Positions 1-64,000 of a stretch of 64,000 nt of DNA are shown here, piece after piece. The notes beneath the pieces are model-generated. The model was not told the DNA's origin. It worked only from the letters and a program-made list of their open reading frames with translations, and ran no database searches. Location of the stretch: positions 65,945 through 129,944 of the forward strand of contig JAGVLO010000014.1 in assembly GCA_020049775.1 (NCBI GenBank), read 5' to 3'. The stretch comes from Alphaproteobacteria bacterium. Its GTDB lineage: Bacteria; Pseudomonadota; Alphaproteobacteria; Rickettsiales; SXRF01. Both the position numbers and the translations under genes were made by a program. Each line of letters begins with the position of its first letter. Within the stretch, counting starts at the first letter, position 1.

Positions 1-2901
1 GCTATCGGATTCGGACTCATTACTGTTGACTAATACACCCTGACTGCTTTCACCTGTGGATAGTGGAAAATTGTTCTGAGGGCTAAGAGTTTGAAACATG
101 CGGGCCACTTCTGTTGATGGCACATTGTTTGTTGATGCGACTTGCACTACTCCATTGAGTGTGACTACACCGCCGCTACTGGCAGTGAGTGTTATATTGC
201 TAACGTTAATAGTACCCGCTCCGCCGGAGGTCATGGTGATATTACCGCCAGCAGCCGTACGGCTGGTATTGATAGCACCCGCTGATGCTGAGGTAATATT
301 GCCATTAGTGGTAGCCAGTGTAAGACTGCGGTCTGCCGCCAGCGAGAGTATGTCCCCCTTGAAATCCAGGGTAATAGAATTCGTTGCCTGAAGGGAAATA
401 TTGGCTGATTGGCTCAGTCGCTCAAGGTAACGTGTGGTAAATACCGAATACCCATCCGCAGCCGTGGCTTTTGCTACTTCTGTAGCGCCTGTACCCGGAG
501 GAGTAAGCGCGATTCCCCATTTTGCTGATTGGTATTGTTCAACCAGATTGCGAGAAGTGTCTGAAAGCACAGAATTGTATGTTATCGATTCATAATATTT
601 CATGTTAGCATGGTAAGCGCCCTGACTGCGTGCGCCCACATAATTATCGGCGGTATCTGGAATTGATACCCCCGTCCCTGTCTGAGTACCCTGAGCGCCG
701 TTAATCCAAAGATTCCCTGTATCGGCAGCATTATTTAGCACACCGCTCATAATGATATTATTGCCAACTTGATTAGAGCTAAGCCGCATTAGCTCACCGA
801 CCGCAATGACTTCAGGATGTCCTGTGCTGGCAAACATTCTAAATTCAACTTGCCCTGGGGCATAAACCCAAAACATGGGATAATTTAATGCGCTTACTTC
901 TTGTAACGCATGGAAGCCGCTTAGGTTATTCCCAGAGACTCCACTACTGCCAAGACTGAAGGACGCTTTAACCAATAAATCATCAACTCCGTCAAATACG
1001 GCAATCGCCTTACCGTTCTGTCCATTACCAATCCATAATGGCATCCTAGACTCTGTTGTTTGAATTGTCGTATTATTCTGTGCAGATTTGTCGGTAATTT
1101 GGCTGACCAACCCACGATAGACCGTGCTACCACTGTAATTTTGCGTGAGGTTGCTGCTCAAGGTAATCGTTGTGCCGCTGATAGCACTTATGATGTATGT
1201 GTCTGCACCAATAGTATCAGCCGTTGTCACGCTACCAGCTGATCCAAGCCTTATGCGCACACCAACAGCAAGATTTGCAGAGACGTCGGTTGATGTGGTT
1301 ATTGTATTGTTTCCGGAAGTACCAGTTGCTGTGGCAGCCGACAGAGCATCTGTTGAATAGGTGAGTGTTACTTTAGTGGTATCACTAACATCCAACCATT
1401 GGCGCAACGAGCTACTCAGATTTATGCCACCATCCGTACTCACAAAAGCCGGATCCACATTGCCGTAGATGGTGATGTCGTTCGGGTCGAGGAAGTAGGT
1501 ACCCTTTCGCCCGTTGCTGGCAGTCAGGTCAACATACCCCTGTGCATCAAGATATTGATGGCCTGAAGTTTCAACAAAACCACCATCACCCGCGTTGCCA
1601 CCTTGTGTTGCATTCCATGTCAACGCATCAACAGCTAAGCCACCCAGTGCCCTTGCATACACATTGCCGTAAAACTGCGTGGACCCGTCACTCCAGAAAA
1701 TAGTGCGTCCGGCGTCACCGGTGAACAATGATTCATTCAGGATCAATGCTCCCGAATCCACATACAGGTTTTGTGCCGTCGGCGTGTCGCCTTGCCCGAG
1801 ATAATCACCGCCAATGCGTATATCCCCGCCGGCGGATCTCTCACGGTATGCCGATACCGCTTTGCCCGCAGTGGTACCGGATACGCCTGTGTGACCGGAA
1901 GCGTCAATAATCGTGCCATTCAGAAGCGCCACATTATCGCCGGTTACGGTAATCTTCCCGCCGCTCTCACCGGCCTTGCGGCCTGAGGCATCCAGCACAC
2001 CGGATACCAGTACCGTGCTGTTGCCTTTTTTCTTACCCTTACTTCCCGAATTGTTGCTCTTAACTGCGTTGCTGCCCTCAGCGAATATAATAATCTCGCC
2101 ATTGCGTTCGGCAACGCTTGTGGCCTCTATAATCCCCTCCATATTGATTACGCTGTTCACCATTTCACTGGCGGCAGCGGCAGTCATGATAACCTGTCCG
2201 CCGTTAGCAGAGATGATACCGCTATTGCGGACCAGCTGGCTGGTGACAGCATCGCTTGCTTCCAGTGAAACCAGCCCGTCGCCATACAAATCGAGGGCAA
2301 ATGTATCCCCCGAGGCAAGCTGCACCTTGCCCAGTTTTGCCTGTATGTAGCCATCATTTATTACATTCGGTGCAATCAGTGCGACTAAACCTGCATCAGC
2401 GGCCGTGACGATACCTTGGTTCACTATCCCCGCGTTCGGATTGCCCGCGATATAAAAACGGTCGTCGCCAGCCATAAAGCGTTCTGTTGGAATATCAGCG
2501 CTGGTAGCTACTATGCTGCCAACATTGATCTGTGCTGATGGGCCTATAAACACACCATTTGGATTCACCAGCATCAAGGTGCCGTTGGCAGTGAGATTAC
2601 CGAGTAGTTGCGAAGCGCCCATGCCACCTGTCACGCGGTTGAGTGTGACTGATGACGCAGACGGCTGCTGAAACACCACATGCTCGCCAGCAGAAATATC
2701 GAAATTCTGCCAGTTGATGACCGCACGCTGCGTGGATTGTTGTACCGTAAGTTGTGAACCTGCCGACGATATACTGGCAGCCCCGCCCACCACTTGCCCA
2801 CCCTGTGGTAACGCGTGCGCTGGTTCTACAGCAAGCAATCCGATTGCGGTAATTGCTGTAGTCATTTGCAATTTAAAGAGATGCCTTTGCTGTTTACTCA
2901 C
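1..2901 (-). CDS. Filamentous-haemagglutinin-family (two-partner-secretion TpsA-type) exoprotein, N-terminal ~967 codons; the 3' end lies beyond the left window edge
   Basis: Absent from the ORF track because no stop codon falls inside the window. I checked every in-frame triplet of this minus-strand frame from 2958 down to 1 and found no stop. The upstream in-frame stop is at 2959-2961. Candidate starts are GTG 2901 or ATG 2865. The N-terminus (V/M)SKQQRHLFKLQMTTAITAIGLLAVEPAHA looks like a signal peptide. It is followed by AVINWQNFDISAGEHVVFQQPSASSVTLNRVTGG...GTLMLVNPNGVFIGPSAQINVGS, the TPS/haemagglutination-activity domain signature (NRV, NPNG). The plus-strand ORFs at 98-2944 are shadows of this gene. 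Confidence 0.85.
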   Translation of the reverse strand, partial: MSKQQRHLFKLQMTTAITAIGLLAVEPAHALPQGGQVVGGAASISSAGSQLTVQQSTQRAVINWQNFDISAGEHVVFQQPSASSVTLNRVTGGMGASQLLGNLTANGTLMLVNPNGVFIGPSAQINVGSIVATSADIPTERFMAGDDRFYIAGNPNAGIVNQGIVTAADAGLVALIAPNVINDGYIQAKLGKVQLASGDTFALDLYGDGLVSLEASDAVTSQLVRNSGIISANGGQVIMTAAAASEMVNSVINMEGIIEATSVAERNGEIIIFAEGSNAVKSNNSGSKGKKKGNSTVLVSGVLDASGRKAGESGGKITVTGDNVALLNGTIIDASGHTGVSGTTAGKAVSAYRERSAGGDIRIGGDYLGQGDTPTAQNLYVDSGALILNESLFTGDAGRTIFWSDGSTQFYGNVYARALGGLAVDALTWNATQGGNAGDGGFVETSGHQYLDAQGYVDLTASNGRKGTYFLDPNDITIYGNVDPAFVSTDGGINLSSSLRQWLDVSDTTKVTLTYSTDALSAATATGTSGNNTITTSTDVSANLAVGVRIRLGSAGSVTTADTIGADTYIISAISGTTITLSSNLTQNYSGSTVYRGLVSQITDKSAQNNTTIQTTESRMPLWIGNGQNGKAIAVFDGVDDLLVKASFSLGSSGVSGNNLSGFHALQEVSALNYPMFWVYAPGQVEFRMFASTGHPEVIAVGELMRLSSNQVGNNIIMSGVLNNAADTGNLWINGAQGTQTGTGVSIPDTADNYVGARSQGAYHANMKYYESITYNSVLSDTSRNLVEQYQSAKWGIALTPPGTGATEVAKATAADGYSVFTTRYLERLSQSANISLQATNSITLDFKGDILSLAADRSLTLATTNGNITSASAGAINTSRTAAGGNITMTSGGAGTINVSNITLTASSGGVVTLNGVVQVASTNNVPSTEVARMFQTLSPQNNFPLSTGESSQGVLVNSNESESDS

Positions 2902-3052
2902 TGCCAATGCCTGTGCAGATAGGTTTACATTAGCCACAACATAACAAAAATAGATTAATCAATGGTTTAACAAAAATTGAGCGGCAGTAGCCAAAGGCTT
3001 GATAAATAACCGGTTGCCGGATGCATGCTTGGTAAAAGCAGACAAATACTGT

Positions 3053-4522
3053 CTAGCGTCCACCAACTCCAACACCTGCAACTGGTGCTGGCTGGTTTGG
3101 TGTTGCAGCAGGGCCTGACGGGCTATTACCCATACCAGGCATAATAGATGTATTGCCTGTTGGACTGCTTCCGGTGAGCGACATACCCGCGACATTACCT
3201 AACAATGAAGCGGCGGCAGCAAGTTGCTTCATGACATCCGGCGACATTCCGGGCATAGACGGAACGCCCGGCGCCTGCACGGGCGGTGCCATGCCGGTAA
3301 TCTGGCCGATAGTATTTGCCAGCCCTGGATTTTCATTGGCAAGTTGTGTAATGGCTGTCATCACTTGGGGAATCTGTTTTGCAACTTCGGTAACAACATT
3401 CATCAATGCCGGATTCTGTGCAGCAAGCCCTACAATCGTTTTCATCATCTCTGGATTTTGCGCAGCAAACTGCATCACCGATTTCGAAAGTTCAGAATTC
3501 TGTGTAATCAATTGCATCAATGCCTGATTCTGTGTGGCCATACGGCTCATGGAATTCATGAGTTCCGTATTCTGCGTCAAAAAGCCCATCATCTGCGGAT
3601 TTTGCGTCGCCACTTCAGTCACGGTTTGGAGCAATTGAGGGTTTGCGGCAGCCACCTTCACGATTGAACCCATAAGTTCCTGATTGCCTGCGATCGCATT
3701 CATCAGCTGCGGATTCTGCTGCGCAATCTTTAGCGCGCCATTCATCAGTTCAGGGTTGTTGGTGGCAATCTGCAACACTTGTGGATTCTGCTGTAATACT
3801 GATAGCAACTGGGGATTAGAAGAAACCAGCTGCATGCCTGTAGTGACCAATGCAGGATTTTGTGCAGCAAATTGCATTAATTGCGGGTTGTTTGCACCAA
3901 ACTGCACCGCCTGCGGATTCTGTGCAGCAAAAGTGACCAGGTCTGGATTTTTTGCTGCAACATCCACCATAGCTGGGTTTTCAGCAGCAAATTTTACAGC
4001 TTCAGGATTATCTGCGGCCAAGCGCACAAGCTCAGGATTCTCAGCCGCAATTCTCACCAACTCAGGATTGTCGCGGGCAAACTTCACTGCTTCCGGATTA
4101 TCATCTGCAACGCTGGCCATGCGCCCTGTCTCCCCGGGTACAGCTTGCGCTGCCCAAGTCGCCGTTGGGTTATTTGCCGCGCGTCGAACCATGTCCGGAT
4201 TATTTGCTGCATAACGCAGCGCCTCCGGATTTTCCCGGGCAAGCCTGACGAGTTCAGGATTTGCCGCAGCAGTCTTTACCGCATCCGGGTTGGATGCCAC
4301 GAATTGCAGCGCTTGTGGATTTTGAGAGGCAAGACGCACCAATTGCGGGTTATCACGCGCTACCTGCATTGCTTGCGGATTATTTGCGCCAAACTGTATG
4401 GCCTTATTGGTCATTTCCGGATTGGCAGCGGATGACTGCACTACAGGCGGATTGCCAGTCAGAAACTGCACAAACTGGGTTGCCTGTTCAGGGGTAATAT
4501 TGGTCTGGGTAGGTGCGTTCAT
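3053..4522 (-). CDS. Hypothetical protein made of ~30 tandem 10-residue (some 14-residue) 'NPxx(V/M/L)xxAAx' repeats, with a Gly/Pro/Ser/Met-rich C-terminal tail
   Basis: 489-aa ORF. N-P dipeptides fall at residues 48,58,...,118 and 142,152,...,222 with exact 10-residue spacing, then alternate between 10 and 14 residues up to about residue 400. There is no N-terminal signal peptide and I recognise no family. Confidence 0.7.
   Translation of the reverse strand: MNAPTQTNITPEQATQFVQFLTGNPPVVQSSAANPEMTNKAIQFGANNPQAMQVARDNPQLVRLASQNPQALQFVASNPDAVKTAAANPELVRLARENPEALRYAANNPDMVRRAANNPTATWAAQAVPGETGRMASVADDNPEAVKFARDNPELVRIAAENPELVRLAADNPEAVKFAAENPAMVDVAAKNPDLVTFAAQNPQAVQFGANNPQLMQFAAQNPALVTTGMQLVSSNPQLLSVLQQNPQVLQIATNNPELMNGALKIAQQNPQLMNAIAGNQELMGSIVKVAAANPQLLQTVTEVATQNPQMMGFLTQNTELMNSMSRMATQNQALMQLITQNSELSKSVMQFAAQNPEMMKTIVGLAAQNPALMNVVTEVAKQIPQVMTAITQLANENPGLANTIGQITGMAPPVQAPGVPSMPGMSPDVMKQLAAAASLLGNVAGMSLTGSSPTGNTSIMPGMGNSPSGPAATPNQPAPVAGVGVGGR
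3293..4423 (-). repeat. Degenerate 30-nt (partly 42-nt) coding tandem repeat underlying the decapeptide repeats
   Basis: The periodicity is read from the protein (residues ~34-410). It also produces several long shadow ORFs on the plus strand (3153-4497). Confidence 0.75.
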
Positions 4523-4663
4523 TTATATCCGGTCGCCACTTCTAGGCTTCTGATTACTATCAACTATACCATACCGCCATTGAATTTAATGTTAATAATT
4601 GATTACAAAAAACAGCGTATCAAATTTATTGTTTATATATAACAATAAATTAGCCAATAAAAT

Positions 4664-4697
4664 AAAAACCAGCCCCGGGACACTGGGGCTGGTTTTT
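4664..4697 (-). terminator. Bidirectional rho-independent terminator downstream of the 4724-5773 gene
   Basis: aaaaa-CCAGCCCC-gggacact-GGGGCTGG-ttttt. The 8-bp GC-rich stem is at 4669-4676/4685-4692, flanked by an A-run and a T-run, so it reads as a terminator on either strand. Confidence 0.75.
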
Positions 4698-4723
4698 GTT
4701 ACTTTTGGAGAAGCAGGCAACTA

Positions 4724-5773
4724 TCAGCTAATCGTGCCGCGCTGCTTTTCGTTAGAGGCGGTAGCTGGTACAGAACCCATATCCGGACCGTTACTTTCTA
4801 TCACTTCACCAAGCGAAAAATTGCTGGCCTGTGCGCCTTTGAGATCCAGTTTCTTCGATTTATATTTTTCACGGAGCTGGTTCAATTCCGTACTGGCAGA
4901 TTGCATACGGCGCAAATCTTCCTTGGCGCTGTGATATTCAAAATGCATCTCGGCCTGCTTTGCAGTAAACGCCATGGTACGCGGAAGCGCGGAATCATTC
5001 TTTTCCATGACATCCTTAAGGCGCGTCACCTCTTCAGAAATAGCCTTTTCCATGTGATAGCGGTTTGTGCCGACGCTATAATCAACACGCCCGTTCACGT
5101 AGGTTGCGCCGAGTTTTTTAAGTTTTGGCTCGAGCATTTTTTCAGCAGTCAGAAGATTGCTGAGATTTTTCATATCCGGCTTGAAGGTTTTTTCTGTCTT
5201 CTCGTATAAACGGGAAGTTTCAATAATCACCTCGGCATCGGCTTTTATGATATAAGCCGCAACCGCAGGAACAATAACCGCAGCAGCAGCAACACCTGTC
5301 GCGGCTCCGGCAGTTAGTGCGCCGCCGCCAATGGCAGTATTCGCAACTACGCCAGTCGAGGTCAGCACGCCGGGAAGTGTGCCTACGAGATTCTCTGCAA
5401 CGACAGCGGCAGTACGCTGCAATTTATGGGTTGTGCCATCTTCTTTATGTATTTCATATGCACCTTCCAGCACGGAAAGTACCCAGCCAGCCTTCTCTAA
5501 GCGGCCATGGATTTTAGCCAGCTTTTCAGGTGAAACCTTAATCTGAACCAGGCCTTCCTTGCCTGATTTAAGCAATTTGCTGATGGTAGGTCCTAAATCA
5601 CGCTCAAGTTCAGCGATCTGCGCAGGCGTCACCGTCTTTGACTGCAGCACAAGATTAACTCCATGCTCAGCAACAAACTGAGCGGGCTTAGCGGTACCTA
5701 TCGTTTTATCAATGGGGGTTTTTTTTGGTTCTTGCGTCATGTTTGTACTCCCTGTTTTTTGTTTTTGTAGCAT
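4724..5773 (-). CDS. Hypothetical membrane protein with one long central Ala/Gly/Val-rich hydrophobic segment
   Basis: 349-aa ORF followed by a terminator. It has a central stretch of ~55 hydrophobic residues (AAVVAENLVGTLPGVLTSTGVVANTAIGGGALTAGAATGVAAAAVIVPAVAAYII) between charged, helix-prone flanks. No family recognised. Confidence 0.55.
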   Translation of the reverse strand: MLQKQKTGSTNMTQEPKKTPIDKTIGTAKPAQFVAEHGVNLVLQSKTVTPAQIAELERDLGPTISKLLKSGKEGLVQIKVSPEKLAKIHGRLEKAGWVLSVLEGAYEIHKEDGTTHKLQRTAAVVAENLVGTLPGVLTSTGVVANTAIGGGALTAGAATGVAAAAVIVPAVAAYIIKADAEVIIETSRLYEKTEKTFKPDMKNLSNLLTAEKMLEPKLKKLGATYVNGRVDYSVGTNRYHMEKAISEEVTRLKDVMEKNDSALPRTMAFTAKQAEMHFEYHSAKEDLRRMQSASTELNQLREKYKSKKLDLKGAQASNFSLGEVIESNGPDMGSVPATASNEKQRGTIS

Positions 5774-6068
5774 TAACCATGAGGGATTATCATGATAACA
5801 CGAAGCGTGGATTTCTGTATGTGAACTATTTGTGGCATACCATTATATTTAAATATATCATACAGATATATTGTTTTCGCGCAGCCATGCCGCCGTCCTA
5901 TAAATTGAGTAATTTTTTTAAAATTAAACCCCAAGCCCTGTATCAATTCGGGAAACAAAATCATCATGAATTTGTCACATTCATAATTAAAAAGGCGTGT
6001 TAACAATCTACAAAAATTAAGAAAAGAAACAGGATTATCGCAATTGTACGCACAAAGGGAGTATAGCC

Positions 6069-7979
6069 ATGTCAGGCACGGTACGTTCACGCCTTGGTAA
6101 AGGCGAAGATTTAAGTGAAGAACAAAAGAGATTGTGGCAGCAGGTAGAGGTTTATCAGGCCGATATCACCCTGAATACAGGCGGCCAGCCCGCAAAATTC
6201 AGCTATCATGGCGTAGATAAAAAAACCGGTGAAATGATTCACTACCGTGACTTTGAAAAGCGCAAAGATGATTTGCTGCGCGATGACAAAGGACGCAAGC
6301 TTACACCAGATGAATATCTGGCTACAAAGGAAGGCTGGGGTCGCACCGTCCACAAGCAGTCTAAAGATGAAAAGCTTGTGCTTAATGCTAATATCGGCAT
6401 CCGCACGAGCGGCAAGGATGCACTGGATATTGTGCTGGTGGAAACCACAAAAAACCCGCCGCTGGGTTATGAAGATCAATATGGCGGTAAGCACGAATTT
6501 GGCGACACAAGGCGCTGGGAATACCAGATAAGCCGCAAAGGTGTTGATAAATCCAAGGCTGAAAACATCCTCAAAGTGCCTGTGTACAGTAATGTGGGAG
6601 AAGGGCTGCTCGCGGAGATAGGTAATGCCGGATCGACCTATACCTCGAAAGACCTGACCACCAAAAATTTCAAACCGCAAAAAGTAACGCGCCGCGCCGA
6701 CGATATAGAGATTATATTCCCTGACCCAAAAACACACGGCGTTGCGCTATTTGTAGTTGAGCGCGACTCATTCGAGATGTTTGCAGACAAAAAAGCCTAT
6801 CGCGGCGGCAGCATCGTGATACCGGAAGGAAGCAAGGACCATGTACGTGGCGGCTTCCGTAATATGCATGTGCAGCTGAAGGGCGCAGGAGATGGCTGGG
6901 GCGAAATACTCTATAGCGCACCCGAAAGCGGCCGTACTGCTGAAGACAAAAAAGCACTTGAAGGCACGATTTATGAGAAACCTGCCATGGCACAGGATGA
7001 AATCATATTCAAAGAACGCGACAGGGATGGAAAAGACAAAGTGATAGAAAAACTTTCCGCGCCAGCCATAGATGCCGTATCCATGGTGCCGGAAGGCGCT
7101 ACTATCAGCGTAGCCAGCAATACGGGCTATGGCGCAAGCGTCACTTTTAACGGCAAGTCACTCAAGATACCTCCAACCAACGGCGGAAATAGCAGCCTGA
7201 ACGCATGGGAATGTCCGCCCGCATGGCTGCATGGCCCGGGGCCAAAAGGCACGACGGATTTAAGCGGGCTGGACGGACGCATCGTGCTTTCCGGCGGTGG
7301 CACGGTGAAGTTATCACAAAAACCTATCCAGAACTGGTGGTACACCGACCTCATATTGACAGGCGGCAGCAAAGAGAAGACGACATACACTATCGAAATT
7401 CCGGAGTTCGACGATCCCAAGCTAAAGCTGGACCTCATCAAAGAAAATCCGCGTAAGTTTAAGCTGGATCGCTATCCGATGCCGGGAGTCACCACCGTTC
7501 CGCTGACCTACCCGGATGGTACTACTGTGAATAAAATGCAAACGGAGAACGATGTTATTTTCATCCGTGGCACTAACATTGAAGTACGCGTCAAGCAAGG
7601 CGATAAAACCCGCGTCATCTATGATTCAGACGATCCGCAATATAACAAGCAAAGCGGCATCAATAAACCGAAGGGAACAGGCATCGGCACAGCCGCTGCG
7701 CTGGCACTGGCAAGTGCTGATGGTGAAGCCATCACCTCGCGCCGTGGATTCCTTGGTGCTGCCGCAGCTTTGGCAGGAAGCGCACTAGTTGGCGACGGCG
7801 ATGATGCAGCAAAGACCAAAGGCGGCCTGCATGTCGAGGAGTCGCGCATCAAAGCACCCGACCCCGCAACCGCATCAATTGCAACGCTGATGCCTGACAT
7901 CAGAATCGGGGGCAATGGCAAAATTGCCATGCTCAAAACCCCTATAATGCATGGGCAGGCACGCGCAGCGGGCGGCTAG
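6069..7979 (+). CDS. Hypothetical protein (636 aa), ORFan by eye
   Basis: Long ORF in a clean frame after an AT-rich intergenic region (5774-6068). No motif recognised apart from a C-terminal hydrophobic, Tat-like stretch SRRGFLGAAAALAGSAL. Confidence 0.55.
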   Translation: MSGTVRSRLGKGEDLSEEQKRLWQQVEVYQADITLNTGGQPAKFSYHGVDKKTGEMIHYRDFEKRKDDLLRDDKGRKLTPDEYLATKEGWGRTVHKQSKDEKLVLNANIGIRTSGKDALDIVLVETTKNPPLGYEDQYGGKHEFGDTRRWEYQISRKGVDKSKAENILKVPVYSNVGEGLLAEIGNAGSTYTSKDLTTKNFKPQKVTRRADDIEIIFPDPKTHGVALFVVERDSFEMFADKKAYRGGSIVIPEGSKDHVRGGFRNMHVQLKGAGDGWGEILYSAPESGRTAEDKKALEGTIYEKPAMAQDEIIFKERDRDGKDKVIEKLSAPAIDAVSMVPEGATISVASNTGYGASVTFNGKSLKIPPTNGGNSSLNAWECPPAWLHGPGPKGTTDLSGLDGRIVLSGGGTVKLSQKPIQNWWYTDLILTGGSKEKTTYTIEIPEFDDPKLKLDLIKENPRKFKLDRYPMPGVTTVPLTYPDGTTVNKMQTENDVIFIRGTNIEVRVKQGDKTRVIYDSDDPQYNKQSGINKPKGTGIGTAAALALASADGEAITSRRGFLGAAAALAGSALVGDGDDAAKTKGGLHVEESRIKAPDPATASIATLMPDIRIGGNGKIAMLKTPIMHGQARAAGG

Positions 7980-9088
7980 GCCGCTTTTGCCTCCGCAAAC
8001 GGATAGTCGGTGTATCCCTTTTCTTCGCCGCCATAAAATGTGCTGCGGTCATAGCGCGTGAGCGGTAGGTTTTTCTGCAGACGCTCCGGCAGATCAGGGT
8101 TGGAAATAAACAGGCGGCCGAACGCCACTGCGTCAGCCGTGCCTTTTCCGACGACATCTATGGCATTCTCGCGGGTATAGCCGCCTGCCGAAATGAATAC
8201 GCCATTAAACGGCTTACGGAATAAGTCAGAAGTGCATGGCGCATCGCGCATCACTTCATCCGTGCCGCCAGCAGAAGTAGAGCGCGGCTCAATCACATGC
8301 ACATAAGCAATGCCGCGTTTGCTGAGCTGCTCCATGACGTAGGTGAAGAGTGTAACGGGGTTGCTATCATGCATGTCGTTGAACGTGCCATAAGGAGAAA
8401 GCCTGACACCTACACGGCCTTTGCCATACACGCCGACCACCGCATCCATAGCTTCCAGCAGGAAACGCGCGCGGTTTTCAATCGAGCCACCATACTGGTC
8501 TGTGCGCTGGTTAGAGCCGTCCTGCAAAAACTGGTCAAGCAGATAACCATTGGCACTGTGGACTTCCACACCGTCAAAACCTGCGGCCTTTGCATTTTCA
8601 GCCGCTTTTTTATAATCCGCAACGATACCGGATATTTCTGATCTCTCGAGCGCACGCGGGGTTTCCAGCGTAACCGGCTTCCAGTCAGCAGAAAATGTAC
8701 CGCTGTTTTTCGGCTGTATGGCAGAGGCCGATACCGGTAACCCGCCATTCGGCTGGTGCGAGCTGTGCGACACGCGCCCCACATGCCATAGCTGCAGGAA
8801 AATCTTTCCGTCCTTGGCATGCACTGCCTGCGTTACTTTTTTCCAGCCTTCTACCTGCTCCGGCGAATGGATGCCTGGGGTAGCGGGATAGCCCTGCCCC
8901 TGCTGCGAGATTTGCGTAGCTTCCGAAATAATCAGACCCGCCGATGCACGCTGCGCATAATACTGCGCGTTCAGATCATAGGGAATATTCCCCGGCTGCT
9001 TGCTGCGCATGCGCGTCAACGGCGCCATGATAACGCGGTTTCTAAGTGTTAGGTCGCCCATTTTCAGGCCTTCAAATAAACTGGTCAT
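7976..9088 (-). CDS. Old Yellow Enzyme family NADH:flavin oxidoreductase (N-ethylmaleimide/alkene reductase type)
   Basis: LRNRVIMAPLTRMRS..., GFDGVEVHSANGYLLDQFL and RTDQYGGSIENRARF are typical OYE/NemA signatures. Length is 370 aa. Confidence 0.9.
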   Translation of the reverse strand: MTSLFEGLKMGDLTLRNRVIMAPLTRMRSKQPGNIPYDLNAQYYAQRASAGLIISEATQISQQGQGYPATPGIHSPEQVEGWKKVTQAVHAKDGKIFLQLWHVGRVSHSSHQPNGGLPVSASAIQPKNSGTFSADWKPVTLETPRALERSEISGIVADYKKAAENAKAAGFDGVEVHSANGYLLDQFLQDGSNQRTDQYGGSIENRARFLLEAMDAVVGVYGKGRVGVRLSPYGTFNDMHDSNPVTLFTYVMEQLSKRGIAYVHVIEPRSTSAGGTDEVMRDAPCTSDLFRKPFNGVFISAGGYTRENAIDVVGKGTADAVAFGRLFISNPDLPERLQKNLPLTRYDRSTFYGGEEKGYTDYPFAEAKAA

Positions 9089-9144
9089 AAACTCCTCATG
9101 CTTTCATACAATGTTATATAATATGGTTTCGGGCCATCTGCAAA

Positions 9145-9876
9145 TCAATGTGCGGGCGCGTCGATAATCACGATTTCAGCATCCGTCGCAGCGGCGATAG
9201 TGATGGTTTTTTCATCGGTGATTTCAGCGCCATCACCCTGTTTCATCATCACGCCATTGACCGTGAAGCTGCCCTCAGACGCCAATATGTATGCCTGATG
9301 CTTGACGCTCTGGCTGATAACCGTGCCTGCCTTCATGCGCCCGCCATAAATGGCCGCGTCCTGATGAATGTATAGCGCGTCCTTGCCCGCATGTTGCGGC
9401 TGGCCGGACACCAGTGCAGGAAGCACGTCATCCACGAATTCCTTTGGAAATGCCTTGGCCTTCCAGCGCGGAGCAACGTTGCGTTCACCGGGTTCAATCC
9501 ATATCTGGTATAAAATCGTGTCTTCATTTTCCAGATTATATTCGGAGTGAAATACGCCCGTGCCTGCGCTCATCACCTGAACATCGCCCACACCGGTGCG
9601 GCCTGTGTTGCCCATGCTGTCTTTGTGGGTAATAGCACCCTGTCGGACATAGGTGATGATTTCCATGTTGTCATGCGGATGGGTAGAAAAGCCTTTGCCG
9701 GCAGCAACACGGTCGTCATTGATAACACGCAGAGTGCCAAACTCGGTGCGCTTGGGATTCCAGTAACGCGCAAAGCTGAAATGATGTCTTGCGTCCAGCC
9801 AGCCATGATCAGCATGACCAAGTGTTTCATAGGGATAGACATTAATCATAACATTCTCCTTGGCTTCTGCGCACAA
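9145..9876 (-). CDS. Pirin family protein (YhhW-like bicupin)
   Basis: GHADHGWLDARHHFSFA..., GFSTHPHDNMEIITYV and QVMSAGTGVFHSEYN. The true start is probably the internal MINVYP (about 9849). Confidence 0.9.
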   Translation of the reverse strand: MCAEAKENVMINVYPYETLGHADHGWLDARHHFSFARYWNPKRTEFGTLRVINDDRVAAGKGFSTHPHDNMEIITYVRQGAITHKDSMGNTGRTGVGDVQVMSAGTGVFHSEYNLENEDTILYQIWIEPGERNVAPRWKAKAFPKEFVDDVLPALVSGQPQHAGKDALYIHQDAAIYGGRMKAGTVISQSVKHQAYILASEGSFTVNGVMMKQGDGAEITDEKTITIAAATDAEIVIIDAPAH

Positions 9877-10335
9877 TTAGGCAGTAGCAAATTTGGGTAA
9901 TATATTGGATACGAATTTAACACGGTCGAGTGCAAAAGCGCCAGCGCCTTGCAATGCCACAACGGCTGCCGTTGCGACTAAGAAGGCAGGAAATTCCCAG
10001 CCACCATTGGGGCTAGAAAACACCCAGCCATTTCCGATATGCACCCATGTTGCACCCGCCAGCAACGGAATGCTCAGTAGCGCAGCAAGGCGCGTGAATA
10101 CGCCAAGCAGTATCGCCGTGCCGCCTGCCAGTTCGACGAAAATAGTAAGATATGCCGCAATTGGCGGCAGGCCCATGCTGCCAAAAAAAGCAACCGTACC
10201 CGGGATGGTGAAACCATAAACCTTCAACAAGCCGTGTGACAACAGCAACGTGCCGAGTGTCACGCGAAGCAATGCTGCGCCGTAATCCTGTGTAGTGTAG
10301 GTATTGTTTTGATAGTTACTCATAAAAATCTCCAT
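9877..10335 (-). CDS. DoxX family membrane protein
   Basis: 152 aa with four hydrophobic helices. LLRVTLGTLLLSHGLLK and FVELAGGTAILLGVFTRLAALL are DoxX-like. It abuts the pirin gene. Confidence 0.8.
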   Translation of the reverse strand: MEIFMSNYQNNTYTTQDYGAALLRVTLGTLLLSHGLLKVYGFTIPGTVAFFGSMGLPPIAAYLTIFVELAGGTAILLGVFTRLAALLSIPLLAGATWVHIGNGWVFSSPNGGWEFPAFLVATAAVVALQGAGAFALDRVKFVSNILPKFATA

Positions 10336-10413
10336 GTGTTGTGGTTATGAACCCATTATTACTTATTCCGTTTATAATGATAATATGCTAATATGTTACA
10401 TTATTAGTTCTAT

Positions 10414-11331
10414 TTGGTTATTAATATGGATTCTCTCGGTCGCACGGAAGTCTTTGTAGAAGTTGCAAAAAATCGTAGCTTTTCCAAAGCAGCAAAGCAG
10501 ATGGGTATGACCGGCCCTGCCGCCAGCAAACAGGTGATGGCGCTGGAGGAAGACCTTGGCATCAAACTGCTTCACCGCACCACACGGCTGGTGACACTCA
10601 CCGATGAAGGCGCTGTTTATTATGAAAGGTCGCGCCACGCTCTGGAGGAATTGAGGGAAGCCACAGCGCAGATTCAGGATATGAAGGCAACACCCAAAGG
10701 CGTGCTTCGTATCAATGTGCCGTTGTCCTTCGGCCATATGCATTTGCTGAGCGCCCTGTCGAGCTTTGCCAAAAAATATCCGGAAATAAAAATGGAAGTG
10801 GCGCTGGAAGATCGCAAGATAGACGTGATAGCCGAAGGCTATGACATAGTCGTGCGCATCGCCACCCTCAATGATTCCAGCCTGATTGCAAGACCGCTGG
10901 GTGATTGTCCCGTGTATCTTGTGGCATCGCCCGAGTATGTATCGGAGCACGGATTACCCGATTCACCCAAGTCATTAAAAGACCACCGCTTCATTGCCTT
11001 TTCCATTCATGGCGGGGCAAGCGAATGGAAATACCGCGACAAGCAAGGCAGGTATGGGGCGATAAGGCTGGAAGGCGCATTCAAGGCCAACACAGCGGAG
11101 ATGATGTTACAAGCCGCATTGGACGGGGTGGGCATTGCGCTGCTGCCCATTTTTACTATCGCCACACACCTCAAAGCCAAACAGCTGGTGCGTGTGTTAC
11201 CCGCCTACGAGACATCGCCGATGCTGCAAATCAATGCCCTGATGCCGCCCAATCGCTACCGATCGAACAAGGTGAAGCTGCTAGCCGACTGGCTGGAACA
11301 CGCTTGTAAGGCGATGCCATTTGGAAAATAA
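10414..11331 (+). CDS. LysR family transcriptional regulator, divergent from the DoxX-pirin-OYE operon
   Basis: N-terminal HTH FVEVAKNRSFSKAAKQMGMTGPAASKQVMALEEDLGIKLLHRTTR, followed by a LysR substrate-binding-domain pattern. The probable start is MDSLGR (10426). A 78-bp AT-rich divergent intergenic region lies at 10336-10413. Confidence 0.9.
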   Translation: MVINMDSLGRTEVFVEVAKNRSFSKAAKQMGMTGPAASKQVMALEEDLGIKLLHRTTRLVTLTDEGAVYYERSRHALEELREATAQIQDMKATPKGVLRINVPLSFGHMHLLSALSSFAKKYPEIKMEVALEDRKIDVIAEGYDIVVRIATLNDSSLIARPLGDCPVYLVASPEYVSEHGLPDSPKSLKDHRFIAFSIHGGASEWKYRDKQGRYGAIRLEGAFKANTAEMMLQAALDGVGIALLPIFTIATHLKAKQLVRVLPAYETSPMLQINALMPPNRYRSNKVKLLADWLEHACKAMPFGK

Positions 11332-11475
11332 TATTATTCTGTCTGATGGATCTTGGTGGATTTATCAACAGATTGCATGAGTTGCCGCAATTGCTCTTCA
11401 TGCCTTTGCTGCTCTTGTGACAACACTGCATATGAATCGGGCTGGAGTGTGATAACATTCTCCAGCAGTTTCTTG

Positions 11476-13035
11476 TTATCGTAATGCACGCAGGCCACCT
11501 TTCTGCTCAGCAGGTGCAATCTGTATAGTACCGCCAAGCTGTGTACCAAGCGCCATATCACGCAATACATTGCGATGGGCAACATTTCCTTCAAAGGCTG
11601 CAATATCGGAAATCACCATTTTTTTCTGGCTATCGATTACTGCCACAGGTTCTGACAGCTGGGCATCTTTGGTAATGGCCAATGTAAAACCGGAAGCAAG
11701 GAATTTTTCCGTGTAAGCCCTGAGCGCCTCCTCCTCATTCATTTGCGGAAACGCACAGTGGCACATTTCAGCAAACGCATGAACATCATGCACATACATC
11801 ATGCTCTTGGCAGCATCAATAGTACCATAATGCGCCGGTGCTTTACCTGCGTGGCGCTCGTAAAGATGCACGGTAATATCGGTTTCACGAAATTGCGGTT
11901 GTGTCAGCAGTAAAAGGCTGTTTGCCGAAGCAGCCGTTGACCAGCCGACATCTGTGGCGCTTGGCGCTCTGCCCCCTGCCTTCCTGCGCACATCAGCCTC
12001 TTTTATCGCTTCTTCTTTTGAGATGGAGATATGATGTGCAACAACTTTTCCCCCGCTGGCAATGCCTTCCAGCACCTCAAACGAACCCAGCACGATACTG
12101 TTGAGTACTACATTCGGGGCCTCGAATTTCTGGCGCGCGAGATAACCACGCTTGCGTGTCCCCTCATACAGCGCATTGGACGATTCCGCCTGCACTTCCG
12201 GCCCGGCATACTGGTGATCCGCAGGTAACATGCCTTCCGCATGGGCGCTTTTGTACAATGCGTATTTCAGATAATCGGCATTATGTAAAACCAGATCCTG
12301 ACGCACGTCATCCGGCAGTTGTTTCAGGTAATGCCTGGTCATTTCACTCTTGCCACTGCCCATGCTACCGATAAATAACGTCATCAGACGGTCACTGGCC
12401 GGATGCATCGTCAGCATTTTTTCCGATGTAAAATTTTGCTGAATATATTCTTCCACCATGCTGCGTCCGATATCACGGTAATGCTTGTATTCAAGATTAC
12501 GCTCGGTCCAGTAGGCTGTCAGGCTACCCGGCGTTTCGCCCTGCCTCGGTGAATAGTCGCCTGTTTCCATGCGGCTGCGAATAGTGCCGTAAGCTTCAAT
12601 GGCTTTTTTCTGCCAGCGCGGTGGATAGTCAATAATGTTCCATGTGTTATTGAAGCGCACAGGGTCCCAGCGTTTTCCAGATTCTACTCTTTCTATCTGT
12701 TCACAGAAGAACCCTGCTTCATTTTGCTTGGCAGCTAGTATAGGTTTTGCCCGCTCCACGCGCCTGCAATATTCATCATGCAATTTCGCATACATGCCAT
12801 CGGCAAGCACAGCTATTTCCTCTGCCCTACCCGCTTCATCCACCTGAGACATCTTTACATAGGTTTGTATCCCGTTAAGGCAGGCGTGATACAGCACACG
12901 CTCCGACGCAAGGGTTGCGGTCGTGACCATCTTGATATCGGAATAGCCGAGCGCATTGCATACCTCTTCCAGATCTTCTTGCCGGAAATGGCTGGAATAG
13001 GTGAGGTCTGTGGAATGCGGAGGTATCGGACGCAT
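11476..13035 (-). CDS. P-loop protein with a zeta-toxin/AvrRxo1-like kinase core (519 aa); last gene of the NAD operon
   Basis: Walker A is LFIGSMGSGKSE (residues 223-230, nt 12346-12369). About 20 residues later comes VLHNADYLKYAL, an Asp-containing strand as in zeta-type kinases. The N- and C-terminal regions (~200 aa each) are unrecognised. The gene starts 5 nt after the radical SAM stop. Confidence 0.4.
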   Translation of the reverse strand: MRPIPPHSTDLTYSSHFRQEDLEEVCNALGYSDIKMVTTATLASERVLYHACLNGIQTYVKMSQVDEAGRAEEIAVLADGMYAKLHDEYCRRVERAKPILAAKQNEAGFFCEQIERVESGKRWDPVRFNNTWNIIDYPPRWQKKAIEAYGTIRSRMETGDYSPRQGETPGSLTAYWTERNLEYKHYRDIGRSMVEEYIQQNFTSEKMLTMHPASDRLMTLFIGSMGSGKSEMTRHYLKQLPDDVRQDLVLHNADYLKYALYKSAHAEGMLPADHQYAGPEVQAESSNALYEGTRKRGYLARQKFEAPNVVLNSIVLGSFEVLEGIASGGKVVAHHISISKEEAIKEADVRRKAGGRAPSATDVGWSTAASANSLLLLTQPQFRETDITVHLYERHAGKAPAHYGTIDAAKSMMYVHDVHAFAEMCHCAFPQMNEEEALRAYTEKFLASGFTLAITKDAQLSEPVAVIDSQKKMVISDIAAFEGNVAHRNVLRDMALGTQLGGTIQIAPAEQKGGLRALR

Positions 13036-13040
13036 GCAGA

Positions 13041-14435
13041 TTATTTTATAATTGGCAGGTTATAAGTTTGCACCTTACGCTTGCCGCTTGAAAGCTCCGG
13101 CATTTCATTTTCTTTTTCATTCGGGTTAAGGCCTTCGGGAATTTGTGTCTTCGCGGGCTTTTCAGGATCAAACCATTTTCTCCAGCCTTCATTCTCCATG
13201 CCAAACTGCTTTTCCAGTTCGCGGAAACGTAAATCAAGATTATCGCCATTATGGAAATTACGCACTTCCTTATACGCATCCGAATGGTAGTAGGCCAACT
13301 GTACGGCCACAGCCATGTGCTTATGCCAGTCAGCAAGTTTTTCTTTAGAAAAGACAGGCGTTTTTGAATCAAATTTTATAAAATCGTCTTCTGTAACACG
13401 ATCTTTATAGCGATCCCAAATACCAGTACCAGGGAACGGCATCATGAAATTAGCCGCAACCATTGCAGGCTTGTAATCGCAAAAAGCTTGGAAAAGCGCA
13501 TGATAATCCTGTAACGATTCATTCAAGCTCTTGCCATGATCATTAACAATAAAACTCAGATTAATTTTTATACCATGCTTCTTTGCAAGTTCGATGGCCG
13601 ATGCAAGATCACGGTTTTTACGGTAGCTGGTATTAATTTCTTCTAGCCCTAGATTCAAGCTATGCCAGCCGTTTTCTGCAAGAAAACGCATCTTCTCGTC
13701 TGTTAGCGTTGTTGCCGTACCAAAAGAGTATAAAACATCAAAATCACCTTTGCCATACACTTGCGCGACTTCCTTTAGTTGTGGGCGCGTCGTGAACGAT
13801 TCATCACTAACAAATACCGCCTTCACTCCGCGCTGCTTAAGATCGGCAACGTCCTCCTCTACCCTTTCAATTTCATAGGTTGTCATTTTCCTGTCAGACA
13901 ACTTAGGTGTCGCACAAAACTCACAATCAAACGGACAGCCTACACTAGAGGTAGAACGCCCCGTCATCATGCCAGGAAAGACATCTGGATATATCTGACG
14001 CATTTTCTTCATATCCACGAGTTCACGATGCATTTTTCTTGAGCCTGGCTTGCCTCGCACAACACCCTTTTGGGGGCTTTCAATGATTTCTTCGATATTT
14101 GATGTAAGACCCGTAACCACCTTGTCAGCATACTTTGCTGTCGCTGCCGGATCAGCCGATGGATGGTAACCGCCAGCAATAATCTTTTCTTTGCCGACCT
14201 TCTCAGAAAATTTCTGGAACTCCTTCCATCCACGTGTGTAAACAGAGCATAAAACTAAATCACAGTCTTTTGCCTTTTCAGGATCATTATCTTCAATAAA
14301 GATATTCACATCGCCGGGGCGCTCTGATGCAAGATAAAGTACACTTGGTTCCAGCCTTTGGCCAAGCTCATGAGTTGACTGATTTGTCAAATGCGTATCG
14401 GTAAATTTGGGAAACACACAAAGACCAATTTTCAT
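13041..14435 (-). CDS. B12-binding-domain-type radical SAM protein
   Basis: CxxxCxxC cluster motif GCPFDCEFCATPK preceded by a ~150-aa Rossmann-like N-terminal domain (IIAGGYHPS). Length is 464 aa. Confidence 0.75.
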   Translation of the reverse strand: MKIGLCVFPKFTDTHLTNQSTHELGQRLEPSVLYLASERPGDVNIFIEDNDPEKAKDCDLVLCSVYTRGWKEFQKFSEKVGKEKIIAGGYHPSADPAATAKYADKVVTGLTSNIEEIIESPQKGVVRGKPGSRKMHRELVDMKKMRQIYPDVFPGMMTGRSTSSVGCPFDCEFCATPKLSDRKMTTYEIERVEEDVADLKQRGVKAVFVSDESFTTRPQLKEVAQVYGKGDFDVLYSFGTATTLTDEKMRFLAENGWHSLNLGLEEINTSYRKNRDLASAIELAKKHGIKINLSFIVNDHGKSLNESLQDYHALFQAFCDYKPAMVAANFMMPFPGTGIWDRYKDRVTEDDFIKFDSKTPVFSKEKLADWHKHMAVAVQLAYYHSDAYKEVRNFHNGDNLDLRFRELEKQFGMENEGWRKWFDPEKPAKTQIPEGLNPNEKENEMPELSSGKRKVQTYNLPIIK

Positions 14436-14444
14436 ACAACTCTC

Positions 14445-17400
14445 CTATTGTAATGATGCGGTTTTAGTGCTGTCTGGATCACGCGCTGATGCCCGCTTCC
14501 TCCAGTCACCTGCCTTTTGCAATATATCTGCCATAGGGTTCGCCTTAAGCAATGAATCGAAGCCTTTTTCCTTCATATGATCATAGAGTGTCCCTACCTT
14601 CAGCTTGCGGCCATCTGTAGCAGCAGGTGTCCACATTTTAGAGGTAAGCGCCATGCCAAACTCATCATCTACCAATGCGCGTGTTGAAAGCTCGCGCAGG
14701 CTATACCCGCCGGTAAGCTCCTCGATATTTGAACCATCGCGCCTTGCCATTTCATCAAGGCAATGAAGCGCCATTTGCGCCAGTTCCGGCTTATGGAAAG
14801 CGCTTGTATTGGGTGTGCGCAAAGATGACTGATGGTCAATATTCTTGCCGTAAGTCGAGGCAATTGGGCTGCCATGCACTTTGAACTGCGCATGCGCCCA
14901 TTTGTCGTAAGACAAGCGGATACGGTCATGCAACATCTCTATGCTGTCGCCTTCAAATGCCTTATGCTTACAGCATTTTTGCAATACCTCTGTGGGATTA
15001 TTCTTGCGCTCATTCTGCACAGACGGGCGGTCGTAAAGCATATAGTGCGAAATCACATCCATCTGCTCAAAGCTACGGCCAAGCTGGTCTTCGTCAAACT
15101 GCGTTACCTTGCCGTCCTTGCTCTTTGGCTGCAGCTCGGCTGATGGCCTGTTTTTGTTGGCCCAGTGCAGTGCTTTCACCGGCTTAATGCCCTCCAGCCC
15201 ATGGTCTTCAAGCAATGCCATATGGTCCAGCTGGCGTTGTTTGTTTTTATGAGCATTGCCGCTTATCATACCGCCATGGAGGTCGCCACCCCATGTAGCA
15301 TACGAATTACGCCCTTCATCAAGGTTAGGATTGGCGATAGCAATCTTATTTTCAACGTTTGAGAACAGCATAATCAGCACCTGACGCAGACGCGCCTGAA
15401 TATTTTCATACGCCAGCTGATGCTCTTCCCTTGCCGTGGAAAGCACATCATGCGAAACTTCCTCAAAGGTTGCTTTCACCACTTCAACGCGGCGCTCTAG
15501 TTCTTCACGTGTAGTATCATCAGCGCGGGTCTGCAGGATGGCTGTTATTTCCTTGCGGATCTCTAATTCTCGCGCATCTTCCGTCTTGCCCGGGTTCACG
15601 CCAGAGAAAATCTCGGCGTAGATTTCTACCAACCGCTGCACATTACGGTAATGGAACTCACCGCCAATGCCTGCATAAACAGACGCGTCATCCTTTTTAT
15701 CCGCCAATAATTGCCTGACGTTGGCTGCGACCTGCTTATCTGATTGCGTGCCATCGATAAGTGTTTGCAGTTGCGCATCTATTTGTTTGTAAACATCTGA
15801 TTGTTTGTCAGTACTGCCGCCTACTACCAATGTGAATGCTGCACGCAGCGTATCGAGTGAACTGTTATCCGTACCCATATAGACACTGGTCAGCATCTGG
15901 TCAGAAATAAAGCTGATAGCTGTTTCTTCGCCTTTTTCTTTCAATATGCGCATGGCTTCCGGCTTGCATTTCAGATGGCTCATGGCATCAAAAAATCCTT
16001 CTACACCGCGTTCATGGCAAGCCAGTTGCACCATCAAGCCCACTTTGGTCGCGTTATACGAAGAATCCGCACCGCCGCTAAGCGCCTGACTTATGCCCTG
16101 CAGCTTGTTCTTGCGCATATAGTCAAACAACCAGAGCAACTCGTTGCGCATTTCTTCTTCAAATTCACGGCGCGGGCCTTTTTCCCATTGGGCAGGGCCA
16201 TCCTGTACGGGTGCTGCGTACTTATCTTTGAACTGATGCGCTATCACGACGTGCGGCGCGTGTCCTTTATCAACCGGCGGTGTTACACTCACTATCTGGC
16301 TGGTGTAGGCTACATCCTTAAAACTATTGCGCACCCCTTCAGAAACAATCTGCCCCTTTTGCGCCATCAGGCGCCCGCCAAACTGTGCAAAGGTAGAACC
16401 GGAACTTCCTAAGCCGTCAGTATCCACAAAGACATCACAATGACGTGATGCCAGCGTGTCCAGCTCGTAATGCTTATCGATTTTATTTGCGGCCGGAGGG
16501 CTTGCATTAGGGTTAATCGCTACAGTGATAGCAAAGTCATTGCTTTTTACTGCCAGCGGGTTGTCGCGCTCATAATCGCTGTTGTCCTCGGCTTGCCCTT
16601 CAAAGCGCGAACCAACCCATTTGCCATGGCATATCACATGATAAAGGTTGGCACGCTTGCTGCTATCTCCCACCTGCACCACGGGGTCGCCAAATGGTAT
16701 GACTTTCTTAGGCATGCTCACGCCGTTACCCAGGTCAATTTCTGGCAGCGCTATGGAAAACGCGCCGTCCCTGCCCTGCCCGTATTCGTTTCTATATTCG
16801 TTTGCGGCACGCTGGCTGAACTGCGAAAAATGCCGCTTTTCATAACCGCGTTCATAGTTGAACAAATAGGACTTGGCGGACATGGCAACAATCTCGCCAC
16901 CACTAATAAACGACTGCACATTGAAATTCTGGTTTTCAATATTATAAAGCGGGTTTTGCAGGCGCTCTAACTGAGAAGGTAGCGATTTATCCGCAAAATA
17001 CCACGGATGACCCACCGATATAATCAGGTTCGGATCTTTGCTGGCCGCATAGTCAGCAATCAGCTGCAGCATTTCACGTGTTTTCATGTTATCGGAATAA
17101 TAAAAATCGTCGCCGCGCTCGTAACCGCTCAGGCCCAGCTCTTCAAGACATAACATATCGGCACCGTCACCAACCGCCATGTCGATGGCCCTGCATATAT
17201 TTTTTATATTTCTGGGCCAATCACCGCCGGTCTGGTTACAGCTAGCGGAGGCGATTTTCATCTGGAATGGGGCTTCGGTCGTCATAGGCTGTGCGCTTTT
17301 CATTTTATGTTTAAGCATGGTTATAGCGGCGGCGGATAGAGTATCTGCTGTCACCGCGCCTGATTTTTTAGCTTCGTTTATTATACCTGCAGTAGATAGA

Positions 17401-18113
17401 GCTGCCTCACGGTGCAGCCTTTCCAGTGAGAGGTCTAGCATGGTAATCGGTATTCCTGCCTGCTCCAGCAATGCTTTGTCAGGGTTGGACTCACGCGCGT
17501 TTTTTGCAATGGCGGTGATATAATCCGGCGCAGCAAATAACGCTCGCTGGGACGGACTCAGATGCTCCAGATCCAGCTTGCGCAAATCAGTAGCGTTCAT
17601 TTTATCATCGTCAGGATGTATATTGAACGATTCCCACGCACCCATGCCGCGTTCGGCAAAGCCTTTTGCATAAGAACTGAGCGCGCGGATTTTACTATCT
17701 TCCTGCAACGTATCAGATGTTTTTGATCGGTAATGTACCACCGACTTTCCTGCAAAATCGCCTCTCTGAATCATGGTGAAAAATTGGTCGAACCATTTTT
17801 CGGGATGCCCAAGATCCGGCATCGATAAAATACGGCTGTCATCATATAAGTCGGGGACAGCCCTTCGCAATTGTTCCTTTTGCTGTTCCAGCGTCAGCGG
17901 ATTGCGTATGGGATCAAATAGCGGGCTGTCAGCATTGTTTGCTGATCCGATAAACATTACAGGTTCAAGTCCGGCTTCCTTGATTTCACGAAGGCAATCG
18001 ACGTGAACCCTGTGCATCGGCGCGCGGCGACCTATGGAAATGCCGTAACGTATGCCGCGTGTGGCAAGATCGCCCTTTACGTTATTAGCATTACCGCGCA
18101 GACTTTCTTGCAT
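14445..18113 (-). CDS. nadE: Tri-domain fusion: NadM-type nicotinamide/nicotinate-mononucleotide adenylyltransferase-like domain + carbon-nitrogen hydrolase (glutaminase) + PP-loop NAD+ synthetase
   Basis: Residues ~20-80: YGISIGRRAPMHRVH and FIGSANN...NPLTLEQQ resemble the NadM motifs GRFQPFHxGH and GSAQ..NPFT. Residues ~285-620: KIASASCNQTGGDWPRNIKNICRAIDMAVGDGADMLCLEELGLSGY plus a later ICHGKW cysteine match a CN-hydrolase. Downstream, ISQALSGGADSS is the PP-loop of NAD synthetase. Total 1222 aa. Confidence 0.7.
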   Translation of the reverse strand: MQESLRGNANNVKGDLATRGIRYGISIGRRAPMHRVHVDCLREIKEAGLEPVMFIGSANNADSPLFDPIRNPLTLEQQKEQLRRAVPDLYDDSRILSMPDLGHPEKWFDQFFTMIQRGDFAGKSVVHYRSKTSDTLQEDSKIRALSSYAKGFAERGMGAWESFNIHPDDDKMNATDLRKLDLEHLSPSQRALFAAPDYITAIAKNARESNPDKALLEQAGIPITMLDLSLERLHREAALSTAGIINEAKKSGAVTADTLSAAAITMLKHKMKSAQPMTTEAPFQMKIASASCNQTGGDWPRNIKNICRAIDMAVGDGADMLCLEELGLSGYERGDDFYYSDNMKTREMLQLIADYAASKDPNLIISVGHPWYFADKSLPSQLERLQNPLYNIENQNFNVQSFISGGEIVAMSAKSYLFNYERGYEKRHFSQFSQRAANEYRNEYGQGRDGAFSIALPEIDLGNGVSMPKKVIPFGDPVVQVGDSSKRANLYHVICHGKWVGSRFEGQAEDNSDYERDNPLAVKSNDFAITVAINPNASPPAANKIDKHYELDTLASRHCDVFVDTDGLGSSGSTFAQFGGRLMAQKGQIVSEGVRNSFKDVAYTSQIVSVTPPVDKGHAPHVVIAHQFKDKYAAPVQDGPAQWEKGPRREFEEEMRNELLWLFDYMRKNKLQGISQALSGGADSSYNATKVGLMVQLACHERGVEGFFDAMSHLKCKPEAMRILKEKGEETAISFISDQMLTSVYMGTDNSSLDTLRAAFTLVVGGSTDKQSDVYKQIDAQLQTLIDGTQSDKQVAANVRQLLADKKDDASVYAGIGGEFHYRNVQRLVEIYAEIFSGVNPGKTEDARELEIRKEITAILQTRADDTTREELERRVEVVKATFEEVSHDVLSTAREEHQLAYENIQARLRQVLIMLFSNVENKIAIANPNLDEGRNSYATWGGDLHGGMISGNAHKNKQRQLDHMALLEDHGLEGIKPVKALHWANKNRPSAELQPKSKDGKVTQFDEDQLGRSFEQMDVISHYMLYDRPSVQNERKNNPTEVLQKCCKHKAFEGDSIEMLHDRIRLSYDKWAHAQFKVHGSPIASTYGKNIDHQSSLRTPNTSAFHKPELAQMALHCLDEMARRDGSNIEELTGGYSLRELSTRALVDDEFGMALTSKMWTPAATDGRKLKVGTLYDHMKEKGFDSLLKANPMADILQKAGDWRKRASARDPDSTKTASLQ

Positions 18114-18118
18114 AACGC

Positions 18119-18379
18119 TTATCCCGCATATCCGTAATTGGCACGCATATGGGCGATAATGGCATAGGGCGGCTCAACGCCGTAACCAGATTCCAGGATA
18201 GTGCCGAATTCTTCAAAACTTACAGCACCGGCGCTAACCGCTTTCTGAAATGCGCGCACTCGGATATTATCAACGCTCACAAAATACCAAGCGGGTTGTG
18301 CAGTGTAATCCTCACCGCCATGCACCAGATAGACCGTATCATTACGGCTGGCAACCGCCTTTGCAAAGGCTGTTTTCAT
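18119..18379 (-). CDS. Hypothetical 86-aa protein inside the NAD operon
   Basis: ORF sits 1 nt after the nicotinamidase stop and 5 nt before the nadE-fusion start. No motif recognised. Confidence 0.5.
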   Translation of the reverse strand: MKTAFAKAVASRNDTVYLVHGGEDYTAQPAWYFVSVDNIRVRAFQKAVSAGAVSFEEFGTILESGYGVEPPYAIIAHMRANYGYAG

Positions 18380-18380
18380 T

Positions 18381-27341: not shown

Positions 27342-30300
27342 TCAAAATCTTCCGGTATAGGTATCATTATCTCTTTCTTTCATGCGTTCGATGAAGCGCT
27401 CCAGCCCCACCGGCATCGGCTCATCCGGCGCCACCACTTTCCACGCGTCCAGAAAATGCGTGTAGGCGTCAAGGCGCTTCTGCCGCACACGTTCCTTGGT
27501 CAAGCCCTCTGCTTTCTTGCTGATGACCGGTATAAGCTCATGCAGCATAGGTGCGCGCCCATCCATAAAACCTTCAAAAATGGCAGTGAGAAGTTTCATT
27601 TCCGTATCCGGCAACATATCCAGCGCCATACGCACTTTGGAAAGCGTGTCGGTAACCTCTTCCGGATCATCACGGTCTAGGCGGCGCTCATGGTTGTAAC
27701 GTTGTAGTGAAACCGTATCAATGTTACTGCTGACGTTATCGCCTTCTTCATCATGCGCCTGTGTTGTATCGCTGATAACGGCATGGCCATCAATCGTGCC
27801 TTCTTCTTTTGCTGCATTGTACAAATGCGTGGCTCGCCATTTCGCCATATTGATGGCAAAAGTGCTATAGCGTGCGCCTGCCGGATTCCATCTCGGAAAA
27901 GTATCCAGCACGCCGCCAACAAAGACCTTGTCATCGTCAGAGCTTTCAGCACCTATCCACAGGTCTGTCATCATCAGTTCCTGGTTATTTGCATATTTTG
28001 GCAGGTCTTTGAGTTTTCCAATAGCTGCCTGTGCTATACCCCCGCTATTGGTAGCGATAACGGCTGCCAGTATCATACTTCCCTCCGGATCAGCCAATAA
28101 CAACTTCTTCTGCTGACGCGCTTCTTCTGCAGTTTCTGCAAGTTTGGGTATGCCAATCCTCTCCTTACACGCCCATGAACGCTGGAAGAGCAGCTTGTTT
28201 ACCGCATCAAAAATATTGCCACGCCATTCACCGTTCTTAATATCTTTCTTCGGTGGCGTGGCAACAACGATATGCTTGGCAACAATGCGGAAGGCATGAT
28301 CGATAATCATTGCACCCACATCGCTAGTGCCTAGCTGGCCCGTCAGGAGCGCACGCGCTGTCTTTAATGAATTTTGCGCACTGGTGGGAACTCGCTGTGC
28401 AAATTCGTCAAAGAGCTTCAGGTAAGGTTCACTGTCGCGTGTCAGCGTTTCCCATTCCTGCTTTTGTTTTACCACTTCACCAAGAATTCCACCAATTACT
28501 TCATTACGGTATTGCTTAATATGTTTACCAAAATTCTGTTTGGTATGGCCGCGTTCGGGATTAAAAATGAAATCCATAACTTCAGCTTCAGTCTTGTTAA
28601 GCTGCAGCTTTTCAGCCATTACCGAAAATATTGGAATCAAGCGTTTGTCTTTAAGTAAGGCATCGGTATCCGTTGCTACCGCCTCCGGCAACTGATGTTC
28701 CTTCACCAGATAATCCGGCGTGATATCTGCGAGTATAAACAAATGTTTTAAGCCCTCGCTGCGCTCCATTTGCTGGGTTTCAACCATTTCCATAATACGC
28801 GCTGCATCAGGAATGTAGAGTTTTTGCAATTTTTTCATTCCGGCGGAGTCTTTCGCTAAACCAAACAGCCCACCCAGTTTGTCCAACGCGGCCTTCGGGA
28901 AGGACAACGTCGGCTCATCACCCTTGCAATAGCCTGATAATTGCTGTGCTGGCAGGCCGATAGCTTCCGCCGTTTTTTCCAGCGGCATCGCTGTTTGCTG
29001 GCACATGCGCCGGAGCGCATCCTGAACGCTACAGCGGTGGCTCTCTGCATCCGCCATGATAACGTCTATGGGATCAAGCGTCTGCCCGCTTGCCATGATA
29101 GCGAAGCGACGGCGCTCATCGCCGGTAAAACCGATAAATTCAGCAAAGCGCCCGACATTTTCCATGTCTGCTACAGGCCTTGGCCTCAAAATATCCTCAA
29201 AGCGCTCTATGATTCCTTTGCTCAAGCCAAATGTGCTTTGTACATCCTCACGCCTCAGGTGACGCCGCTTGCGTATTTCAGAACTGATGCTGCCAACCCA
29301 TAATTCCCCCTTTTCTGCCAAATTCAACAGTTGGGCGGGAGAACGCGTCTGTGTAAGTACATCTACCGCCATAAGGGTAGTATCTTTGTCCCCGCCGCCT
29401 GCTTCATTTACCAACATGATGGCTTCGTCCTCCGAACACAAACGAGGCACACTCTTTCTAAGGCCATATTTCATATGACTTAATACCACTGGTGTAACAC
29501 CTATGGTTTGGGCGATATCTGCGTTGGTCTGACTTTTCATTCTGGCAGTCAATTGTTGCACCATATGTCCGGGAGGATCTTCGCTTTCGAGGGCTTCCAG
29601 CACAATATCCCCCAGAGTTTTGGAGAATGTCCGGCCTGTCATCACATCCACGACAGATTTTTTCAATGCCTCCACCTCTTCAGGTGGGGGCGGCATTTCA
29701 TCCCAAATTACATGGGCCAACGCAATATCAGCCAGCCTACGCGCCTGTACCACTTCCTGAATTTTCTTAGGATGATCTTCATCCACCCACTCGAGAAAAT
29801 TGCCTGTTTTTCTGCCAATCATTTCCAGTAACCGATTAGCACTGATACCTGTGGCTCCTATCAGATTCTTTATCAAAGTTCCGCTGTTACCCACGGTAAC
29901 ATGATTTTTAATTTCATCGGCGGTAATGCGGTTTCCATGCGCAAGTTTCCACAGCTTGAGTTCCTGATCCTGATTAATAAACGTACCGCTGATAACTTTT
30001 CGCATCAGTAGATCATGCGGTTTCTGCTCTCCATTCGCCCATGCATAAAATGAATATTTTGATATATGATTATCATCACCCTCCTTACTACCATTGTTCT
30101 CATTGATAAAATTCAGGTAGTTGGCATTAACCGCCCAGGAGTCCAGTATATGATTTATAAATATTGAGAAGGCGTTTTTATGCGCTTCAGGTTCCGCTGC
30201 CGCCTGTAGTTTTTCAAACTCTTCCTCAAGGATCAATTGAAAGCGCCCCGCAGCATCTTTGGCAGAAGAAGGTTGCTTTTCCAGATCTTTGCCTGTCAAA

Positions 30301-31082
30301 AGACTGATAATATCTCTTTGTATTGAAGATAACTGCCAAGACTTCAGTTCTCCACCTGCCTCATCCAGACATTGGGTCATGAATTTTGCAAATTTACCCG
30401 CCAGCTCGACATCACTGCTGATTTTTGGTGACTGCAGATCCGCCCAGCTGCTGATGGTATTGTAAGGAGCGCCAAGTATTTCCCCGAGCCGTTCGTATGT
30501 AAAACCTGATGCCTGTATAAGCATAAAAGCGGCAGCACCACTATGCCCCCGCCTTACCGATTGCATCACCTGAAGAAGCGTCAGGGGTTTGCCCTGAAGC
30601 ATCTTCCACATTTTTTGTTCCTGTTTGGGTGACAAGTCAAATGCATAGGACAGCATGGACATCTGTGTTCCGTCCGGCGCCGATTTATTGTCGAGCCAGC
30701 GTTTCAGTACTGAAACAGGGGGTACCGGCATACGTGTGGGCAATTCATTATCCGGTACCGGAGATGCCATATGCATCTCCTTCAAATAACGTTGTGCCGC
30801 ATATGGCAAATTTCCAGGCAGGAAATCCTTACGCGCCATTTCACGTCGCAGCCGGGTATCAATATTTCGTATTACGGTCTGGCGGAATTGTTCTGGCGTT
30901 ATGTCCCACTCTTGCTCCAGAAGCTGGTGAAGAAATGGGATAAAACGTTGATTGCTACTGAACCCTTTTTCAACCAGATCAGCAAAACTTTCGCGTTCTT
31001 CGCGACCAGCAGGATTATGGGCATGGTGCCTGCTACCATGTCCTGTGGAAACGCCAGCCGTTTTCTTTTCCTTTTGGCTCAT
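27342..31082 (-). CDS. 1246-aa protein: five tandem XRE/Cro-type HTH modules followed by a C-terminal sigma-70-family module (regions 2 and 4)
   Basis: The C-terminal ~250 aa carry FPRWNPAGARYSTFAINMAKWRATHL (compare sigma region 2 FDPxxGxxFSTYAxxWIRxxI). They also carry LPDTEMKLLTAIFEGF...LHELIPVISKKAEGLTKERVRQKRLDAYTHF (region 4 HTH ..ERVRQ..). Upstream there are at least five units of the pattern [S/T]xxxLxxxxGxxxxxxSxW/Y...P....L.K.A...G, for example GFTYERLGEILGAPYNTISSWADLQSPKISSDVELAGKFAKFM and MPLEKTAEAIGLPAQQLSGYCKGDEPTLSFPKAALDKLGGLFGL. Confidence 0.6.
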   Translation of the reverse strand: MSQKEKKTAGVSTGHGSRHHAHNPAGREERESFADLVEKGFSSNQRFIPFLHQLLEQEWDITPEQFRQTVIRNIDTRLRREMARKDFLPGNLPYAAQRYLKEMHMASPVPDNELPTRMPVPPVSVLKRWLDNKSAPDGTQMSMLSYAFDLSPKQEQKMWKMLQGKPLTLLQVMQSVRRGHSGAAAFMLIQASGFTYERLGEILGAPYNTISSWADLQSPKISSDVELAGKFAKFMTQCLDEAGGELKSWQLSSIQRDIISLLTGKDLEKQPSSAKDAAGRFQLILEEEFEKLQAAAEPEAHKNAFSIFINHILDSWAVNANYLNFINENNGSKEGDDNHISKYSFYAWANGEQKPHDLLMRKVISGTFINQDQELKLWKLAHGNRITADEIKNHVTVGNSGTLIKNLIGATGISANRLLEMIGRKTGNFLEWVDEDHPKKIQEVVQARRLADIALAHVIWDEMPPPPEEVEALKKSVVDVMTGRTFSKTLGDIVLEALESEDPPGHMVQQLTARMKSQTNADIAQTIGVTPVVLSHMKYGLRKSVPRLCSEDEAIMLVNEAGGGDKDTTLMAVDVLTQTRSPAQLLNLAEKGELWVGSISSEIRKRRHLRREDVQSTFGLSKGIIERFEDILRPRPVADMENVGRFAEFIGFTGDERRRFAIMASGQTLDPIDVIMADAESHRCSVQDALRRMCQQTAMPLEKTAEAIGLPAQQLSGYCKGDEPTLSFPKAALDKLGGLFGLAKDSAGMKKLQKLYIPDAARIMEMVETQQMERSEGLKHLFILADITPDYLVKEHQLPEAVATDTDALLKDKRLIPIFSVMAEKLQLNKTEAEVMDFIFNPERGHTKQNFGKHIKQYRNEVIGGILGEVVKQKQEWETLTRDSEPYLKLFDEFAQRVPTSAQNSLKTARALLTGQLGTSDVGAMIIDHAFRIVAKHIVVATPPKKDIKNGEWRGNIFDAVNKLLFQRSWACKERIGIPKLAETAEEARQQKKLLLADPEGSMILAAVIATNSGGIAQAAIGKLKDLPKYANNQELMMTDLWIGAESSDDDKVFVGGVLDTFPRWNPAGARYSTFAINMAKWRATHLYNAAKEEGTIDGHAVISDTTQAHDEEGDNVSSNIDTVSLQRYNHERRLDRDDPEEVTDTLSKVRMALDMLPDTEMKLLTAIFEGFMDGRAPMLHELIPVISKKAEGLTKERVRQKRLDAYTHFLDAWKVVAPDEPMPVGLERFIERMKERDNDTYTGRF

Positions 31083-31274
31083 GCTTCAACACGCCTGATA
31101 AAATATAACCATGCGACTTGTTTCAGCGGTAGCGCACCCTTACGCCTTGTTACCGCTCCCTGTTTTTCATTTTTTACGGGTGTAGGTATTGTATATAGTT
31201 AAGTTATTTTAACAAACAAATGTTGAGGAATTCTTTCCAGTTGATTTATAATGATTTTATTCGTTTCTGGAGAG

Positions 31275-31293
31275 AATTTTGGCGGCGCCAGGA
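31275..31293. repeat. Degenerate direct repeat of the tRNA-Gln 3' end (putative distal att site of the island)
   Basis: AATTTTGGC---GGCGCCAGG at 31275-31293 matches AATTTTGGCTGGGGCGCCAGG at 45784-45804 (tRNA 3' end plus 6 flanking nt). That is two exact 9-mers separated by a 3-nt deletion. It lies in the intergenic region between the sigma-like gene and the phosphoesterase-STAND gene. Confidence 0.6.
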
Positions 31294-31351
31294 TTCACAA
31301 TAAACAACTAAGCAGCTATTTTATAATGGCCAAATTAAAAGTGAACCTTAA

Positions 31352-31373
31352 CTTCACCCGCAATTTCACCCAC
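31352..31373. promoter_or_regulatory. Two copies of the TTCACCC(A/G)C motif near the left island end (putative integrase arm-type sites)
   Basis: cTTCACCCGC at 31352-31361 and tTTCACCCAC at 31364-31373. The motif and orientation are the same as in the cluster next to the integrase gene. Confidence 0.45.
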
Positions 31374-31470
31374 AAATTGTGTCGCTTGCCAGGAAGGAAC
31401 TCGTGGTTAACAATTACCTACCAGGAAAATTAGAATTCTTGGGTTGGTTCAAGCAAGTTAGAATCCCAGA

Positions 31471-34400
31471 TTATGCCACCTCTTCTGTATTTTTATTTGC
31501 TTGTTGCCGTTTGGGCGCTTGCGATAGAAGCTTAGTTTGCTGTTCGACAGTAATCCCTAGTTTTTGGCAGATTTGCTGTTTAAGGGCATAGTCCGTAGTG
31601 AAAAGATAAAAGTGCTGCCATACAATTCTACGTACGACTGCTAAAGCAAAATTGTTTTTCGCAAACTCTTTGATCAATGCTTCAATTTTTACTTTGGGAA
31701 AGTCTTTATAGTGATCAAGTTTTACCGCCATATCAATCACTTGAACGGTGGCATTATCATTGCCTTTTGCAACCTCATTAAGCGTTTGCTCAGCCTTTTC
31801 TGTTCCTACAGAATCGGAGACATGTTTAATCACACCGCATGTTACAGCTTGTAGTATATTGTAAATAAATCTGTTTATTGAGGTCTGAATTTTAGCTTCA
31901 TCAACTTTCTTACCTCGTGACTTTATGTATTCACTAAGGCCTTCGACCCATTGCGGCATCGATTTTTCGGCATTATCAAAAATATCTCCTAAGACACGCA
32001 ATCCCAGACCATAGCATTCCTCAACTAGCTGACGTTTGGGATCGCCACGCAATGAACCAGTAAAGTTTCTTAGAACCTGCCCCAAAATCTGAATAGTCTT
32101 AAATGCCGCATTATGTGCGAGCTGTGGAGTTAACTCGTCCGCACACTCTGATGCCGCGCACATGTGAGCAATACTACCTGTGTGTCTACCATTCTGCTCA
32201 TCACGAGACTCAAGTGCTTTATTTTGGTTTTCACGAGGATCGCGTGCAGCCAACATAATTTTAGGGAGATCGACATTCAGCTTATTGAAAAATTCAGAAT
32301 TTTTGGAAACATCGAATCTTGCTGTTTCAGTAAACAGATTTCTTGCTGCTGCTAACATCGCATTGAGCACTCGATCATCCTTTGAAAGGTGACAGAGAAA
32401 AATCATGATATTTGCCGATTCTTCATGATAAAGACGTCGGCTCAAATCATCAATGCGAGATTGAATTGTATCTTCATTGATATGATCTCGGAAATATCGA
32501 CCAACGAAGAAATAATACAGATACTTATAGCGGAACTTATATTCGCCATGCCTATTGTCCATTACTTCTGCTTCTACCAGTTCACCTAATAGGTCATCGA
32601 AGTCGAATGTTAGGCGGTATTCTGCCGTATATTTTTTATGCCAATCGCGCATCTCCTCTAAAGTTAATGAATGACGTTGATTGTTATACAAATAGTACGA
32701 AAATTCCGTAAGATAGTTATATTTAGCGTCAATATCAATTTTGGGATTTCTTTTGCGAGCAAGACTAGCAGTAACTAGAACTTCATATAAATACCCAAAT
32801 GAGCCTGATTGAGTGGTCAGCTTCGATGCAATCTCAAGTTGCTGCAATAATATAAGGACATAAGTCGGAAAAGAAGGAATAAAGTCGATACTGATAACTG
32901 TAGAAATCTGATCCTCTGCTCGCTTAATGGCACGCTGAGTTTCAATCTCGTTATCAGTATAGTTTTTTCCTAAACGACACCATTTTTCAACAAGCCTATG
33001 CCGTAAGACATAGCCAAATTGGAGAATCGAACATTGCTTAAAGTCCAATAAATGGGATTTTTCCTCGTCTCCTGCCATTGACAGTTCTTCCAGACGCAGC
33101 TCCTCTCCACCCAAGAAGACAACATGACCGAATAAATCTTTAAGCACACCAGCGATTACGCTACGTCCGCTTCGGTTAAATGGTGTTTTATGAAAATCAT
33201 CTACAATTACAACTCTACGATCTTTATCAAGCTGCCAATATTTATCCACACGACCTGATCCGTACTGCGTCTCTACTTGTTCAGTTGCACGTTTGCGTAT
33301 TTTATCAATATCTGGTTGCTTATGAAATTGCTCTCCATTGAGCAGAACTGGCACTTTACCATTACGCTGAAGATCTTTTACAAGCGTTTTAGCCAATGAA
33401 GTCTTGCCTGCTTTTTCCTCGCCAAGAAACAGTACATAAGTATTATTCAGAATATGCGTTAAAAGATTGCTTCCGCGAACTAGTACACCTTCTGAGCCTT
33501 CCTGAGTGAGGCTTATTTCACGTACGTCAGGATAGATAAAAATATCATTGAGAGTTACGGGGTCTTTGTGAGGATGGGTGTAACCAGCACCAGCATCTTC
33601 AAGTACATTATAAAAGCTATCGGTAAAATCAAACTGCTTGCGTACTAATCGCTTATTCCGCTCGAAAGGACGCCAGAGCGCCTCTCCTTCAGGTGCATAC
33701 CCATCTCCTACCAGCTCAAAACGATGGGTTTGCTGCTCACCTTTGGCTGTATCAAAAATAACAACATTAAAGGTGCTATTATCAGCAGAATGACTATCTT
33801 GTAGTACACCACCTTCAAGATATTCGTTTTGTTCTCCTTGATCGGTACATTTCTGATAAGCTCCTGGCACATGTTCATGTCCAGTTAATATGAGATCGGT
33901 ATTATCTTCTAATATCTGCCTAAGCTGACGAGCATTTTCGGCAGAATACCAATTAAAGGGATGGTGAAGGACAGCAACAGCAAGGTCAGCCTGTCCAGCG
34001 TTTGTGATTTTATCTTTTAGTATATCTACTGGATAATAGAGATTGCCTTGCTTTTCTTCTTTTTGAGATCCCCATGCAGAATTTACAAGGTGAAACACTA
34101 CTCTTTTGCTAGCAACCGGAAGTTCCACACGGCGATATAGTTTATCGTAACTCGTTGTAAGGGCATTATTTGTAGGAATATGTTTGTTTGCAAACTCAAA
34201 ATAATGATTTTGAGCGTCAGTGCATGCATTAAAAACTGCCTCATCCAATTGCCCCGGCTTTACACTGTCGATTAAAATATTCCTAACTGAGGTGTTTTGT
34301 CCAAAGTGGCAATCATGGTTGCCCGGAATGGTTAAAACTGAAAAATTGGTAGGATTAAAAGTATCCTTAAGGACAGATTTAATATCTTGGATAAGCTCTT

Positions 34401-34590
34401 CAGCAAAAGCATATTCGCCAGGACTGCCAGAGAACGCTATATCACCTGAAATGACAAGCACTCCATGAGAAACTCCCATACAAACAGAGGCTACTGCACG
34501 TCCTATAGCAGCACCGTGCTGAAGGATTGGGTTAGCTTCGCGTGCTGCTTTAAGGTGTATATCGCTTAATTGGACGAGAGCAATTTGCAT
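31471..34590 (-). CDS. Calcineurin-like metallophosphoesterase domain fused to a STAND/NACHT-like P-loop NTPase and a ~570-aa helical C-terminal region (1039 aa)
   Basis: All five phosphoesterase motifs are present: D10-I-H12, G49-D50, G90-N-H-D93, H209-H210 and G237-H-E-H240. Walker A is G390-EEKAGKTS (nt 33397-33423) and Walker B is RRVVIVDDF (458-466). After the NTPase comes a FRYKYLYYFFVGRYF-type helical segment. The gene is AT-rich. Confidence 0.65.
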   Translation of the reverse strand: MQIALVQLSDIHLKAAREANPILQHGAAIGRAVASVCMGVSHGVLVISGDIAFSGSPGEYAFAEELIQDIKSVLKDTFNPTNFSVLTIPGNHDCHFGQNTSVRNILIDSVKPGQLDEAVFNACTDAQNHYFEFANKHIPTNNALTTSYDKLYRRVELPVASKRVVFHLVNSAWGSQKEEKQGNLYYPVDILKDKITNAGQADLAVAVLHHPFNWYSAENARQLRQILEDNTDLILTGHEHVPGAYQKCTDQGEQNEYLEGGVLQDSHSADNSTFNVVIFDTAKGEQQTHRFELVGDGYAPEGEALWRPFERNKRLVRKQFDFTDSFYNVLEDAGAGYTHPHKDPVTLNDIFIYPDVREISLTQEGSEGVLVRGSNLLTHILNNTYVLFLGEEKAGKTSLAKTLVKDLQRNGKVPVLLNGEQFHKQPDIDKIRKRATEQVETQYGSGRVDKYWQLDKDRRVVIVDDFHKTPFNRSGRSVIAGVLKDLFGHVVFLGGEELRLEELSMAGDEEKSHLLDFKQCSILQFGYVLRHRLVEKWCRLGKNYTDNEIETQRAIKRAEDQISTVISIDFIPSFPTYVLILLQQLEIASKLTTQSGSFGYLYEVLVTASLARKRNPKIDIDAKYNYLTEFSYYLYNNQRHSLTLEEMRDWHKKYTAEYRLTFDFDDLLGELVEAEVMDNRHGEYKFRYKYLYYFFVGRYFRDHINEDTIQSRIDDLSRRLYHEESANIMIFLCHLSKDDRVLNAMLAAARNLFTETARFDVSKNSEFFNKLNVDLPKIMLAARDPRENQNKALESRDEQNGRHTGSIAHMCAASECADELTPQLAHNAAFKTIQILGQVLRNFTGSLRGDPKRQLVEECYGLGLRVLGDIFDNAEKSMPQWVEGLSEYIKSRGKKVDEAKIQTSINRFIYNILQAVTCGVIKHVSDSVGTEKAEQTLNEVAKGNDNATVQVIDMAVKLDHYKDFPKVKIEALIKEFAKNNFALAVVRRIVWQHFYLFTTDYALKQQICQKLGITVEQQTKLLSQAPKRQQANKNTEEVA

Positions 34591-34786
34591 AAAGAGTCCT
34601 TATTTGTTACCAATTCCTTAATAGCTAGTTTAATACCTTAAAGTAGATTTTCATAAGAGTTTTTGTGAACTTTACCATCTTAATATATTACCTAATTTTT
34701 ACCATTTCACTTTGTTACAGTATGGTTCTGGGTGTCACCTATCAAATAGGGAATACCCTGAAAAGCGCCCCCTACAGCAAACAATT

Positions 34787-36424
34787 CTAGCTCTTTGAAG
34801 CCTTGCTGACTGGTAACAACGGTAACTCAAGCTCCTTCAAGAACTCATTGTGCTTATTGAAAGCCACGCCGATTTTTTGTTCTAGGCCTTGTAGCGTTTC
34901 ATGCACTACTTCCAGCTTAATTTCCTCTTCTGCTTCTGCTGTGCTGATATAGCGTGAGATGTTTAGATTATAGCCGTGTTTTTCGCATATTTCCTCCAGA
35001 GAAACCTTCTTTGAATAACGATCCTCCTCCGTTCGGAATTGATAGGTTTTTACAATCTTTTCGATATGTTCTGGCAGTAGCTGATTTTGCCGTTTGCCTT
35101 TAGCAAAATTGTCTTCACCGCTGGCATTGATGAACAGCACATCATCTGGCTTTTTGCATTTCTTCAGCACAAGAATGCACACGGGAATGCCGGTGGAGTA
35201 GAAGAGATTGGCTGGCAGGCCGATCACGGTATCGATATGACCGTCATCCAGCAGTTTTTGGCGGATACGCTCTTCCGCTCCACCACGGAACAGCACGCCG
35301 TGCGGCAGGATGATAGCCATCGTGCCTTCATGCTTCAGGTAATGAAAGCCATGCAGCAGGAAGGCAAAATCTGCCGCCGATTTAGGCGCTAGGCCATGGC
35401 TCTTAAAGCGAGAATCATCCGCCATTGCCTCAGTGGTTTCCCAGCGATAGCTAAACGGAGGATTGGCTACAATCGCATCAAAAGCTGGCTTCTTCGCTGG
35501 GTTCTGTTCGCGGAGTATGTCCCAGTCATTTTCTAACGTATCACCGTGAAAAATCTCGAATTCAGTATCCTTTACTCCATGCAGCAGCATGTTCATGCGT
35601 GCGAGGTTGTAGGTGGTGATATTTTTTTCCTGCCCATAGATTTTGCCAACAGTACCGCCTTCTTTTTTTATCTGATTACGCACATTGAGCAGCAACGATC
35701 CCGAACCACAGGCAAAATCTAAAACGCTATCCAGATGTTTTTTCTTGCCGAGCTTGGGGTCTTGGCTATCCAGCGTCACGATGGCGGAAAGAATGGTGGA
35801 GATTTGCTGTGGGGTGTAGAACTCGCCAGCCTTTTTGCCCGAACCTGCCGCAAACTGGCCAATCAGATATTCATAGGCATCGCCCAACGCGTCTTGATCC
35901 GTTGAGAATCTGGATAGCCCTTCTGCAATTTTGGTGATAACCGTGCAGAGCTTCGTATTGCGATCCTTGTAGGTCTTTCCCAGTTTATCAGATGCTAGGT
36001 TAATCTCCGAGAACAGCCCCTGAAAAGTGCTGTCGAACGATTCATTTTCAATGAACTTGAAACCCTCCTGAAGGGTATGCAGCAACTCGTCATCCTGCCT
36101 GCGTGCCATTTCTGCGATGTTGCCCCAGAGGTGATCGGGCTTAATGACATAATGCACCCGACGGCGCAGGAGGTCTTCAAACGCCTTTACGTCGTCAGGG
36201 TTTTCTTCATACCAGCGTTGCAGCGGGGTGGTATGACCATTAGGTGCAGGATATTCTTTTCCCAACTCTTTTTTTGCAGCTGCTTCGTAATTGTCCGAAA
36301 GATAGCGCAGGAAAAGGAATGAAAGCATATAATCGCGGAAATCATCCGCGTTCATTGCGCCGCGCAGCTGATCCGCGATTGCCCAGAGGATTTTCCCCAA
36401 TTCCTTTTGTTGTTCTTCGGTCAT
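34787..36424 (-). CDS. hsdM: Type I restriction-modification system, DNA methyltransferase subunit M
   Basis: N-terminal HsdM domain LWAIADQLRG...DFRDYMLSFLFLRYLS, AdoMet motif DFACGSGSLLL, and catalytic IVANPPFS. Its ATG overlaps the stop of the upstream gene (ATGA). Confidence 0.93.
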   Translation of the reverse strand: MTEEQQKELGKILWAIADQLRGAMNADDFRDYMLSFLFLRYLSDNYEAAAKKELGKEYPAPNGHTTPLQRWYEENPDDVKAFEDLLRRRVHYVIKPDHLWGNIAEMARRQDDELLHTLQEGFKFIENESFDSTFQGLFSEINLASDKLGKTYKDRNTKLCTVITKIAEGLSRFSTDQDALGDAYEYLIGQFAAGSGKKAGEFYTPQQISTILSAIVTLDSQDPKLGKKKHLDSVLDFACGSGSLLLNVRNQIKKEGGTVGKIYGQEKNITTYNLARMNMLLHGVKDTEFEIFHGDTLENDWDILREQNPAKKPAFDAIVANPPFSYRWETTEAMADDSRFKSHGLAPKSAADFAFLLHGFHYLKHEGTMAIILPHGVLFRGGAEERIRQKLLDDGHIDTVIGLPANLFYSTGIPVCILVLKKCKKPDDVLFINASGEDNFAKGKRQNQLLPEHIEKIVKTYQFRTEEDRYSKKVSLEEICEKHGYNLNISRYISTAEAEEEIKLEVVHETLQGLEQKIGVAFNKHNEFLKELELPLLPVSKASKS

Positions 36425-37518
36425 GCCGCCACCTCCGCGTGTAATTTGAAATTGTATTTTGCTTTGAGCTTATCAAACACCTCTTTGAAAAGTTCCGTGT
36501 TATCAGGATTCATTACTTCCGTCTGATAATGATAAACCTTTTGGTGAGAGAGAGTATTGATGATCCGAGTCACTTGTTCAGTGTCTTCGATCCCTATCTG
36601 GTTAAGCACATACCCAAATTGTCCAACACCTAAGAACGAAGCGATATTCTCAAGAATCTGGCGCAACAGTGCAAAATGGAACGTGTAGAGCTGTTCGGCC
36701 TGCGCTTTTTCCAGTGTTTGCAGTAAGTGCAAATGATATAGGAAAACATCGTTCTTTGGACTTTCAAGCGTCAAATCACCCGACTTCTGGCTCAGGATAA
36801 AGAGCTTGGTTAGCTTCCTGTATCTTTCACTTTTGTCGCCTTTGGTCAGCCAATCCGCAAGGATTGAGAAAAAGCCAATGTGATGGGTGGTGATGATAAA
36901 TTTTCTGTTTTTGTAGTGCGTTTCAATCAAATCATAAAGGGTTGAGGCAGTGATGAAGATATTGTGATCATCTAAGCTAGAAACAGGATCATCAATAAAG
37001 AAGTGGCTGGATTGCTGATCTGTCCAGCCCTCAACCTCGAACAAAGCCAAAAAGAAGCACCAAACGAAAATGCGTTCTTCACCTCTGGAGATTTTTATTC
37101 TTTTTCTGTCGGGGTCATCTGGCAAAAAGAAGAATATCGACTCAATCCCATCCACTAAATTGGCATGAAGCACAAATTCAAAATCATACTGTGGCTTGAA
37201 TGGCTTTAGCTTCTCACGGACTTTATCTTCATCTATAAAGCTATGATATTGATTTAAGCTACTCCCATTCACAATCAGCTGGGTTTCTGGTTCATTCTCC
37301 CACACAAAAAGGTCTTCGCTGTAAGCATTATAATAAACGCCCGTGTGTTGCTCTTCCTGCTTGGTTGCATCTTTGTACGCCACTGACAGGCGAGTCTTTC
37401 CAGTGGCGTTAAACGCATAAATCAAGACGATTTTGACGTCTTCCTCTCTCGCCGCCCCTCTGTCGTGAATAGTATTTTTTAAGTCTTTTAATTGGCCTGC
37501 GATTTCTGAAAGTTCCAT
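36421..37518 (-). CDS. PrrC/Rlo-like ABC-type ATPase embedded in the hsd operon (putative anticodon nuclease)
   Basis: Motifs: Walker A AFNATGKTR; ABC-signature-like ISRGEERIF; Walker B FFIDDPVSSLDDHN; and ITTHH. The C-terminal LLRQILEN...NTLSHQ gives an R-x3-E...H arrangement like the Arg/Glu/His anticodon-nuclease triad of E. coli PrrC as I recall it. It sits between hsdS and hsdM, as prrC sits inside the EcoprrI locus. Confidence 0.55.
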   Translation of the reverse strand: MELSEIAGQLKDLKNTIHDRGAAREEDVKIVLIYAFNATGKTRLSVAYKDATKQEEQHTGVYYNAYSEDLFVWENEPETQLIVNGSSLNQYHSFIDEDKVREKLKPFKPQYDFEFVLHANLVDGIESIFFFLPDDPDRKRIKISRGEERIFVWCFFLALFEVEGWTDQQSSHFFIDDPVSSLDDHNIFITASTLYDLIETHYKNRKFIITTHHIGFFSILADWLTKGDKSERYRKLTKLFILSQKSGDLTLESPKNDVFLYHLHLLQTLEKAQAEQLYTFHFALLRQILENIASFLGVGQFGYVLNQIGIEDTEQVTRIINTLSHQKVYHYQTEVMNPDNTELFKEVFDKLKAKYNFKLHAEVAA

Positions 37519-37521
37519 TTC

Positions 37522-38730
37522 TTAGCCCTCACTTTCATTTGAGGGGACAGGGAAGAGTTGCTGCATCAGCCCTATTTTATGACCTCGCAGCGCATCGAGT
37601 TTTTGGCTTTGGGCGGCGATGAGATCGTCGATAGAGGATAATAGGTCAGCAATATATTGCTGCTCTTTTTTGCTCTTTGGATAAGGTATCGGGATGCTCT
37701 TGAGTTTTCCCAGAGTAAGCTTAGGAGGTGCTTTACCCGTCGTAAATGGAGTAATATCAAGTCTCACCAGATAATTTTCCAATAGTGTGTCGTTGATTTC
37801 TATTGGTTTTAATACGTGGGCATGGTTGTTAACCCAGTATTTGCCATCCGCTATAAATGCTGTTTTCTCATATGCTCCCCACTTTGCGCCATCTTCTCCA
37901 ACTAATACCAATCGTTCATTGAAAATATAGTCATCAATGTAGTCAACAATGCCGCTTGCGCCGTAATAGGGATATTCGCCTTTTTCTCTGTACTCGCTTG
38001 AGATCGGTTTTCTACGATTATTAAGAACATCGCAAACTTTCTCTAAAGGTTTAAAATTCCACTCTGGGGCGTCCTTAAACTCAGGAAAGCGGCGTTTGGG
38101 CAGGGTTTCACCTTCGGCGGGGAAGAGTTCCTGCATCAGCCCTTTTTTATGACGCTGAAGGGCATCCAGCTTTTGATCTTCCACCTCGATCAACTCGTCC
38201 AGCGATGTCAAGCAATTGCTTATGCGTCGTTGCTCAGGTAGAGAAGGTAATAGCGTTTTCCAAGAACGAAGGACATTCAAATACAGCCTTGTTCGAGTTC
38301 CGCCTTTCTTTTGTTCAAAAGCAAGCTGCTTAAAGTCGTCACCATAGTTCAATTTATATAAAAGGAATTCTGCGCTTAGATTTACTGTTTTGAAAACAGG
38401 ATATTCCTTACTAACAGCTATAGAAGAACCAGTCTTATTAATGTTAAATTTGAATGATCCATCATCACTCATATGGCGATAAACAAAGTAATTTTCTGGC
38501 ACCACGCCATATTCGCCCTCATTAGCTAATTCTCTGTTGTCAAAGTAATCTTTCTGAAGTTTAAGTCCTGTTCTGGTTGAGCTATAAATCGGAAGTTCAG
38601 TGCTGGCGGACACTCTTTCAGCATATTCTTCTAAGTAGGGGGCTAATGCTTTATATTCCCAGTCACCGCTAAACTCAGGAAATCGTAGCTTAGGCCGAAC
38701 AACTTTCTCGCTCTTGGTTTTATTGCTCAT
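37522..38730 (-). CDS. hsdS: Type I restriction-modification system, specificity subunit S
   Basis: Two target-recognition domains are each preceded by (L)R/KFPEF and followed by the conserved helices LPEQRRISNCLTSLDELIEVEDQKLDALQRHKKGLMQELF and KKEQQYIADLLSSIDDLIAAQSQKLDALRGHKIGLMQQLF. Confidence 0.92.
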   Translation of the reverse strand: MSNKTKSEKVVRPKLRFPEFSGDWEYKALAPYLEEYAERVSASTELPIYSSTRTGLKLQKDYFDNRELANEGEYGVVPENYFVYRHMSDDGSFKFNINKTGSSIAVSKEYPVFKTVNLSAEFLLYKLNYGDDFKQLAFEQKKGGTRTRLYLNVLRSWKTLLPSLPEQRRISNCLTSLDELIEVEDQKLDALQRHKKGLMQELFPAEGETLPKRRFPEFKDAPEWNFKPLEKVCDVLNNRRKPISSEYREKGEYPYYGASGIVDYIDDYIFNERLVLVGEDGAKWGAYEKTAFIADGKYWVNNHAHVLKPIEINDTLLENYLVRLDITPFTTGKAPPKLTLGKLKSIPIPYPKSKKEQQYIADLLSSIDDLIAAQSQKLDALRGHKIGLMQQLFPVPSNESEG

Positions 38731-41716
38731 AGGCGTTTAACCCCGATATGGTGCGCCCGTGGGAAAGTTTGTGCAGCAGTGGGGCCAAATCCTCTACCAA
38801 TGCCAGCTCTTTCTGTGTGCGGTCTTTCCAGCCCAGTTCCAGCGGTGCCAGTAATTCACTCAGTTGTTCGCCATCAAAAATCATGCGACGGAGAATACCA
38901 TCCACAAATTCTTGTAGGCTGGCAGCTTCCAGCCCGTGCTTATCTGCAATCACGGCCAGCGCCTTGGCATTTTTTCCCGCTTTGAAGTTGGCGTAACCAT
39001 CGCGGATTGCTTTCTCGCTCAGGCCTTCGCCTTCCTTTAGGGAATAGATGTACTCCTTAATGTCCTCATGCTCATCCATAAACTTAGCATCAGAGGCAAT
39101 GAGGCCAATCAACTGATCGCGGCTCATTTTCAGTTTACCCTTGGTGCCTTGGGAGTATTTGGCAATCAGTGCCATGATGTAGTCATAATCAATCACGGCG
39201 GAGGCAAAGAGCACGAACTCAAAATCCAACTGCTGCACTTCGGGCGAGGTATTCTCGCCGCCCTTATCCTGCTGGGCTTTAAGGCGCTGCGCGGTTTCGA
39301 TATACACGCCCTTGAAGCCTTGTAGCTGCTCTTTAGGGATCACCTGCTCGATGGTTTGTTTCTGCTCGTCGTTCAGGTCGGTGTATTGATCCAGCTGGGT
39401 TTTGAGGCGCTGCACATCCTTAAACAGGTTGATGAACTGGCTGCGTGCGGCGTCGCCTTTCAGGTTTGGCACATCCTCTGGCTTGTTTTCCAGCCCTTGT
39501 GATTTCATGAACTCGTCGAGGTTCTTGATGGCTCCATCAAGCTTCGCAATCACCACCGGCGCTTTATCCACCAGCCAAATTTCCTTGGCTTGTTCAGAGC
39601 TTGCGCCAGAAAACAGCGCAATCGCAGTATTCACGGCATCTTCTTGCTGCCGGAACTCAAGGATATTGCCATAGGGCTTGGTATCGTTCAGCACACGATT
39701 TGTGCGCGAGAATGCCTGAATCAGCCCGTGGAATTTGAGGTTTTTGTCCACATACAGGGTGTTCAGGTATTTGGAATCAAAGCCCGTAAGAAGCATATCC
39801 ACCACGATCACAATGTCGATCTTCTGCGCGTGTGGGAAATCTTGGTTAGGGTATTGCTGGTCTTTGATACGTTTCTGCACATCCTGATAATACAGATCAA
39901 ACTCAACAATGCTGTGGTTGGTTTTGTAGCGTTTGTTGTAATCCGCAATGATGGCTTTTAGCGCGGTTTCTTTTTCTTTGGGGTTTTTCTTGTTGTCTTC
40001 TCTTTCCTGCGGCAGGTCTTCCTGCATTTGCTTGGCGTCATTACTGCTTTCGGCGGGGGGAGAGAACACGCAGGCGATGTTCAGCGGCTGAAAGCCTTCA
40101 GTTGTTGGCTGCCTTTTATTCTGAATGTCCTTGAAAAGATTGTAATATTCAATCGCATCATTGATCGACGCGGTAGCCAGAACAGCATTAAACCTGCGCC
40201 CGTTGGTTGCGGCATCGTGTTTTTCAAGAATGGCCTCAACAACTGCTTTCTTTAACGGAGGATCTCCGGGTTTGGCTTTCTGCACGCCTTCTGGCTTGTA
40301 GTAATCGATATGGAAGCGCAGCACATTGCGATCTTCAATCGCGTGAGTAATGGTGTATTGGTGCAGCTGCTTTTGGAAGATGTCTTCTGTAGTTTTATAG
40401 GAAGCCTGCTCACCTTCAACCTGCTGATAGGTAGCGTTTTGTTCAAAGATTGGTGTTCCCGTGAAACCAAACAGCTGGGCATTGGGGAAGAATTCTTTGA
40501 TAGCTTCGTGACTGTCACCGAACTGCGAACGATGGCATTCATCAAAAATAATCGCCATACGCTTGTTGCTCAGCGGTTCAAGGCGCTCTGTATATGTTTC
40601 CTTGCCCTGCTTTTGTTTTGCTTTGTTTCGTTTGCTGTTTTCGTTCAGTGCCAGCCCCAGCTTCTGGATGGTGGTGACAATTACTTTATCGGCATAATCA
40701 TCCGATAGCAGGCGCTGCACCAGTGTTTCGGTGTTGGTGTTTTGCTCAACGCAGCCCTCTTGAAAGCGATTGAACTCTTCACGGGTTTGCCGGTCGAGGT
40801 CTTTTCGATCTACCACGAAGAGGCATTTTTCAAGGTCTGGATTGTCCTTTAGTAGTGTAGATGCCTTGAAGGATGTCAGGGTTTTGCCGCTGCCGGTAGT
40901 GTGCCAGATGTAACCATTGCCACAGCGTTGGTGGATGCACTCCACAATCGCTTTCACCGCATAGATCTGGTAAGGGCGCATCATAAGCAGTTTCTGCTCG
41001 CTGGCAACCAGAACCATATATTGGCTGATCATTTGCCCAAGCGTGCATTTGGTGAGGAACTTCTCGGCGAAATTATCAAGCTGGGTGATTTTCTTGTTGT
41101 CCTCGCTGGCGAACTGGTAAAGCGGCAGGAAGCGTTCATCCGCATCAAAGCTGAAGTGGCGGCTGTTGTTGTTGGCGAAATACCAAGTATCTGTGCGGTT
41201 GCTGACGATGAATATCTGTAGGAAACACATCAGCGTTTTGCCGTAACCATTGCCGGGATCGTTTTTGTAATCGACGATCTGCTGCATGGCGCGGCGCGGG
41301 GTGATCTGTAGGGTTTTCAATTCCACCTGCACGACCGGCACGCCGTTAATCAGCAGAATTACATCATAGCGATGGTGGCTGTTGTCTGTGTTAATCCGCA
41401 GCTGATTGATCACTTCAAAGGTGTTTTTGCACCAGTCCTTGATATTCACCAGCGTGTAATTCAGCGGTGTTCCGTCATCGCGTTCAAAGCTGTTGCGCTC
41501 TCTTAGCGTGCGTGCGGCAGCATACACATCTGGCGTGACGATGATTTCCAGTAAACGTGAGAACTCGTTATCTGTGAGCTTAACCTTGTTAAGTTCCTCG
41601 AACTTTTCGCGGAAATTTCTTTCCAGCGCGGCGCGATCACGAATATCATCGCGATAAAGGTATTTAAGATCACTCAGTTTGCTGATCAGATCTTGTTCAA
41701 TTTGTTGTTCTTTCAT
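38720..41716 (-). CDS. hsdR: Type I restriction endonuclease subunit R (helicase-nuclease)
   Basis: An N-terminal HSDR_N-like region is followed by SF2 helicase motifs HTTGSGKTLTS and IFDECHRSQ, then TGTPIF. Total 998 aa. It overlaps the hsdS start by 11 nt. Confidence 0.93.
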   Translation of the reverse strand: MKEQQIEQDLISKLSDLKYLYRDDIRDRAALERNFREKFEELNKVKLTDNEFSRLLEIIVTPDVYAAARTLRERNSFERDDGTPLNYTLVNIKDWCKNTFEVINQLRINTDNSHHRYDVILLINGVPVVQVELKTLQITPRRAMQQIVDYKNDPGNGYGKTLMCFLQIFIVSNRTDTWYFANNNSRHFSFDADERFLPLYQFASEDNKKITQLDNFAEKFLTKCTLGQMISQYMVLVASEQKLLMMRPYQIYAVKAIVECIHQRCGNGYIWHTTGSGKTLTSFKASTLLKDNPDLEKCLFVVDRKDLDRQTREEFNRFQEGCVEQNTNTETLVQRLLSDDYADKVIVTTIQKLGLALNENSKRNKAKQKQGKETYTERLEPLSNKRMAIIFDECHRSQFGDSHEAIKEFFPNAQLFGFTGTPIFEQNATYQQVEGEQASYKTTEDIFQKQLHQYTITHAIEDRNVLRFHIDYYKPEGVQKAKPGDPPLKKAVVEAILEKHDAATNGRRFNAVLATASINDAIEYYNLFKDIQNKRQPTTEGFQPLNIACVFSPPAESSNDAKQMQEDLPQEREDNKKNPKEKETALKAIIADYNKRYKTNHSIVEFDLYYQDVQKRIKDQQYPNQDFPHAQKIDIVIVVDMLLTGFDSKYLNTLYVDKNLKFHGLIQAFSRTNRVLNDTKPYGNILEFRQQEDAVNTAIALFSGASSEQAKEIWLVDKAPVVIAKLDGAIKNLDEFMKSQGLENKPEDVPNLKGDAARSQFINLFKDVQRLKTQLDQYTDLNDEQKQTIEQVIPKEQLQGFKGVYIETAQRLKAQQDKGGENTSPEVQQLDFEFVLFASAVIDYDYIMALIAKYSQGTKGKLKMSRDQLIGLIASDAKFMDEHEDIKEYIYSLKEGEGLSEKAIRDGYANFKAGKNAKALAVIADKHGLEAASLQEFVDGILRRMIFDGEQLSELLAPLELGWKDRTQKELALVEDLAPLLHKLSHGRTISGLNAYEQ

Positions 41717-41765
41717 TATTAATCCGCCTGCGCCATATCCTGCCCTATAACTGATTACCTGTTAT

Positions 41766-42848
41766 TTATAGACTATCAGCGGCAAGTTTCAGCAATTTCT
41801 TTAGTTGTGCTGTATCAGCATTTTCTTGCTTCTTCAAACCCTTAATGATTTCACATTGCCGGTACGGTTCGATCTGTCCATAACTGCCCCAAGTGGTCAG
41901 CACACTTTCATGCCCTAGATTTTGGCTCCATGCCTTAAAATCTTCGGGGGTTTTGCAGTAATCCTTTGCCACATGCCCTAGCGTATGCCGAAAAGAATGG
42001 GGGTTGAAATAAGGCAGCCCAGCCGCTTCAAATGCCTGTCGGAATATTTTGCACATCGGAGCGGCAGTACTCCAGTGTTCTTTGCTGAGTCCATCCGGCT
42101 GAAAGCCGTTGATGACATCTGGAACTATGCGGGTTTTGGGAAACAATGGGTCATCCGGGCTGAACAATTTTTCCTTCACCAGATATTCCGCCCATTCCAA
42201 TACAACCGCCTTGAAGTCATCCCCTATAGGGAAAAACCCAGTAATAATGGTTTTGCTACGCTTTGTATGTACCTCATCCGGGTACTGTGTTACCATCCAC
42301 TTGTGAGTGTCCAGATGTTTCAGGCTCATGGATATAATGGCGCTATCCCTTGCGCCAGAGACGATAGTAAATGCTATCAACGCCCGGTTACGTTTCTGAA
42401 TATCGGTATCGGCAGGCATGGCCTGTACCGTTGCCCGGATTTGTTCTAAGGAAGGAAATGGTCGTAATTTCATGCTATGCGCTATTTTTACATCTCTTGC
42501 TGTAAGGTTCAGGTAGCCAATATCGAGCGGGTCTATTTTTGATTTATAACCATCTTGCATGGCTAGCCATTTAAAAAATTCCTGAATGCTCCTGACGGTG
42601 GAAAGCATGGTTGCCTTGGTAAGTGGAGCATCGCCACGGGCAGTTTTTAGTCCCATCAGGTGCTTCTTGAACCCTACCGCCTGTTCCCTGTTGAAAGTGG
42701 AAAAATCCTTGAAGTTATTATATTCTTCAAAACGCCGGATGGCTTTGCAGATGCCGTCAATGGCACTTTCACTCTTGCCGTCCACCTCAATCCGATAGCG
42801 ATAGTATTCTTCCTTAATTCGTTCATTTCTAGCAGTGTAATTTTTCAT
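41766..42848 (-). CDS. Tyrosine recombinase (phage-integrase family), second recombinase of the island
   Basis: Catalytic-domain landmarks: IVSGARDSAI (Arg), HSFRHTLGH (H-x-x-R), and GHESVLTTWGSYG (His...Tyr). Confidence 0.85.
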   Translation of the reverse strand: MKNYTARNERIKEEYYRYRIEVDGKSESAIDGICKAIRRFEEYNNFKDFSTFNREQAVGFKKHLMGLKTARGDAPLTKATMLSTVRSIQEFFKWLAMQDGYKSKIDPLDIGYLNLTARDVKIAHSMKLRPFPSLEQIRATVQAMPADTDIQKRNRALIAFTIVSGARDSAIISMSLKHLDTHKWMVTQYPDEVHTKRSKTIITGFFPIGDDFKAVVLEWAEYLVKEKLFSPDDPLFPKTRIVPDVINGFQPDGLSKEHWSTAAPMCKIFRQAFEAAGLPYFNPHSFRHTLGHVAKDYCKTPEDFKAWSQNLGHESVLTTWGSYGQIEPYRQCEIIKGLKKQENADTAQLKKLLKLAADSL

Positions 42849-42863
42849 GGTTTACCGGCTCCT

Positions 42864-43367
42864 CTATAACTCACAGTTAACGGGGGAATGGCCACACGCT
42901 ACTATGTGTTCCCCCTGTACCGTTTGGACATTGAAGATTTTTTGGTATTCAGGGATTTTTTTGATGGAGCCGCCCCGGTTCATGGCGGTGTTACACACGG
43001 CGCATAATCCGGTGATATTAAGCTGCTTTGGATTGCGGATTATCAGGTCAACGGTGTTTTCCCATGCTGGTTGTGGCTTCCGGCATTTACAGCAATAAAG
43101 TTCATTGGGTTTGCACGTATGTTTCCGGGTGGATTGCTTGGCGTTCAAATGATCAATGAGGGTGCTCCCATGTACCCTCTGAGGTTTTTGCTCGTCAATA
43201 TAGGGCAGTCCCCACCTATGCACGGCGTTGGGATGTAGCTTGAACAAGTCAGCCACTCCCTGCACTGTATAGCTACGATTGCGTCTAATCAGGCGTGTGT
43301 TATAGGTGCGCTTCTTTTTCGCCACTGACCACCCCACACTATTGGGCGGGTATGTTGGTTTTTTCAA
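42864..43367 (-). CDS. Hypothetical protein with a putative HTH and a Cys-rich (zinc-ribbon-like) C-terminus
   Basis: 167 aa with the cysteine pairs CCKCRKP...CAVCNTA. It overlaps the alpA-like ORF by 29 nt. Confidence 0.45.
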   Translation of the reverse strand: MKKPTYPPNSVGWSVAKKKRTYNTRLIRRNRSYTVQGVADLFKLHPNAVHRWGLPYIDEQKPQRVHGSTLIDHLNAKQSTRKHTCKPNELYCCKCRKPQPAWENTVDLIIRNPKQLNITGLCAVCNTAMNRGGSIKKIPEYQKIFNVQTVQGEHIVACGHSPVNCEL

Positions 43368-43545
43368 TCAGGGTGCGGATGTCTTCGGCACGCCATGCGG
43401 TGATGCGCTCACCCAGCTTTACGGCTTTTGGATAACGGCCAGTTTTAACACCAGCCCACCATGTAGATTTGCTCACGGGAATAACGGCAAGCACGGCAGG
43501 GAGCCGCATAAAACCAGTGGAAGGAATGGAAGAATTGTTTTGCAT
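43339..43545 (-). CDS. alpA: AlpA-family phage/island transcriptional regulator (excisionase-like HTH)
   Basis: FMRLPAVLAVIPVSKSTWWAGVKTGRYPKAVKLGERITAWRAEDIRTLI matches the AlpA/MerR-type pattern (RLPEV...S.ST.Y......FPKP.KLG.R...W...E...W). Confidence 0.85.
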   Translation of the reverse strand: MQNNSSIPSTGFMRLPAVLAVIPVSKSTWWAGVKTGRYPKAVKLGERITAWRAEDIRTLIEKTNIPAQ

Positions 43546-43751
43546 AGTGCTACTCCGTTTGTTGAAGAACAGTCGGAGTTATGCACGTCCAGCAGCAATA
43601 GAATAGATGGGCGGGTTCAAAAAAACTTGCCCACGCAAAATGCCGATAATCCCCTAGGGTTCATTAAGAACAGGTGGGGTGATAAAACGTAAGAAATTAA
43701 ATTCAAAATTAGATAACCAATATATTACAGTACTATAAATGGGTGGGTAGG

Positions 43752-44378
43752 TTATCCATCATTGCCAGGTGTTTTTGCCACCCCGCCGCTAGGTTTCCAA
43801 TTAGCTACCTTTGCTATCTCCTCAATTCCTTGTTCATTTGGATTTCCATCTTCCTTGGTCAAGCCATATTCACCTGCGTGTTCGCGAAGCCATTTTTCTA
43901 TCGCCTGTTTGGGCGTCCTTCCTTTTAGTGATGCAGGGTTTTCGCTGACTGCTTTCCATGCGCCCATAGCTGCTGCCAATTTGGCCGCATAATAAGGGTT
44001 GTCTTTGGAAAGGTAGTCAGGACTTTCATCTTCTCCAGGCGGGAAGAAAAAACCTTTCGTAAAACCGCGCTTTTTCAGAAACTGTTTTACAGAAAAAACG
44101 GATAGTATTGTGTTATTAATGTCTACACTATTGGGTATGTCTCCACAGGGAACGCCATTAAAATCATGGTCTATGAGCGGCACTAGTTTTGCCTGAATGT
44201 CGCCTCGTAGTATGGCATGTATAAGAGCCGTTTTCGCTGGTTCATAACCGATTGGGCGGCGAGCCATATCCCAATTTTCTATATTGTCATTTTGGGAAGG
44301 GTCTTCATCCACAATAAGAAGGGCTGCCTGTTTTACAGTGAGCTCATCACACAATCGCCAATAATCCATGCTTTCCAT
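43752..44378 (-). CDS. Hypothetical island protein (208 aa)
   Basis: ORF between the integrase and alpA on the same strand. No motif recognised. Confidence 0.5.
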   Translation of the reverse strand: MESMDYWRLCDELTVKQAALLIVDEDPSQNDNIENWDMARRPIGYEPAKTALIHAILRGDIQAKLVPLIDHDFNGVPCGDIPNSVDINNTILSVFSVKQFLKKRGFTKGFFFPPGEDESPDYLSKDNPYYAAKLAAAMGAWKAVSENPASLKGRTPKQAIEKWLREHAGEYGLTKEDGNPNEQGIEEIAKVANWKPSGGVAKTPGNDG

Positions 44379-44406
44379 AGTTCCCCCCGTGATAATGGGG
44401 TGCAGC

Positions 44407-45663
44407 CTATATCTTGCAGGATTTCCTTACAATATCCTTTTGCCGTCTGGCTCCTGCATCTAGATAATCTGCCCACCATTGCATCATTTTTTGGCGTTCG
44501 GGTAGGTACTCGGCATGGTTATAGGCTCCCCTCACTTTGTTGCCCTGCACATGAGCAAGTTGGCGTTCTATAGCATCACCTTTAAATAAGCCACTTTCGT
44601 TAAGTATGGTAGATGCGGTATGCCGGAAACCGTGCCCAGTCGTACGGTTATGATAGCCCATGCGATAAAGTGCATAAAGCACTGCATTTTCGCTCATGTG
44701 TTTGATTGGTTTATGGGGGTTGGGGAATACATATTTCCACTGTCCATTGAGTAACTTGAGCTCTTTGAGTGCAGCAACGGCTTGTTTTGAGAGCGGCACA
44801 ATATGCCCACGGCGCATTTTCATACGCTCGGCTGGGATACGCCACTCGGCTTTATCCAAATCTATTTCATCCCAAGTAGCCCCGCGTAGTTCTGTAGTGC
44901 GTACAAAGGTAAACATTAGTAGCTTTACGGCCAGCTTGGTTTGTAAATTACCGTCATAAGCTTCTAATTTTTCCAAAAATTCCGGCAATTCAATTTCTTT
45001 AAGATGGGCATAATTCTTTTTGACATGTGTCTTGAGTGCCCCTTTCAGGTCAGTAGCAGGATTCCGTTCAACTCGACCAGTGGCAATGCCATACATAAAA
45101 ATTTGGCTGCAATATTGCATTGCACGGTTGGCGAGTTCTAGCGCCCCGCGTTTCTCAATGATGCGTATTACGGACAACAGTTCGGGAGCGGTAATGTCTT
45201 TAATGGGGCGGCTGCCCAGCTTGGGGAAAAGGTCGTTTTCAAGCCGTTTATTCAGAAAACCTGTATAGCGTGGCGTCCAGGCAGCACTTTTCGCAGCAAT
45301 CCATTCACGTGCTATTATTTCAAAGTTGTTTTCGGCTGAGACCAGTGCCTGCCGTTTCACGGCCTTCCGTGTCTCGGAAGGGTCTTGCCCATCAGATACG
45401 AGTTTACGGGCATCTATAAGTTTGAGCCGCGCTTCTGCGAGACTGACTTCAGGGTATACGCCCAAGGAGAGTGATTTTTCTTTCCCAAGATAGCGGTATC
45501 TATATGCCCAATACTTACTGCCATTGGGGTAAACCAGTAAGGCAAGACCGTTGCCTCCACTTAGTTTTTTGACGCTTTTACCAGGCTTTGCGCTTTTGAC
45601 CGCTATATCTGTGAGTATTTTCATAATGTGGGTGAAAGAGTTTATGATTTTGGTTTCACCCAC
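44407..45663 (-). CDS. int: P4-type (DUF4102-containing) tyrosine integrase adjacent to tRNA-Gln
   Basis: LTDIAVKSAKPGKSVKKLSGGNGLALLVYPNGSKYWAYRYRYLGKEKSLSLGVYPEVSLAEAR is the classic N-terminal arm-binding domain. The C-terminus has TTGHGFRHTASTILNE and LAHVQGNKVRGAYNHAEY. The real start is probably MKILTD at 45624. Confidence 0.93.
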   Translation of the reverse strand: MGETKIINSFTHIMKILTDIAVKSAKPGKSVKKLSGGNGLALLVYPNGSKYWAYRYRYLGKEKSLSLGVYPEVSLAEARLKLIDARKLVSDGQDPSETRKAVKRQALVSAENNFEIIAREWIAAKSAAWTPRYTGFLNKRLENDLFPKLGSRPIKDITAPELLSVIRIIEKRGALELANRAMQYCSQIFMYGIATGRVERNPATDLKGALKTHVKKNYAHLKEIELPEFLEKLEAYDGNLQTKLAVKLLMFTFVRTTELRGATWDEIDLDKAEWRIPAERMKMRRGHIVPLSKQAVAALKELKLLNGQWKYVFPNPHKPIKHMSENAVLYALYRMGYHNRTTGHGFRHTASTILNESGLFKGDAIERQLAHVQGNKVRGAYNHAEYLPERQKMMQWWADYLDAGARRQKDIVRKSCKI

Positions 45664-45730
45664 ACTTTAACCCACATTCACCCACAGATGTCAACAATTC
45701 ACATCGTAGCTGGCTGGACAATAAACCCAC
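45628..45730. promoter_or_regulatory. Cluster of five (T/A)(T/A)(C/A)ACCCAC motifs between the int start and the tRNA (putative arm-type integrase/Xis binding sites or int operator)
   Basis: Copies: tttCACCCAC 45654-45663, tttAACCCAC 45666-45675, attCACCCAC 45676-45685, ataAACCCAC 45721-45730, and an inverted copy GTGGGTGaaa 45628-45637. The inverted copy forms a 10-bp perfect inverted repeat with the 45654-45663 copy. Confidence 0.45.
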
Positions 45731-45789
45731 TAAATTGGCTGTTTTTATGGGTTAAATCGGACTATATCGTCCATTGCCGGATTAAATTT

Positions 45790-45864
45790 TGGCTGGGGCG
45801 CCAGGGATCGAACCTGGGAATGGCGGTACCAAAAACCGCTGCCTTACCGCTTGGCTACGCCCCA
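45790..45864 (-). tRNA. tRNA-Gln (anticodon UUG), CCA encoded
   Basis: The reverse complement reads UGGGGCG-UA-GCC-AAGCGGUAA-GGC-A-GCGGU-UUUUGGU-ACCGC-CAUUC-CCAGG-UUCGAUC-CCUGG-CGCCCCA-G-CCA. It folds as a cloverleaf, has anticodon loop UU-UUG-GU, and is close to E. coli tRNA-Gln as I remember it. Confidence 0.93.
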
Positions 45865-45937
45865 GCACGTTGGCGAAAATTGTCATAAGGGAAAGATGCG
45901 GGTGATGCAACAGTTTAATCACCCTGAACACTCGGAC

Positions 45938-46258
45938 TTAACTGCTGGTTTTTTCCTGAACCCAACTTAAAAATGGCAAATGCCCAGCTTCTATAGGCCA
46001 TGCAGTGACACACGGCATATCATAGCTATGCAATGATTTAATCAATTCAATCGCGGTATTGAGTGCATGGCCTGATGTCTTTGCTATCAGCGCAACCTCG
46101 CTCTCCTGCTGTATTTCTGCCTGCCAGCGGTAAACCGATGTTATGCCGTCAACCACGTCCACACAAGCAACCGCATGTTTTTCCACCAGTTGCCGCGCAA
46201 CAGAAAGTGCTTCTGCACGGTTAGGAAATGTGCTATAGACCAGCCATATATCAGTCAT
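45938..46258 (-). CDS. cutA: Divalent-cation tolerance protein CutA
   Basis: 106 aa. LVYSTFPNRAEALSVARQLVEKHAVACVDV...TSVYRWQAEIQQESEVALIAKT is the typical CutA1 pattern. Confidence 0.85.
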   Translation of the reverse strand: MTDIWLVYSTFPNRAEALSVARQLVEKHAVACVDVVDGITSVYRWQAEIQQESEVALIAKTSGHALNTAIELIKSLHSYDMPCVTAWPIEAGHLPFLSWVQEKTSS

Positions 46259-46287
46259 CGTGTGTATATATAAAAGGTTTTGATAAC

Positions 46288-46995
46288 ATGAACTTACGCA
46301 CCCTGCTTATTATCGCTGTCCTTGCACTGCCGATTGTGGTGTTTGCCATATTATCACAATCTGGCACGCAGTCACCGAAAACGCAACAAGCACCCCAGAC
46401 ACCTGCTACTCCAGCGGCATCTAATCCGGTTGCGGCACCACCTCCCGCAGCTCCGCAGGCTGCTGCCCCAGCTATACAACAACCGCCGGCTGCTGATGTA
46501 ACTCAAACAGGTGGCGTATCGGCCCCGTCTGTATTACTTCCTCCACTGGATAATAATAGTGCTGCCGCAGCTATTGCGCCTACAGCTCAGGTAACGCTTG
46601 ATCAGGCACGTGAAAAAGTGAAATCACGGCTTGCAGAACTGGAAAAATTGACGCCTGCACAATGGCCAGAAGAACGTAAGAAACACCCCAATGCTCCGGC
46701 AACTTTACAGCAGGCACTTGACTATAACCGCAACCGCCTATCGAAACTTTCTTCCATGACAGAGTCGCAATGGGAAACTGAACAGCAGACCAATGCTGCA
46801 AAAGCGCAAAAATGGAATGAACTCAATCCCCAGCAACGGGTTGAGCTGATTGAGAAACAACAACAGCGGTTGCAGGATTTGAAGCAAGAGGTCCAGCAAC
46901 CCGCAGCGTCTGTAACAAATTCTCCTGACGCACCGGCCCCTGCTTCATTGGTACCCGTACCCACGGAGATGCCAGCGCCTGCTGCAACACGCTAA
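46288..46995 (+). CDS. Secreted/membrane-anchored Pro/Ala/Gln-rich hypothetical protein
   Basis: The track ORF is 46228-46995. The more plausible start is ATG 46288 (MNLRTLLIIAVLALPIVVFAILS, a signal/anchor), followed by low-complexity PAAPQAAAP and a Gln-rich helical region. Confidence 0.5.
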   Translation: MNLRTLLIIAVLALPIVVFAILSQSGTQSPKTQQAPQTPATPAASNPVAAPPPAAPQAAAPAIQQPPAADVTQTGGVSAPSVLLPPLDNNSAAAAIAPTAQVTLDQAREKVKSRLAELEKLTPAQWPEERKKHPNAPATLQQALDYNRNRLSKLSSMTESQWETEQQTNAAKAQKWNELNPQQRVELIEKQQQRLQDLKQEVQQPAASVTNSPDAPAPASLVPVPTEMPAPAATR

Positions 46996-46997
46996 TC

Positions 46998-48551
46998 CTA
47001 CAGAGATTTACGGCGTAGCCAGCGTTTGGTTGTATCGCGTATATTCATAGCGTTGAGTATAAAACTTATCAGGAAATAGACAAACATACCGGTTGAAACC
47101 AGCGTCAGCAACAGGCTGAAGCGCAAAAGCTCATCCGCTTCCTTCATAAGTAGAAGCGCGTGCGGCTGCATCACATAAAGCACCGCAACCATCATAGCGC
47201 AGGCAGCAACAATTTTTAGCACCTGCCTTATAAGGTTTGCCTCTATTGCCATCCAGTCACGGCGCAGCAGCACAACGACCATAAGTGCCACATTCAGCCA
47301 TCCGGCAATCGATGTCGCCAGTGCCATGCCCACATGTTTCAGCGGCATCATCAGTATCAGGTTCAGCACCAGATTGACGACAATGCAGACCAGCGCAATC
47401 TTGAACGGTGTCTTGGTGTCCTGATTGGCAAAAAAGGAAGGCGATAATATTTTAATAAGTATGAAGGCGGGAAGGCCAAACGCAAACGCCATTAGCGCTT
47501 TGTAAGTAGCGGCAGTTTCCACCGCGCCAAACGCGCCGCGCTGGAACATTGCGGCAATCACAGGCTCGGCTATCATCATCAGCGCTGCCGCCGACGGCAG
47601 GCTCAGAAACAGCGCCAACGCAATAGCGCGGTTCTGGCTCTGACGCGCCTCCTCAAGCTTGCCTTCACGTAGCTGGCGCGTAAGCATCGGCAGCAAAGCC
47701 GTACCCACGGCAATGCCAATAACCGCTAGCGGCAGCTCGTTGATACGGTCGGCATAATAAAGATAGGACACGCCGCTGTCGAAATAGGTCGCGATGATGG
47801 TGTCAATAAAAAGGTTGATCTGCGCTACTCCTGCTCCCAGCGCAACGGGCGCAATTAGCACCAGTAGTTTTTTTACATCCGCCGTCAGGCGCGGGCGCAG
47901 GAATTTTGGCAGCAGGCCTTCTTTATAACAAAACCATACCATCCATAGCCACTGCGCAATACCGGACATCATAACAGCAATCGCCAGCGAATGCGCACCG
48001 GTTGGGGTAAACGGGTCAATATAAAAGGGAATGATAATCAGGCAGAGGTTCATAATAATAGGTGCGGCGGCGGCCGCCGCGAATTTATGCACGCTGTTAA
48101 GCACCCCGCCCAGCAACGACACCAGCGAGATAAATAATATGTACGGCATGGTGATGCGCGTCAGCGTTACTGCCAATGTGAATTTCACGGGGTCTTTGAC
48201 AAAGCCGAACGCCAGCACCTGCATAATCCACGGCATAAAAATAATAAACAAGCCGGTAACTATCAACAAAATGAGAGTCAGGAACGACATGGCCTCGCTG
48301 GAAAACTGGCGGGCCTTGTCCTTGCCTTCAGAAGACATCATACCCGCATACATAGGCACAAAAGCCGAGTTGAACGCGCCTTCGGCAAACAGACGGCGCA
48401 AGTAATTGGGAAGTTTAAAGGCGACAAAAAATGCGTCTGACAAATGGCTGGCACCAAGGCCGGAGGCAATCGTTATATCGCGCACAAAGCCAAGCACACG
48501 CGACATAAGCGTGTAAATACCAATGGTCGCTGTTGATCTAATTAAGGACAT
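46998..48551 (-). CDS. murJ: Lipid II flippase MurJ (MviN)
   Basis: The N-terminus SRVLGFVRDITIASGLGASHLSDAFFVAFKLPNYLRRLFAEGAFNSAFVPMY is highly characteristic. The protein is 517 aa and polytopic. Confidence 0.92.
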   Translation of the reverse strand: MSLIRSTATIGIYTLMSRVLGFVRDITIASGLGASHLSDAFFVAFKLPNYLRRLFAEGAFNSAFVPMYAGMMSSEGKDKARQFSSEAMSFLTLILLIVTGLFIIFMPWIMQVLAFGFVKDPVKFTLAVTLTRITMPYILFISLVSLLGGVLNSVHKFAAAAAAPIIMNLCLIIIPFYIDPFTPTGAHSLAIAVMMSGIAQWLWMVWFCYKEGLLPKFLRPRLTADVKKLLVLIAPVALGAGVAQINLFIDTIIATYFDSGVSYLYYADRINELPLAVIGIAVGTALLPMLTRQLREGKLEEARQSQNRAIALALFLSLPSAAALMMIAEPVIAAMFQRGAFGAVETAATYKALMAFAFGLPAFILIKILSPSFFANQDTKTPFKIALVCIVVNLVLNLILMMPLKHVGMALATSIAGWLNVALMVVVLLRRDWMAIEANLIRQVLKIVAACAMMVAVLYVMQPHALLLMKEADELLRFSLLLTLVSTGMFVYFLISFILNAMNIRDTTKRWLRRKSL

Positions 48552-48919
48552 TATGATTTGCCAAGCAGCACGTCTCGCGCTTGGTTGATTTTTGCTGCGA
48601 GATAATCACTGCCGCCCTGATCGGGATGGTTTCTCTGAATCAGCTTGCGATGCGCCAGTTTAATTTCTTCCTCCGATGCCTTGGATTGTATGCCCAATAT
48701 CAGCGACGCCTCTTCATGCGTCATGCGTGCGCTGGGTGAACCTTGCTGCTGCGTATTCTGTTCGGCCTGCTTCAGGTATGGCAATAAAAATGGCAAAAGC
48801 GCCAGAATGCTGGCGAGCGGCGTACGCGTGAGACGCGAGAGCAGTATGGCAGCGCCAAGTACACCACCTACGGACAACCAGTCCTTAGCCCATTGTCTAT
48901 TACGGTTATTTTGTGCCAT
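48551..48919 (-). CDS. Small membrane-anchored J-domain protein (DnaJ-like)
   Basis: A TM segment is followed by the J domain EEASLILGIQSKASEEEIKLAHRKLIQRNHPDQGGSDYLAAKINQARDVLL, which carries the HPD motif. Confidence 0.8.
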   Translation of the reverse strand: MAQNNRNRQWAKDWLSVGGVLGAAILLSRLTRTPLASILALLPFLLPYLKQAEQNTQQQGSPSARMTHEEASLILGIQSKASEEEIKLAHRKLIQRNHPDQGGSDYLAAKINQARDVLLGKS

Positions 48920-48959
48920 GCAAACAATCCGGCTGGAGTAATGTGGATGGCACGCGCGA

Positions 48960-49925
48960 TTATGCCAGTTCAGCTACGTCTTGTTTAACCGCGACACTGG
49001 CAGTAACGGCAACCGGCGCCTCATCTTCTTTTTCAGCATCAATCTTGGTAGATTCCGCACTGGTCTTGGCAAGACGCTCATCCAGAAGCGGGATTTGCAG
49101 CATCTTCAGAAGATCGCGTACTTCCTGACGCGCCGCAATATGCGACATGGAAAGGCTGCCGCTACCTGCTTCCATGATGTCGAGTACGGTGAGTCCCTGC
49201 AAGAACATTTCGCGGAAAATCACGCGCTCGGAAAAGCCCGGCGCAAGGCGGAAACCGATGCGGCGTGACAATTCGATAGACACCTGCGTGATAAAGCGTT
49301 TGTTCTTGGCGTCAATGTTGCTTAAGCGGTTGCGCATTACAATCCACTCGATCGAGCCACCATCACGCTTGGCACGCTGCAATTTCTGCTCCCACACCAT
49401 TTCACTGTAGATGCTGGGGCGGATGATTTTCATGGTCTGCCCGTCCACCGTCGCCAGCACATCAAGGTCAACGAAGCTGTCATTAATCGGTGTAATCACC
49501 GTGTCGGCATAAGCATGGGCGGTGCGCGACAGGAACGTGTCGCTGCCAGGGCTATCGATAACGATGAAATCATTGACTGAAGCGAGTTTTTCTAGCGCCT
49601 TGGTAAAGCGGTCACGCTCATCTTCCTCGGCATCCTGCACGATGTTGAACGGGCTGCGCTGGATGATGACATGCTGCGGCTGCGGCAGGTCAACACCTTC
49701 TTTCAGCATGGTCTGCCTGCGGTTTTCGAGATAGCGGGAGAGCGAACGCTGGCGCGAGTCAATGTCCATGCTGCCGACATTGAAGCCAAGGCGCAACAAG
49801 GAAATTATCAGATGCATTCCAGTGGTGGTCTTGCCGGAACCGCCTTTTTCGTTGCCGAGTACAATCACATAAGCCTTCTTCGCAGGCGCTGTCATACCTG
49901 ACGATGAAAAGATAGGTTGATTCAT
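48960..49925 (-). CDS. mipZ: MipZ-like ParA-family ATPase (division-plane positioning)
   Basis: VIVLGNEKGGSGKTTTGMHLIISLL...MDIDSRQRSLSRYLENRR...ITPINDSFVDLDVL...VMRNRL...HIAARQEVRDLL tracks Caulobacter MipZ as I recall it. It has an extra ~40-aa acidic C-terminal tail. Confidence 0.8.
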   Translation of the reverse strand: MNQPIFSSSGMTAPAKKAYVIVLGNEKGGSGKTTTGMHLIISLLRLGFNVGSMDIDSRQRSLSRYLENRRQTMLKEGVDLPQPQHVIIQRSPFNIVQDAEEDERDRFTKALEKLASVNDFIVIDSPGSDTFLSRTAHAYADTVITPINDSFVDLDVLATVDGQTMKIIRPSIYSEMVWEQKLQRAKRDGGSIEWIVMRNRLSNIDAKNKRFITQVSIELSRRIGFRLAPGFSERVIFREMFLQGLTVLDIMEAGSGSLSMSHIAARQEVRDLLKMLQIPLLDERLAKTSAESTKIDAEKEDEAPVAVTASVAVKQDVAELA

Positions 49926-50029
49926 GGCACGTCCTTTCGGGTCAATTTTTATTAACGCCGATTATAGCCAGCATTCCCACCGACTCAACCAAATTTACAA
50001 TATTTTGTGTTTAAAGTTTTACCCACCCA

Positions 50030-50782
50030 CTAAAAAAAGTAGTAAGCGGTCATCCCGAACCCGATGGCACTGACCAGTAAACGTATCTTTTCCACCGATA
50101 CTTTCATGGCGAGCTTCGCGCCGAAATATCCACCGGTAATTGCACCTGCCACCATCACCGCCGCCACCGGCCATATCACATGGCCGGACATAATAAATAA
50201 TGCAAACGCCACTGCGTTGATAGTACTGCCCAGCACTGTTTTCAGCGCATTCATCTGGTGAATATGGGTCATGCCCATCAGCTGCAGCATGGCCAGCATC
50301 AATATGCCGATGCCCGCGCCGAAATATCCACCATAGATGGCGATGACGAGTTGTAAAAAAACGCCCAGCAGCAAGCTGGCAGCCGTCACCTTTCCAGAAA
50401 ATTGATGCAGCAGTTTGATGCCGTGGCGACCAAATGTGAAAAGCAGCGTTGCTCCCAGAAGTAGCCATGGCACAAGCCGCTCGAAGGCGACCTCGGATGT
50501 ATTGAGGAATAATTCCGCCCCCAGAACGCTGCCAATAATGCTGACCAGTATAAACCGCCAAAGTACCTTTTTTTCTACATTTAGCTGTTTCCGGTAGCCA
50601 AAAGCGCTCGAAACACTCCCTGGCCACAGGGCAACAGTACTCATGATATTGGCCTGGAACGGAGTCATGCCGTAAAGCGTAAGCAATGGAAATGTAATGA
50701 AAGTTCCGCCGCCTGCCACCGAGTTTATGGCTCCGCCGCCTGCCGCCGCTAAAAAGAACAAGGTTATTTCTAGTAAAGTCAT
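50030..50782 (-). CDS. TauE/SafE (TSUP) family anion exporter
   Basis: 250 aa with 7-8 TM helices and the Gly-rich repeats AAGGGAINSVAGGGTFITFPLL / GYFGAGIGILMLAML typical of TSUP proteins. Confidence 0.8.
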   Translation of the reverse strand: MTLLEITLFFLAAAGGGAINSVAGGGTFITFPLLTLYGMTPFQANIMSTVALWPGSVSSAFGYRKQLNVEKKVLWRFILVSIIGSVLGAELFLNTSEVAFERLVPWLLLGATLLFTFGRHGIKLLHQFSGKVTAASLLLGVFLQLVIAIYGGYFGAGIGILMLAMLQLMGMTHIHQMNALKTVLGSTINAVAFALFIMSGHVIWPVAAVMVAGAITGGYFGAKLAMKVSVEKIRLLVSAIGFGMTAYYFF

Positions 50783-50893
50783 TGAATTAAATCAGATTTT
50801 GATTGCGCTAACCGCAATTACATGGCAAAAACGGCTGATTCGCTAACTATATATAGTGTGTAGTGCTACAATTTTGACCGCGCAAGTGCAACC

Positions 50894-51328
50894 ATGAATG
50901 AACGTTCCATCGCCATTGCTTCCGACCATGCCGGCGTCACGCTGAAAGAAATTCTGGCAAAAGAAATCGAGGCGCTTGGTTTTTCAGTGCATGATCTTGG
51001 CCCGCGCGACATGCAATCGGTCGATTACCCCGACTATGCCAACAAGCTGGCACACTGGATGAAAGACCATAGCAACTGCAAGGGCGTTTTGATTTGCGGT
51101 TCCGGCATCGGCATGAGCATCGCCGCCAACCGCCATACATGGATTCGCGCTGCACTGTGTCAGGACGGGCTGGCCGCAGCGCTTTCGCGCAAGCACAACA
51201 ACGCCAACGTGCTTTGCCTTGGCGAACGACTTATCGGCGTGGAAAACGCCAAAGACTGCGTGAGGCAGTTCTTCACAACCGATTTTGAAGGCGGGCGTCA
51301 TCAGGCGCGCGTTGCCAAACTGGGATAA
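50894..51328 (+). CDS. rpiB: Ribose-5-phosphate isomerase B
   Basis: IAIASDHAGVTLKE..., VLICGSGIGMSIAANR, NNANVLCLGERLIG and FEGGRHQARV. Confidence 0.92.
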   Translation: MNERSIAIASDHAGVTLKEILAKEIEALGFSVHDLGPRDMQSVDYPDYANKLAHWMKDHSNCKGVLICGSGIGMSIAANRHTWIRAALCQDGLAAALSRKHNNANVLCLGERLIGVENAKDCVRQFFTTDFEGGRHQARVAKLG

Positions 51329-51358
51329 TTATTCATTGATGTAAGGAATAAGGCGAAC

Positions 51359-52705
51359 ATGTCGACTGCAAAACAACCCAAGATGACACTGAGTGAAACC
51401 ATGACTAAAAATAATGCCTTCTTTGAAGACTCGCTGGCTGATGCCGATCCCGAATTGTTTGCAGCCCTGGAGGGCGAACTTCACCGCCAGCAAACACAGA
51501 TAGAACTGATTGCATCTGAGAATATCGTAAGCAACGCCGTACTGCGTGCGCAAGGCTCTGTACTCACCAACAAATATGCCGAAGGCTATCCTTCCAAGCG
51601 CTATTACGGCGGCTGCGAATTTGCTGACAAGGCAGAGAAGCTCGCCATCGACCGCGCCAAGCAGCTCTTCAACTGCACTTATGTCAACGTACAGCCCAGC
51701 TCCGGCTCGCAGGCCAATCAGGGCGTGTTCAACGCATTGTTGCAGCCGGGTGATGTTATCCTCGGCCAGTCGCTGGCCGCTGGCGGCCACCTGACGCATG
51801 GTGCCGCCCCCAACCAGTCGGGCAAATGGTTCAAGGCAGTACAGTACGGCGTTCGCCAGTCCGATTGCACCATCGATTTCGACGAAGTGGAAAAGCTGGC
51901 GCAGGAACATAAACCCAAGCTCATCATTGCCGGTTTCTCCGCATATTCACGCGTGGTTGACTGGGCGCGTTTCCGCAAAATCGCCGACAGCGTTGGTGCT
52001 TTCCTTCTGGTGGACATGGCGCATGTCGCAGGCCTCGTTGCCGCAGGCGTCTATCCCAGCCCGCTGCCGCACGCACACGTCGTTACCACCACCACGCATA
52101 AAACACTGCGCGGCCCGCGCGGCGGCATGATCCTGTCTAACGACGAGGAACTCGGCAAAAAATTCAATTCCGCTATTTTCCCCGGCATTCAGGGCGGCCC
52201 GCTGATGCATGTGATCGCAGCCAAAGCGGTTGCTTTCGGCGAAGCGCTGCAGCCTTCGTTCAAGGAATATGGCAAAGCCGTTGTAGCTAACGCGCAGGCG
52301 CTGGCCGATACGCTGGTAAAGCGTGGCGTGAACATTGTCAGCGGCGGCACCGACAACCACCTGATGCTCGTTGACCTGCGCCCGAAAAAGCTCACCGGCA
52401 AAGCCGCTGAAGAAAGCTTAGAGCGCGCTGGCCTCACCTGCAACAAAAACGCCATTCCGTTTGATCCGGAAAAGCCGTTTGTCACTTCCGGTATCCGCCT
52501 CGGCACACCGGCAGGCACAACGCGCGGCTTCGGCGTGACGGAATTCCGTCAGGTCGGAGAGCTCATCGGCGACGTACTCGACGGCCTAGCCCAAATACAA
52601 AAAAATGGGGGCGGCGATAACAGCGCCGTAGAAAAACAAGTGCGCGCACGCGTGGAAAAATTGTGCAAGTCATTCCCGATTTATCCAAACCTGAACCAGA
52701 AATAG
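51359..52705 (+). CDS. glyA: Serine hydroxymethyltransferase
   Basis: [53 protein letters not shown] and [15 protein letters not shown]. Confidence 0.96.
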
Positions 52706-52726
52706 TCTAACCATTAAGGTGTTCCT

Positions 52727-53188
52727 ATGAAATGTCCATTTTGCGGTCACGCCGATACACAAGTGAAGGATTCACGGCCAAGTGAAGATGGCCTGACCAT
52801 CCGCCGCAGGAGATATTGCCCTGAGTGCAACTCGCGCTTCACCACGTTTGAACGGGTGCAGCTGCGCGAACTTACCGTACTCAAGAAAAATGGGGAACGC
52901 CGCATGTTCGACCGCGACAAGCTGGCGCGCTCGCTGCAACTGGCACTGCGCAAACGCCCCGTGAGCAGCGAACAGCTCGAGCAACTGGTCACACGCATCA
53001 CACAAAAGCTGGAAAGCCTCGGCGAAAACGAAATCCCCACAGCGGCAATCGGTGCCACCGTCATGGAGGAGCTGAAGAAAGTGGACAGCGTCGCCTATAT
53101 CCGTTTTGCCTCGGTCTATAAAGACTTCGGCGAAGCAAGGGATTTTGAAACCATCGTCGGCGAGCTGGGAAAGAACGTAACAAAATAA
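52727..53188 (+). CDS. nrdR: Transcriptional repressor NrdR
   Basis: [44 protein letters not shown] (zinc ribbon) plus an ATP-cone. Confidence 0.95.
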
Positions 53189-53463
53189 TGGCAAGCCTTC
53201 GTACCATCACACAATATAGCGCAAGCATTGCCCTGATTCTGGCAATGCCTGGCTGCAACTGGGTTGGCAGGCAGGCCGACGCGCTGGGCAGCCATATGCC
53301 GGTAATTGGCGAGCGCTGCGAGCACTGGCAGTGCCTTACCAAATCAGGCCGCCAGACCAGCGAAATGTACAAGCAGCAGCAAGCAGAACAGGAAGAAGCC
53401 ACGCAGAAAGATGGCCAGAAAACGCCCGCCTACCCTTCGCAACCTGCCTATCACGGTCAATAA
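53188..53463 (+). CDS. Small hypothetical protein, possibly a lipoprotein
   Basis: 91 aa. IALILAMPGCNW resembles a (non-canonical) lipobox. It fills the nrdR-ribD gap. Confidence 0.35.
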   Translation: MASLRTITQYSASIALILAMPGCNWVGRQADALGSHMPVIGERCEHWQCLTKSGRQTSEMYKQQQAEQEEATQKDGQKTPAYPSQPAYHGQ

Positions 53464-53478
53464 TATAAGCAAACGCCT

Positions 53479-54573
53479 ATGCACGCGGATCATGAGCAGT
53501 ATATGCAGGCCGCGCTTTCACTGGCGCGGAGAAACCTTGGACAGACATGGCCTAACCCAAGCGTAGGCGCTGTCATTGTCAAGGACGGGTACATTATCGC
53601 CGAAGGTTACACTGCACGCGGTGGGCGTCCCCACGCCGAAACACAGGCTCTTGAGCAGGCAGGCGCACAAGCAAAAGACGCCACCCTGTATGTGTCGCTC
53701 GAACCATGCTCGCATCACGGTAAAACACCACCTTGCACGGAAGCGGTTATCCGCTCCGGTATCAGGCATGTTGTCTCCGCCTGCACCGACCCCAACCCTC
53801 AGGTCAGCGGCAAAGGCATAGCGCAGCTGAAAGCCGCAGGTATTGAAGTGACAGAAGGCATATGCCGCAATGAAGCATCGGCGCTCAATCGCGGTTTCTT
53901 TTCCGTCATCACCAGAAAACGTCCGTTTATCAGCCTGAAAATCGCCACATCGCTGGATGGAAAAATCGCAACAGGCAAAGGCGAAAGCAAATGGATTACG
54001 GCTGCACCAGCGCGTGAATACGCGCACATGATTCGCAGCCAGTATGACGCGGTCGCAACCGGCATCGGCACCGTACTCGCCGACGACCCGCAGCTCACCT
54101 GCCGCCTGAGCGGTCTTGAAGATAAATCGCCGGTGCGCATAGTATTTGACAGCAAACTTCGCCTTCCAGAGCAATCGAAACTAGCGCAAAATGCCCGTAA
54201 GCTGCCCGTCTGGTGCCTGCACGCCGCGAATGAACAAAACAAAAGCTTAGAATCGCTTGGCATCAAAATGCTGGCCAGCGCGGGTAAAGAACGAATTGAT
54301 ATTGCTGAAGCCATGTCGATATTGGCACAGCAAGGCATTACACGCCTTCTGGTCGAAGCAGGTGCTGTGCTTTCCACCGCCTTCTTGCAAAGCGGGCTGG
54401 TTGACCGTATGTATTGGTTTCGTGCGCCGCTGGTGATTGGCAATGACGGGCTGGCAGCATTCGGGGGCAGCTTTTCCCCTGCACTTTCACAACTGGCACG
54501 CTGGCATGCGGTTGAGCATGTAACACTGCCACCAGACAGTATGGATGTATTGGAATGTTCACCGGTATCATAA
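53479..54573 (+). CDS. ribD: Bifunctional riboflavin biosynthesis protein RibD (deaminase/reductase)
   Basis: Deaminase zinc site GRPHAETQAL...LEPCSHHGKTPPC, followed by the reductase domain ISLKIATSLDGKIA. Confidence 0.93.
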   Translation: MHADHEQYMQAALSLARRNLGQTWPNPSVGAVIVKDGYIIAEGYTARGGRPHAETQALEQAGAQAKDATLYVSLEPCSHHGKTPPCTEAVIRSGIRHVVSACTDPNPQVSGKGIAQLKAAGIEVTEGICRNEASALNRGFFSVITRKRPFISLKIATSLDGKIATGKGESKWITAAPAREYAHMIRSQYDAVATGIGTVLADDPQLTCRLSGLEDKSPVRIVFDSKLRLPEQSKLAQNARKLPVWCLHAANEQNKSLESLGIKMLASAGKERIDIAEAMSILAQQGITRLLVEAGAVLSTAFLQSGLVDRMYWFRAPLVIGNDGLAAFGGSFSPALSQLARWHAVEHVTLPPDSMDVLECSPVS

Positions 54574-55163
54574 ACAACATAGGCCATATCGAATCGGCTG
54601 AAAAGAAAGGCGACCTGAAGCTGGTCATCGCCTGCGGCTGGCCTGCCGACTCAATGGCTCTGGGTGAATCCATCGCCTGTAACGGCGCTTGCCTGACCGT
54701 TATCGACAAGGGAACACTTGCCAATGGCCGCAGCTTTTTCACCGCCGAACTTTCACAAGAAACACTAAACCGCACATCACCGCGCTGGCAGCAGGGTAAT
54801 AGACTCAATCTCGAGCGTGCCATGAAACTGGGCGACACGCTCGATGGCCACATGGTCACCGGACATGTGGACGGTATCGCCACCATACATTCCATTGCGA
54901 CGGAAGGCGATTCCTACATCCTTGCCATTGATACGCCGCAGCCGCTGGCACGTTTTATTGCCGAAAAAGGTTCGGTCACGCTCGACGGCGTTTCACTTAC
55001 CGTCAATAAGGTTTCAGGTAGCCGTTTATGGGTGAACATCATTCCCCACACATGGAAAGTCACCACACTGGGAAGCTGCAAGACGGGTGACGCCATCAAT
55101 ATAGAAATCGACATGATCGCGCGCTATGTGGCGCGTTTACTGGAAACACAGGCCGCCGTATGA
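54555..55163 (+). CDS. ribE: Riboflavin synthase (alpha chain)
   Basis: MFTGIINNIGHI..., GESIACNGACLTV, GHMVTGHVDG and SLTVN repeats. Confidence 0.93.
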   Translation: MFTGIINNIGHIESAEKKGDLKLVIACGWPADSMALGESIACNGACLTVIDKGTLANGRSFFTAELSQETLNRTSPRWQQGNRLNLERAMKLGDTLDGHMVTGHVDGIATIHSIATEGDSYILAIDTPQPLARFIAEKGSVTLDGVSLTVNKVSGSRLWVNIIPHTWKVTTLGSCKTGDAINIEIDMIARYVARLLETQAAV

Positions 55164-56266
55164 CACACGCAGCACATCTCTCACCCATTGAAGATATTAT
55201 CGAAGAAGCGCGCAGCGGCCGCATGTTCATACTGGTTGATGACGAGGATCGCGAAAACGAAGGCGACCTTGTTATCCCTGCGCAATTTGCCACGCCGGAA
55301 GCCATCAATTTCATGGCCAAGCATGGCCGCGGCCTCATCTGCCTGTCGCTATCACGCGAACGCATAGAAAAACTTGGCCTGAACCTCATGTCACGCGAGA
55401 ATAATTCCCGCCACCAGACTGCCTTTACCGTTTCCATCGAGGCCCGCGAAGGCGTGACCACCGGCATCTCCGCCGCTGACCGCGCGCACACCATTCAGGT
55501 CGCCATCGACCCCTCGCGCGCAGCACACGACATTGCCTCGCCGGGCCATGTCTTCCCGCTGGTAGCAAAAGACGGCGGTGTACTGGTACGTGCCGGACAT
55601 ACCGAAGCAGCAGTGGATATTTCAAAACTCGCAGGCCTCAACCCATCGGGCGTTATCTGCGAAATTATGAATGACGACGGCACTATGGCGCGCCTGCCGG
55701 ATTTGATTGAGTTTGCTAAAACACACAACCTCAAAATCGCCACCATTGCTGACCTGATTTCCTACCGCCGCCGCTCGGAAAAGCTGGTGACGCGTGTTAT
55801 CGAAAATGATTTTGAAAGCCGTTTTGGCGGTAAATTCCGAATGATTGTTTACACCGCCACCCACGAATATGCCGAGCATATCGCACTGGTCAAAGGCACA
55901 CTGAACCCGTTGGAACCCGTGCATGTGCGTATGCATTCGCTGAACCTTTTGCAAGACATGCTGGGTGACGCCAATGTTGGCAGCAGCGCATTGCAGGCCG
56001 CCATGCAGCAGATCGACAAACACGGCAGCGGTGTGATAGTGCTGATACGCGAGCCTATACGCACCTCTGTCTCTGACCGCCTGCGCCTGATGCTTGGAAA
56101 ACAGCCTATTGCCGCCATGGATTTAAGGGATTATGGCATTGGAGCGCAGATACTGCTCGACCTGGGCGTGCGTGACATGATATTGCTGTCTAATTCCAAG
56201 CGCACGATTATTGGTCTGGACGGTTACGGGCTTACGATTAAGGGTTATCAACCGATTGGAATGTAA
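55160..56266 (+). CDS. ribBA: 3,4-dihydroxy-2-butanone-4-phosphate synthase fused to a GTP cyclohydrolase II-like domain
   Basis: VDDEDRENEGDLVIPAQ, SIEAREGVTTGISAADRA and RAGHTEAAVDI. The C-terminal domain runs to 368 aa. Confidence 0.9.
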   Translation: MTHAAHLSPIEDIIEEARSGRMFILVDDEDRENEGDLVIPAQFATPEAINFMAKHGRGLICLSLSRERIEKLGLNLMSRENNSRHQTAFTVSIEAREGVTTGISAADRAHTIQVAIDPSRAAHDIASPGHVFPLVAKDGGVLVRAGHTEAAVDISKLAGLNPSGVICEIMNDDGTMARLPDLIEFAKTHNLKIATIADLISYRRRSEKLVTRVIENDFESRFGGKFRMIVYTATHEYAEHIALVKGTLNPLEPVHVRMHSLNLLQDMLGDANVGSSALQAAMQQIDKHGSGVIVLIREPIRTSVSDRLRLMLGKQPIAAMDLRDYGIGAQILLDLGVRDMILLSNSKRTIIGLDGYGLTIKGYQPIGM

Positions 56267-56268
56267 CT

Positions 56269-56706
56269 ATGACGCATGTACTTATTGTTTCTTCTACGTT
56301 TTATGAAGATATTGCAGAAGACCTGCTGCATGGGGCCACCGCGCACCTGACCAGCGCAGGCGTTACTTACGAGGTTATCGGCGTACCCGGCGCGCTCGAG
56401 ATACCGGCAGTCATACGCTTTGCCATTGCCACCGGCAAGTACGACGGCTATGTCGCGCTTGGCTGCGTTATCCGTGGTGAAACCTCGCATTACGACATTG
56501 TCTGCCGCGAAAGCGCCCGCGGGCTAATGATACTTTCCATGCAGCTGAGCGCCGCCATCGGCAATGGCATACTGACTGTAGATACTGCAGGCCAGGCGCA
56601 AGTACGCGCCGACAGCTATCAGGGAGACAAAGGTGGCCATGCCGCCGCCGCCTGCCTGCAGCTGATAGATATTAAGCGCAAACTCAGTGAAACCAAACCT
56701 GCCTAG
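56269..56706 (+). CDS. ribH: 6,7-dimethyl-8-ribityllumazine synthase
   Basis: VPGALEIPAV...ALGCVIRGETSHYDIV...GNGILTVDT. Confidence 0.9.
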   Translation: MTHVLIVSSTFYEDIAEDLLHGATAHLTSAGVTYEVIGVPGALEIPAVIRFAIATGKYDGYVALGCVIRGETSHYDIVCRESARGLMILSMQLSAAIGNGILTVDTAGQAQVRADSYQGDKGGHAAAACLQLIDIKRKLSETKPA

Positions 56707-57202
56707 GGACGACATGGACGAGCAACCTGCAAAACCAAGGCCAAACACATCGCTCCAGAGAAGGACCGCGGCGCGCATCGCTGCGATTCAGTGCATATAT
56801 ACCCGCTCTTTCCACGACATCAAACTAGTACCCGCGAAGCAGGTGGAAATCCTGAAAGAACGCTTGCAAAACAACAAGCAGGAACAGGAGCTGGTGGTGG
56901 GCATGCGCCTCGAGCCTAATTACAAATTTGTAGAAAATCTGCTCGACGGCGTTGAAAGTGAAATCGACGAAATCAACCACCGTATCGACAGTGTACTTAG
57001 CGTACAGTGGAAGCGCGAGCGCATGAGCCCCGTTCTGGTAGCTATATTACAGTGCGCTGTCTATGAGCTTTTCTTCGGTATTCTTACCAAACCGAAAATT
57101 ATCATCGATGAATATGTAAAGATCACGCGCGGCTTCTTCAGTGACGCAGAGGTAGATTTTGTATATGGCCTGCTGAGCAGCCTTGTGCAGCGGTATGAAT
57201 AA
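56687..57202 (+). CDS. nusB: Transcription antitermination factor NusB
   Basis: RTAARIAAIQCIYT...ILQCAVYELFF...PKIIIDEYVKITRGF...FVYGLL. It follows ribH as is usual. The start may be the internal MDEQ (about 56714). Confidence 0.85.
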   Translation: MKPNLPRDDMDEQPAKPRPNTSLQRRTAARIAAIQCIYTRSFHDIKLVPAKQVEILKERLQNNKQEQELVVGMRLEPNYKFVENLLDGVESEIDEINHRIDSVLSVQWKRERMSPVLVAILQCAVYELFFGILTKPKIIIDEYVKITRGFFSDAEVDFVYGLLSSLVQRYE

Positions 57203-57208
57203 TCCGGC

Positions 57209-58183
57209 ATGGATGAATTTTCCCTGATTCATCAGTATCTGCGCCCTTTAAGTAAGGGCTTCGAAGGTGCGCTTGACTTAAGCGACGATGCGGCAATCAT
57301 ACCCAGTAAATCCGGCAGCGATATAATCATCACCAAGGACGCGCTAAGCCAGGGCGTCCATTTCATAGGCACTGAATCACCGCAGCATATTGCGCAAAAG
57401 GCATTGCGCGTCAATTTGTCAGATCTGGCGGCCATGGGCGCAGAACCTGTGGCCTATTTTCTGGCGCTGATGCTGCCAAAAAACATGCCTCCTGAATGGG
57501 TCGGCGATTTTGCAAAGGGGCTGGCAGATGACCAGTCGCTTTTTTCCATCCATCTCGCAGGCGGCGACACCATATCCACGCAAGGCCCGCTTTCTTTTTC
57601 CATTACCGCCGCAGGTTATGTGCCTTCGGGCTATGCACTGCGCCGCAACCGCGCCAGAGCAGGCGATATCATTTACATGTCCGGCACGCTGGGCGACAGC
57701 GCGCTGGGGCTTAAACTGCTGCAAAAATCCTTGCCAAATACACCATCAGAGAAAAACCGCACATTTCTAGAAAAACGTTACCTGCTGCCGGAACCGCGCG
57801 TAGCACTTGGCCGCGCGCTGATAGGCATCGCCGACGCCGCCATGGATATTTCCGACGGGCTGGTGCAGGACCTCGGCCATATCTGCAAAGCCTCGAATGT
57901 GTCTGCAACCATTGAACAAGCAAAAATACCGCTTAGCCCAGCTGCTGCAGAACTGGTGGAAAATGATGAGGCGTTGTGGGAAACCGTCCTTGCTGGCGGT
58001 GATGATTACGAGCTGCTCTTTACAGCGCCCGCCGACAAAAAATTCGCTATCGCGGCACTGGCTGCCGAGCTGCACCTTCCCATTACCGCCATCGGCAGTG
58101 TAGGCGAAGGCAACGGCGTCACTGTATTGGACGAAGCGGGCGACCCAATAAAGCTGTCAAAGACCGGATTTAAGCATTTCTAG
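57209..58183 (+). CDS. thiL: Thiamine-monophosphate kinase
   Basis: MDEFSLIHQYL...DDAAII...TKDALSQGVHF...NLSDLAAMGAEP...GGDT...AGGDDYELLFT. Confidence 0.9.
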   Translation: MDEFSLIHQYLRPLSKGFEGALDLSDDAAIIPSKSGSDIIITKDALSQGVHFIGTESPQHIAQKALRVNLSDLAAMGAEPVAYFLALMLPKNMPPEWVGDFAKGLADDQSLFSIHLAGGDTISTQGPLSFSITAAGYVPSGYALRRNRARAGDIIYMSGTLGDSALGLKLLQKSLPNTPSEKNRTFLEKRYLLPEPRVALGRALIGIADAAMDISDGLVQDLGHICKASNVSATIEQAKIPLSPAAAELVENDEALWETVLAGGDDYELLFTAPADKKFAIAALAAELHLPITAIGSVGEGNGVTVLDEAGDPIKLSKTGFKHF

Positions 58184-58686
58184 CGGTAATGCTCGATATA
58201 ATGCAGCTTGTATGGTGACAGACGCGTATCCTGCAACACGGCATCATCAATATTAATGGCCGCCATACCAATGACTTCAGCACCACAGCGTTCAGCCAAT
58301 GCAATTGCCCCGCGAAGCTGACCGCCTGTTTCGCTCCAGTCATCCACCACCAGCACCTTGTCATTTGAATCCAGCACACCTTCAGCAATTTCCAGTGTTT
58401 TTGCGGTGCGCGTATAATCCACCACTTCAACCGAATACGTCTGCCATGCAATTTTTCCTGCTTTGCGCACAAATACCAGACCCGCGCTCAGTGCTTGCGC
58501 CACCAGCGCACCAAGGGCAAAACCCTGCGCATCAAGCGCCATGACTTTGGTGATTCCAACATCCGTAAACGGCGCAGCCATATCGGCAACCGCTTCTCTA
58601 AGTATAACAGGATCGCTGTATAGCAGGGTAAGGTCACATCGCCCCTTGCCTGTATTATCGCGTATGCAGGCGCGGTACTTTCCCAT
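58180..58686 (-). CDS. Type I phosphoribosyltransferase family protein (adenine-PRT-like)
   Basis: PRPP-binding motif KVLVVDDWSETGGQL. Length is 168 aa. Confidence 0.6.
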   Translation of the reverse strand: MGKYRACIRDNTGKGRCDLTLLYSDPVILREAVADMAAPFTDVGITKVMALDAQGFALGALVAQALSAGLVFVRKAGKIAWQTYSVEVVDYTRTAKTLEIAEGVLDSNDKVLVVDDWSETGGQLRGAIALAERCGAEVIGMAAINIDDAVLQDTRLSPYKLHYIEHYR

Positions 58687-60248
58687 CAGGCGGCCTCAAA
58701 CATGCGCCCCAGTTGCAGCTGGCGGTATGACAGTGCCTCGCCGACATGCTGCTGCGTAACCGCCTCGCTTTGCGCGAGGTCGGCAATCGTGCGCGCAACG
58801 CGCAACACGCGTGTGTAGCCGCGCATGGAGAGTTTCAGTTTTTCGGTGGCCTGTTCCAGCAGCTTTTGGCCCTTCTCATCAGGCTTCACCAGATCATGCA
58901 GGCGTTCCCCTGACAGCTCGGCATTAATGCGGTCTTTCATGCCCAAAGCTGCAAATCGCGCTTTCTGGCGGGTACGCGCCGCCGCCACGCGGGCGGCAAT
59001 GTCACTGCTTGCCTCGCCGGATGACTGGCTGAGCATATCGAGCGTGGCCACTTCCGGCACCTCAATTGCCATATCAAAGCGATCAAATAGCGGGCCGGAA
59101 ATTTTAGACTGGTAGTCCACGGCGCAGCGCGGCGCTTTGTTGCAAGCACGGCCAGCATCATCAAGGTAACCGCAGCGGCACGGGTTCATGGCCGCCACCA
59201 GCTGGAAACGCGCCGGATAAGTAACATGCGCCTGCGCGCGCGCCACACTGATGCGCCCTGTTTCCAGCGGCTGGCGCAGCGATTCCAGCACCGCGCGCGG
59301 AAATTCCGGCAATTCGTCGAGGAATAATACGCCGTGGTGCGCCAGCGAAATTTCGCCCGGCAAGGCACGCTTGCCGCCGCCAACCATCGCCGCCATCGAG
59401 CTGGAATGGTGCGGTTCACGGAACGGGCGGTTCTGGCTCAGGCGTCCGCCGTCCAGCTTTCCGGCAATGCTTGCCACCATGCTCGCTTCCAGGATCTCAG
59501 ACGCATCCAGCGGTGGCAATATGCCGGGCAGGCAGGATGCCAGCATAGACTTACCCGCACCCGGCGGGCCTATCATCAATAAATTATGGCCGCCTGCCGC
59601 CGCCACTTCCAGTGCGCGGCGCGCCACATGCTGGCCGCGTATTTCGCGCATGTCGGTATAACGTGCCATTGAGGGCTGCGTATCGCATGCAGGCTGTGAT
59701 AATAGCTGCGTACCCTTGAAATGGTTGATAAGCGCAAGCAGGGACGACGGCGCAAGAATATCCTGCAAGCCTGACCATGCCGCCTCGCCGCCTGAAGCCT
59801 GCGGGCATATCAGCCCCTTATCTTCCGAAGACGCATGCAGCGCCGCCGGAAGCACACCCGCCACCGGAAGCAAGCCGCCATCGAGCGAAAGCTCGCCCAG
59901 CGCAACATATTGATTGATGTCTTCCTGCGGAATAACACTCATGGCTATCAGCATGCCAATGGCAATCGGCAAATCGAAATGGCTGCCTTCCTTGAGAATA
60001 TCGGCGGGCGCGAGATTGACTACAATGCGCTTCACCGGCATCGACAGGCCCAGCGCATGCATTGCCGCGCGCACGCGCTCTTTCGACTCGCCCACCGCTT
60101 TATCAGGCAGGCCCACTATCGTGAACGACGGCAGGCCGGACACCATCTGTACCTGCACATCAATCGGCATCGCCTCGATGCCTTCAAACGCTACCGTTGC
60201 CACATGTGCGGTCATACTGTCACTCCTGCCTGTGCAAGCAGCTGGCAT
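58686..60248 (-). CDS. YifB/ComM family Mg-chelatase-like AAA+ ATPase
   Basis: Lon-like N-domain (VGLPDKAVGESKERV), Walker A MIGPPGAGKSMLA, GVLFLDELPEF and a C-terminal ChlI-like region. The probable start is MTAHVATV (about 60215). Confidence 0.9.
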   Translation of the reverse strand: MPAACTGRSDSMTAHVATVAFEGIEAMPIDVQVQMVSGLPSFTIVGLPDKAVGESKERVRAAMHALGLSMPVKRIVVNLAPADILKEGSHFDLPIAIGMLIAMSVIPQEDINQYVALGELSLDGGLLPVAGVLPAALHASSEDKGLICPQASGGEAAWSGLQDILAPSSLLALINHFKGTQLLSQPACDTQPSMARYTDMREIRGQHVARRALEVAAAGGHNLLMIGPPGAGKSMLASCLPGILPPLDASEILEASMVASIAGKLDGGRLSQNRPFREPHHSSSMAAMVGGGKRALPGEISLAHHGVLFLDELPEFPRAVLESLRQPLETGRISVARAQAHVTYPARFQLVAAMNPCRCGYLDDAGRACNKAPRCAVDYQSKISGPLFDRFDMAIEVPEVATLDMLSQSSGEASSDIAARVAAARTRQKARFAALGMKDRINAELSGERLHDLVKPDEKGQKLLEQATEKLKLSMRGYTRVLRVARTIADLAQSEAVTQQHVGEALSYRQLQLGRMFEAA

Positions 60249-60787
60249 GTCTCGGTGAGCGGCAAGCCAACCACGTTGGAAAACGACCCGTTAATCCACG
60301 GAATAAAAGCACCGCTGCTGCCCTGAATAGAACAAGCGCCTGCCTTGCCCTTCCAGTCGCCGGTGGCAATGTAGTTTTTTATCTGCTTGTCGCTTAAGCG
60401 ATCAAACCGCACCACTGTGCCCACCAGCTTCTGGCGGGTTTTGCCATTATGGCTGGTGCATATCGATGTATAAACGCGGTGGCAGCGGCCAGAGAGCATC
60501 GAAAGATATTCATAGGCCTGCGCTTCCGTATCGGCCTTGCCGATAATACGCCTGCCGAGTGCAACCGTGGTGTCGGCGGCCAGCACCACACTGTCCGGAT
60601 GCTTTGCCGCTATGGCTGTTGCCTTTTCGCGGGCTACGCGCTGTACATAAATGATGGGTGTTTCGTTTTTATGTGGAGTCTCATCGACATCGGCAGGGAT
60701 AATCTCATCAGGCGTAATGCCAACCTGTGCAAGCAGCTCAACGCGGCGGGGTGATGCGGATGCAAGGATAAAACGCGGGCGGGTCAT
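60212..60787 (-). CDS. maf: Maf-like nucleoside-triphosphate pyrophosphatase
   Basis: ILASASPRRVELLAQVGI..., LAADTTV, GKAGACSIQG and VVGLPL. Confidence 0.9.
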   Translation of the reverse strand: MTRPRFILASASPRRVELLAQVGITPDEIIPADVDETPHKNETPIIYVQRVAREKATAIAAKHPDSVVLAADTTVALGRRIIGKADTEAQAYEYLSMLSGRCHRVYTSICTSHNGKTRQKLVGTVVRFDRLSDKQIKNYIATGDWKGKAGACSIQGSSGAFIPWINGSFSNVVGLPLTETCQLLAQAGVTV

Positions 60788-60803
60788 TATAGCCCTTCCC
60801 CGA

Positions 60804-61022
60804 TTACTTTTCGCGGAATTTAATGCGCCCCTTGGTCAGGTCATACGGCGTCATTTCTACAATAACCTTATCTGCCACCAGTACACGGATGCGGTTCTTG
60901 CGCATACGGCCGGACGTGTGGGCAATTACTATATGGCCGTTTTCCAACTTCACACGGAAGGTGGCATTGGGCAGCAGTTCGGTGACCACACCGGGAAATT
61001 CGAGAAGTTCTTCTTTTGCCAT
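60804..61022 (-). CDS. infA: Translation initiation factor IF-1
   Basis: [67 protein letters not shown]. Confidence 0.97.
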
Positions 61023-61065
61023 AGGCTTTGTTTAATCCTTAATATTTATTTATAGACGGGTTATA

Positions 61066-61533
61066 TCACTTAATATGCAAAACGCAAATAAGAGTAAACA
61101 AGCGCCTTGCGGTCGCAAAATCCACTCTTATTTTGTCTTTCAGCAGGCCTTCGAGCAGCTCTGAGCCTTCGTTATGTACCCCGCGCCTGCCCATATCGAT
61201 GGCCTCGATTTTGCCGGTGCTGGCAGCCTTGAGGGCCTCGTAATAGCTTTCGCAGATAAGGAAATAGTCGCGGATTATGCTTCGCAGCGGCTGTACCGAC
61301 AGCGAAACCTTAGTTTTCTTCTCGCCTTCCATGGGGCGTATGTCAAAGACCAGCCGCCCTTCCTCGATGCGCAGCAGCACATCATAAGGCCCGCTGCCAA
61401 GCCCCACGGGTTCAAACGTATTTTCGTGCATCAGGTCGGTGATGGCCACCATGCGTTCATGCTCCGCCTCTACGGAGCGGTGTTTGATGCCGCCGTCATC
61501 AAGTGCAATGCGTGAAATGCGTTCGCCGCTCAT
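61066..61533 (-). CDS. UPF0262 family protein (alphaproteobacterial conserved)
   Basis: 155 aa. ...EHERMVAITDLMHENTF...YDVLLRIEEGRLVFDIR...PLRSIIRDYFLICESYY...IEAIDMGRRGVHNEG is as I recall this family. It sits between infA and hisD, as in many Alphaproteobacteria. Confidence 0.75.
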   Translation of the reverse strand: MSGERISRIALDDGGIKHRSVEAEHERMVAITDLMHENTFEPVGLGSGPYDVLLRIEEGRLVFDIRPMEGEKKTKVSLSVQPLRSIIRDYFLICESYYEALKAASTGKIEAIDMGRRGVHNEGSELLEGLLKDKIRVDFATARRLFTLICVLHIK

Positions 61534-62897
61534 GGTTTGCGCCTCGTGGTAACAGACAGGCTGTGTGCCTCCAGCCCTTCGGTATAAGCCAGTACCTCGA
61601 CATAATCCGTGAGCTTCTCAAGCGCCTCGGGGCTGCAACCGATAATGGATGTGCGCTTCATGAAATCGAACACCGAAAGGCCAGACGAAAAGCGCGCCGT
61701 GCCCGAGGTGGGCAGCACATGCGACGGGCCAGCGATATAGTCACCGATGGCTTCGGGCGTATGACGGCCAAGGAAAATAGCGCCAGCATGGCGCAGGTTT
61801 GGCAAAAACAGTTCCGGATCGTCCACCGCCAATTCAAGATGCTCCGGCGCAATGGCATTGGAAATCTCGCAGGCATCTTCCCAGTTACCCACAAGTATAA
61901 TCGCGCCATATTTATCCCATGATGCCTTGGCAATGTCTTTGCGTGTGAGCGTGGCTAATAGCTTTTGCACTTCCTGTTCAACGGCAGCCGCGAAGGCCTT
62001 GTCCTGTGTAATCAGAATGGACTGCGCCTGCGTGTCATGTTCGGCCTGCGAGAGCAGGTCAGCGGCTATCCATGCCGGATTATTATTGCGGTCGGCAATC
62101 ACAAGAATTTCCGACGGTCCGGCAATTATGTCAATGCCGACCTTGCCGAAAACCTGCCGCTTGGCTTCCGCCACATACGCATTACCAGGGCCGACGATTT
62201 TATCCACCGGTGCTATCGTATTCGTGCCGTAGGCAAGCGCGGCCACTGCCTGCGCGCCGCCGATTTTATAAATTTCCTCAATGCCTGCCACATGCGCCGC
62301 ACCGAGCAGTGCCGGATTGAGCTGGCCTTCCGGCGCAGGCACTACCATCACTAAGCGCTGCACGCCCGCCACCTTCGCTGGAATAGCATTCATTAGCACC
62401 GAGCTGGGATAAGCGGCCAAGCCGCCGGGCACATATAACCCCACTGAGTCTAGCGGCGTCCAGCGGTGACCAAGGCGCACGCCCAGCTCATCCGTGTAAT
62501 CAAGATCAGGCGGCAACTGGCGCTGGCTGTATTCCTGTATTCGTTTGCTGGCAACCTTGAGCGATGTCATCAGCTCCGGCTGGCACAGGCTGAGTGCATT
62601 CGCCATCTCCTGCGGCGTAACGCGGATATTTTCCAGCGTTGCCTCATAGCGGTCGAACTGCTTTGTATATTCCAGTAACGCTTCATCACCCCTTGTGCGC
62701 ACGGCGCTTATGATGCCGCGCACCGTATCGCCCACCTGTGCCGCCTGCTCGTCGCGCATGGCAAGGAAACGCGTAAAAGCCGCAGCGAAATCGGGCTGGT
62801 CTATGGAGAGTTTAACGGGCATCAACCGCCCCGCGGAATTTATCGATAAGCGCGCTGATTTCCGTGCTACGTGTTTTGAAAGCAGCGCGGTTGACAA
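61530..62897 (-). CDS. hisD: Histidinol dehydrogenase
   Basis: [48 protein letters not shown] and [13 protein letters not shown]. The track ORF overlaps hisG. The real start is probably MPVKLS at 62822. Confidence 0.93.
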
Positions 62898-63474
62898 TCA
62901 GGCGTGAAGAAATATCGGCAATCACCTGTGTTTCATGCAAGCCATTGGCTCTAAGCGTACGCCCTGAACTTACAAGGTCCACAATGCGGCGCGCCAAACC
63001 AAGTTTGGGGGCAAGCTCCATAGCGCCGCCGAGCTTGATACATTCGGCCTGAATACCGCGATCGGCAAAATAACGGCGGGTGGTGTTGGGATATTTGGTG
63101 GCCACGCGCACATGGCTTACGCGCATCAAATCTTCCTGCGGTTGCATATCATCCGGCTCGGCGAGGCTTAGGCGGCAATGGCCTATTTTGAGATCCAGCG
63201 GCGCATACAGGTCGCTGTAATCAAACTCCATCAACACATCGCTTCCGGCAATGCCCATTTGCGCTGCGCCAAACGCCACGAACGTCGCTACGTCAAAGCT
63301 GCGCACGCGAATCAGACGTATGTCAGAACCCTTGCAGGAAAATTGCAATTGCCGCTCTGCGTCATCAAAAAAAGCTTGCTCGGGAGTAATGCCCACCTGT
63401 TTAAACAGTGGAACTAGTTCCTCAAGAATGCGCCCCTTGGGAACTGCAATCACCAACCCTTCCGTTGACGACAT
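62812..63474 (-). CDS. hisG: ATP phosphoribosyltransferase (short form)
   Basis: [13 protein letters not shown]..., [24 protein letters not shown] and [14 protein letters not shown]. Confidence 0.9.
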
Positions 63475-64000
63475 CAGGCCGCCTCGGTTTTGGTGGTCTG
63501 GCGCGAGGACAGGCGCTCAATCTGTGCGCCGCATCCGGCCAGCTTTTCTTCCAGCCGCTCATAACCACGGTCCAGATGATACACGCGGTGGATAACCGTT
63601 TCACCCTTGGCAGCCAATGCCGCAATCACCAGCGACACGGACGCACGCAGGTCGGTGGCCATCACTTCAGCGCCGCGCAGTTCCGGCACGCCGCGAATCA
63701 TGGCAGATGCACCGCCATGTAAAACAATTTTTGCGCCCATGCGCGTCAATTCCGGCACATGCATGTAGCGGTTCTCAAAAATCGTTTCGGTAATCATAGA
63801 CGCACCGTCGGCAAGGCTGAGTAACGCCATCATCTGCGCCTGCATATCGGTGGGGAAGCCCGGGTAAGGCTGGGTGATGATATCGATGCCCTGAATGCGA
63901 TCAGCCACGCGTTTCACGCGCAGGCCGCGCTCGGTTGGCGTGATGCTGATGCCAGCGGCTTCAAATTTCTCAATCACCGCTTCATTGAGGTCGGCACGCG
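63474..64000 (-). CDS. murA: UDP-N-acetylglucosamine 1-carboxyvinyltransferase, C-terminal part (the 5' end lies beyond the right edge)
   Basis: [17 protein letters not shown]...[21 protein letters not shown]...[19 protein letters not shown]...HLDRGYE. The frame stays open to the window edge. Confidence 0.93.

Follow-up and report, generated by a model that had tools for sequence, protein, structure and literature searches.

Sigma factors and XRE repressors are among the best-studied DNA-reading devices of bacteria, and known systems keep the two on separate proteins. Members of the XRE/Cro-C1 family, such as the 434 repressor, lambda-repressor-like proteins, HigA, and SinR, carry one helix-turn-helix (HTH) module per subunit, and XRE regulators typically have a C-terminal dimerisation, peptidase, or sensor domain. 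Among sigma factors, SigO–RsoA (YvrI–YvrHa) of Bacillus subtilis is composed of two subunits: one is a sigma4-bearing protein with a poorly conserved region 2, and the function of region 2 comes from a separate small protein encoded alongside it.

The best conserved domain of a true sigma factor is sigma2, which bears the main core-binding helix; sigma4 has four helices, of which helices 3 and 4 form the HTH that reads the −35 element (PMC4598750). A module derived from sigma2 and sigma4 that is fused to another domain and does not serve as a sigma is known from PhyR, an alphaproteobacterial anti-anti-sigma protein (PMC4598750; PMC4551977). PhyR is small, includes a receiver domain, and no longer has its DNA contacts. 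Other proteins consist of a sigma core with an added regulatory polypeptide, as in the C-terminal domains of ECF41 and ECF42 and the N-terminal extensions of BldN, SigC, and SigR; N-terminal extensions are rarer and generally shorter than the canonical C-terminal ones, and the examples are regulatory, none being described as a DNA-binding domain (PMC7826278). An array of DNA-binding domains on a sigma factor is reported neither in PMC7826278 nor elsewhere in the literature searched.

Here we describe a protein of 1246 residues, roughly double the 613 of E. coli RpoD, that represents a new architecture made of known domains. A basic N-terminus is followed by an HTH array of about 800 residues. 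The C-terminal module, some 360 residues long, comprises, in order, a helical bundle, a sigma-2-like segment that is very divergent, a linker that is acidic and disordered, and a canonical region 4 of the sigma-70 type. The literature searched yielded no fusion of XRE-type HTH modules with a sigma-derived C-terminus.

A rare alphaproteobacterial gene

The open reading frame lies at positions 27342..31082 of the window (the whole 64,000-nucleotide stretch of DNA that was analysed), on the minus strand, as do all of the protein features given below; it is present where the first-pass annotation had placed it, encodes 1246 residues, and is a real gene under selection. The start codon is an ATG at 31082. 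A shorter NCBI model begins at M105, whereas the JGI model corresponds to the 1246-residue form, and residues 1–104 are kept in all homologues. The N-terminus (aa 1–41, 30960..31082), described earlier as basic and His-rich, does have 11 K/R/H among its first 41 residues and contains a conserved motif, NPxGxE..SFA.

Seven full-length homologues of 1191–1254 residues, with 34–63% identity and a common architecture, were found in independent assemblies, and invariant residues occur in all of the modules across the family; two of the seven stop early within sigma4. That the ORF might be an annotation or assembly artefact, a pseudogene, a long frame open by chance, or a chimeric fusion could be argued from the different start codons of NCBI and JGI and from a frameshift that breaks one homologue (P0002) within sigma4. 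The full-length homologues are colinear from end to end, however, and conservation is even along the protein and relaxed specifically in the linker; on these grounds we rejected such an origin, to which we attach practically no weight.

The family is conserved but extremely rare, with eight matches among 1.84 billion representative proteins searched, and is confined to uncultured Alphaproteobacteria. The gene is chromosomal and vertically inherited in an uncultured alphaproteobacterium: it is syntenic, no phage or plasmid relatives were found, and its neighbourhood (Iso_dh/SBP_bac_3 and CutA1-MurJ-MipZ-SHMT) is kept across the divergence of the family. An integrase, type I R-M, and PDC-S60 island begins directly upstream of its 5′ end, and its 3′ end is adjoined by an ORFan of 470 aa whose N-terminus resembles a signal peptide, in agreement with the earlier placement of the gene immediately outside the island and next to a secreted ORFan.

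The XRE-type HTH array

As judged from profile comparisons, the array of about 800 residues holds at least five HTH modules of the XRE/Cro-C1 type. Modules 3 (aa 500–570, 29373..29585) and 5 (aa 682–750, 28833..29039) are of this type; as segments S5 and S7 they matched each other at 95.5% (hhalign), and their merged profile retrieved the 434 repressor, a lambda-repressor-like protein, and HigA with E values of 8.5e-5 to 4e-3. Module 5 is near the 434 repressor pattern, retains QQ at the start of the recognition helix, and gave Pfam matches to HTH_3, HTH_31, and HTH_26, each under threshold. Module 4 (XRE type; aa 590–668, 29079..29315), which bears the conserved motif IGFTGDERRRF, matched HTH_31 at E 0.0027, also under threshold; the PDB matches of its profile (S6) were XRE proteins (ImmR-like, SinR, and Orf20; E 0.06–1), apart from a single ribosomal protein at E 8.3. 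Modules 3–5 resemble the XRE/Cro-C1 family by sequence profile, and modules 1 and 2 are connected to it via profile–profile comparison: module 1 (aa 171–245, 30348..30572) matched an XRE-anchored reference at 94.4% (hhalign, P 8.5e-8) and module 2 (aa 390–465, 29688..29915) at 94.3% (P 1.1e-7), the maximum score of shuffles in this comparison being about 13. The two are paralogous (hhalign, 98.9%), and module 1 also gave weak Pfam matches to Xre-like-HTH, Sigma70_r4_2, and HTH_23. A further stretch, aa 766–845 (28548..28787), is probably a sixth XRE-type module (hhalign 45.8%, P 2e-4; its score was 24, and shuffles reached 13 at most).

The first-pass annotation had proposed at least five HTH units, and this reading is borne out by five mutually related XRE-like segments recovered by profile methods and by the matches to the 434 repressor, the lambda-repressor-like protein, and HigA. 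The HTH_3 and HTH_31 searches that it suggested did give matches, but all of them under the gathering cut-offs: Pfam gives three modules only, none of which reaches its gathering score (25.5 bits against 27 for HTH_31; 21.2 against 23 for HTH_3), and a scan segment by segment brought no improvement over the whole-protein scan. The HTH units are not recent duplicates, a self-BLAST being empty, and hhalign aligned aa 124–266 with aa 343–485 as an ancient super-repeat. With five to six modules on one chain the protein departs from the XRE/Cro-C1 arrangement of one per subunit, and the C-terminal domain typical of XRE regulators is absent from it.

In addition to the HTH modules the array has two related units of uncertain nature. 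The first, S1 (aa 124–170, 30573..30713), is paralogous to aa 343–391; its resemblance is to the C-terminal half of an XRE domain, and it gave a weak match to that half of the XRE reference (P 0.003). The second, S3 (aa 300–389, 29916..30185), is a paralogue of the region before module 1 (S1 versus S3, 96.8% by hhalign) and had no significant hhalign match to the XRE reference.

The position of every HTH module under its Pfam threshold leaves some room for a protein that does not bind DNA, a scaffold or a secreted effector whose HTH-like helical modules are protein-interaction repeats. One marginal PDB match is to the Legionella effector Ceg14 (E 0.098), and by SHMT the closest relatives belong to unclassified Alphaproteobacteria and to MAGs labelled Rickettsiales, which makes a host-associated lifestyle possible. 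Against this stand the significant matches of modules 3 and 5 to the 434 repressor and the lambda-repressor-like protein, the QQ of module 5, the conserved DNA-contact residues of sigma4 described below, the lack of a signal peptide or secretion motif, and the housekeeping neighbourhood; we consider a role as scaffold or effector very improbable.

The sigma-derived C-terminal module

By family profile the C-terminal region 4 (aa 1143–1217, 27432..27656) is clearly of the sigma type. The profile of the family matched E. coli RpoD/RpoS/RpoH/FliA with a score of 63.7 (hhalign, 95.3%, P 2.3e-8), compared with 16 for the reversed profile, at most 22 for column shuffles, at most 34 for block shuffles, and 34.8 for bona fide RpoE against the same RpoD/RpoS/RpoH/FliA profile. 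Region 4 alone gave 96.7% (hhalign, P 4e-10) and, in a second profile comparison, 94.6% (E 7e-8); 18 of the 19 PDB sequence matches of the HMMER family profile were sigma factors (SigA/RpoD/FliA), in region 4, and the Pfam model Sigma70_r4 was reached in two of eight family members. The AF2 model (whole-model pLDDT 76.8) has sigma4 as four helices forming an HTH, with TKERVRQKR as the recognition helix, in which residues equivalent to RpoD R584/E585/R586/R588/Q589 are retained. The pattern K/R-E-R-x-R-Q, which matches the −35-contact residues 584–589 of E. coli sigma70, occurs in four of seven family sequences, and P0008 lacks the first residue only; in the P0007 and P0009 lineages the recognition helix is degenerate. 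The region-4 motif ...GLTKERVRQKRLDAYTHF noted earlier lies where it had been placed, ending at aa 1210 (nt 27453). Region 4 is followed by a C-terminal tail helix (aa 1218–1246, 27345..27431) with the conserved motif MPVGLERF.

Retention of the −35-contact residues sets the protein apart from PhyR, and it bears on whether the C-terminal module could be a decoy that binds an anti-sigma factor or competes for the beta flap while the HTH array localises or regulates it. PhyR offers a precedent from the same bacterial class, and sigma2 is divergent here; contact residues would be unneeded in a pure protein-binding decoy, however, Pfam found no PhyR-type receiver or other signalling domain, and no conserved anti-sigma-like or NepR-like gene was present in the homologue neighbourhoods compared. 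A decoy function is improbable in our estimation. SigO–RsoA, for its part, has an adjacent partner gene, whereas the multi-HTH protein has no conserved neighbour of that kind.

The sigma part is preceded by the array (here about 885 residues) and by an unrelated, conserved bundle of helices, about 145 residues long (aa 886–1030, 27993..28427). The bundle is modelled at a pLDDT of about 85–95, has more invariant columns (30/145) than any other region of the protein, and had no fold match in Foldseek. It also occurs in P0009, a standalone homologue of the C-terminal module that at 414 aa has a typical sigma size, which shows that bundle, sigma2-like segment, linker, and sigma4 are one unit.

Next comes the sigma region-2-like segment (aa 1031–1098, 27789..27992), with the motif GG.L..F..W.P....R[FY]ST[FY]; the motif FPRWNPAGARYSTFAINMAKWRATHL reported earlier was found at its assigned place (aa 1062–1087, nt 27822–27899). 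Over 27–30 columns it has a weak colinear match to regions 2.2–2.3 of RpoD (hhalign, P 1.4e-3), with a score of 23.9 that none of 150 shuffles reached, segments elsewhere in the protein scoring 8–14, and in the right order and spacing upstream of sigma4. The invariant residues G1057, L1059, F1062, W1065, and P1067 fall within this motif, the long-short-short-long helix pattern of the AF2 model fits sigma2, and the best BFVD fold match is a full-length phage sigma factor (263 aligned columns, probability 0.95, E 0.13). Region 2.1 alone was at noise level, positions of regions 2.3–2.4 vary within the family, a region-2-only profile recovered no sigma factor from the PDB, Foldseek against the PDB found none either (best E 0.19), and Sigma70_r2 matched no family member in Pfam. 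In place of sigma region 3 there is a disordered linker, acidic and about 44 residues long (aa 1099–1142, 27657..27788; pLDDT <50, 12 D/E versus 4 K/R, no invariant columns); a sigma3 domain and region 3.2 linker are absent, and hhalign skipped region 3.

In layout the module, without region 3, resembles the sigma2-linker-sigma4 order of group 4 (ECF) sigma factors, and its sigma4 sequence is nearest groups 1 and 3 (RpoD/SigA, FliA). It shares with the sigma-70 family the four-helix sigma4 with its LP.xE..L...F motif and T[KR]ER[VM]RQ recognition helix, and a colinear upstream motif, G.L..F..(4-6)..R[FY]ST[FY], that resembles regions 2.2–2.3; it differs in that region 2 falls outside every curated model and that there is no similarity to RpoE (the family profile against the ECF core of E. 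coli RpoE gave a probability of 0.2%). In Pfam and NCBIfam the C-terminus of the window protein matched neither Sigma70_r2 nor Sigma70_r4 even at E ≤ 10, a result that formally goes against the sigma-70 assignment of the first-pass annotation by that annotation's own standard; of that assignment, region 4 stands by family profile, and region 2 is without Pfam or PDB-profile support. The only "sigma" matches in these databases fall on HTH module 1 (aa 184–213, E 0.03–0.1), and we discarded the NCBIfam ECF matches located there as noise. With region 4 clear and region 2 weak, the description "sigma-derived" is supported for the module, and any action as a core-RNAP-binding sigma factor is putative.

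Possible roles at promoters

A canonical sigma4 beside a nearly unrecognisable sigma2 reverses the order of conservation usual in sigma factors (PMC4598750) and fits a core binding that has been lost or changed. The protein may accordingly be a non-sigma DNA-binding regulator or architectural protein that uses sigma4 as a further domain for reading DNA; its targets would be long composite operators, where it might cover −35 hexamers and block promoters with no sigma replacement on core RNAP, and sigma2 would be remodelled for another role, for example in oligomerisation or in ligand or partner binding. Such a co-option agrees with the failure of Pfam, PDB profile search, and Foldseek against the PDB to see sigma2, with the six to seven HTH domains that make DNA binding a sufficient function, with the lack of a conserved anti-sigma-like neighbour, and with the JGI annotation of the homologues as transcriptional regulators with an XRE-family HTH domain. 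It is harder to reconcile with a region 2.2–2.3 match that exceeds its empirical null, with invariant residues placed exactly in that motif, with a full-length sigma as best BFVD match, and with the sigma-like size and layout of P0009. We hold it to be a serious possibility, if rather less than probable.

The reading that we tentatively favour, while placing it somewhat short of an even chance, is that the C-terminal module is of sigma descent and works as an RNA-polymerase-associated specificity factor, with the XRE modules binding extra operators. The module would have descended from a sigma-70-family protein with the group 4 layout and would still be active at promoters, where sigma4 would dock on the beta flap and recognise a −35-like hexamer, and the sigma2-like segment would supply the clamp contact, which might be weakened or need a partner's help. 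Further operators in the flanking DNA would be bound by the N-terminal XRE modules. A single polypeptide would then determine promoter choice through its six to seven DNA-reading domains and would amount to a sigma that brings along its own activator or tether. That the protein is a working sigma factor carrying its own operator-binding array, its divergent sigma2 and canonical sigma4 recruiting RNAP and five to six XRE heads selecting promoters, we regard as rather unlikely; if true, one protein would unite the roles of activator and sigma in a manner undescribed for any member of the sigma-70 family.

Finally, the family is extremely rare and found in uncultured Alphaproteobacteria only, and its general impact is therefore limited unless the mechanism is new. 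As a natural, conserved fusion of a sigma module and an XRE array it would represent either a new kind of promoter specification, by a sigma with its own tethers, or a new instance of a sigma domain put to a different use, as PhyR is. Either reading offers a compact natural scaffold for multi-site DNA recognition in synthetic biology, and either informs how far sigma2 may diverge while sigma4 remains canonical.

A rare gene kept at one chromosomal position

The giant protein is encoded in the window by one unbroken open reading frame of 1246 aa (27342–31082, minus strand), and it is unlikely to be an artefact. The NCBI model starts at M105 (P0001, 1142 aa) and the JGI model at M1 (P0005, 1246 aa). 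The NCBI model thus omits 104 conserved N-terminal residues, a basic, His-rich segment among them, and because residues 1–104 are kept in all homologues, we take the 1246-aa form to be the real one. The upstream region, inspected and scanned for promoter-like sites, yielded only a generic one. In the closest NCBI homologue (P0002) the gene terminates within σ4 (…ISKSQRA) and the remainder is encoded by a separate 48-aa ORF (P0010, VRQKRLDAYTHF…), a split that reflects either a frameshift due to assembly error or recent pseudogenization.

Only four close relatives emerged when 5.8 billion proteins were searched by word index. Run exhaustively over 1.84 billion cluster representatives in HMMER, the C-terminal profile reached eight proteins and no sigma factors: the full-length homologues P0004 (56% identity) and P0006–P0008 (1228–1254 aa, 34–38% identity), a standalone homologue (P0009, 414 aa) and three fragments. 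Genome contigs scanned with the family alignment held no member, and the metagenome scan re-found only the contig of P0007. Phage and plasmid collections contained no relatives, and an origin in a mobile element was rejected on that ground. PADLOC and PHROGs gave nothing more than generic "transcriptional regulator" matches for the gene, which also lies outside the adjacent defence island; we therefore rejected a role as a defence system.

Three loci, those of the window, the P0002 contig and L001, have Iso_dh and SBP_bac_3 on one flank of the gene, and the block on the other flank, CutA1–MurJ–DnaJ–MipZ–TauE–RpiB–SHMT–NrdR, is also found beside P0008 (34% identity). Being rare, missing from the phage and plasmid collections and kept in its chromosomal neighbourhood, the gene thus belongs to the vertically inherited core of a small clade. 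The window comes from an uncultured alphaproteobacterium, judging by its SHMT, which is 86% identical to that of an unclassified Alphaproteobacteria MAG and 77–79% identical to those of MAGs labelled Rickettsiales, Alphaproteobacteria or Pseudomonadota.

Directly downstream lies a 470-aa ORF (25901–27313, minus strand) with a signal-peptide-like N terminus and no match in Pfam, PADLOC or PHROG. The homologues P0002 and P0003 lack it at their syntenic loci, Iso_dh there following the giant gene directly, and so it looks like a lineage-specific insertion. P0006 (locus L008) is flanked by very large ORFs of 1709 and 1182 aa (2693–7822 and 11726–15274), the downstream one overlapping the stop codon of the giant gene by 4 nt; neither belongs to a Pfam family or resembles anything in the window. 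Since these ORFans are unrelated to the 470-aa ORF, no conserved operon partner emerges across the compared loci. Elsewhere in the window, a 1222-aa ORF (14445–18113, minus strand) has a syntenic counterpart of 1221 aa on the P0002 contig; this gene carries CN_hydrolase and NAD_synthase domains and is unusually long for a glutamine-dependent NAD synthetase.

The island that the first-pass annotation had placed beside the gene is indeed present between its 5′ end and tRNA-Gln (45790–45864, minus strand). The island (31471–45864) adjoins the tRNA and contains an integrase gene (44407–45663), a second integrase-like gene (41766–42848), type I restriction–modification genes hsdR, hsdS and hsdM, among which an AAA_13 ATPase gene is inserted (34787–41716), and a gene for a PDC-S60 protein of 1039 aa with metallophosphoesterase and nSTAND NTPase domains (31471–34590). 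No tRNA-derived direct repeat of at least 12 nt was found at its gene-proximal, tRNA-distal end (31050–31520).

An array of XRE-like modules

Pfam supports three helix-turn-helix modules only, none of which attains the gathering score: Xre-like-HTH at residues 174–214, HTH_31 at 603–660 and HTH_3 at 695–727. Self-BLAST of the giant protein detected no internal repeats, which argues that the modules are ancient, and relating them to one another needed profile–profile comparison of family sub-alignments. By this means segments 171–266, 390–485, 500–570, 590–668 and 682–750 were found to be mutually linked, the first two within an old super-repeat in which residues 124–266 match residues 343–485 (96.8% and 98.9%).

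A profile merging modules 3 and 5 matched the 434 repressor, a lambda-repressor-like protein and a HigA antidote in the PDB (E = 8.5e-5 to 4e-3), and that of module 4 gave weak matches, all to XRE proteins. Against a reference profile anchored on the former matches, residues 171–245 and 390–465 scored 94% (P about 1e-7) and residues 766–845 scored 46% (P = 2e-4); no negative-control segment or shuffle scored above 16. The profiles thus solidly identify five modules as XRE-like and make residues 766–845 a probable sixth, in keeping with the "at least five" units of the first-pass annotation. The units at residues 124–170 and 300–389 are related to each other and unclassified. Set beside this array, a scaffold without DNA binding is an unlikely account of the protein.

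A C-terminal module with σ4 homology

The first-pass annotation had also proposed sigma regions 2 and 4. Curated models failed for both: the C terminus, whole or in pieces, matched neither Sigma70_r2 nor Sigma70_r4. Region 4 was nonetheless recovered with a family profile. We compared an alignment of eight family sequences (residues 880–1246) with E. coli RpoD, RpoS, RpoH and FliA (from NC_000913.3) by hhalign, and obtained a match (95.3%, P = 2.3e-8, score 63.7) in which regions 2.2–2.4 and then region 4 are colinear and region 3 is skipped. As controls, the reversed alignment scored 16.0, shuffling of columns gave no more than 22.1 and shuffling of 12-column blocks no more than 34.2. True RpoE, set against this sigma profile, reached 34.8. 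Region 4 alone matched over 66 columns (96.7%, P = 4e-10), and a second profile comparison agreed (94.6%, E = 7e-8). When PDB sequences were searched with the family profile in HMMER, 18 of 19 matches were sigma factors, comprising σ4 domains of SigA/RpoD (E = 0.0025–0.05) and FliA. Sigma70_r4, the only Pfam model matched in more than one family member, was reached by two of the eight (best E = 0.0042). These profile matches establish homology of the C terminus to σ4.

A recognition helix of the form [KR]-E-R-x-R-Q aligns with RpoD 584–589, which we take to be the −35-contacting residues of σ70. It is present in four of seven family sequences (the window protein, P0003, P0006 and the family member P0012), and P0008 departs from it in the first residue only. 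A PhyR-like decoy is, beside such a helix, an unlikely reading. A first AF2 model from four sequences was too poor for use (pLDDT 52.7), but one from the eight-sequence alignment (pLDDT 76.8) has four helices at residues 1143–1217, the number in the σ4 domain (PMC4598750).

For σ2 there is only thin evidence. On its own, the region 2 segment gave a match of 27–30 columns to regions 2.2–2.3, GG.L..F..W.P....R[FY]ST[FY] (P = 1.4e-3), scoring 23.9 against a shuffle maximum of 20.5; none of 150 column shuffles reached it, and eight other segments of the protein scored 8–14. It lies in the correct order and at a plausible spacing from σ4, contains residues invariant in the family (G1057, L1059, F1062, W1065 and P1067), and has an AF2 helix pattern compatible with σ2. 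Foldseek against a viral library gave a full-length phage sigma factor as best match (263 columns, probability 0.95, E only 0.13). On the other side, no family member matched Sigma70_r2 in Pfam, a region-2-only profile found no sigma in the PDB, region 2.1 alone stayed at noise level, and Foldseek of the whole C-terminal model against the PDB returned chance helical matches only, none of them a sigma.

In place of region 3, which is absent, there is an acidic stretch of 44 residues in which pLDDT is below 50 and no column is invariant. Upstream of the σ2-like segment is a predicted helical bundle (residues 886–1030; pLDDT about 90) that has the most invariant columns of the protein (30 of 145) and no fold match.

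P0009 (414 aa; locus L007, 1489–2733) consists of bundle, σ2-like segment, linker and σ4 and has no HTH array, so the C-terminal module is an evolutionary unit in its own right, with the size typical of a sigma. A 455-aa ORF upstream of P0009 was considered as a split-off array and rejected as unrelated. P0009 and P0006 both come from sample SRR6202010 and both have 57% GC, and P0009 may therefore be a paralogue in the organism of P0006. Its σ4 recognition helix is degenerate (SREALRLKK).

In true sigma factors σ2 is the best-conserved domain (PMC4598750), and in the giant protein this order is reversed. The reversal favours the main rival reading, a multi-HTH regulator that keeps σ4 merely as one more DNA-reading head, which we consider possible if somewhat doubtful.

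A new combination and its possible action

Literature searches returned no fusion of a sigma factor with XRE modules, and in a large survey of ECF sigma factors N-terminal extensions were less frequent than the canonical C-terminal ones and as a rule shorter (PMC7826278). The component families are known; their combination is new. We infer that the whole C-terminal module descends from a σ70-family protein, and the mode of action is judged on the same footing. To our knowledge, nearly all proteins with this σ4 signature and an upstream 2.2–2.3-like motif are sigma factors. For this reason, and because several weak lines concur, we tentatively prefer to see the giant protein as a sigma-like factor, one that has kept its engagement with RNA polymerase. 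Its sigma-like C-terminal module would contact the polymerase, and the XRE heads of the same polypeptide would widen the choice of promoters.

Follow-up and report, generated by a model that had tools for sequence, protein, structure and literature searches.

Genes and features of the locus

Within the window, by which we mean the whole 64-kb stretch of alphaproteobacterial DNA analysed here, ten main open reading frames (ORFs) lie on the minus strand between a tRNA-Gln(UUG) gene and an imperfect copy of its 3' end (Table 1). This tRNA gene is the single tRNA found by both ARAGORN and Rfam, and the Rfam and promoter/terminator scans returned nothing besides it. The nearest ORF encodes a tyrosine integrase whose start (45624) is adjacent to the tRNA 3' end (45790) on the same strand; both this adjacency and the Pfam domains of the protein agree with an earlier note on this DNA, which held that a P4-type integrase abuts the tRNA. 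Residues R242, H331, R334, H358 and Y368 of the integrase (R, HxxR, H, Y) are conserved with its relatives (alignment A2), which include one 100% match and many at 70-90%. Six loci (L081, L082, L094, L095, L166 and L167) carry integrases 79-89% identical directly after tRNA-Gln(ttg), and the arm motifs described below lie upstream of each of these integrases.

The gene content is of two parts, a conserved backbone and an exchangeable cargo. The backbone runs in the order integrase, variable ORF, AlpA, an HTH/zinc-ribbon protein of ~165 aa and a second tyrosine recombinase of ~360 aa. In the variable slot, which differs between sister islands, the window has a 208-aa ORF that is unlike the L082 ORF in the same position and gave no Pfam, PADLOC or NCBIfam match. 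The AlpA-family protein, a candidate regulator of excision or directionality, is also found in the same position in L082, L167 and a Ruegeria locus (L217). Pairs of cysteines in the 167-aa protein suggest a zinc ribbon, and its relatives give a weak HTH_17 match. The second recombinase, which had no match in the phage collection, had earlier been counted among the cargo, a placement that has to be revised: its gene order is repeated in L081, L166, L167 and Ruegeria conchae (NZ_CP081104.1), and it is instead a conserved backbone gene common to sister islands with other cargo, the cargo being swapped for an RHS toxin in L081/L082 and for NACHT and KAP NTPases in L166/L167. A large primase lies downstream only in L081. 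The R. conchae locus has the backbone in common, and because its arm repeats differ and only a tRNA-like fragment lies upstream, it is uninformative on the att core.

The cargo pairs a DS-8 homologue with a type I restriction-modification system in which a PrrC gene is embedded, three anti-phage systems in all, whose matches in Pfam, PADLOC and NCBIfam substantiate the earlier description of the cargo as defensive. The 1039-aa DS-8 homologue scores 1026.5 bits against the NCBIfam equivalog NF053861 (cut-off 790) over 994 of 994 profile positions and matches PADLOC PDC-S60 with an E-value of 5.8e-105, and its Pfam domains (Metallophos and nSTAND_NTPase4) point to a metallophosphatase joined to a STAND/NACHT-like NTPase. 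DS-8 itself is a single-protein defence system combining a metallophosphatase and NACHT (DefensePredictor, PMC13092281). The type I set is complete in hsdM, hsdS and hsdR; hsdS contains an internal repeat of 80 nt (75%) at 37550-37629 and 38120-38199 (D1), and the PADLOC PrrC profile is covered at positions 21-350 of 372. The GC content falls to 0.39-0.42 at 31-35 kb, the flanking values being 0.46-0.49 on the left and 0.50-0.53 on the right.

Table 1. Features of the island and its two ends, in window coordinates.
Feature	Position	Strand	Evidence or remark
Distal junction	31275-31300	.	Alignments A1, A3
Displaced original tRNA end and trailer, lacking CCA (reverse complement GCCAAAATT)	31275-31283		
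Shared core (reverse complement CCTGGCGCC)	31284-31292		
Island-specific end ATTCACAA (reverse complement TTGTGAAT)	31293-31300		
Integrase-distal arm, two tandem TTCACCCRCA repeats	31353-31374	.	Motif search; starts 12 nt apart
DS-8-type single-protein defence gene, 1039 aa	31471-34590	-	NCBIfam NF053861 DS8_antiphage; PADLOC PDC-S60; Pfam
hsdM, type I methyltransferase	34787-36424	-	Pfam N6_Mtase, HsdM_N; TIGR00497 384.7 bits (cut-off 242.75)
PrrC-like protein, embedded between hsdS and hsdM	36421-37518	-	PADLOC PrrC E 5.6e-102; Pfam AAA_13, C-terminal part
hsdS, type I specificity subunit	37522-38730	-	Pfam Methylase_S, two stretches; PADLOC Specificity_I
hsdR, type I restriction subunit	38720-41716	-	Pfam HSDR_N, SWI2_SNF2, T1R_D3-like, EcoR124_C; PADLOC REase_I 1120 bits; TIGR00348
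Second tyrosine recombinase, 360 aa	41766-42848	-	Pfam Phage_integrase E 4e-9; 37% identity, E 4e-80, to L082 362-aa protein
167-aa backbone protein	42864-43367	-	30% identity, E 8e-20, to L082 160-aa protein
AlpA-family small DNA-binding protein	43339-43545	-	Pfam Phage_AlpA E 1.4e-7, above cut-off
208-aa ORF, variable slot	43752-44378	-	
P4-type tyrosine integrase, 405 aa	44407-45624	-	Pfam Arm-DNA-bind_3 E 8e-26, Phage_int_M 6.5e-34, Phage_integrase 4.6e-24
Integrase-proximal arm, TTCACCCACA/GTGGGTGAA-type repeats, between tRNA and integrase start	45627-45686	.	Motif search; repeats at 45627-45636 (-), 45655-45664, 45667-45676 (1 mismatch), 45677-45686 (+)
Proximal repeat copy, tRNA 3' end CCTGGCGCCCCAGCCA + AAATT (minus-strand reading)	45785-45805		Alignment A1
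tRNA 3' end TGGCTGGGGCGCCAGG, tRNA-proximal att core	45790-45805	+ (reading)	Sequence
tRNA-Gln(UUG), integration target	45790-45864	-	ARAGORN; Rfam tRNA 59.6 bits

The repeated tRNA end and the arm sites

At the far boundary the tRNA 3' end recurs as an imperfect direct repeat. The proximal copy reads AATTTTGGC-TGG-GGCGCCAGG and the distal copy AATTTTGGCGGCGCCAGG. Both 9-mers match exactly and run in the same orientation, interrupted by a 3-nt gap, which gives agreement at 18 of 21 positions; the matched stretch takes in the 3' end of the tRNA and 5 nt of its trailer. The earlier note had the two 9-mers and the gap right, and its coordinates need a slight correction (45785-45805 in place of 45784-45804, and 31275-31292 in place of 31275-31293). 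No other same-strand stretch of the window aligns locally with the tRNA 3' region as well as the distal copy does, its score being 13 and the next best 11-12; no ungapped copy of the tRNA end with three or fewer mismatches occurs elsewhere in the window, and neither a better ungapped copy nor another long direct repeat was found at 20-47 kb. A score of 13 was matched by 5% of 60 block-shuffled windows, so that the repeat taken alone is barely significant; it is real, and its meaning depends on the comparative evidence.

Both ends also carry short repeats of the motif TTCACCCRCA, copies of which are candidate arm sites for the integrase. Five exact copies of this 10-mer occur in the 64 kb, none of them more than ~165 bp from one end or the other, and allowing up to one mismatch gives 18 matches against 8.8 expected, a count reached in 0 of 100 shuffles. 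Moreover, the two ends have 14 8-mers in common (background mean 1.5, maximum 10). The far end has two GYGGGTGAA repeats, ~55 nt and then TTGTGAATCCTGGCGCC, a layout that matches the att sites of integrases 80-86% identical and that is kept in seven loci as two GYGGGTGAA, ~55 nt and TTGTGAAT(C/G)CTGGCRCC (alignment A3, in which the loci with a two-repeat distal arm like that of the window are L083-L085, L168, L094 and L167). Contiguous attP-like junctions occurred only in related elements; 47 matches to TGTGAATSCTGGCRCC turned up in viral contigs, none with arm repeats upstream, and these are therefore ascribed to chance. In 3/3 sister islands with a readable far end (that of the window, L094 and L166/L167), identity to the tRNA ends at the same nucleotide, just after CTGGCRCC. 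In the more distant relatives L150 and L093, the repeats reach the CCA end.

Empty sites and the mode of integration

The site is found without the island in relatives, and the check set out in the earlier note thus came out as foreseen there. On the P0122 contig of one relative, for which the gene map alone is used, MurJ, a 239-aa protein and CutA1 are followed by a 334-bp gap, a multi-HTH protein, a 48-aa ORF, Iso_dh and SBP_bac_3, and the island is absent. At the nucleotide level, L169 has a tRNA 3' end (...CGCCCCAGCCA) directly followed by AAATTCTCTGCATAAACAAAC..., which can be aligned with the window from 31279 downward (AAATTCTCTCCAGAAACGAAT...; alignment A1), so that in L169 nothing separates the tRNA 3' end from the homologue of what lies left of 31280 in the window. 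L169 starts inside the tRNA, and CutA is thus not visible on the same molecule. These relatives are distant, with 56-60% identity in the multi-HTH protein, and the empty state could in principle be ancestral or an excision product, the boundaries being the same either way. A MurJ search of genome contigs gave a best match 56% identical and yielded no empty site, because a tRNA was in reach at 0 of the 12 loci checked (the ten closest plus L013 and L075).

We read the ~14.5 kb from 31284 to 45796 as a site-specific integrative island put into the 3' end of tRNA-Gln(UUG) by the P4-type tyrosine integrase, and place the probability of this reading, which covers the existence and limits of the island and the way it was inserted, at roughly 90%. 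The empty sites, the arm sites and the far-end layout thereby bear out the original proposal of a defence island that entered by duplication of the tRNA 3' end. Mechanistically, the Arm-DNA-bind_3 domain would be the part of the integrase that binds the GTGGGTGAA-type arm repeats at either end, and strand exchange would occur within the 16-nt block CCTGGCGCCCCAGCCA. On this reading the island brings a replacement tRNA 3' end, by virtue of which the tRNA remains intact, and the original 3' end and trailer have been displaced by 14.5 kb to the far boundary, where alignment A1 places them. Considering the arm sites, the far-end layout and the empty sites together, the three missing nucleotides (CCA) are best read as a loss from the core of this displaced end, with a lesion that would most likely postdate integration; for this timing, and for the impairment or prevention of precise excision that the earlier note had raised as a possibility, the odds are only slightly favourable.

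Alternative explanations

The strongest competing account holds that the gap is native to the attP of the island (CCTGGCGCC-GCCAAAATT) and that strands were exchanged to its right, within GCCAAAATT. The proximal copy would then be wholly native host tRNA and the distal copy island DNA, and excision could still work. Such a crossover accounts for the identity of the two ends over AAATT, the 5 nt past CCA, which a crossover left of AAATT would leave unexplained; attP-like sequences of the family have unrelated bases after CCA (ACCTTT, GCCACT, TCTCTT and GTGCCC). However, the full CCTGGCGCCCCAGCCA is present in 4/4 contiguous attP-like cores of the Gln(UUG) type (L083, L084, L085 and L168), and GCCAAAATTCTCTCC is collinear with the tRNA end and trailer of the relative (GCCAAAATTCTCTGC), which fits a host origin from GCCA on, while still permitting a crossover within those 9 nt. 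We regard a native gap as unlikely, and prefer a loss of CCA from the displaced tRNA end.

Alternatively, the island could be the remnant of an integrative conjugative element (ICE) whose transfer genes were deleted, and so stand outside the family of small islands. Integrases 85-86% identical, with the same arms and core, do occur in elements with a TrwC relaxase, a coupling protein, ParB and ArdC (L083/L163 and L084/L164/L165). Yet the backbone of AlpA, HTH/zinc-ribbon protein and second recombinase has its counterparts in the small islands L081, L082, L166 and L167 and not in the ICE-type loci, the integrases are 405-407 aa long in small islands and 395 aa in the ICE type, and the L166 and L167 islands are complete in ~10.1 kb with both ends present and without transfer genes. 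Pfam found no relaxase, coupling protein or T4SS matches among the ten main island ORFs. An ICE remnant is therefore very improbable. The integrase and att sites common to both classes do raise the idea that small alphaproteobacterial tRNA-Gln defence islands may ride on ICEs and may time and again become immobile through damage at a single position, a proposal we consider quite doubtful. Were it true, the common end of tRNA identity after CTGGCRCC would mark an integrase cleavage point at which aberrant events trap defence cargo in the chromosome, or else a site at which further DNA is captured.

A further possibility is that the repeat at 31275-31292 arose by coincidence and that the island in fact ends at some other point, for instance so as to include the genes at 25.9-31.1 kb. 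This view draws on the 5% of shuffled windows that reach score 13 and on the 470-aa gene (25901-27313) likewise missing from relatives, but is extremely improbable given that the 1246-aa gene is syntenic beside CutA and the tRNA in island-free relatives, that homology to the tRNA trailer of the relative begins exactly at the repeat, and that directly inside it come the distal arm and the TTGTGAAT end, with no arm-motif cluster further left in the window. The boundary thus stands as first drawn, without the genes at 25.9-31.1 kb, the 1246-aa gene being a syntenic host gene. A second, older island over 25.9-31.1 kb was also considered and is ruled out for the 1246-aa gene by its synteny in relatives; it could apply only to the 470-aa ORFan.

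Comparison with known systems

The cargo has counterparts in well-described defence systems. The window homologue of DS-8 has the same two-domain make-up and passes the equivalog cut-off, for a predicted defence function, and differs from DS-8 in its host and genomic setting. In EcoprrI-PrrC, the prr locus of E. coli CT196, a type I restriction system encloses the gene for an anticodon nuclease, PrrC, which cleaves the anticodon of tRNA-Lys once released by a phage anti-restriction peptide. A PrrC-family gene of predicted function is likewise embedded among the hsd genes of the window, where the order is hsdR-hsdS-prrC-hsdM on the minus strand and the Pfam match to AAA_13 is confined to its C-terminal part.

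P4-like satellites and other integrative elements carry defence hotspots, and the island resembles these in joining a conserved mobile backbone to swappable anti-phage cargo (RHS, NACHT or KAP in the sister islands). Unlike P4-like satellites, it is without a P4 alpha-type primase or capsid-hijacking genes, and no primase or Toprim match was found among the island ORFs. With the ICEs of its sister integrases (L083/L163 and L084/L164), it has in common integrases 85-86% identical, GTGGGTGAA arm repeats and the core TTGTGAATCCTGGCGCCCCAGCCA, whereas its backbone is different and relaxase, coupling protein and T4SS genes are missing.

This is an ordinary, well-known type of mobile island, of which the present copy is new and the kind known, and our understanding of such islands is unchanged by it. 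Its value is that of a cleanly delimited case in which a tRNA-targeting island brought in its defence genes (DS-8, type I restriction and PrrC) together, as one unit, and it comes from a rarely sampled alphaproteobacterium whose lineage has almost no sequenced relatives; sister islands and their cargo can be found by the backbone of integrase, AlpA, HTH/zinc-ribbon protein, second recombinase and GTGGGTGAA arm repeats. The closest models are E. coli CP4-57 (IntA/AlpA at ssrA) and the tRNA-linked pathogenicity islands, which are tRNA/tmRNA-targeting islands with P4-family integrases. The window island differs from them in its target, tRNA-Gln(UUG) in a poorly sampled alphaproteobacterium, in a backbone that includes a second tyrosine recombinase with an HTH/zinc-ribbon partner, and in a far-end repeat that is 3 nt short. 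As in these systems, the N-terminal domain of the integrase is an arm-binding one, an AlpA-family protein is encoded, the 3' end of a small RNA gene is the target and is restored by the island, the far end carries a short direct repeat, and the cargo varies.

Gene Content and Base Composition of the Island

The interpretation proposed in the earlier note, an integrative defence island at tRNA-Gln, is supported, and the island is well delimited. The ten main ORFs between its terminal repeats all lie on the minus strand. The 1039-aa protein exceeds the cut-off of its DS-8 equivalog model; DS-8 is an anti-phage system of one protein, in which mutation showed metallophosphatase and NACHT residues to be required for protection (PMC13092281). 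hsdS contains a direct repeat of 80 nt (75% identity; 37550-37629 and 38120-38199), which corresponds to the conserved region normally duplicated between the two target-recognition domains. When the integrase was aligned with its relatives (alignment A2), the conserved R, H-x-x-R, H and Y positions were invariant, and the enzyme appears intact. GC content is 0.39-0.42 across 31-35 kb, against 0.46-0.49 in the left flank and 0.50-0.53 in the right. Further low-GC stretches occur outside the island, at 13001-15000 and 21001-25000 (0.41-0.46, against 0.50-0.60 elsewhere).

Features of the island, its ends and its left flank, with the far ends of sister islands (positions are those of the window unless a locus is named)
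Feature	Position	Strand	Family match or remark
tRNA-Gln(ttg)	45790-45864	-	single tRNA in the window
Terminal repeat, tRNA side	45785-45805	-	coordinates as checked
Terminal repeat, distal	31275-31292	-	coordinates as checked
TTCACCCRCA, proximal end	45627 (minus strand), 45655, 45677		exact; one-mismatch copy at 45667
TTCACCCRCA, distal end	31353, 31365		exact
9-mer ACAATAAAC	31297-31305		beside distal core
9-mer ACAATAAAC	45718-45726		within proximal arm
P4-type integrase	44407-45624	-	Arm-DNA-bind_3, Phage_int_M, Phage_integrase
208-aa ORFan	43752-44378	-	without family match
AlpA	43339-43545	-	Pfam Phage_AlpA
167-aa protein	42864-43367	-	without family match
Second tyrosine recombinase, 360 aa	41766-42848	-	Pfam Phage_integrase
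hsdR	38720-41716	-	PADLOC REase_I, TIGR00348
hsdS	37522-38730	-	Pfam Methylase_S
PrrC-family protein	36421-37518	-	PADLOC PrrC, E 5.6e-102
hsdM	34787-36424	-	TIGR00497
Metallophosphatase/STAND protein, 1039 aa	31471-34590	-	NCBIfam DS8_antiphage equivalog, 1026.5 bits (cut-off 790); PADLOC PDC-S60
Multi-HTH gene	27342-31082	-	several weak XRE-type HTH matches
470-aa gene	25901-27313	-	
Far end, L094	20752-20840		Ga0206847_10030
Far end, L166	11216-11310		JAMIFV010000013.1
Far end, L167	11044-11140		SRR18360465_69789

The Terminal Repeat and the Empty Site

On the minus strand the tRNA-Gln 3' end reads ...GGTTCGATCCCTGGCGCCCCAGCCA and then AAATTTAATCC, and the distal copy, on the same strand, reads TTGTGAATCCTGGCGCC-GCCAAAATTCTCTCC. 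The repeat described in the earlier note, a same-orientation match of two perfect 9-mers interrupted by a 3-nt gap, is indeed present, although its tRNA-side coordinates had been placed one base off. When the tRNA 3' region was aligned locally against the same strand of the window, the distal copy scored highest (13, against 11-12 for the next best); of 60 block-shuffled windows, 5% reached that score. By itself, the terminal repeat is poor evidence. Neither an ungapped copy of the tRNA end nor any other long direct repeat was found bracketing the region.

The boundary is carried instead by relatives of the flanking genes. In a collection of 5.8 billion proteins, the multi-HTH protein (1246 aa) to the left of the island matches, apart from itself, only three homologues (56-60% identity), two of which gave context. 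On the 337-kb contig that encodes the first (P0122, 60% identity; JGI sample 3300059473), the genes run MurJ (517 aa), a 239-aa product, CutA1 (108 aa), a 334-bp gap, multi-HTH (1191 aa), a 48-aa product, Iso_dh and SBP_bac_3, which is the window order minus the island, as read from the gene map alone. The gap matches the combined length of three pieces of the window, namely 73 bp between CutA and the tRNA, the 75-bp tRNA itself and about 195 bp between the tRNA and the multi-HTH gene, and on the empty-site reading of that map it would hold tRNA-Gln with a AAATTCTC-like trailer. The second contig, L169 (P0123, 56% identity), begins inside the tRNA and reads TCCTAGGTTCGATCCCTAGCGCCCCAGCCA, then AAATTCTCTGCATAAACAAACAAAATCATTAAAAATCAAATGGAAAGAAT, with the multi-HTH gene starting 194 bp past the tRNA. 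The distal junction of the window runs GCCA AAATTCTCTCCAGAAACGAATAAAATCATTATAAATCAACTGGAAAGAAT and is collinear with L169 (alignment A1); therefore 31275-31283 is the original tRNA end plus trailer, displaced by the insertion, an empty site would run from 31279 straight into 45790, and the displaced copy lacks CCA relative both to its own tRNA and to that of the relative. Allowing for the repeated AAATT, this join is the one predicted in the earlier note. A boundary taking in the genes at 25.9-31.1 kb is rejected for the 1246-aa gene, which lies next to CutA/tRNA in the island-free relatives.

The multi-HTH gene is a lineage-restricted host gene; in the two homologues with context Iso_dh follows in both and CutA precedes in one. 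Between it and Iso_dh, the 470-aa gene is missing from both relatives, its place being taken by a 48-aa ORF or nothing; its protein, without family match, has only one homologue (33% identity) among 5.8 billion proteins, and the gene looks like a separate single-gene insertion. Judged from the right flank (46-64 kb), the host is poorly sampled. Among 185,579 species representatives the closest MurJ match is 56% identical, with matches in uncultured Rickettsiales and Alphaproteobacteria MAGs, and none of 12 loci checked (the ten closest, L013 and L075) has a tRNA near MurJ. CutA-tRNA-Gln synteny is kept in the host of L166, one of the sister islands, where CutA is only 42% identical.

Putative Arm Repeats at Both Ends

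The two ends are also linked by the 10-mer TTCACCCRCA, whose five exact matches in 64 kb all fall within about 165 bp of the proposed ends. The two 270-bp ends have 14 8-mers in common, where the background averages 1.5 and never exceeds 10. The clustering is observed, and the repeats are putative arm-type sites that the Arm-DNA-bind_3 domain of the integrase would bind. The 9-mer ACAATAAAC, also common to both ends, could be a further protein-binding site.

Sister Islands and ICE-type Relatives

The integrase has an identical match (P0001) in the protein collection, on a 130-kb NCBI contig, and many metagenome relatives at 70-90% identity, which form two groups. In the small-island group (L081, L082, L166 and L167; integrase of 405-407 aa) the integrase lies directly 3' of tRNA-Gln(ttg), with the same GTGGGTGAA/TTCACCCAC motifs between as in the window; L094 and L095 resemble these islands at the tRNA-integrase junction, a comparison of junctions rather than gene content. 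The order in L082 and L167 is integrase, one variable ORF, AlpA, a 160-170-aa HTH_17-like protein and a 362-aa recombinase (gene calls of L081 and L166 omit one or two small backbone genes), and cargo varies: L081/L082 encode an RHS toxin, L166/L167 NACHT and KAP NTPases. Compared with their L082 counterparts, the 360-aa recombinase of the window is 37% identical (E 4e-80) and the 167-aa protein 30% identical (E 8e-20). The second recombinase had been counted as cargo; because sister islands keep it in a conserved gene order while their cargo differs, it belongs to the backbone. Our best guess, held with low confidence, is that it and its partner help to resolve or maintain the circle after excision, or form an alternative recombination module. 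Ruegeria conchae NZ_CP081104.1 is likewise annotated with an integrase-AlpA-HTH-second recombinase backbone. There (L217, 8664-9034) the backbone belongs to a replicon of 787 kb and follows a tRNA-like 3' fragment (…GGTTCGAGTCCGTGTGGGGGCACCA), the arm repeat differs (GGGGGTAC/GTACCCCC), and a second integrase gene lies just upstream.

The ICE-type group (L083/L163 and L084/L164/L165; integrase of 395 aa) has a TrwC relaxase to one side, where L163 additionally shows a coupling protein; in L164/L165, ParB and ArdC lie on the opposite side. These contigs have the two arms and the core in one uninterrupted, attP-like stretch: two GYGGGTGAA repeats, some 55 nt, TTGTGAATCCTGGCGCCCCAGCCA, some 130 nt, further repeats and the integrase start codon. 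Metagenome contigs with such junctions, complete in both arms and core, are L083 (9735-10000), L084 (7493-7758), L085, L086-L092 and L168; one junction lies in the middle of a 637-kb contig, and relaxase genes flank on one side and integrase on the other. The junctions may come from elements in tandem, from circular forms or from joins made in assembly.

The 16-nt core varies with tRNA acceptor strands (L086 at 9817, L088 at 5, L087, L089, L090 at 4467, L091 at 7739, L092 at 2720). L086 and L088 have a tRNA-Gln(CUG)-type core, CCTAGTCCCCCAGCCA, which matches the tRNA-Gln(CUG) seen in L094 at 4132; L087, L089 and L090 have other cores. That the core changes while the flanking GAAT and arm repeats stay constant suggests, at the level of sequence, target switching within the integrase family.

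Integration and the Three-nucleotide Loss

The island inserted at the tRNA 3' end, and island DNA restored that end. Judging from the integrase family, crossover would fall within CCTGGCGCCCCAGCCA; left of this block, at the position of the T-loop in the tRNA, the island has TTGTGAAT. The far end of the window (minus strand) reads TTTGTGGGTGAAATTGCGGGTGAAG, 55 nt and TTATTGTGAATCCTGGCGCC, the first half of the attP-like layout, and across seven loci (alignment A3) GGGTGAA, TG.GGGT.A and TGAAT.CTGGC.CC are invariant. Every family attP has an acceptor-strand copy through CCA, varying with the target, and each of the four attP-like cores of Gln(UUG) type has the full 16-nt CCTGGCGCCCCAGCCA, from which the distal copy of the window departs. 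Its 3-nt loss lies in the centre-right part of the 16-nt block, with TGGC on one side and its short inverted counterpart GCCA on the other, and is most likely a post-integration lesion that would impair precise excision (probability roughly 0.5-0.6); the island may thus be defective in excision.

The main alternative, which we consider unlikely, is that the gap was already present in the attP of this island and that exchange took place in GCCAAAATT; this would account for the 5 nt of identity past CCA, which otherwise lack an explanation. At the far ends of L094 and L166/L167, identity to the tRNA stops immediately past CTGGCRCC, the position of the gap in the window, and continues into unrelated sequence (GCGTATTATGG and ATGTAGGACATAGG). 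Three of three, albeit in a small sample, suggests a breakpoint common to the sister islands. More distant islands keep repeats to the CCA end, of 18 nt in L150 (tRNA-Leu) and 11 nt in L093 (tRNA-Glu).

Follow-up and report, generated by a model that had tools for sequence, protein, structure and literature searches.

The closest described relative of the protein analyzed here is DS-8 ('MNAC', WP_032203427.1) from an E. coli ECOR strain, which was validated and named in 2025/2026 (DeWeirdt et al., DefensePredictor, bioRxiv 2025 / Science 2026; PMC13092281). As the sole gene on a low-copy plasmid in E. coli MG1655, DS-8 defends against many coliphages, lowering plating efficiency by 5.6 logs for Bas1, 4.1 for Bas19 and 3.7 for Candy, by 2–2.6 logs for Bas11, Bas25, Bas26 and SECphi17, and by ~1.2–1.3 logs for T4 and T5 (PMC13092281). 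Defence is abolished in the mutants D52A, N84A and K375A (Table S11, PMC13092281). The authors' tables list an HHblits match to bNACHT01 (probability 99.8), and the closest structures according to the same authors are the nucleotide phosphodiesterases SMPDL3A/B (HHpred 5KAR_A, probability 0.997; PMC13092281). DS-9A, the metallophosphatase of the two-gene DS-9 system, needs the second gene, which encodes a HAD phosphatase partner, and lacks a STAND module; its defence requires its catalytic residues (PMC13092281).

Calcineurin-type phosphoesterases had already been predicted in 2021 as effectors on STAND NTPases (PMC8195603). The DS-8 family itself has been listed by PADLOC as phage-defence candidate PDC-S60 since the 2023 release (bioRxiv 10.1101/2024.01.29.577857). 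PDC candidates are predictions, collected by guilt-by-embedding: their genes lie within BREX, DISARM and type I R-M systems (Payne et al., bioRxiv 10.1101/2024.01.29.577857).

We analyzed a window of 64,000 nucleotides from an Alphaproteobacteria bacterium (GCA_020049775.1, JAGVLO010000014.1:65945-129944), whose relevant features are collected in Table 1. An initial annotation had reported a single 1039-aa ORF in this window, carrying five phosphoesterase motifs and the Walker A and B sequences. The ORF list and the translation bear this out, and every motif is found at the residues given: DIH (10–12), GD (49–50), GNHD (90–93), HH (209–210) and GHEH (237–240), followed by Walker A (GEEKAGKTS, 390–398) and Walker B (RRVVIVDDF, 458–466). 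A Shine-Dalgarno sequence, AAGGA, lies at 34597–34601, 6 nt 5' of the ATG. The upstream intergenic region is a putative promoter, with a weak sigma-70-like site (9 of 12 matches in a consensus scan).

Table 1. Features of the locus, with positions counted from the first nucleotide of the window.
Feature	Position	Strand	Evidence
Distal island boundary, degenerate direct repeat of tRNA-Gln 3' end, AATTTTGGC(-3 nt)GGCGCCAGG	31275..31292	+	alignment with 45785-45805
Complete CDS, DS-8-family protein	31471..34590	-	ATG start; 1039 aa + stop codon; ORF list and translation
All-alpha C-terminal domain, residues 701-1039	31474..32490	-	separate AlphaFold model, conservation
Helical and winged-helix domains of STAND module, residues 526-700	32491..33015	-	Pfam PF24406 and model
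P-loop nucleotide-binding domain, residues 371-525	33016..33480	-	Walker A G395-K396-T397, Walker B D464-D465; translation, conservation
Linker between effector and NTPase, residues 301-370	33481..33690	-	invariant alignment columns (H339, P354 conserved motifs); model secondary structure
Metallophosphoesterase (calcineurin-like) effector domain, residues 1-300	33691..34590	-	Pfam Metallophos, invariant motifs, Foldseek
AT-rich 196-bp intergenic region 5' of gene	34591..34786	-	AAGGA ribosome-binding site; weak sigma-70-like site 34710-34682
Type I R-M operon with embedded PrrC, co-resident cargo	34787..41716	-	Pfam and PADLOC
hsdM	34787-36424	-	MTase_I E 1.9e-153
prrC	36421-37518	-	PrrC E 5.6e-102
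hsdS	37522-38730	-	Specificity_I E 5e-78
hsdR	38720-41716	-	REase_I E 0
P4-type tyrosine integrase	44407..45663	-	Pfam Arm-DNA-bind_3, Phage_int_M, Phage_integrase
tRNA-Gln (UUG), integration site, proximal island boundary	45790..45864	-	ARAGORN

The protein matches the NCBIfam equivalog NF053861 (DS8_antiphage) with 1026.5 bits against a cut-off of 790, its residues 7–1013 aligning with profile positions 1–994 of 994. Two PADLOC HMMs of PDC-S60 match as well: PDLC05050 over residues 322–1022 (profile positions 192–897, E 5.8e-105) and PDLC05051 over residues 45–795 (E 4.3e-28). Scores of this size exclude a chance ORF. Apart from PDC-S60, the PADLOC search returned only a weak mad8 match, and no Avs model matched. 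The protein therefore belongs to the already named DS-8 / PDC-S60 family, within which it is divergent. The initial annotation had considered the protein undescribed and had known of no named defence family with a phosphoesterase effector; the equivalog and PDC-S60 matches correct the first point, and DS-8 / NF053861, as one such family, corrects the second. Its further proposal, a STAND-type immune protein with an N-terminal phosphoesterase effector, is experimentally established for the family member E. coli DS-8 (PMC13092281). The gene can accordingly be labelled as encoding a DS-8 family anti-phage protein, and it brings no new kind of system. The adjoining type I R-M operon is in keeping with how PDC-S60 candidates were found. 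Since PDLC05050 aligns only from residue 322, the PDC-S60 seed proteins seem to combine this NTPase and C-terminal chassis with an N-terminus that is shorter and of another kind.

The likeness to E. coli DS-8 is collinear: in each case one gene encodes about 1014–1039 aa, in which a metallophosphatase at the N-terminus is followed by a NACHT-like P-loop NTPase and then by helical sequence at the C-terminus, although the two differ in host and in island (here tRNA-Gln, beside type I R-M/PrrC). BLASTP with the 399 N-terminal residues of DS-8 yields an E-value of 1e-44 and pairs D50, N91 and K396 with D52, N84 and K375 of DS-8. Identity over the N-terminal 420 residues, the part compared, is 26%, so the trigger and the substrate could differ from those of DS-8. 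Near and distant DNA searches of 5,426 complete E. coli genomes found no similarity to the gene, which is thus not a close copy of E. coli DS-8. The nearest relatives are metagenomic proteins with 55% identity.

D10, H12, G49, D50, G90, N91, H92, D93, H209, H210, G237, H238, E239 and H240 of the phosphoesterase, together with G395 and D464 of the P-loop domain, are invariant across 70 aligned homologues, and K396 is nearly so (at least 90% of homologues in the same alignment).

The HMM searches proposed in the initial annotation support the domain assignment. Pfam Metallophos (PF00149) matches residues 6–242 with 36.3 bits against a gathering cut-off of 21.5 (E 1e-8), and nSTAND_NTPase4 (PF24406) matches residues 641–696 (E 1.2e-15), in addition to the PDC-S60 models described above. 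A match to the Pfam NACHT model, PF05729, was not found at E ≤ 1 for the 1039-aa protein, and for homologues the matches recorded are faint (P0100, P0108 and P0111). Pfam places the NTPase in nSTAND4, and the DS-8 authors place it in NACHT.

The full-length AlphaFold model (pLDDT 87.7) consists of a metallophosphatase, an NLR-like NACHT module and an all-helical C-terminal domain. In Foldseek searches the NTPase module matches NOD2, NLRC4, NLRP3 and NAIP5 (E 2.5e-8 to 3e-6), as well as Avs4 (1.5e-5). This fold and the nSTAND_NTPase4 match agree with the STAND type assigned at first reading. The metallophosphatase domain matches GpdQ, purple acid phosphatase, Rv0805, Lmo2642 and Mre11. A winged-helix-like aromatic segment, FRYKYLYYFFVGRYF (~683–697), had also been pointed out in the initial annotation. 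In the model, helices 644–658 and 664–673 are followed by a β-hairpin (677–686); the segment covers the second strand of this hairpin (strands 677–680 and 683–686) and the start of the next helix (689–702). As the nSTAND_NTPase4 match spans the helix-helix-hairpin unit immediately upstream of FRYKYLYYFFVGRYF, the segment sits at the winged-helix part of the STAND module.

The C-terminal region, noted earlier as long, helical and devoid of recognizable motifs, retains that description: its ~340 residues are all-helical and have no match in a Pfam search. Modelled separately, this domain is predicted with confidence (pLDDT 91.7, pTM 0.88), and Foldseek finds no significant fold match for it in the PDB (best E 0.12). 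Its conservation equals that of the catalytic domains, and D797, G837 and R865 are invariant in the 70-homologue alignment. The final ~20 residues lack both order and conservation. The domain is presumed to be a candidate sensor or regulatory domain. Its conservation would fit a conserved ligand, but a purely structural or autoinhibitory role would explain it just as well.

Comparison with other systems delimits the protein further. Bacterial NACHT and Avs (AVAST) proteins share the tripartite plan of an effector, a STAND NTPase and a C-terminal domain. However, the C-terminal domain here is not TPR, LRR or WD40, and a metallophosphoesterase occupies the effector position in place of a nuclease, SIR2, TIR or protease. 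With neither an Avs model match in PADLOC nor a significant C-terminal fold match, the protein does not classify with Avs types 1–5. The metallophosphatase domain is related to that of DS-9A, as NCBIfam DS9_1_antiphage matches residues 29–134 (E 4e-7), but the score is 29 bits against a cut-off of 420. The best Foldseek match of the full-length model is B. subtilis YydB (PDB 9a6c_B; E 2.3e-14, TM to target 0.53, 628 alignment columns), from an integrative model of the YydD-YydB complex; YydB differs in being a separate polypeptide of 481 residues that pairs with YydD, and a literature search on YydB/YydD returned nothing relevant. When viral structures were searched by fold, all matches were generic, to metallophosphatases and Mre11-Rad50, and none was a relative over the full length.

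We consider it very probable that the protein is a divergent, stand-alone NLR-like anti-phage protein, encoded by the outermost cargo gene of a tRNA-Gln integrative defence island, and propose the following mechanism. In the uninfected cell it would rest as a monomer. The conserved all-helical C-terminal domain would sense an infection cue, upon which the NACHT-like P-loop module would bind ATP and oligomerize; the latter step is proposed by analogy with NLR and Avs proteins, and E. coli DS-8 requires its Walker A lysine. Oligomerization would activate the N-terminal binuclear metallophosphoesterase, whose catalytic residues are essential in DS-8 and conserved here, and the activated enzyme would hydrolyze a phosphoester or phosphoanhydride substrate, stopping phage production. 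Both the oligomerization and the C-terminal sensing are proposals at this stage.

As to the substrate, the chances are roughly even that it is small and of nucleotide type, so that a nucleotide pool would be depleted or a nucleotide signal destroyed, rather than bulk DNA or RNA cleaved. In both profile and fold searches the best metallophosphatase matches, GpdQ, purple acid phosphatase, Rv0805 and Lmo2642, rank ahead of Mre11/SbcD. This ranking is weak evidence of substrate class, as Mre11 and SbcD also match (E 1e-6 to 1e-4). GpdQ, the class III phosphodiesterases Rv0805/CpdA, purple acid phosphatase, SMPDL3A/B and Mre11/SbcD all share the fold and the binuclear metal-site motifs (DxH, GD, GNHD, H, GHxH) with this protein; identity to the small-molecule enzymes and Mre11/SbcD is 13–16%, and none of them is fused to a STAND NTPase. 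SMPDL3A/B are absent from the top 50 Foldseek matches and the top 60 profile matches of this protein. Kaur et al. place calcineurin-type effectors with nucleotide- and NAD-processing domains (PMC8195603), and the family includes a TIR-metallophosphatase-STAND fusion. Together with the match ranking, this grouping and this fusion make a small-molecule substrate our preferred guess.

The same DS-8-type protein might instead carry an Mre11/SbcD-like nuclease acting on phage or host DNA or RNA. Among the effectors of Avs and bacterial NACHT proteins, nucleases are the most frequent. The family profile recovers Mre11 and SbcD (E 5e-4), as does Foldseek (E 6e-7 to 1e-5), viral Mre11/SbcD-like proteins match as well, and the broad protection range of DS-8 (PMC13092281) would suit such an activity. 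However, phosphodiesterases and phosphatases of small molecules give higher scores and closer superpositions (TM to target 0.55–0.65, compared with 0.31–0.41 for Mre11), neither an Mre11-type capping domain nor a Rad50-like partner was found, and the closest structures named by the DS-8 authors are nucleotide phosphodiesterases. A nuclease appears the less probable effector. Given the 26% identity to the tested DS-8 and nearest relatives at 55%, we also tentatively entertain the idea that the protein belongs to a deep DS-8 branch with a mode unlike that of the nuclease, NADase or protease effectors of NLR-like proteins, in which a C-terminal sensor of a new kind would be combined with a metallophosphoesterase that acts on a small nucleotide, draining a nucleotide pool or removing a phage-dependent nucleotide signal; this is a rather unlikely refinement.

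The genomic setting is consistent with the proposed role in defence. The island spans ~14.5 kb (31.28–45.80 kb) and was delimited by comparison with a related genome, in which the flanking core genes, encoding CutA1 and a giant HTH protein, are adjacent without an island between them. The att remnant, with its 3-nt deletion, was found after synteny with this relative had narrowed the boundary: 18 of 21 positions are identical to 45785–45805, with a 3-nt gap. No other copy of the tRNA-Gln 3' end, exact or with up to 3 mismatches, was found elsewhere in the window. The DS-8-family gene is the outermost cargo, its stop codon lying ~180 bp from the degenerate tRNA-Gln copy. Its earlier description as the first cargo gene holds when the island is read from its distal end; the integrase and the tRNA are at the opposite end, ~10–11 kb away. 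A downstream 1246-aa HTH protein and a 470-aa ORF were considered as partner genes and rejected, because the HTH protein is a core gene in the relative that lacks the island. GC content is 0.39–0.42 over 31–35 kb, compared with 0.45–0.49 in the rest of the island and 0.50–0.60 in the flanking core, in agreement with the AT-richness first noticed. The region 31.28–45.80 kb can be annotated as a tRNA-Gln defence island containing a DS-8 homologue and a type I R-M system with PrrC.

The R-M operon has the order hsdR-hsdS-prrC-hsdM, with hsdM as the upstream neighbor of the DS-8-family gene (Pfam, PADLOC), as the initial annotation had stated in outline. The gene could in principle be an accessory of this operon and act only with it, for example as a back-up if restriction is inhibited. 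It follows hsdM immediately and in the same orientation, the definition of PDC-S60 rests on genes located inside BREX, DISARM or type I R-M systems, a homologue is found between hsdM and hsdR at two loci (L073 and L037), and 5 of 144 flanking ORFs of homologues are of HsdS type. Against such dependence, E. coli DS-8 alone protects MG1655 (PMC13092281), only about 7 of 88 homologue loci have R-M genes within 10 kb, and the gene has an AT-rich upstream region and ribosome-binding site of its own. An accessory role is therefore improbable.

The DS-8 family is very widespread. It comprises 2976 clusters at 50% identity, from phyla including Chloroflexota, Myxococcota, Acidobacteriota, Planctomycetota, Bacillota, Bacteroidota, Verrucomicrobiota, Nitrospirota and Proteobacteria. 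Among GTDB representative genomes 361 relatives were found, the best 80 of which were considered; the context survey covered 8 annotated contexts and 144 flanking ORFs from about 80 loci. The flanking ORFs match 132 different Pfam families, none of them in more than 7 ORFs, and no conserved partner gene was found in these contexts. The neighbors are rich in integrases, HsdS subunits, toxin-antitoxin pairs and Tn7-like machinery, and include a TIR protein. The survey of homologue neighborhoods suggested at the outset thus finds the homologues as stand-alone genes, in mobile or defence surroundings, in many phyla. That the protein is non-immune in this lineage, as a STAND signalling ATPase with a housekeeping phosphoesterase output or as an inactive remnant, would accommodate the ordinary housekeeping neighbors of two homologue loci (L002 and L003), but is very improbable in view of the intact ORF with all catalytic and Walker residues conserved, the passed equivalog threshold of a validated defence family, the low-GC, horizontally acquired island missing from a close relative, and the patchy distribution over more than 15 phyla without a conserved neighborhood.

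The protein is divergent within its family, its model is confident and its catalytic residues are all conserved, which makes it a useful second test case for the substrate and trigger of the DS-8 family. The mutants suggested in the initial annotation are essentially those already published for the E. coli protein.

By sequence, the metallophosphoesterase-STAND NTPase of the tRNA-Gln island is a divergent member of the named DS-8 family, whose E. coli representative, DS-8, has been validated. The protein aligns end to end with the NCBIfam equivalog model NF053861 ('DS8_antiphage') at 1026.5 bits (cut-off 790), and PADLOC matches it to the phage-defence candidate PDC-S60 (E 5.8e-105). DS9_1 is a weak NCBIfam match. 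In Pfam, Metallophos covers residues 6-242, above cut-off, and nSTAND_NTPase4 residues 641-696 (E 1e-15). Compared by BLASTP with the first 399 residues of DS-8, taken from Table S8 of DeWeirdt et al. (PMC13092281), it shows 26% identity (E 1e-44), with D52, N84 and K375 of DS-8 aligned to its D50, N91 and K396.

DS-8 (working name MNAC, WP_032203427.1; 1014 aa, annotated as 'metallophosphoesterase') was reported by DeWeirdt et al. ('DefensePredictor', bioRxiv January 2025; Science 2026; PMC13092281) as a single-protein system in which a metallophosphatase is joined to a NACHT domain. E. coli MG1655 was protected by it: the screen recorded falls in plating efficiency of 5.6 logs (Bas1), 4.1 logs (Bas19), 3.7 logs (Candy), 2-2.6 logs (Bas11, Bas25, Bas26 and SECphi17) and ~1.2-1.3 logs (T4 and T5). 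The substitutions D52A, N84A and K375A abolished defence (PMC13092281). The PDC systems are 145 predicted candidates that Payne et al. obtained from genes lying inside BREX, DISARM or type I R-M loci (10.1101/2024.01.29.577857), and calcineurin-type phosphoesterases were already among the predicted STAND NTPase effectors of Kaur et al. 2021 (PMC8195603). The initial annotation, which read the gene as a STAND-type anti-phage protein with a phosphoesterase effector, was correct in function, given the DS-8 equivalog match and the defence shown for DS-8. Its description as a candidate undescribed protein, with an effector not known from a named defence family, does not hold, since NF053861, PDC-S60 and the published DS-8 already cover the protein.

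The gene model was recovered as initially annotated, and translation places every motif at the residue number assigned to it. The start codon has an AAGGA ribosome-binding site 6 nt 5' of it, and an AT-rich spacer of 196 bp separates the gene from hsdM. The gene is indeed AT-richer than its surroundings, with a GC content of 0.39-0.42, whereas the island genes next to it have 0.45-0.49 and the core has 0.50-0.60. Across 70 aligned homologues (identity 30-55%), whose alignment served both conservation analysis and modelling, the metal ligands D10, H12, D50, N91, H92, D93, H209, H210, H238 and H240 never vary, and the same holds for G395 (Walker A) and D464 (Walker B); the Walker A lysine, K396, is kept in at least 90% of the sequences.

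Features of the window and, below them, loci holding homologues elsewhere (positions for L007, L073 and L037 refer to those loci)
Feature	Position	Strand	Remarks
NAD-salvage-like cluster	13041-21572	minus	NAPRTase-like, 656 aa; nicotinamidase-like, 403 aa; CN-hydrolase + NAD-synthase fusion, 1222 aa; B12-type radical SAM, 464 aa
470-aa ORF	25901-27313	minus	between HTH protein gene and isocitrate dehydrogenase
HTH protein	27342-31082	minus	1246 aa (1142 aa from NCBI-record start); XRE-type HTH motifs mid-protein
att direct repeat, degenerate	31275-31292 and 45785-45805		tRNA-Gln 3' end; distal copy lacks 3 nt
DS-8 homologue	31471..34590	minus	ATG start, 1039 codons
Type I R-M operon with PrrC	34787-41716	minus	order hsdR-hsdS-prrC-hsdM
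tRNA-Gln	45790-45864
L004 homologue			within element with serine recombinase interrupting Mg-chelatase gene
L005 homologue			adjoins SNF2/PLD helicase, Eco57I-type methylase, HepT/MNT pair
L006 homologue			adjoins MNT/HEPN pair and transposase
L007 homologue	1-13096		cargo of Tn7-like transposon (TnsB/TniB/TniQ/TnsE), adjoining CAP12-PCTIR TIR protein
L008 homologue			conjugative-element-like region
L073 and L037 homologues	6200-16100		between hsdM and hsdR of type I R-M; Akkermansia muciniphila and proteobacterial MAG

The full-length AlphaFold2 model, built from the 70-sequence alignment, is confident (pLDDT 87.7, pTM 0.71), and its best Foldseek match in the PDB is B. subtilis YydB (E 2e-14). 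The central module matches NOD2, NLRC4, NLRP3, NAIP5 and Avs4; thus, the NTPase as modelled is NLR-like in fold, though the Pfam NACHT model has no match to the protein. Modelled alone, the C-terminal 340 residues form an all-alpha domain (pLDDT 91.7) with no significant fold match in the PDB, the best Foldseek hits (E 0.12) being generic helical repeats and 14-3-3 proteins. This domain is gap-free and conserved like the catalytic domains (mean identity 0.33 versus 0.32-0.36); D797, G837 and R865 are invariant in it, and the family shares a motif around 'AFKTIQILGQ(I/V)LRNF'.

For the family, defence has been shown to be autonomous and to require both the Walker A lysine and the catalytic residues of the metallophosphatase (PMC13092281). 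The analysis of the protein described here shows that those residues are conserved, and shows its domain order, its NLR-like fold as modelled and its setting in a mobile island. The C-terminal domain would sense infection, ATP would drive oligomerisation, and the effector would then be activated. Foldseek matches of the N-terminal domain are GpdQ, purple acid phosphatases, Lmo2642, Rv0805 and Mre11. By profile and by fold, its neighbours tend more to small-molecule phosphodiesterases and phosphatases than to Mre11/SbcD; a nucleotide-type substrate is therefore favoured, at about an even chance, and a nucleic acid, the substrate that kinship with Mre11/SbcD would point to, is less likely. The likeness to SMPDL3A stressed by the DS-8 authors (PMC13092281) is not specifically reproduced for this protein. 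The substrate, the trigger and the unmatched C-terminal fold are questions for the whole DS-8 family, and are not peculiar to this locus.

A word-indexed search returned 354 relatives, the nearest 55% identical, and an exhaustive search with residues 322-1039 as query gave 2976 clusters at 50% identity (E <= 0.001). GTDB species representatives contain 361 relatives in many phyla. Annotated contexts of the homologues vary and are often mobile or defensive. Among 144 flanking ORFs from about 80 loci, the top Pfam families, as descriptive counts, are Phage_integrase (7), Methylase_S (5) and AAA_21 (3); with 132 different families represented, these ORFs contain no recurrent partner gene. Family variants, represented by P0111 (1233 aa, from a JGI metagenome) and by P0135, P0158 and P0254, include a TIR-metallophosphatase-STAND fusion. 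In other variants, the first ~100-130 residues, which have no Pfam match, replace the metallophosphatase domain on a shared NTPase and C-terminal chassis, although truncated gene calls may account for some of them. The existence of N-terminal variants, and the alignment of PADLOC model PDLC05050 to the protein only from residue 322, suggest that the family is built on a modular chassis.

The DS-8 homologue is the outermost gene of the island, which runs leftwards from the tRNA-Gln through a P4-type integrase, two orphan ORFs, a Xer-like recombinase, hsdR, hsdS, prrC and hsdM. In a related genome that holds a relative of the HTH protein, the gene is flanked directly by CutA1 and MurJ at one end and by isocitrate dehydrogenase at the other, with no intervening island; the end of the island therefore falls within 31082-31471. 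The tRNA-Gln 3' end recurs there as a degenerate copy (AATTTTGGC-GGCGCCAGG; 18/21 positions identical, with a 3-nt gap). Bounded by the tRNA-Gln and this copy, the island spans ~14.5 kb and is almost wholly defence cargo. The island may have lost precise excision, since the distal copy lacks these 3 nt.

Between the integrase and hsdR (41766-44378, minus strand) lie another tyrosine recombinase, Xer-like and 360 aa long, and the orphan ORFs of 167 and 208 aa, neither of which has a family; these three may serve the island in excision or regulation. The PrrC-type anticodon-nuclease gene that sits between hsdS and hsdM encodes a protein of 365 aa (PADLOC PrrC, E 5.6e-102), with Pfam AAA_13 confined to residues 137-349. 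An 80-nt internal direct repeat in hsdS (37550-37629 and 38120-38199, 75% identity) is the usual duplication of conserved regions on either side of its two target-recognition domains.

The HTH protein is encoded by a core gene directly adjoining the island. It has no match in PDB, NCBIfam or PADLOC, and 5.8 billion proteins include just three relatives of it (56-60% identity), all in related genomes. The neighbouring 470-aa ORF, with no match in Pfam, NCBIfam or PADLOC, resembles a small insertion of its own or a variable gene, because the syntenic site in the related genome holds only a 48-aa ORF. Further away, the unusually large, divergent NAD-salvage-like gene cluster, whose proteins all score under NCBIfam equivalog cut-offs, is conserved in the related genome.
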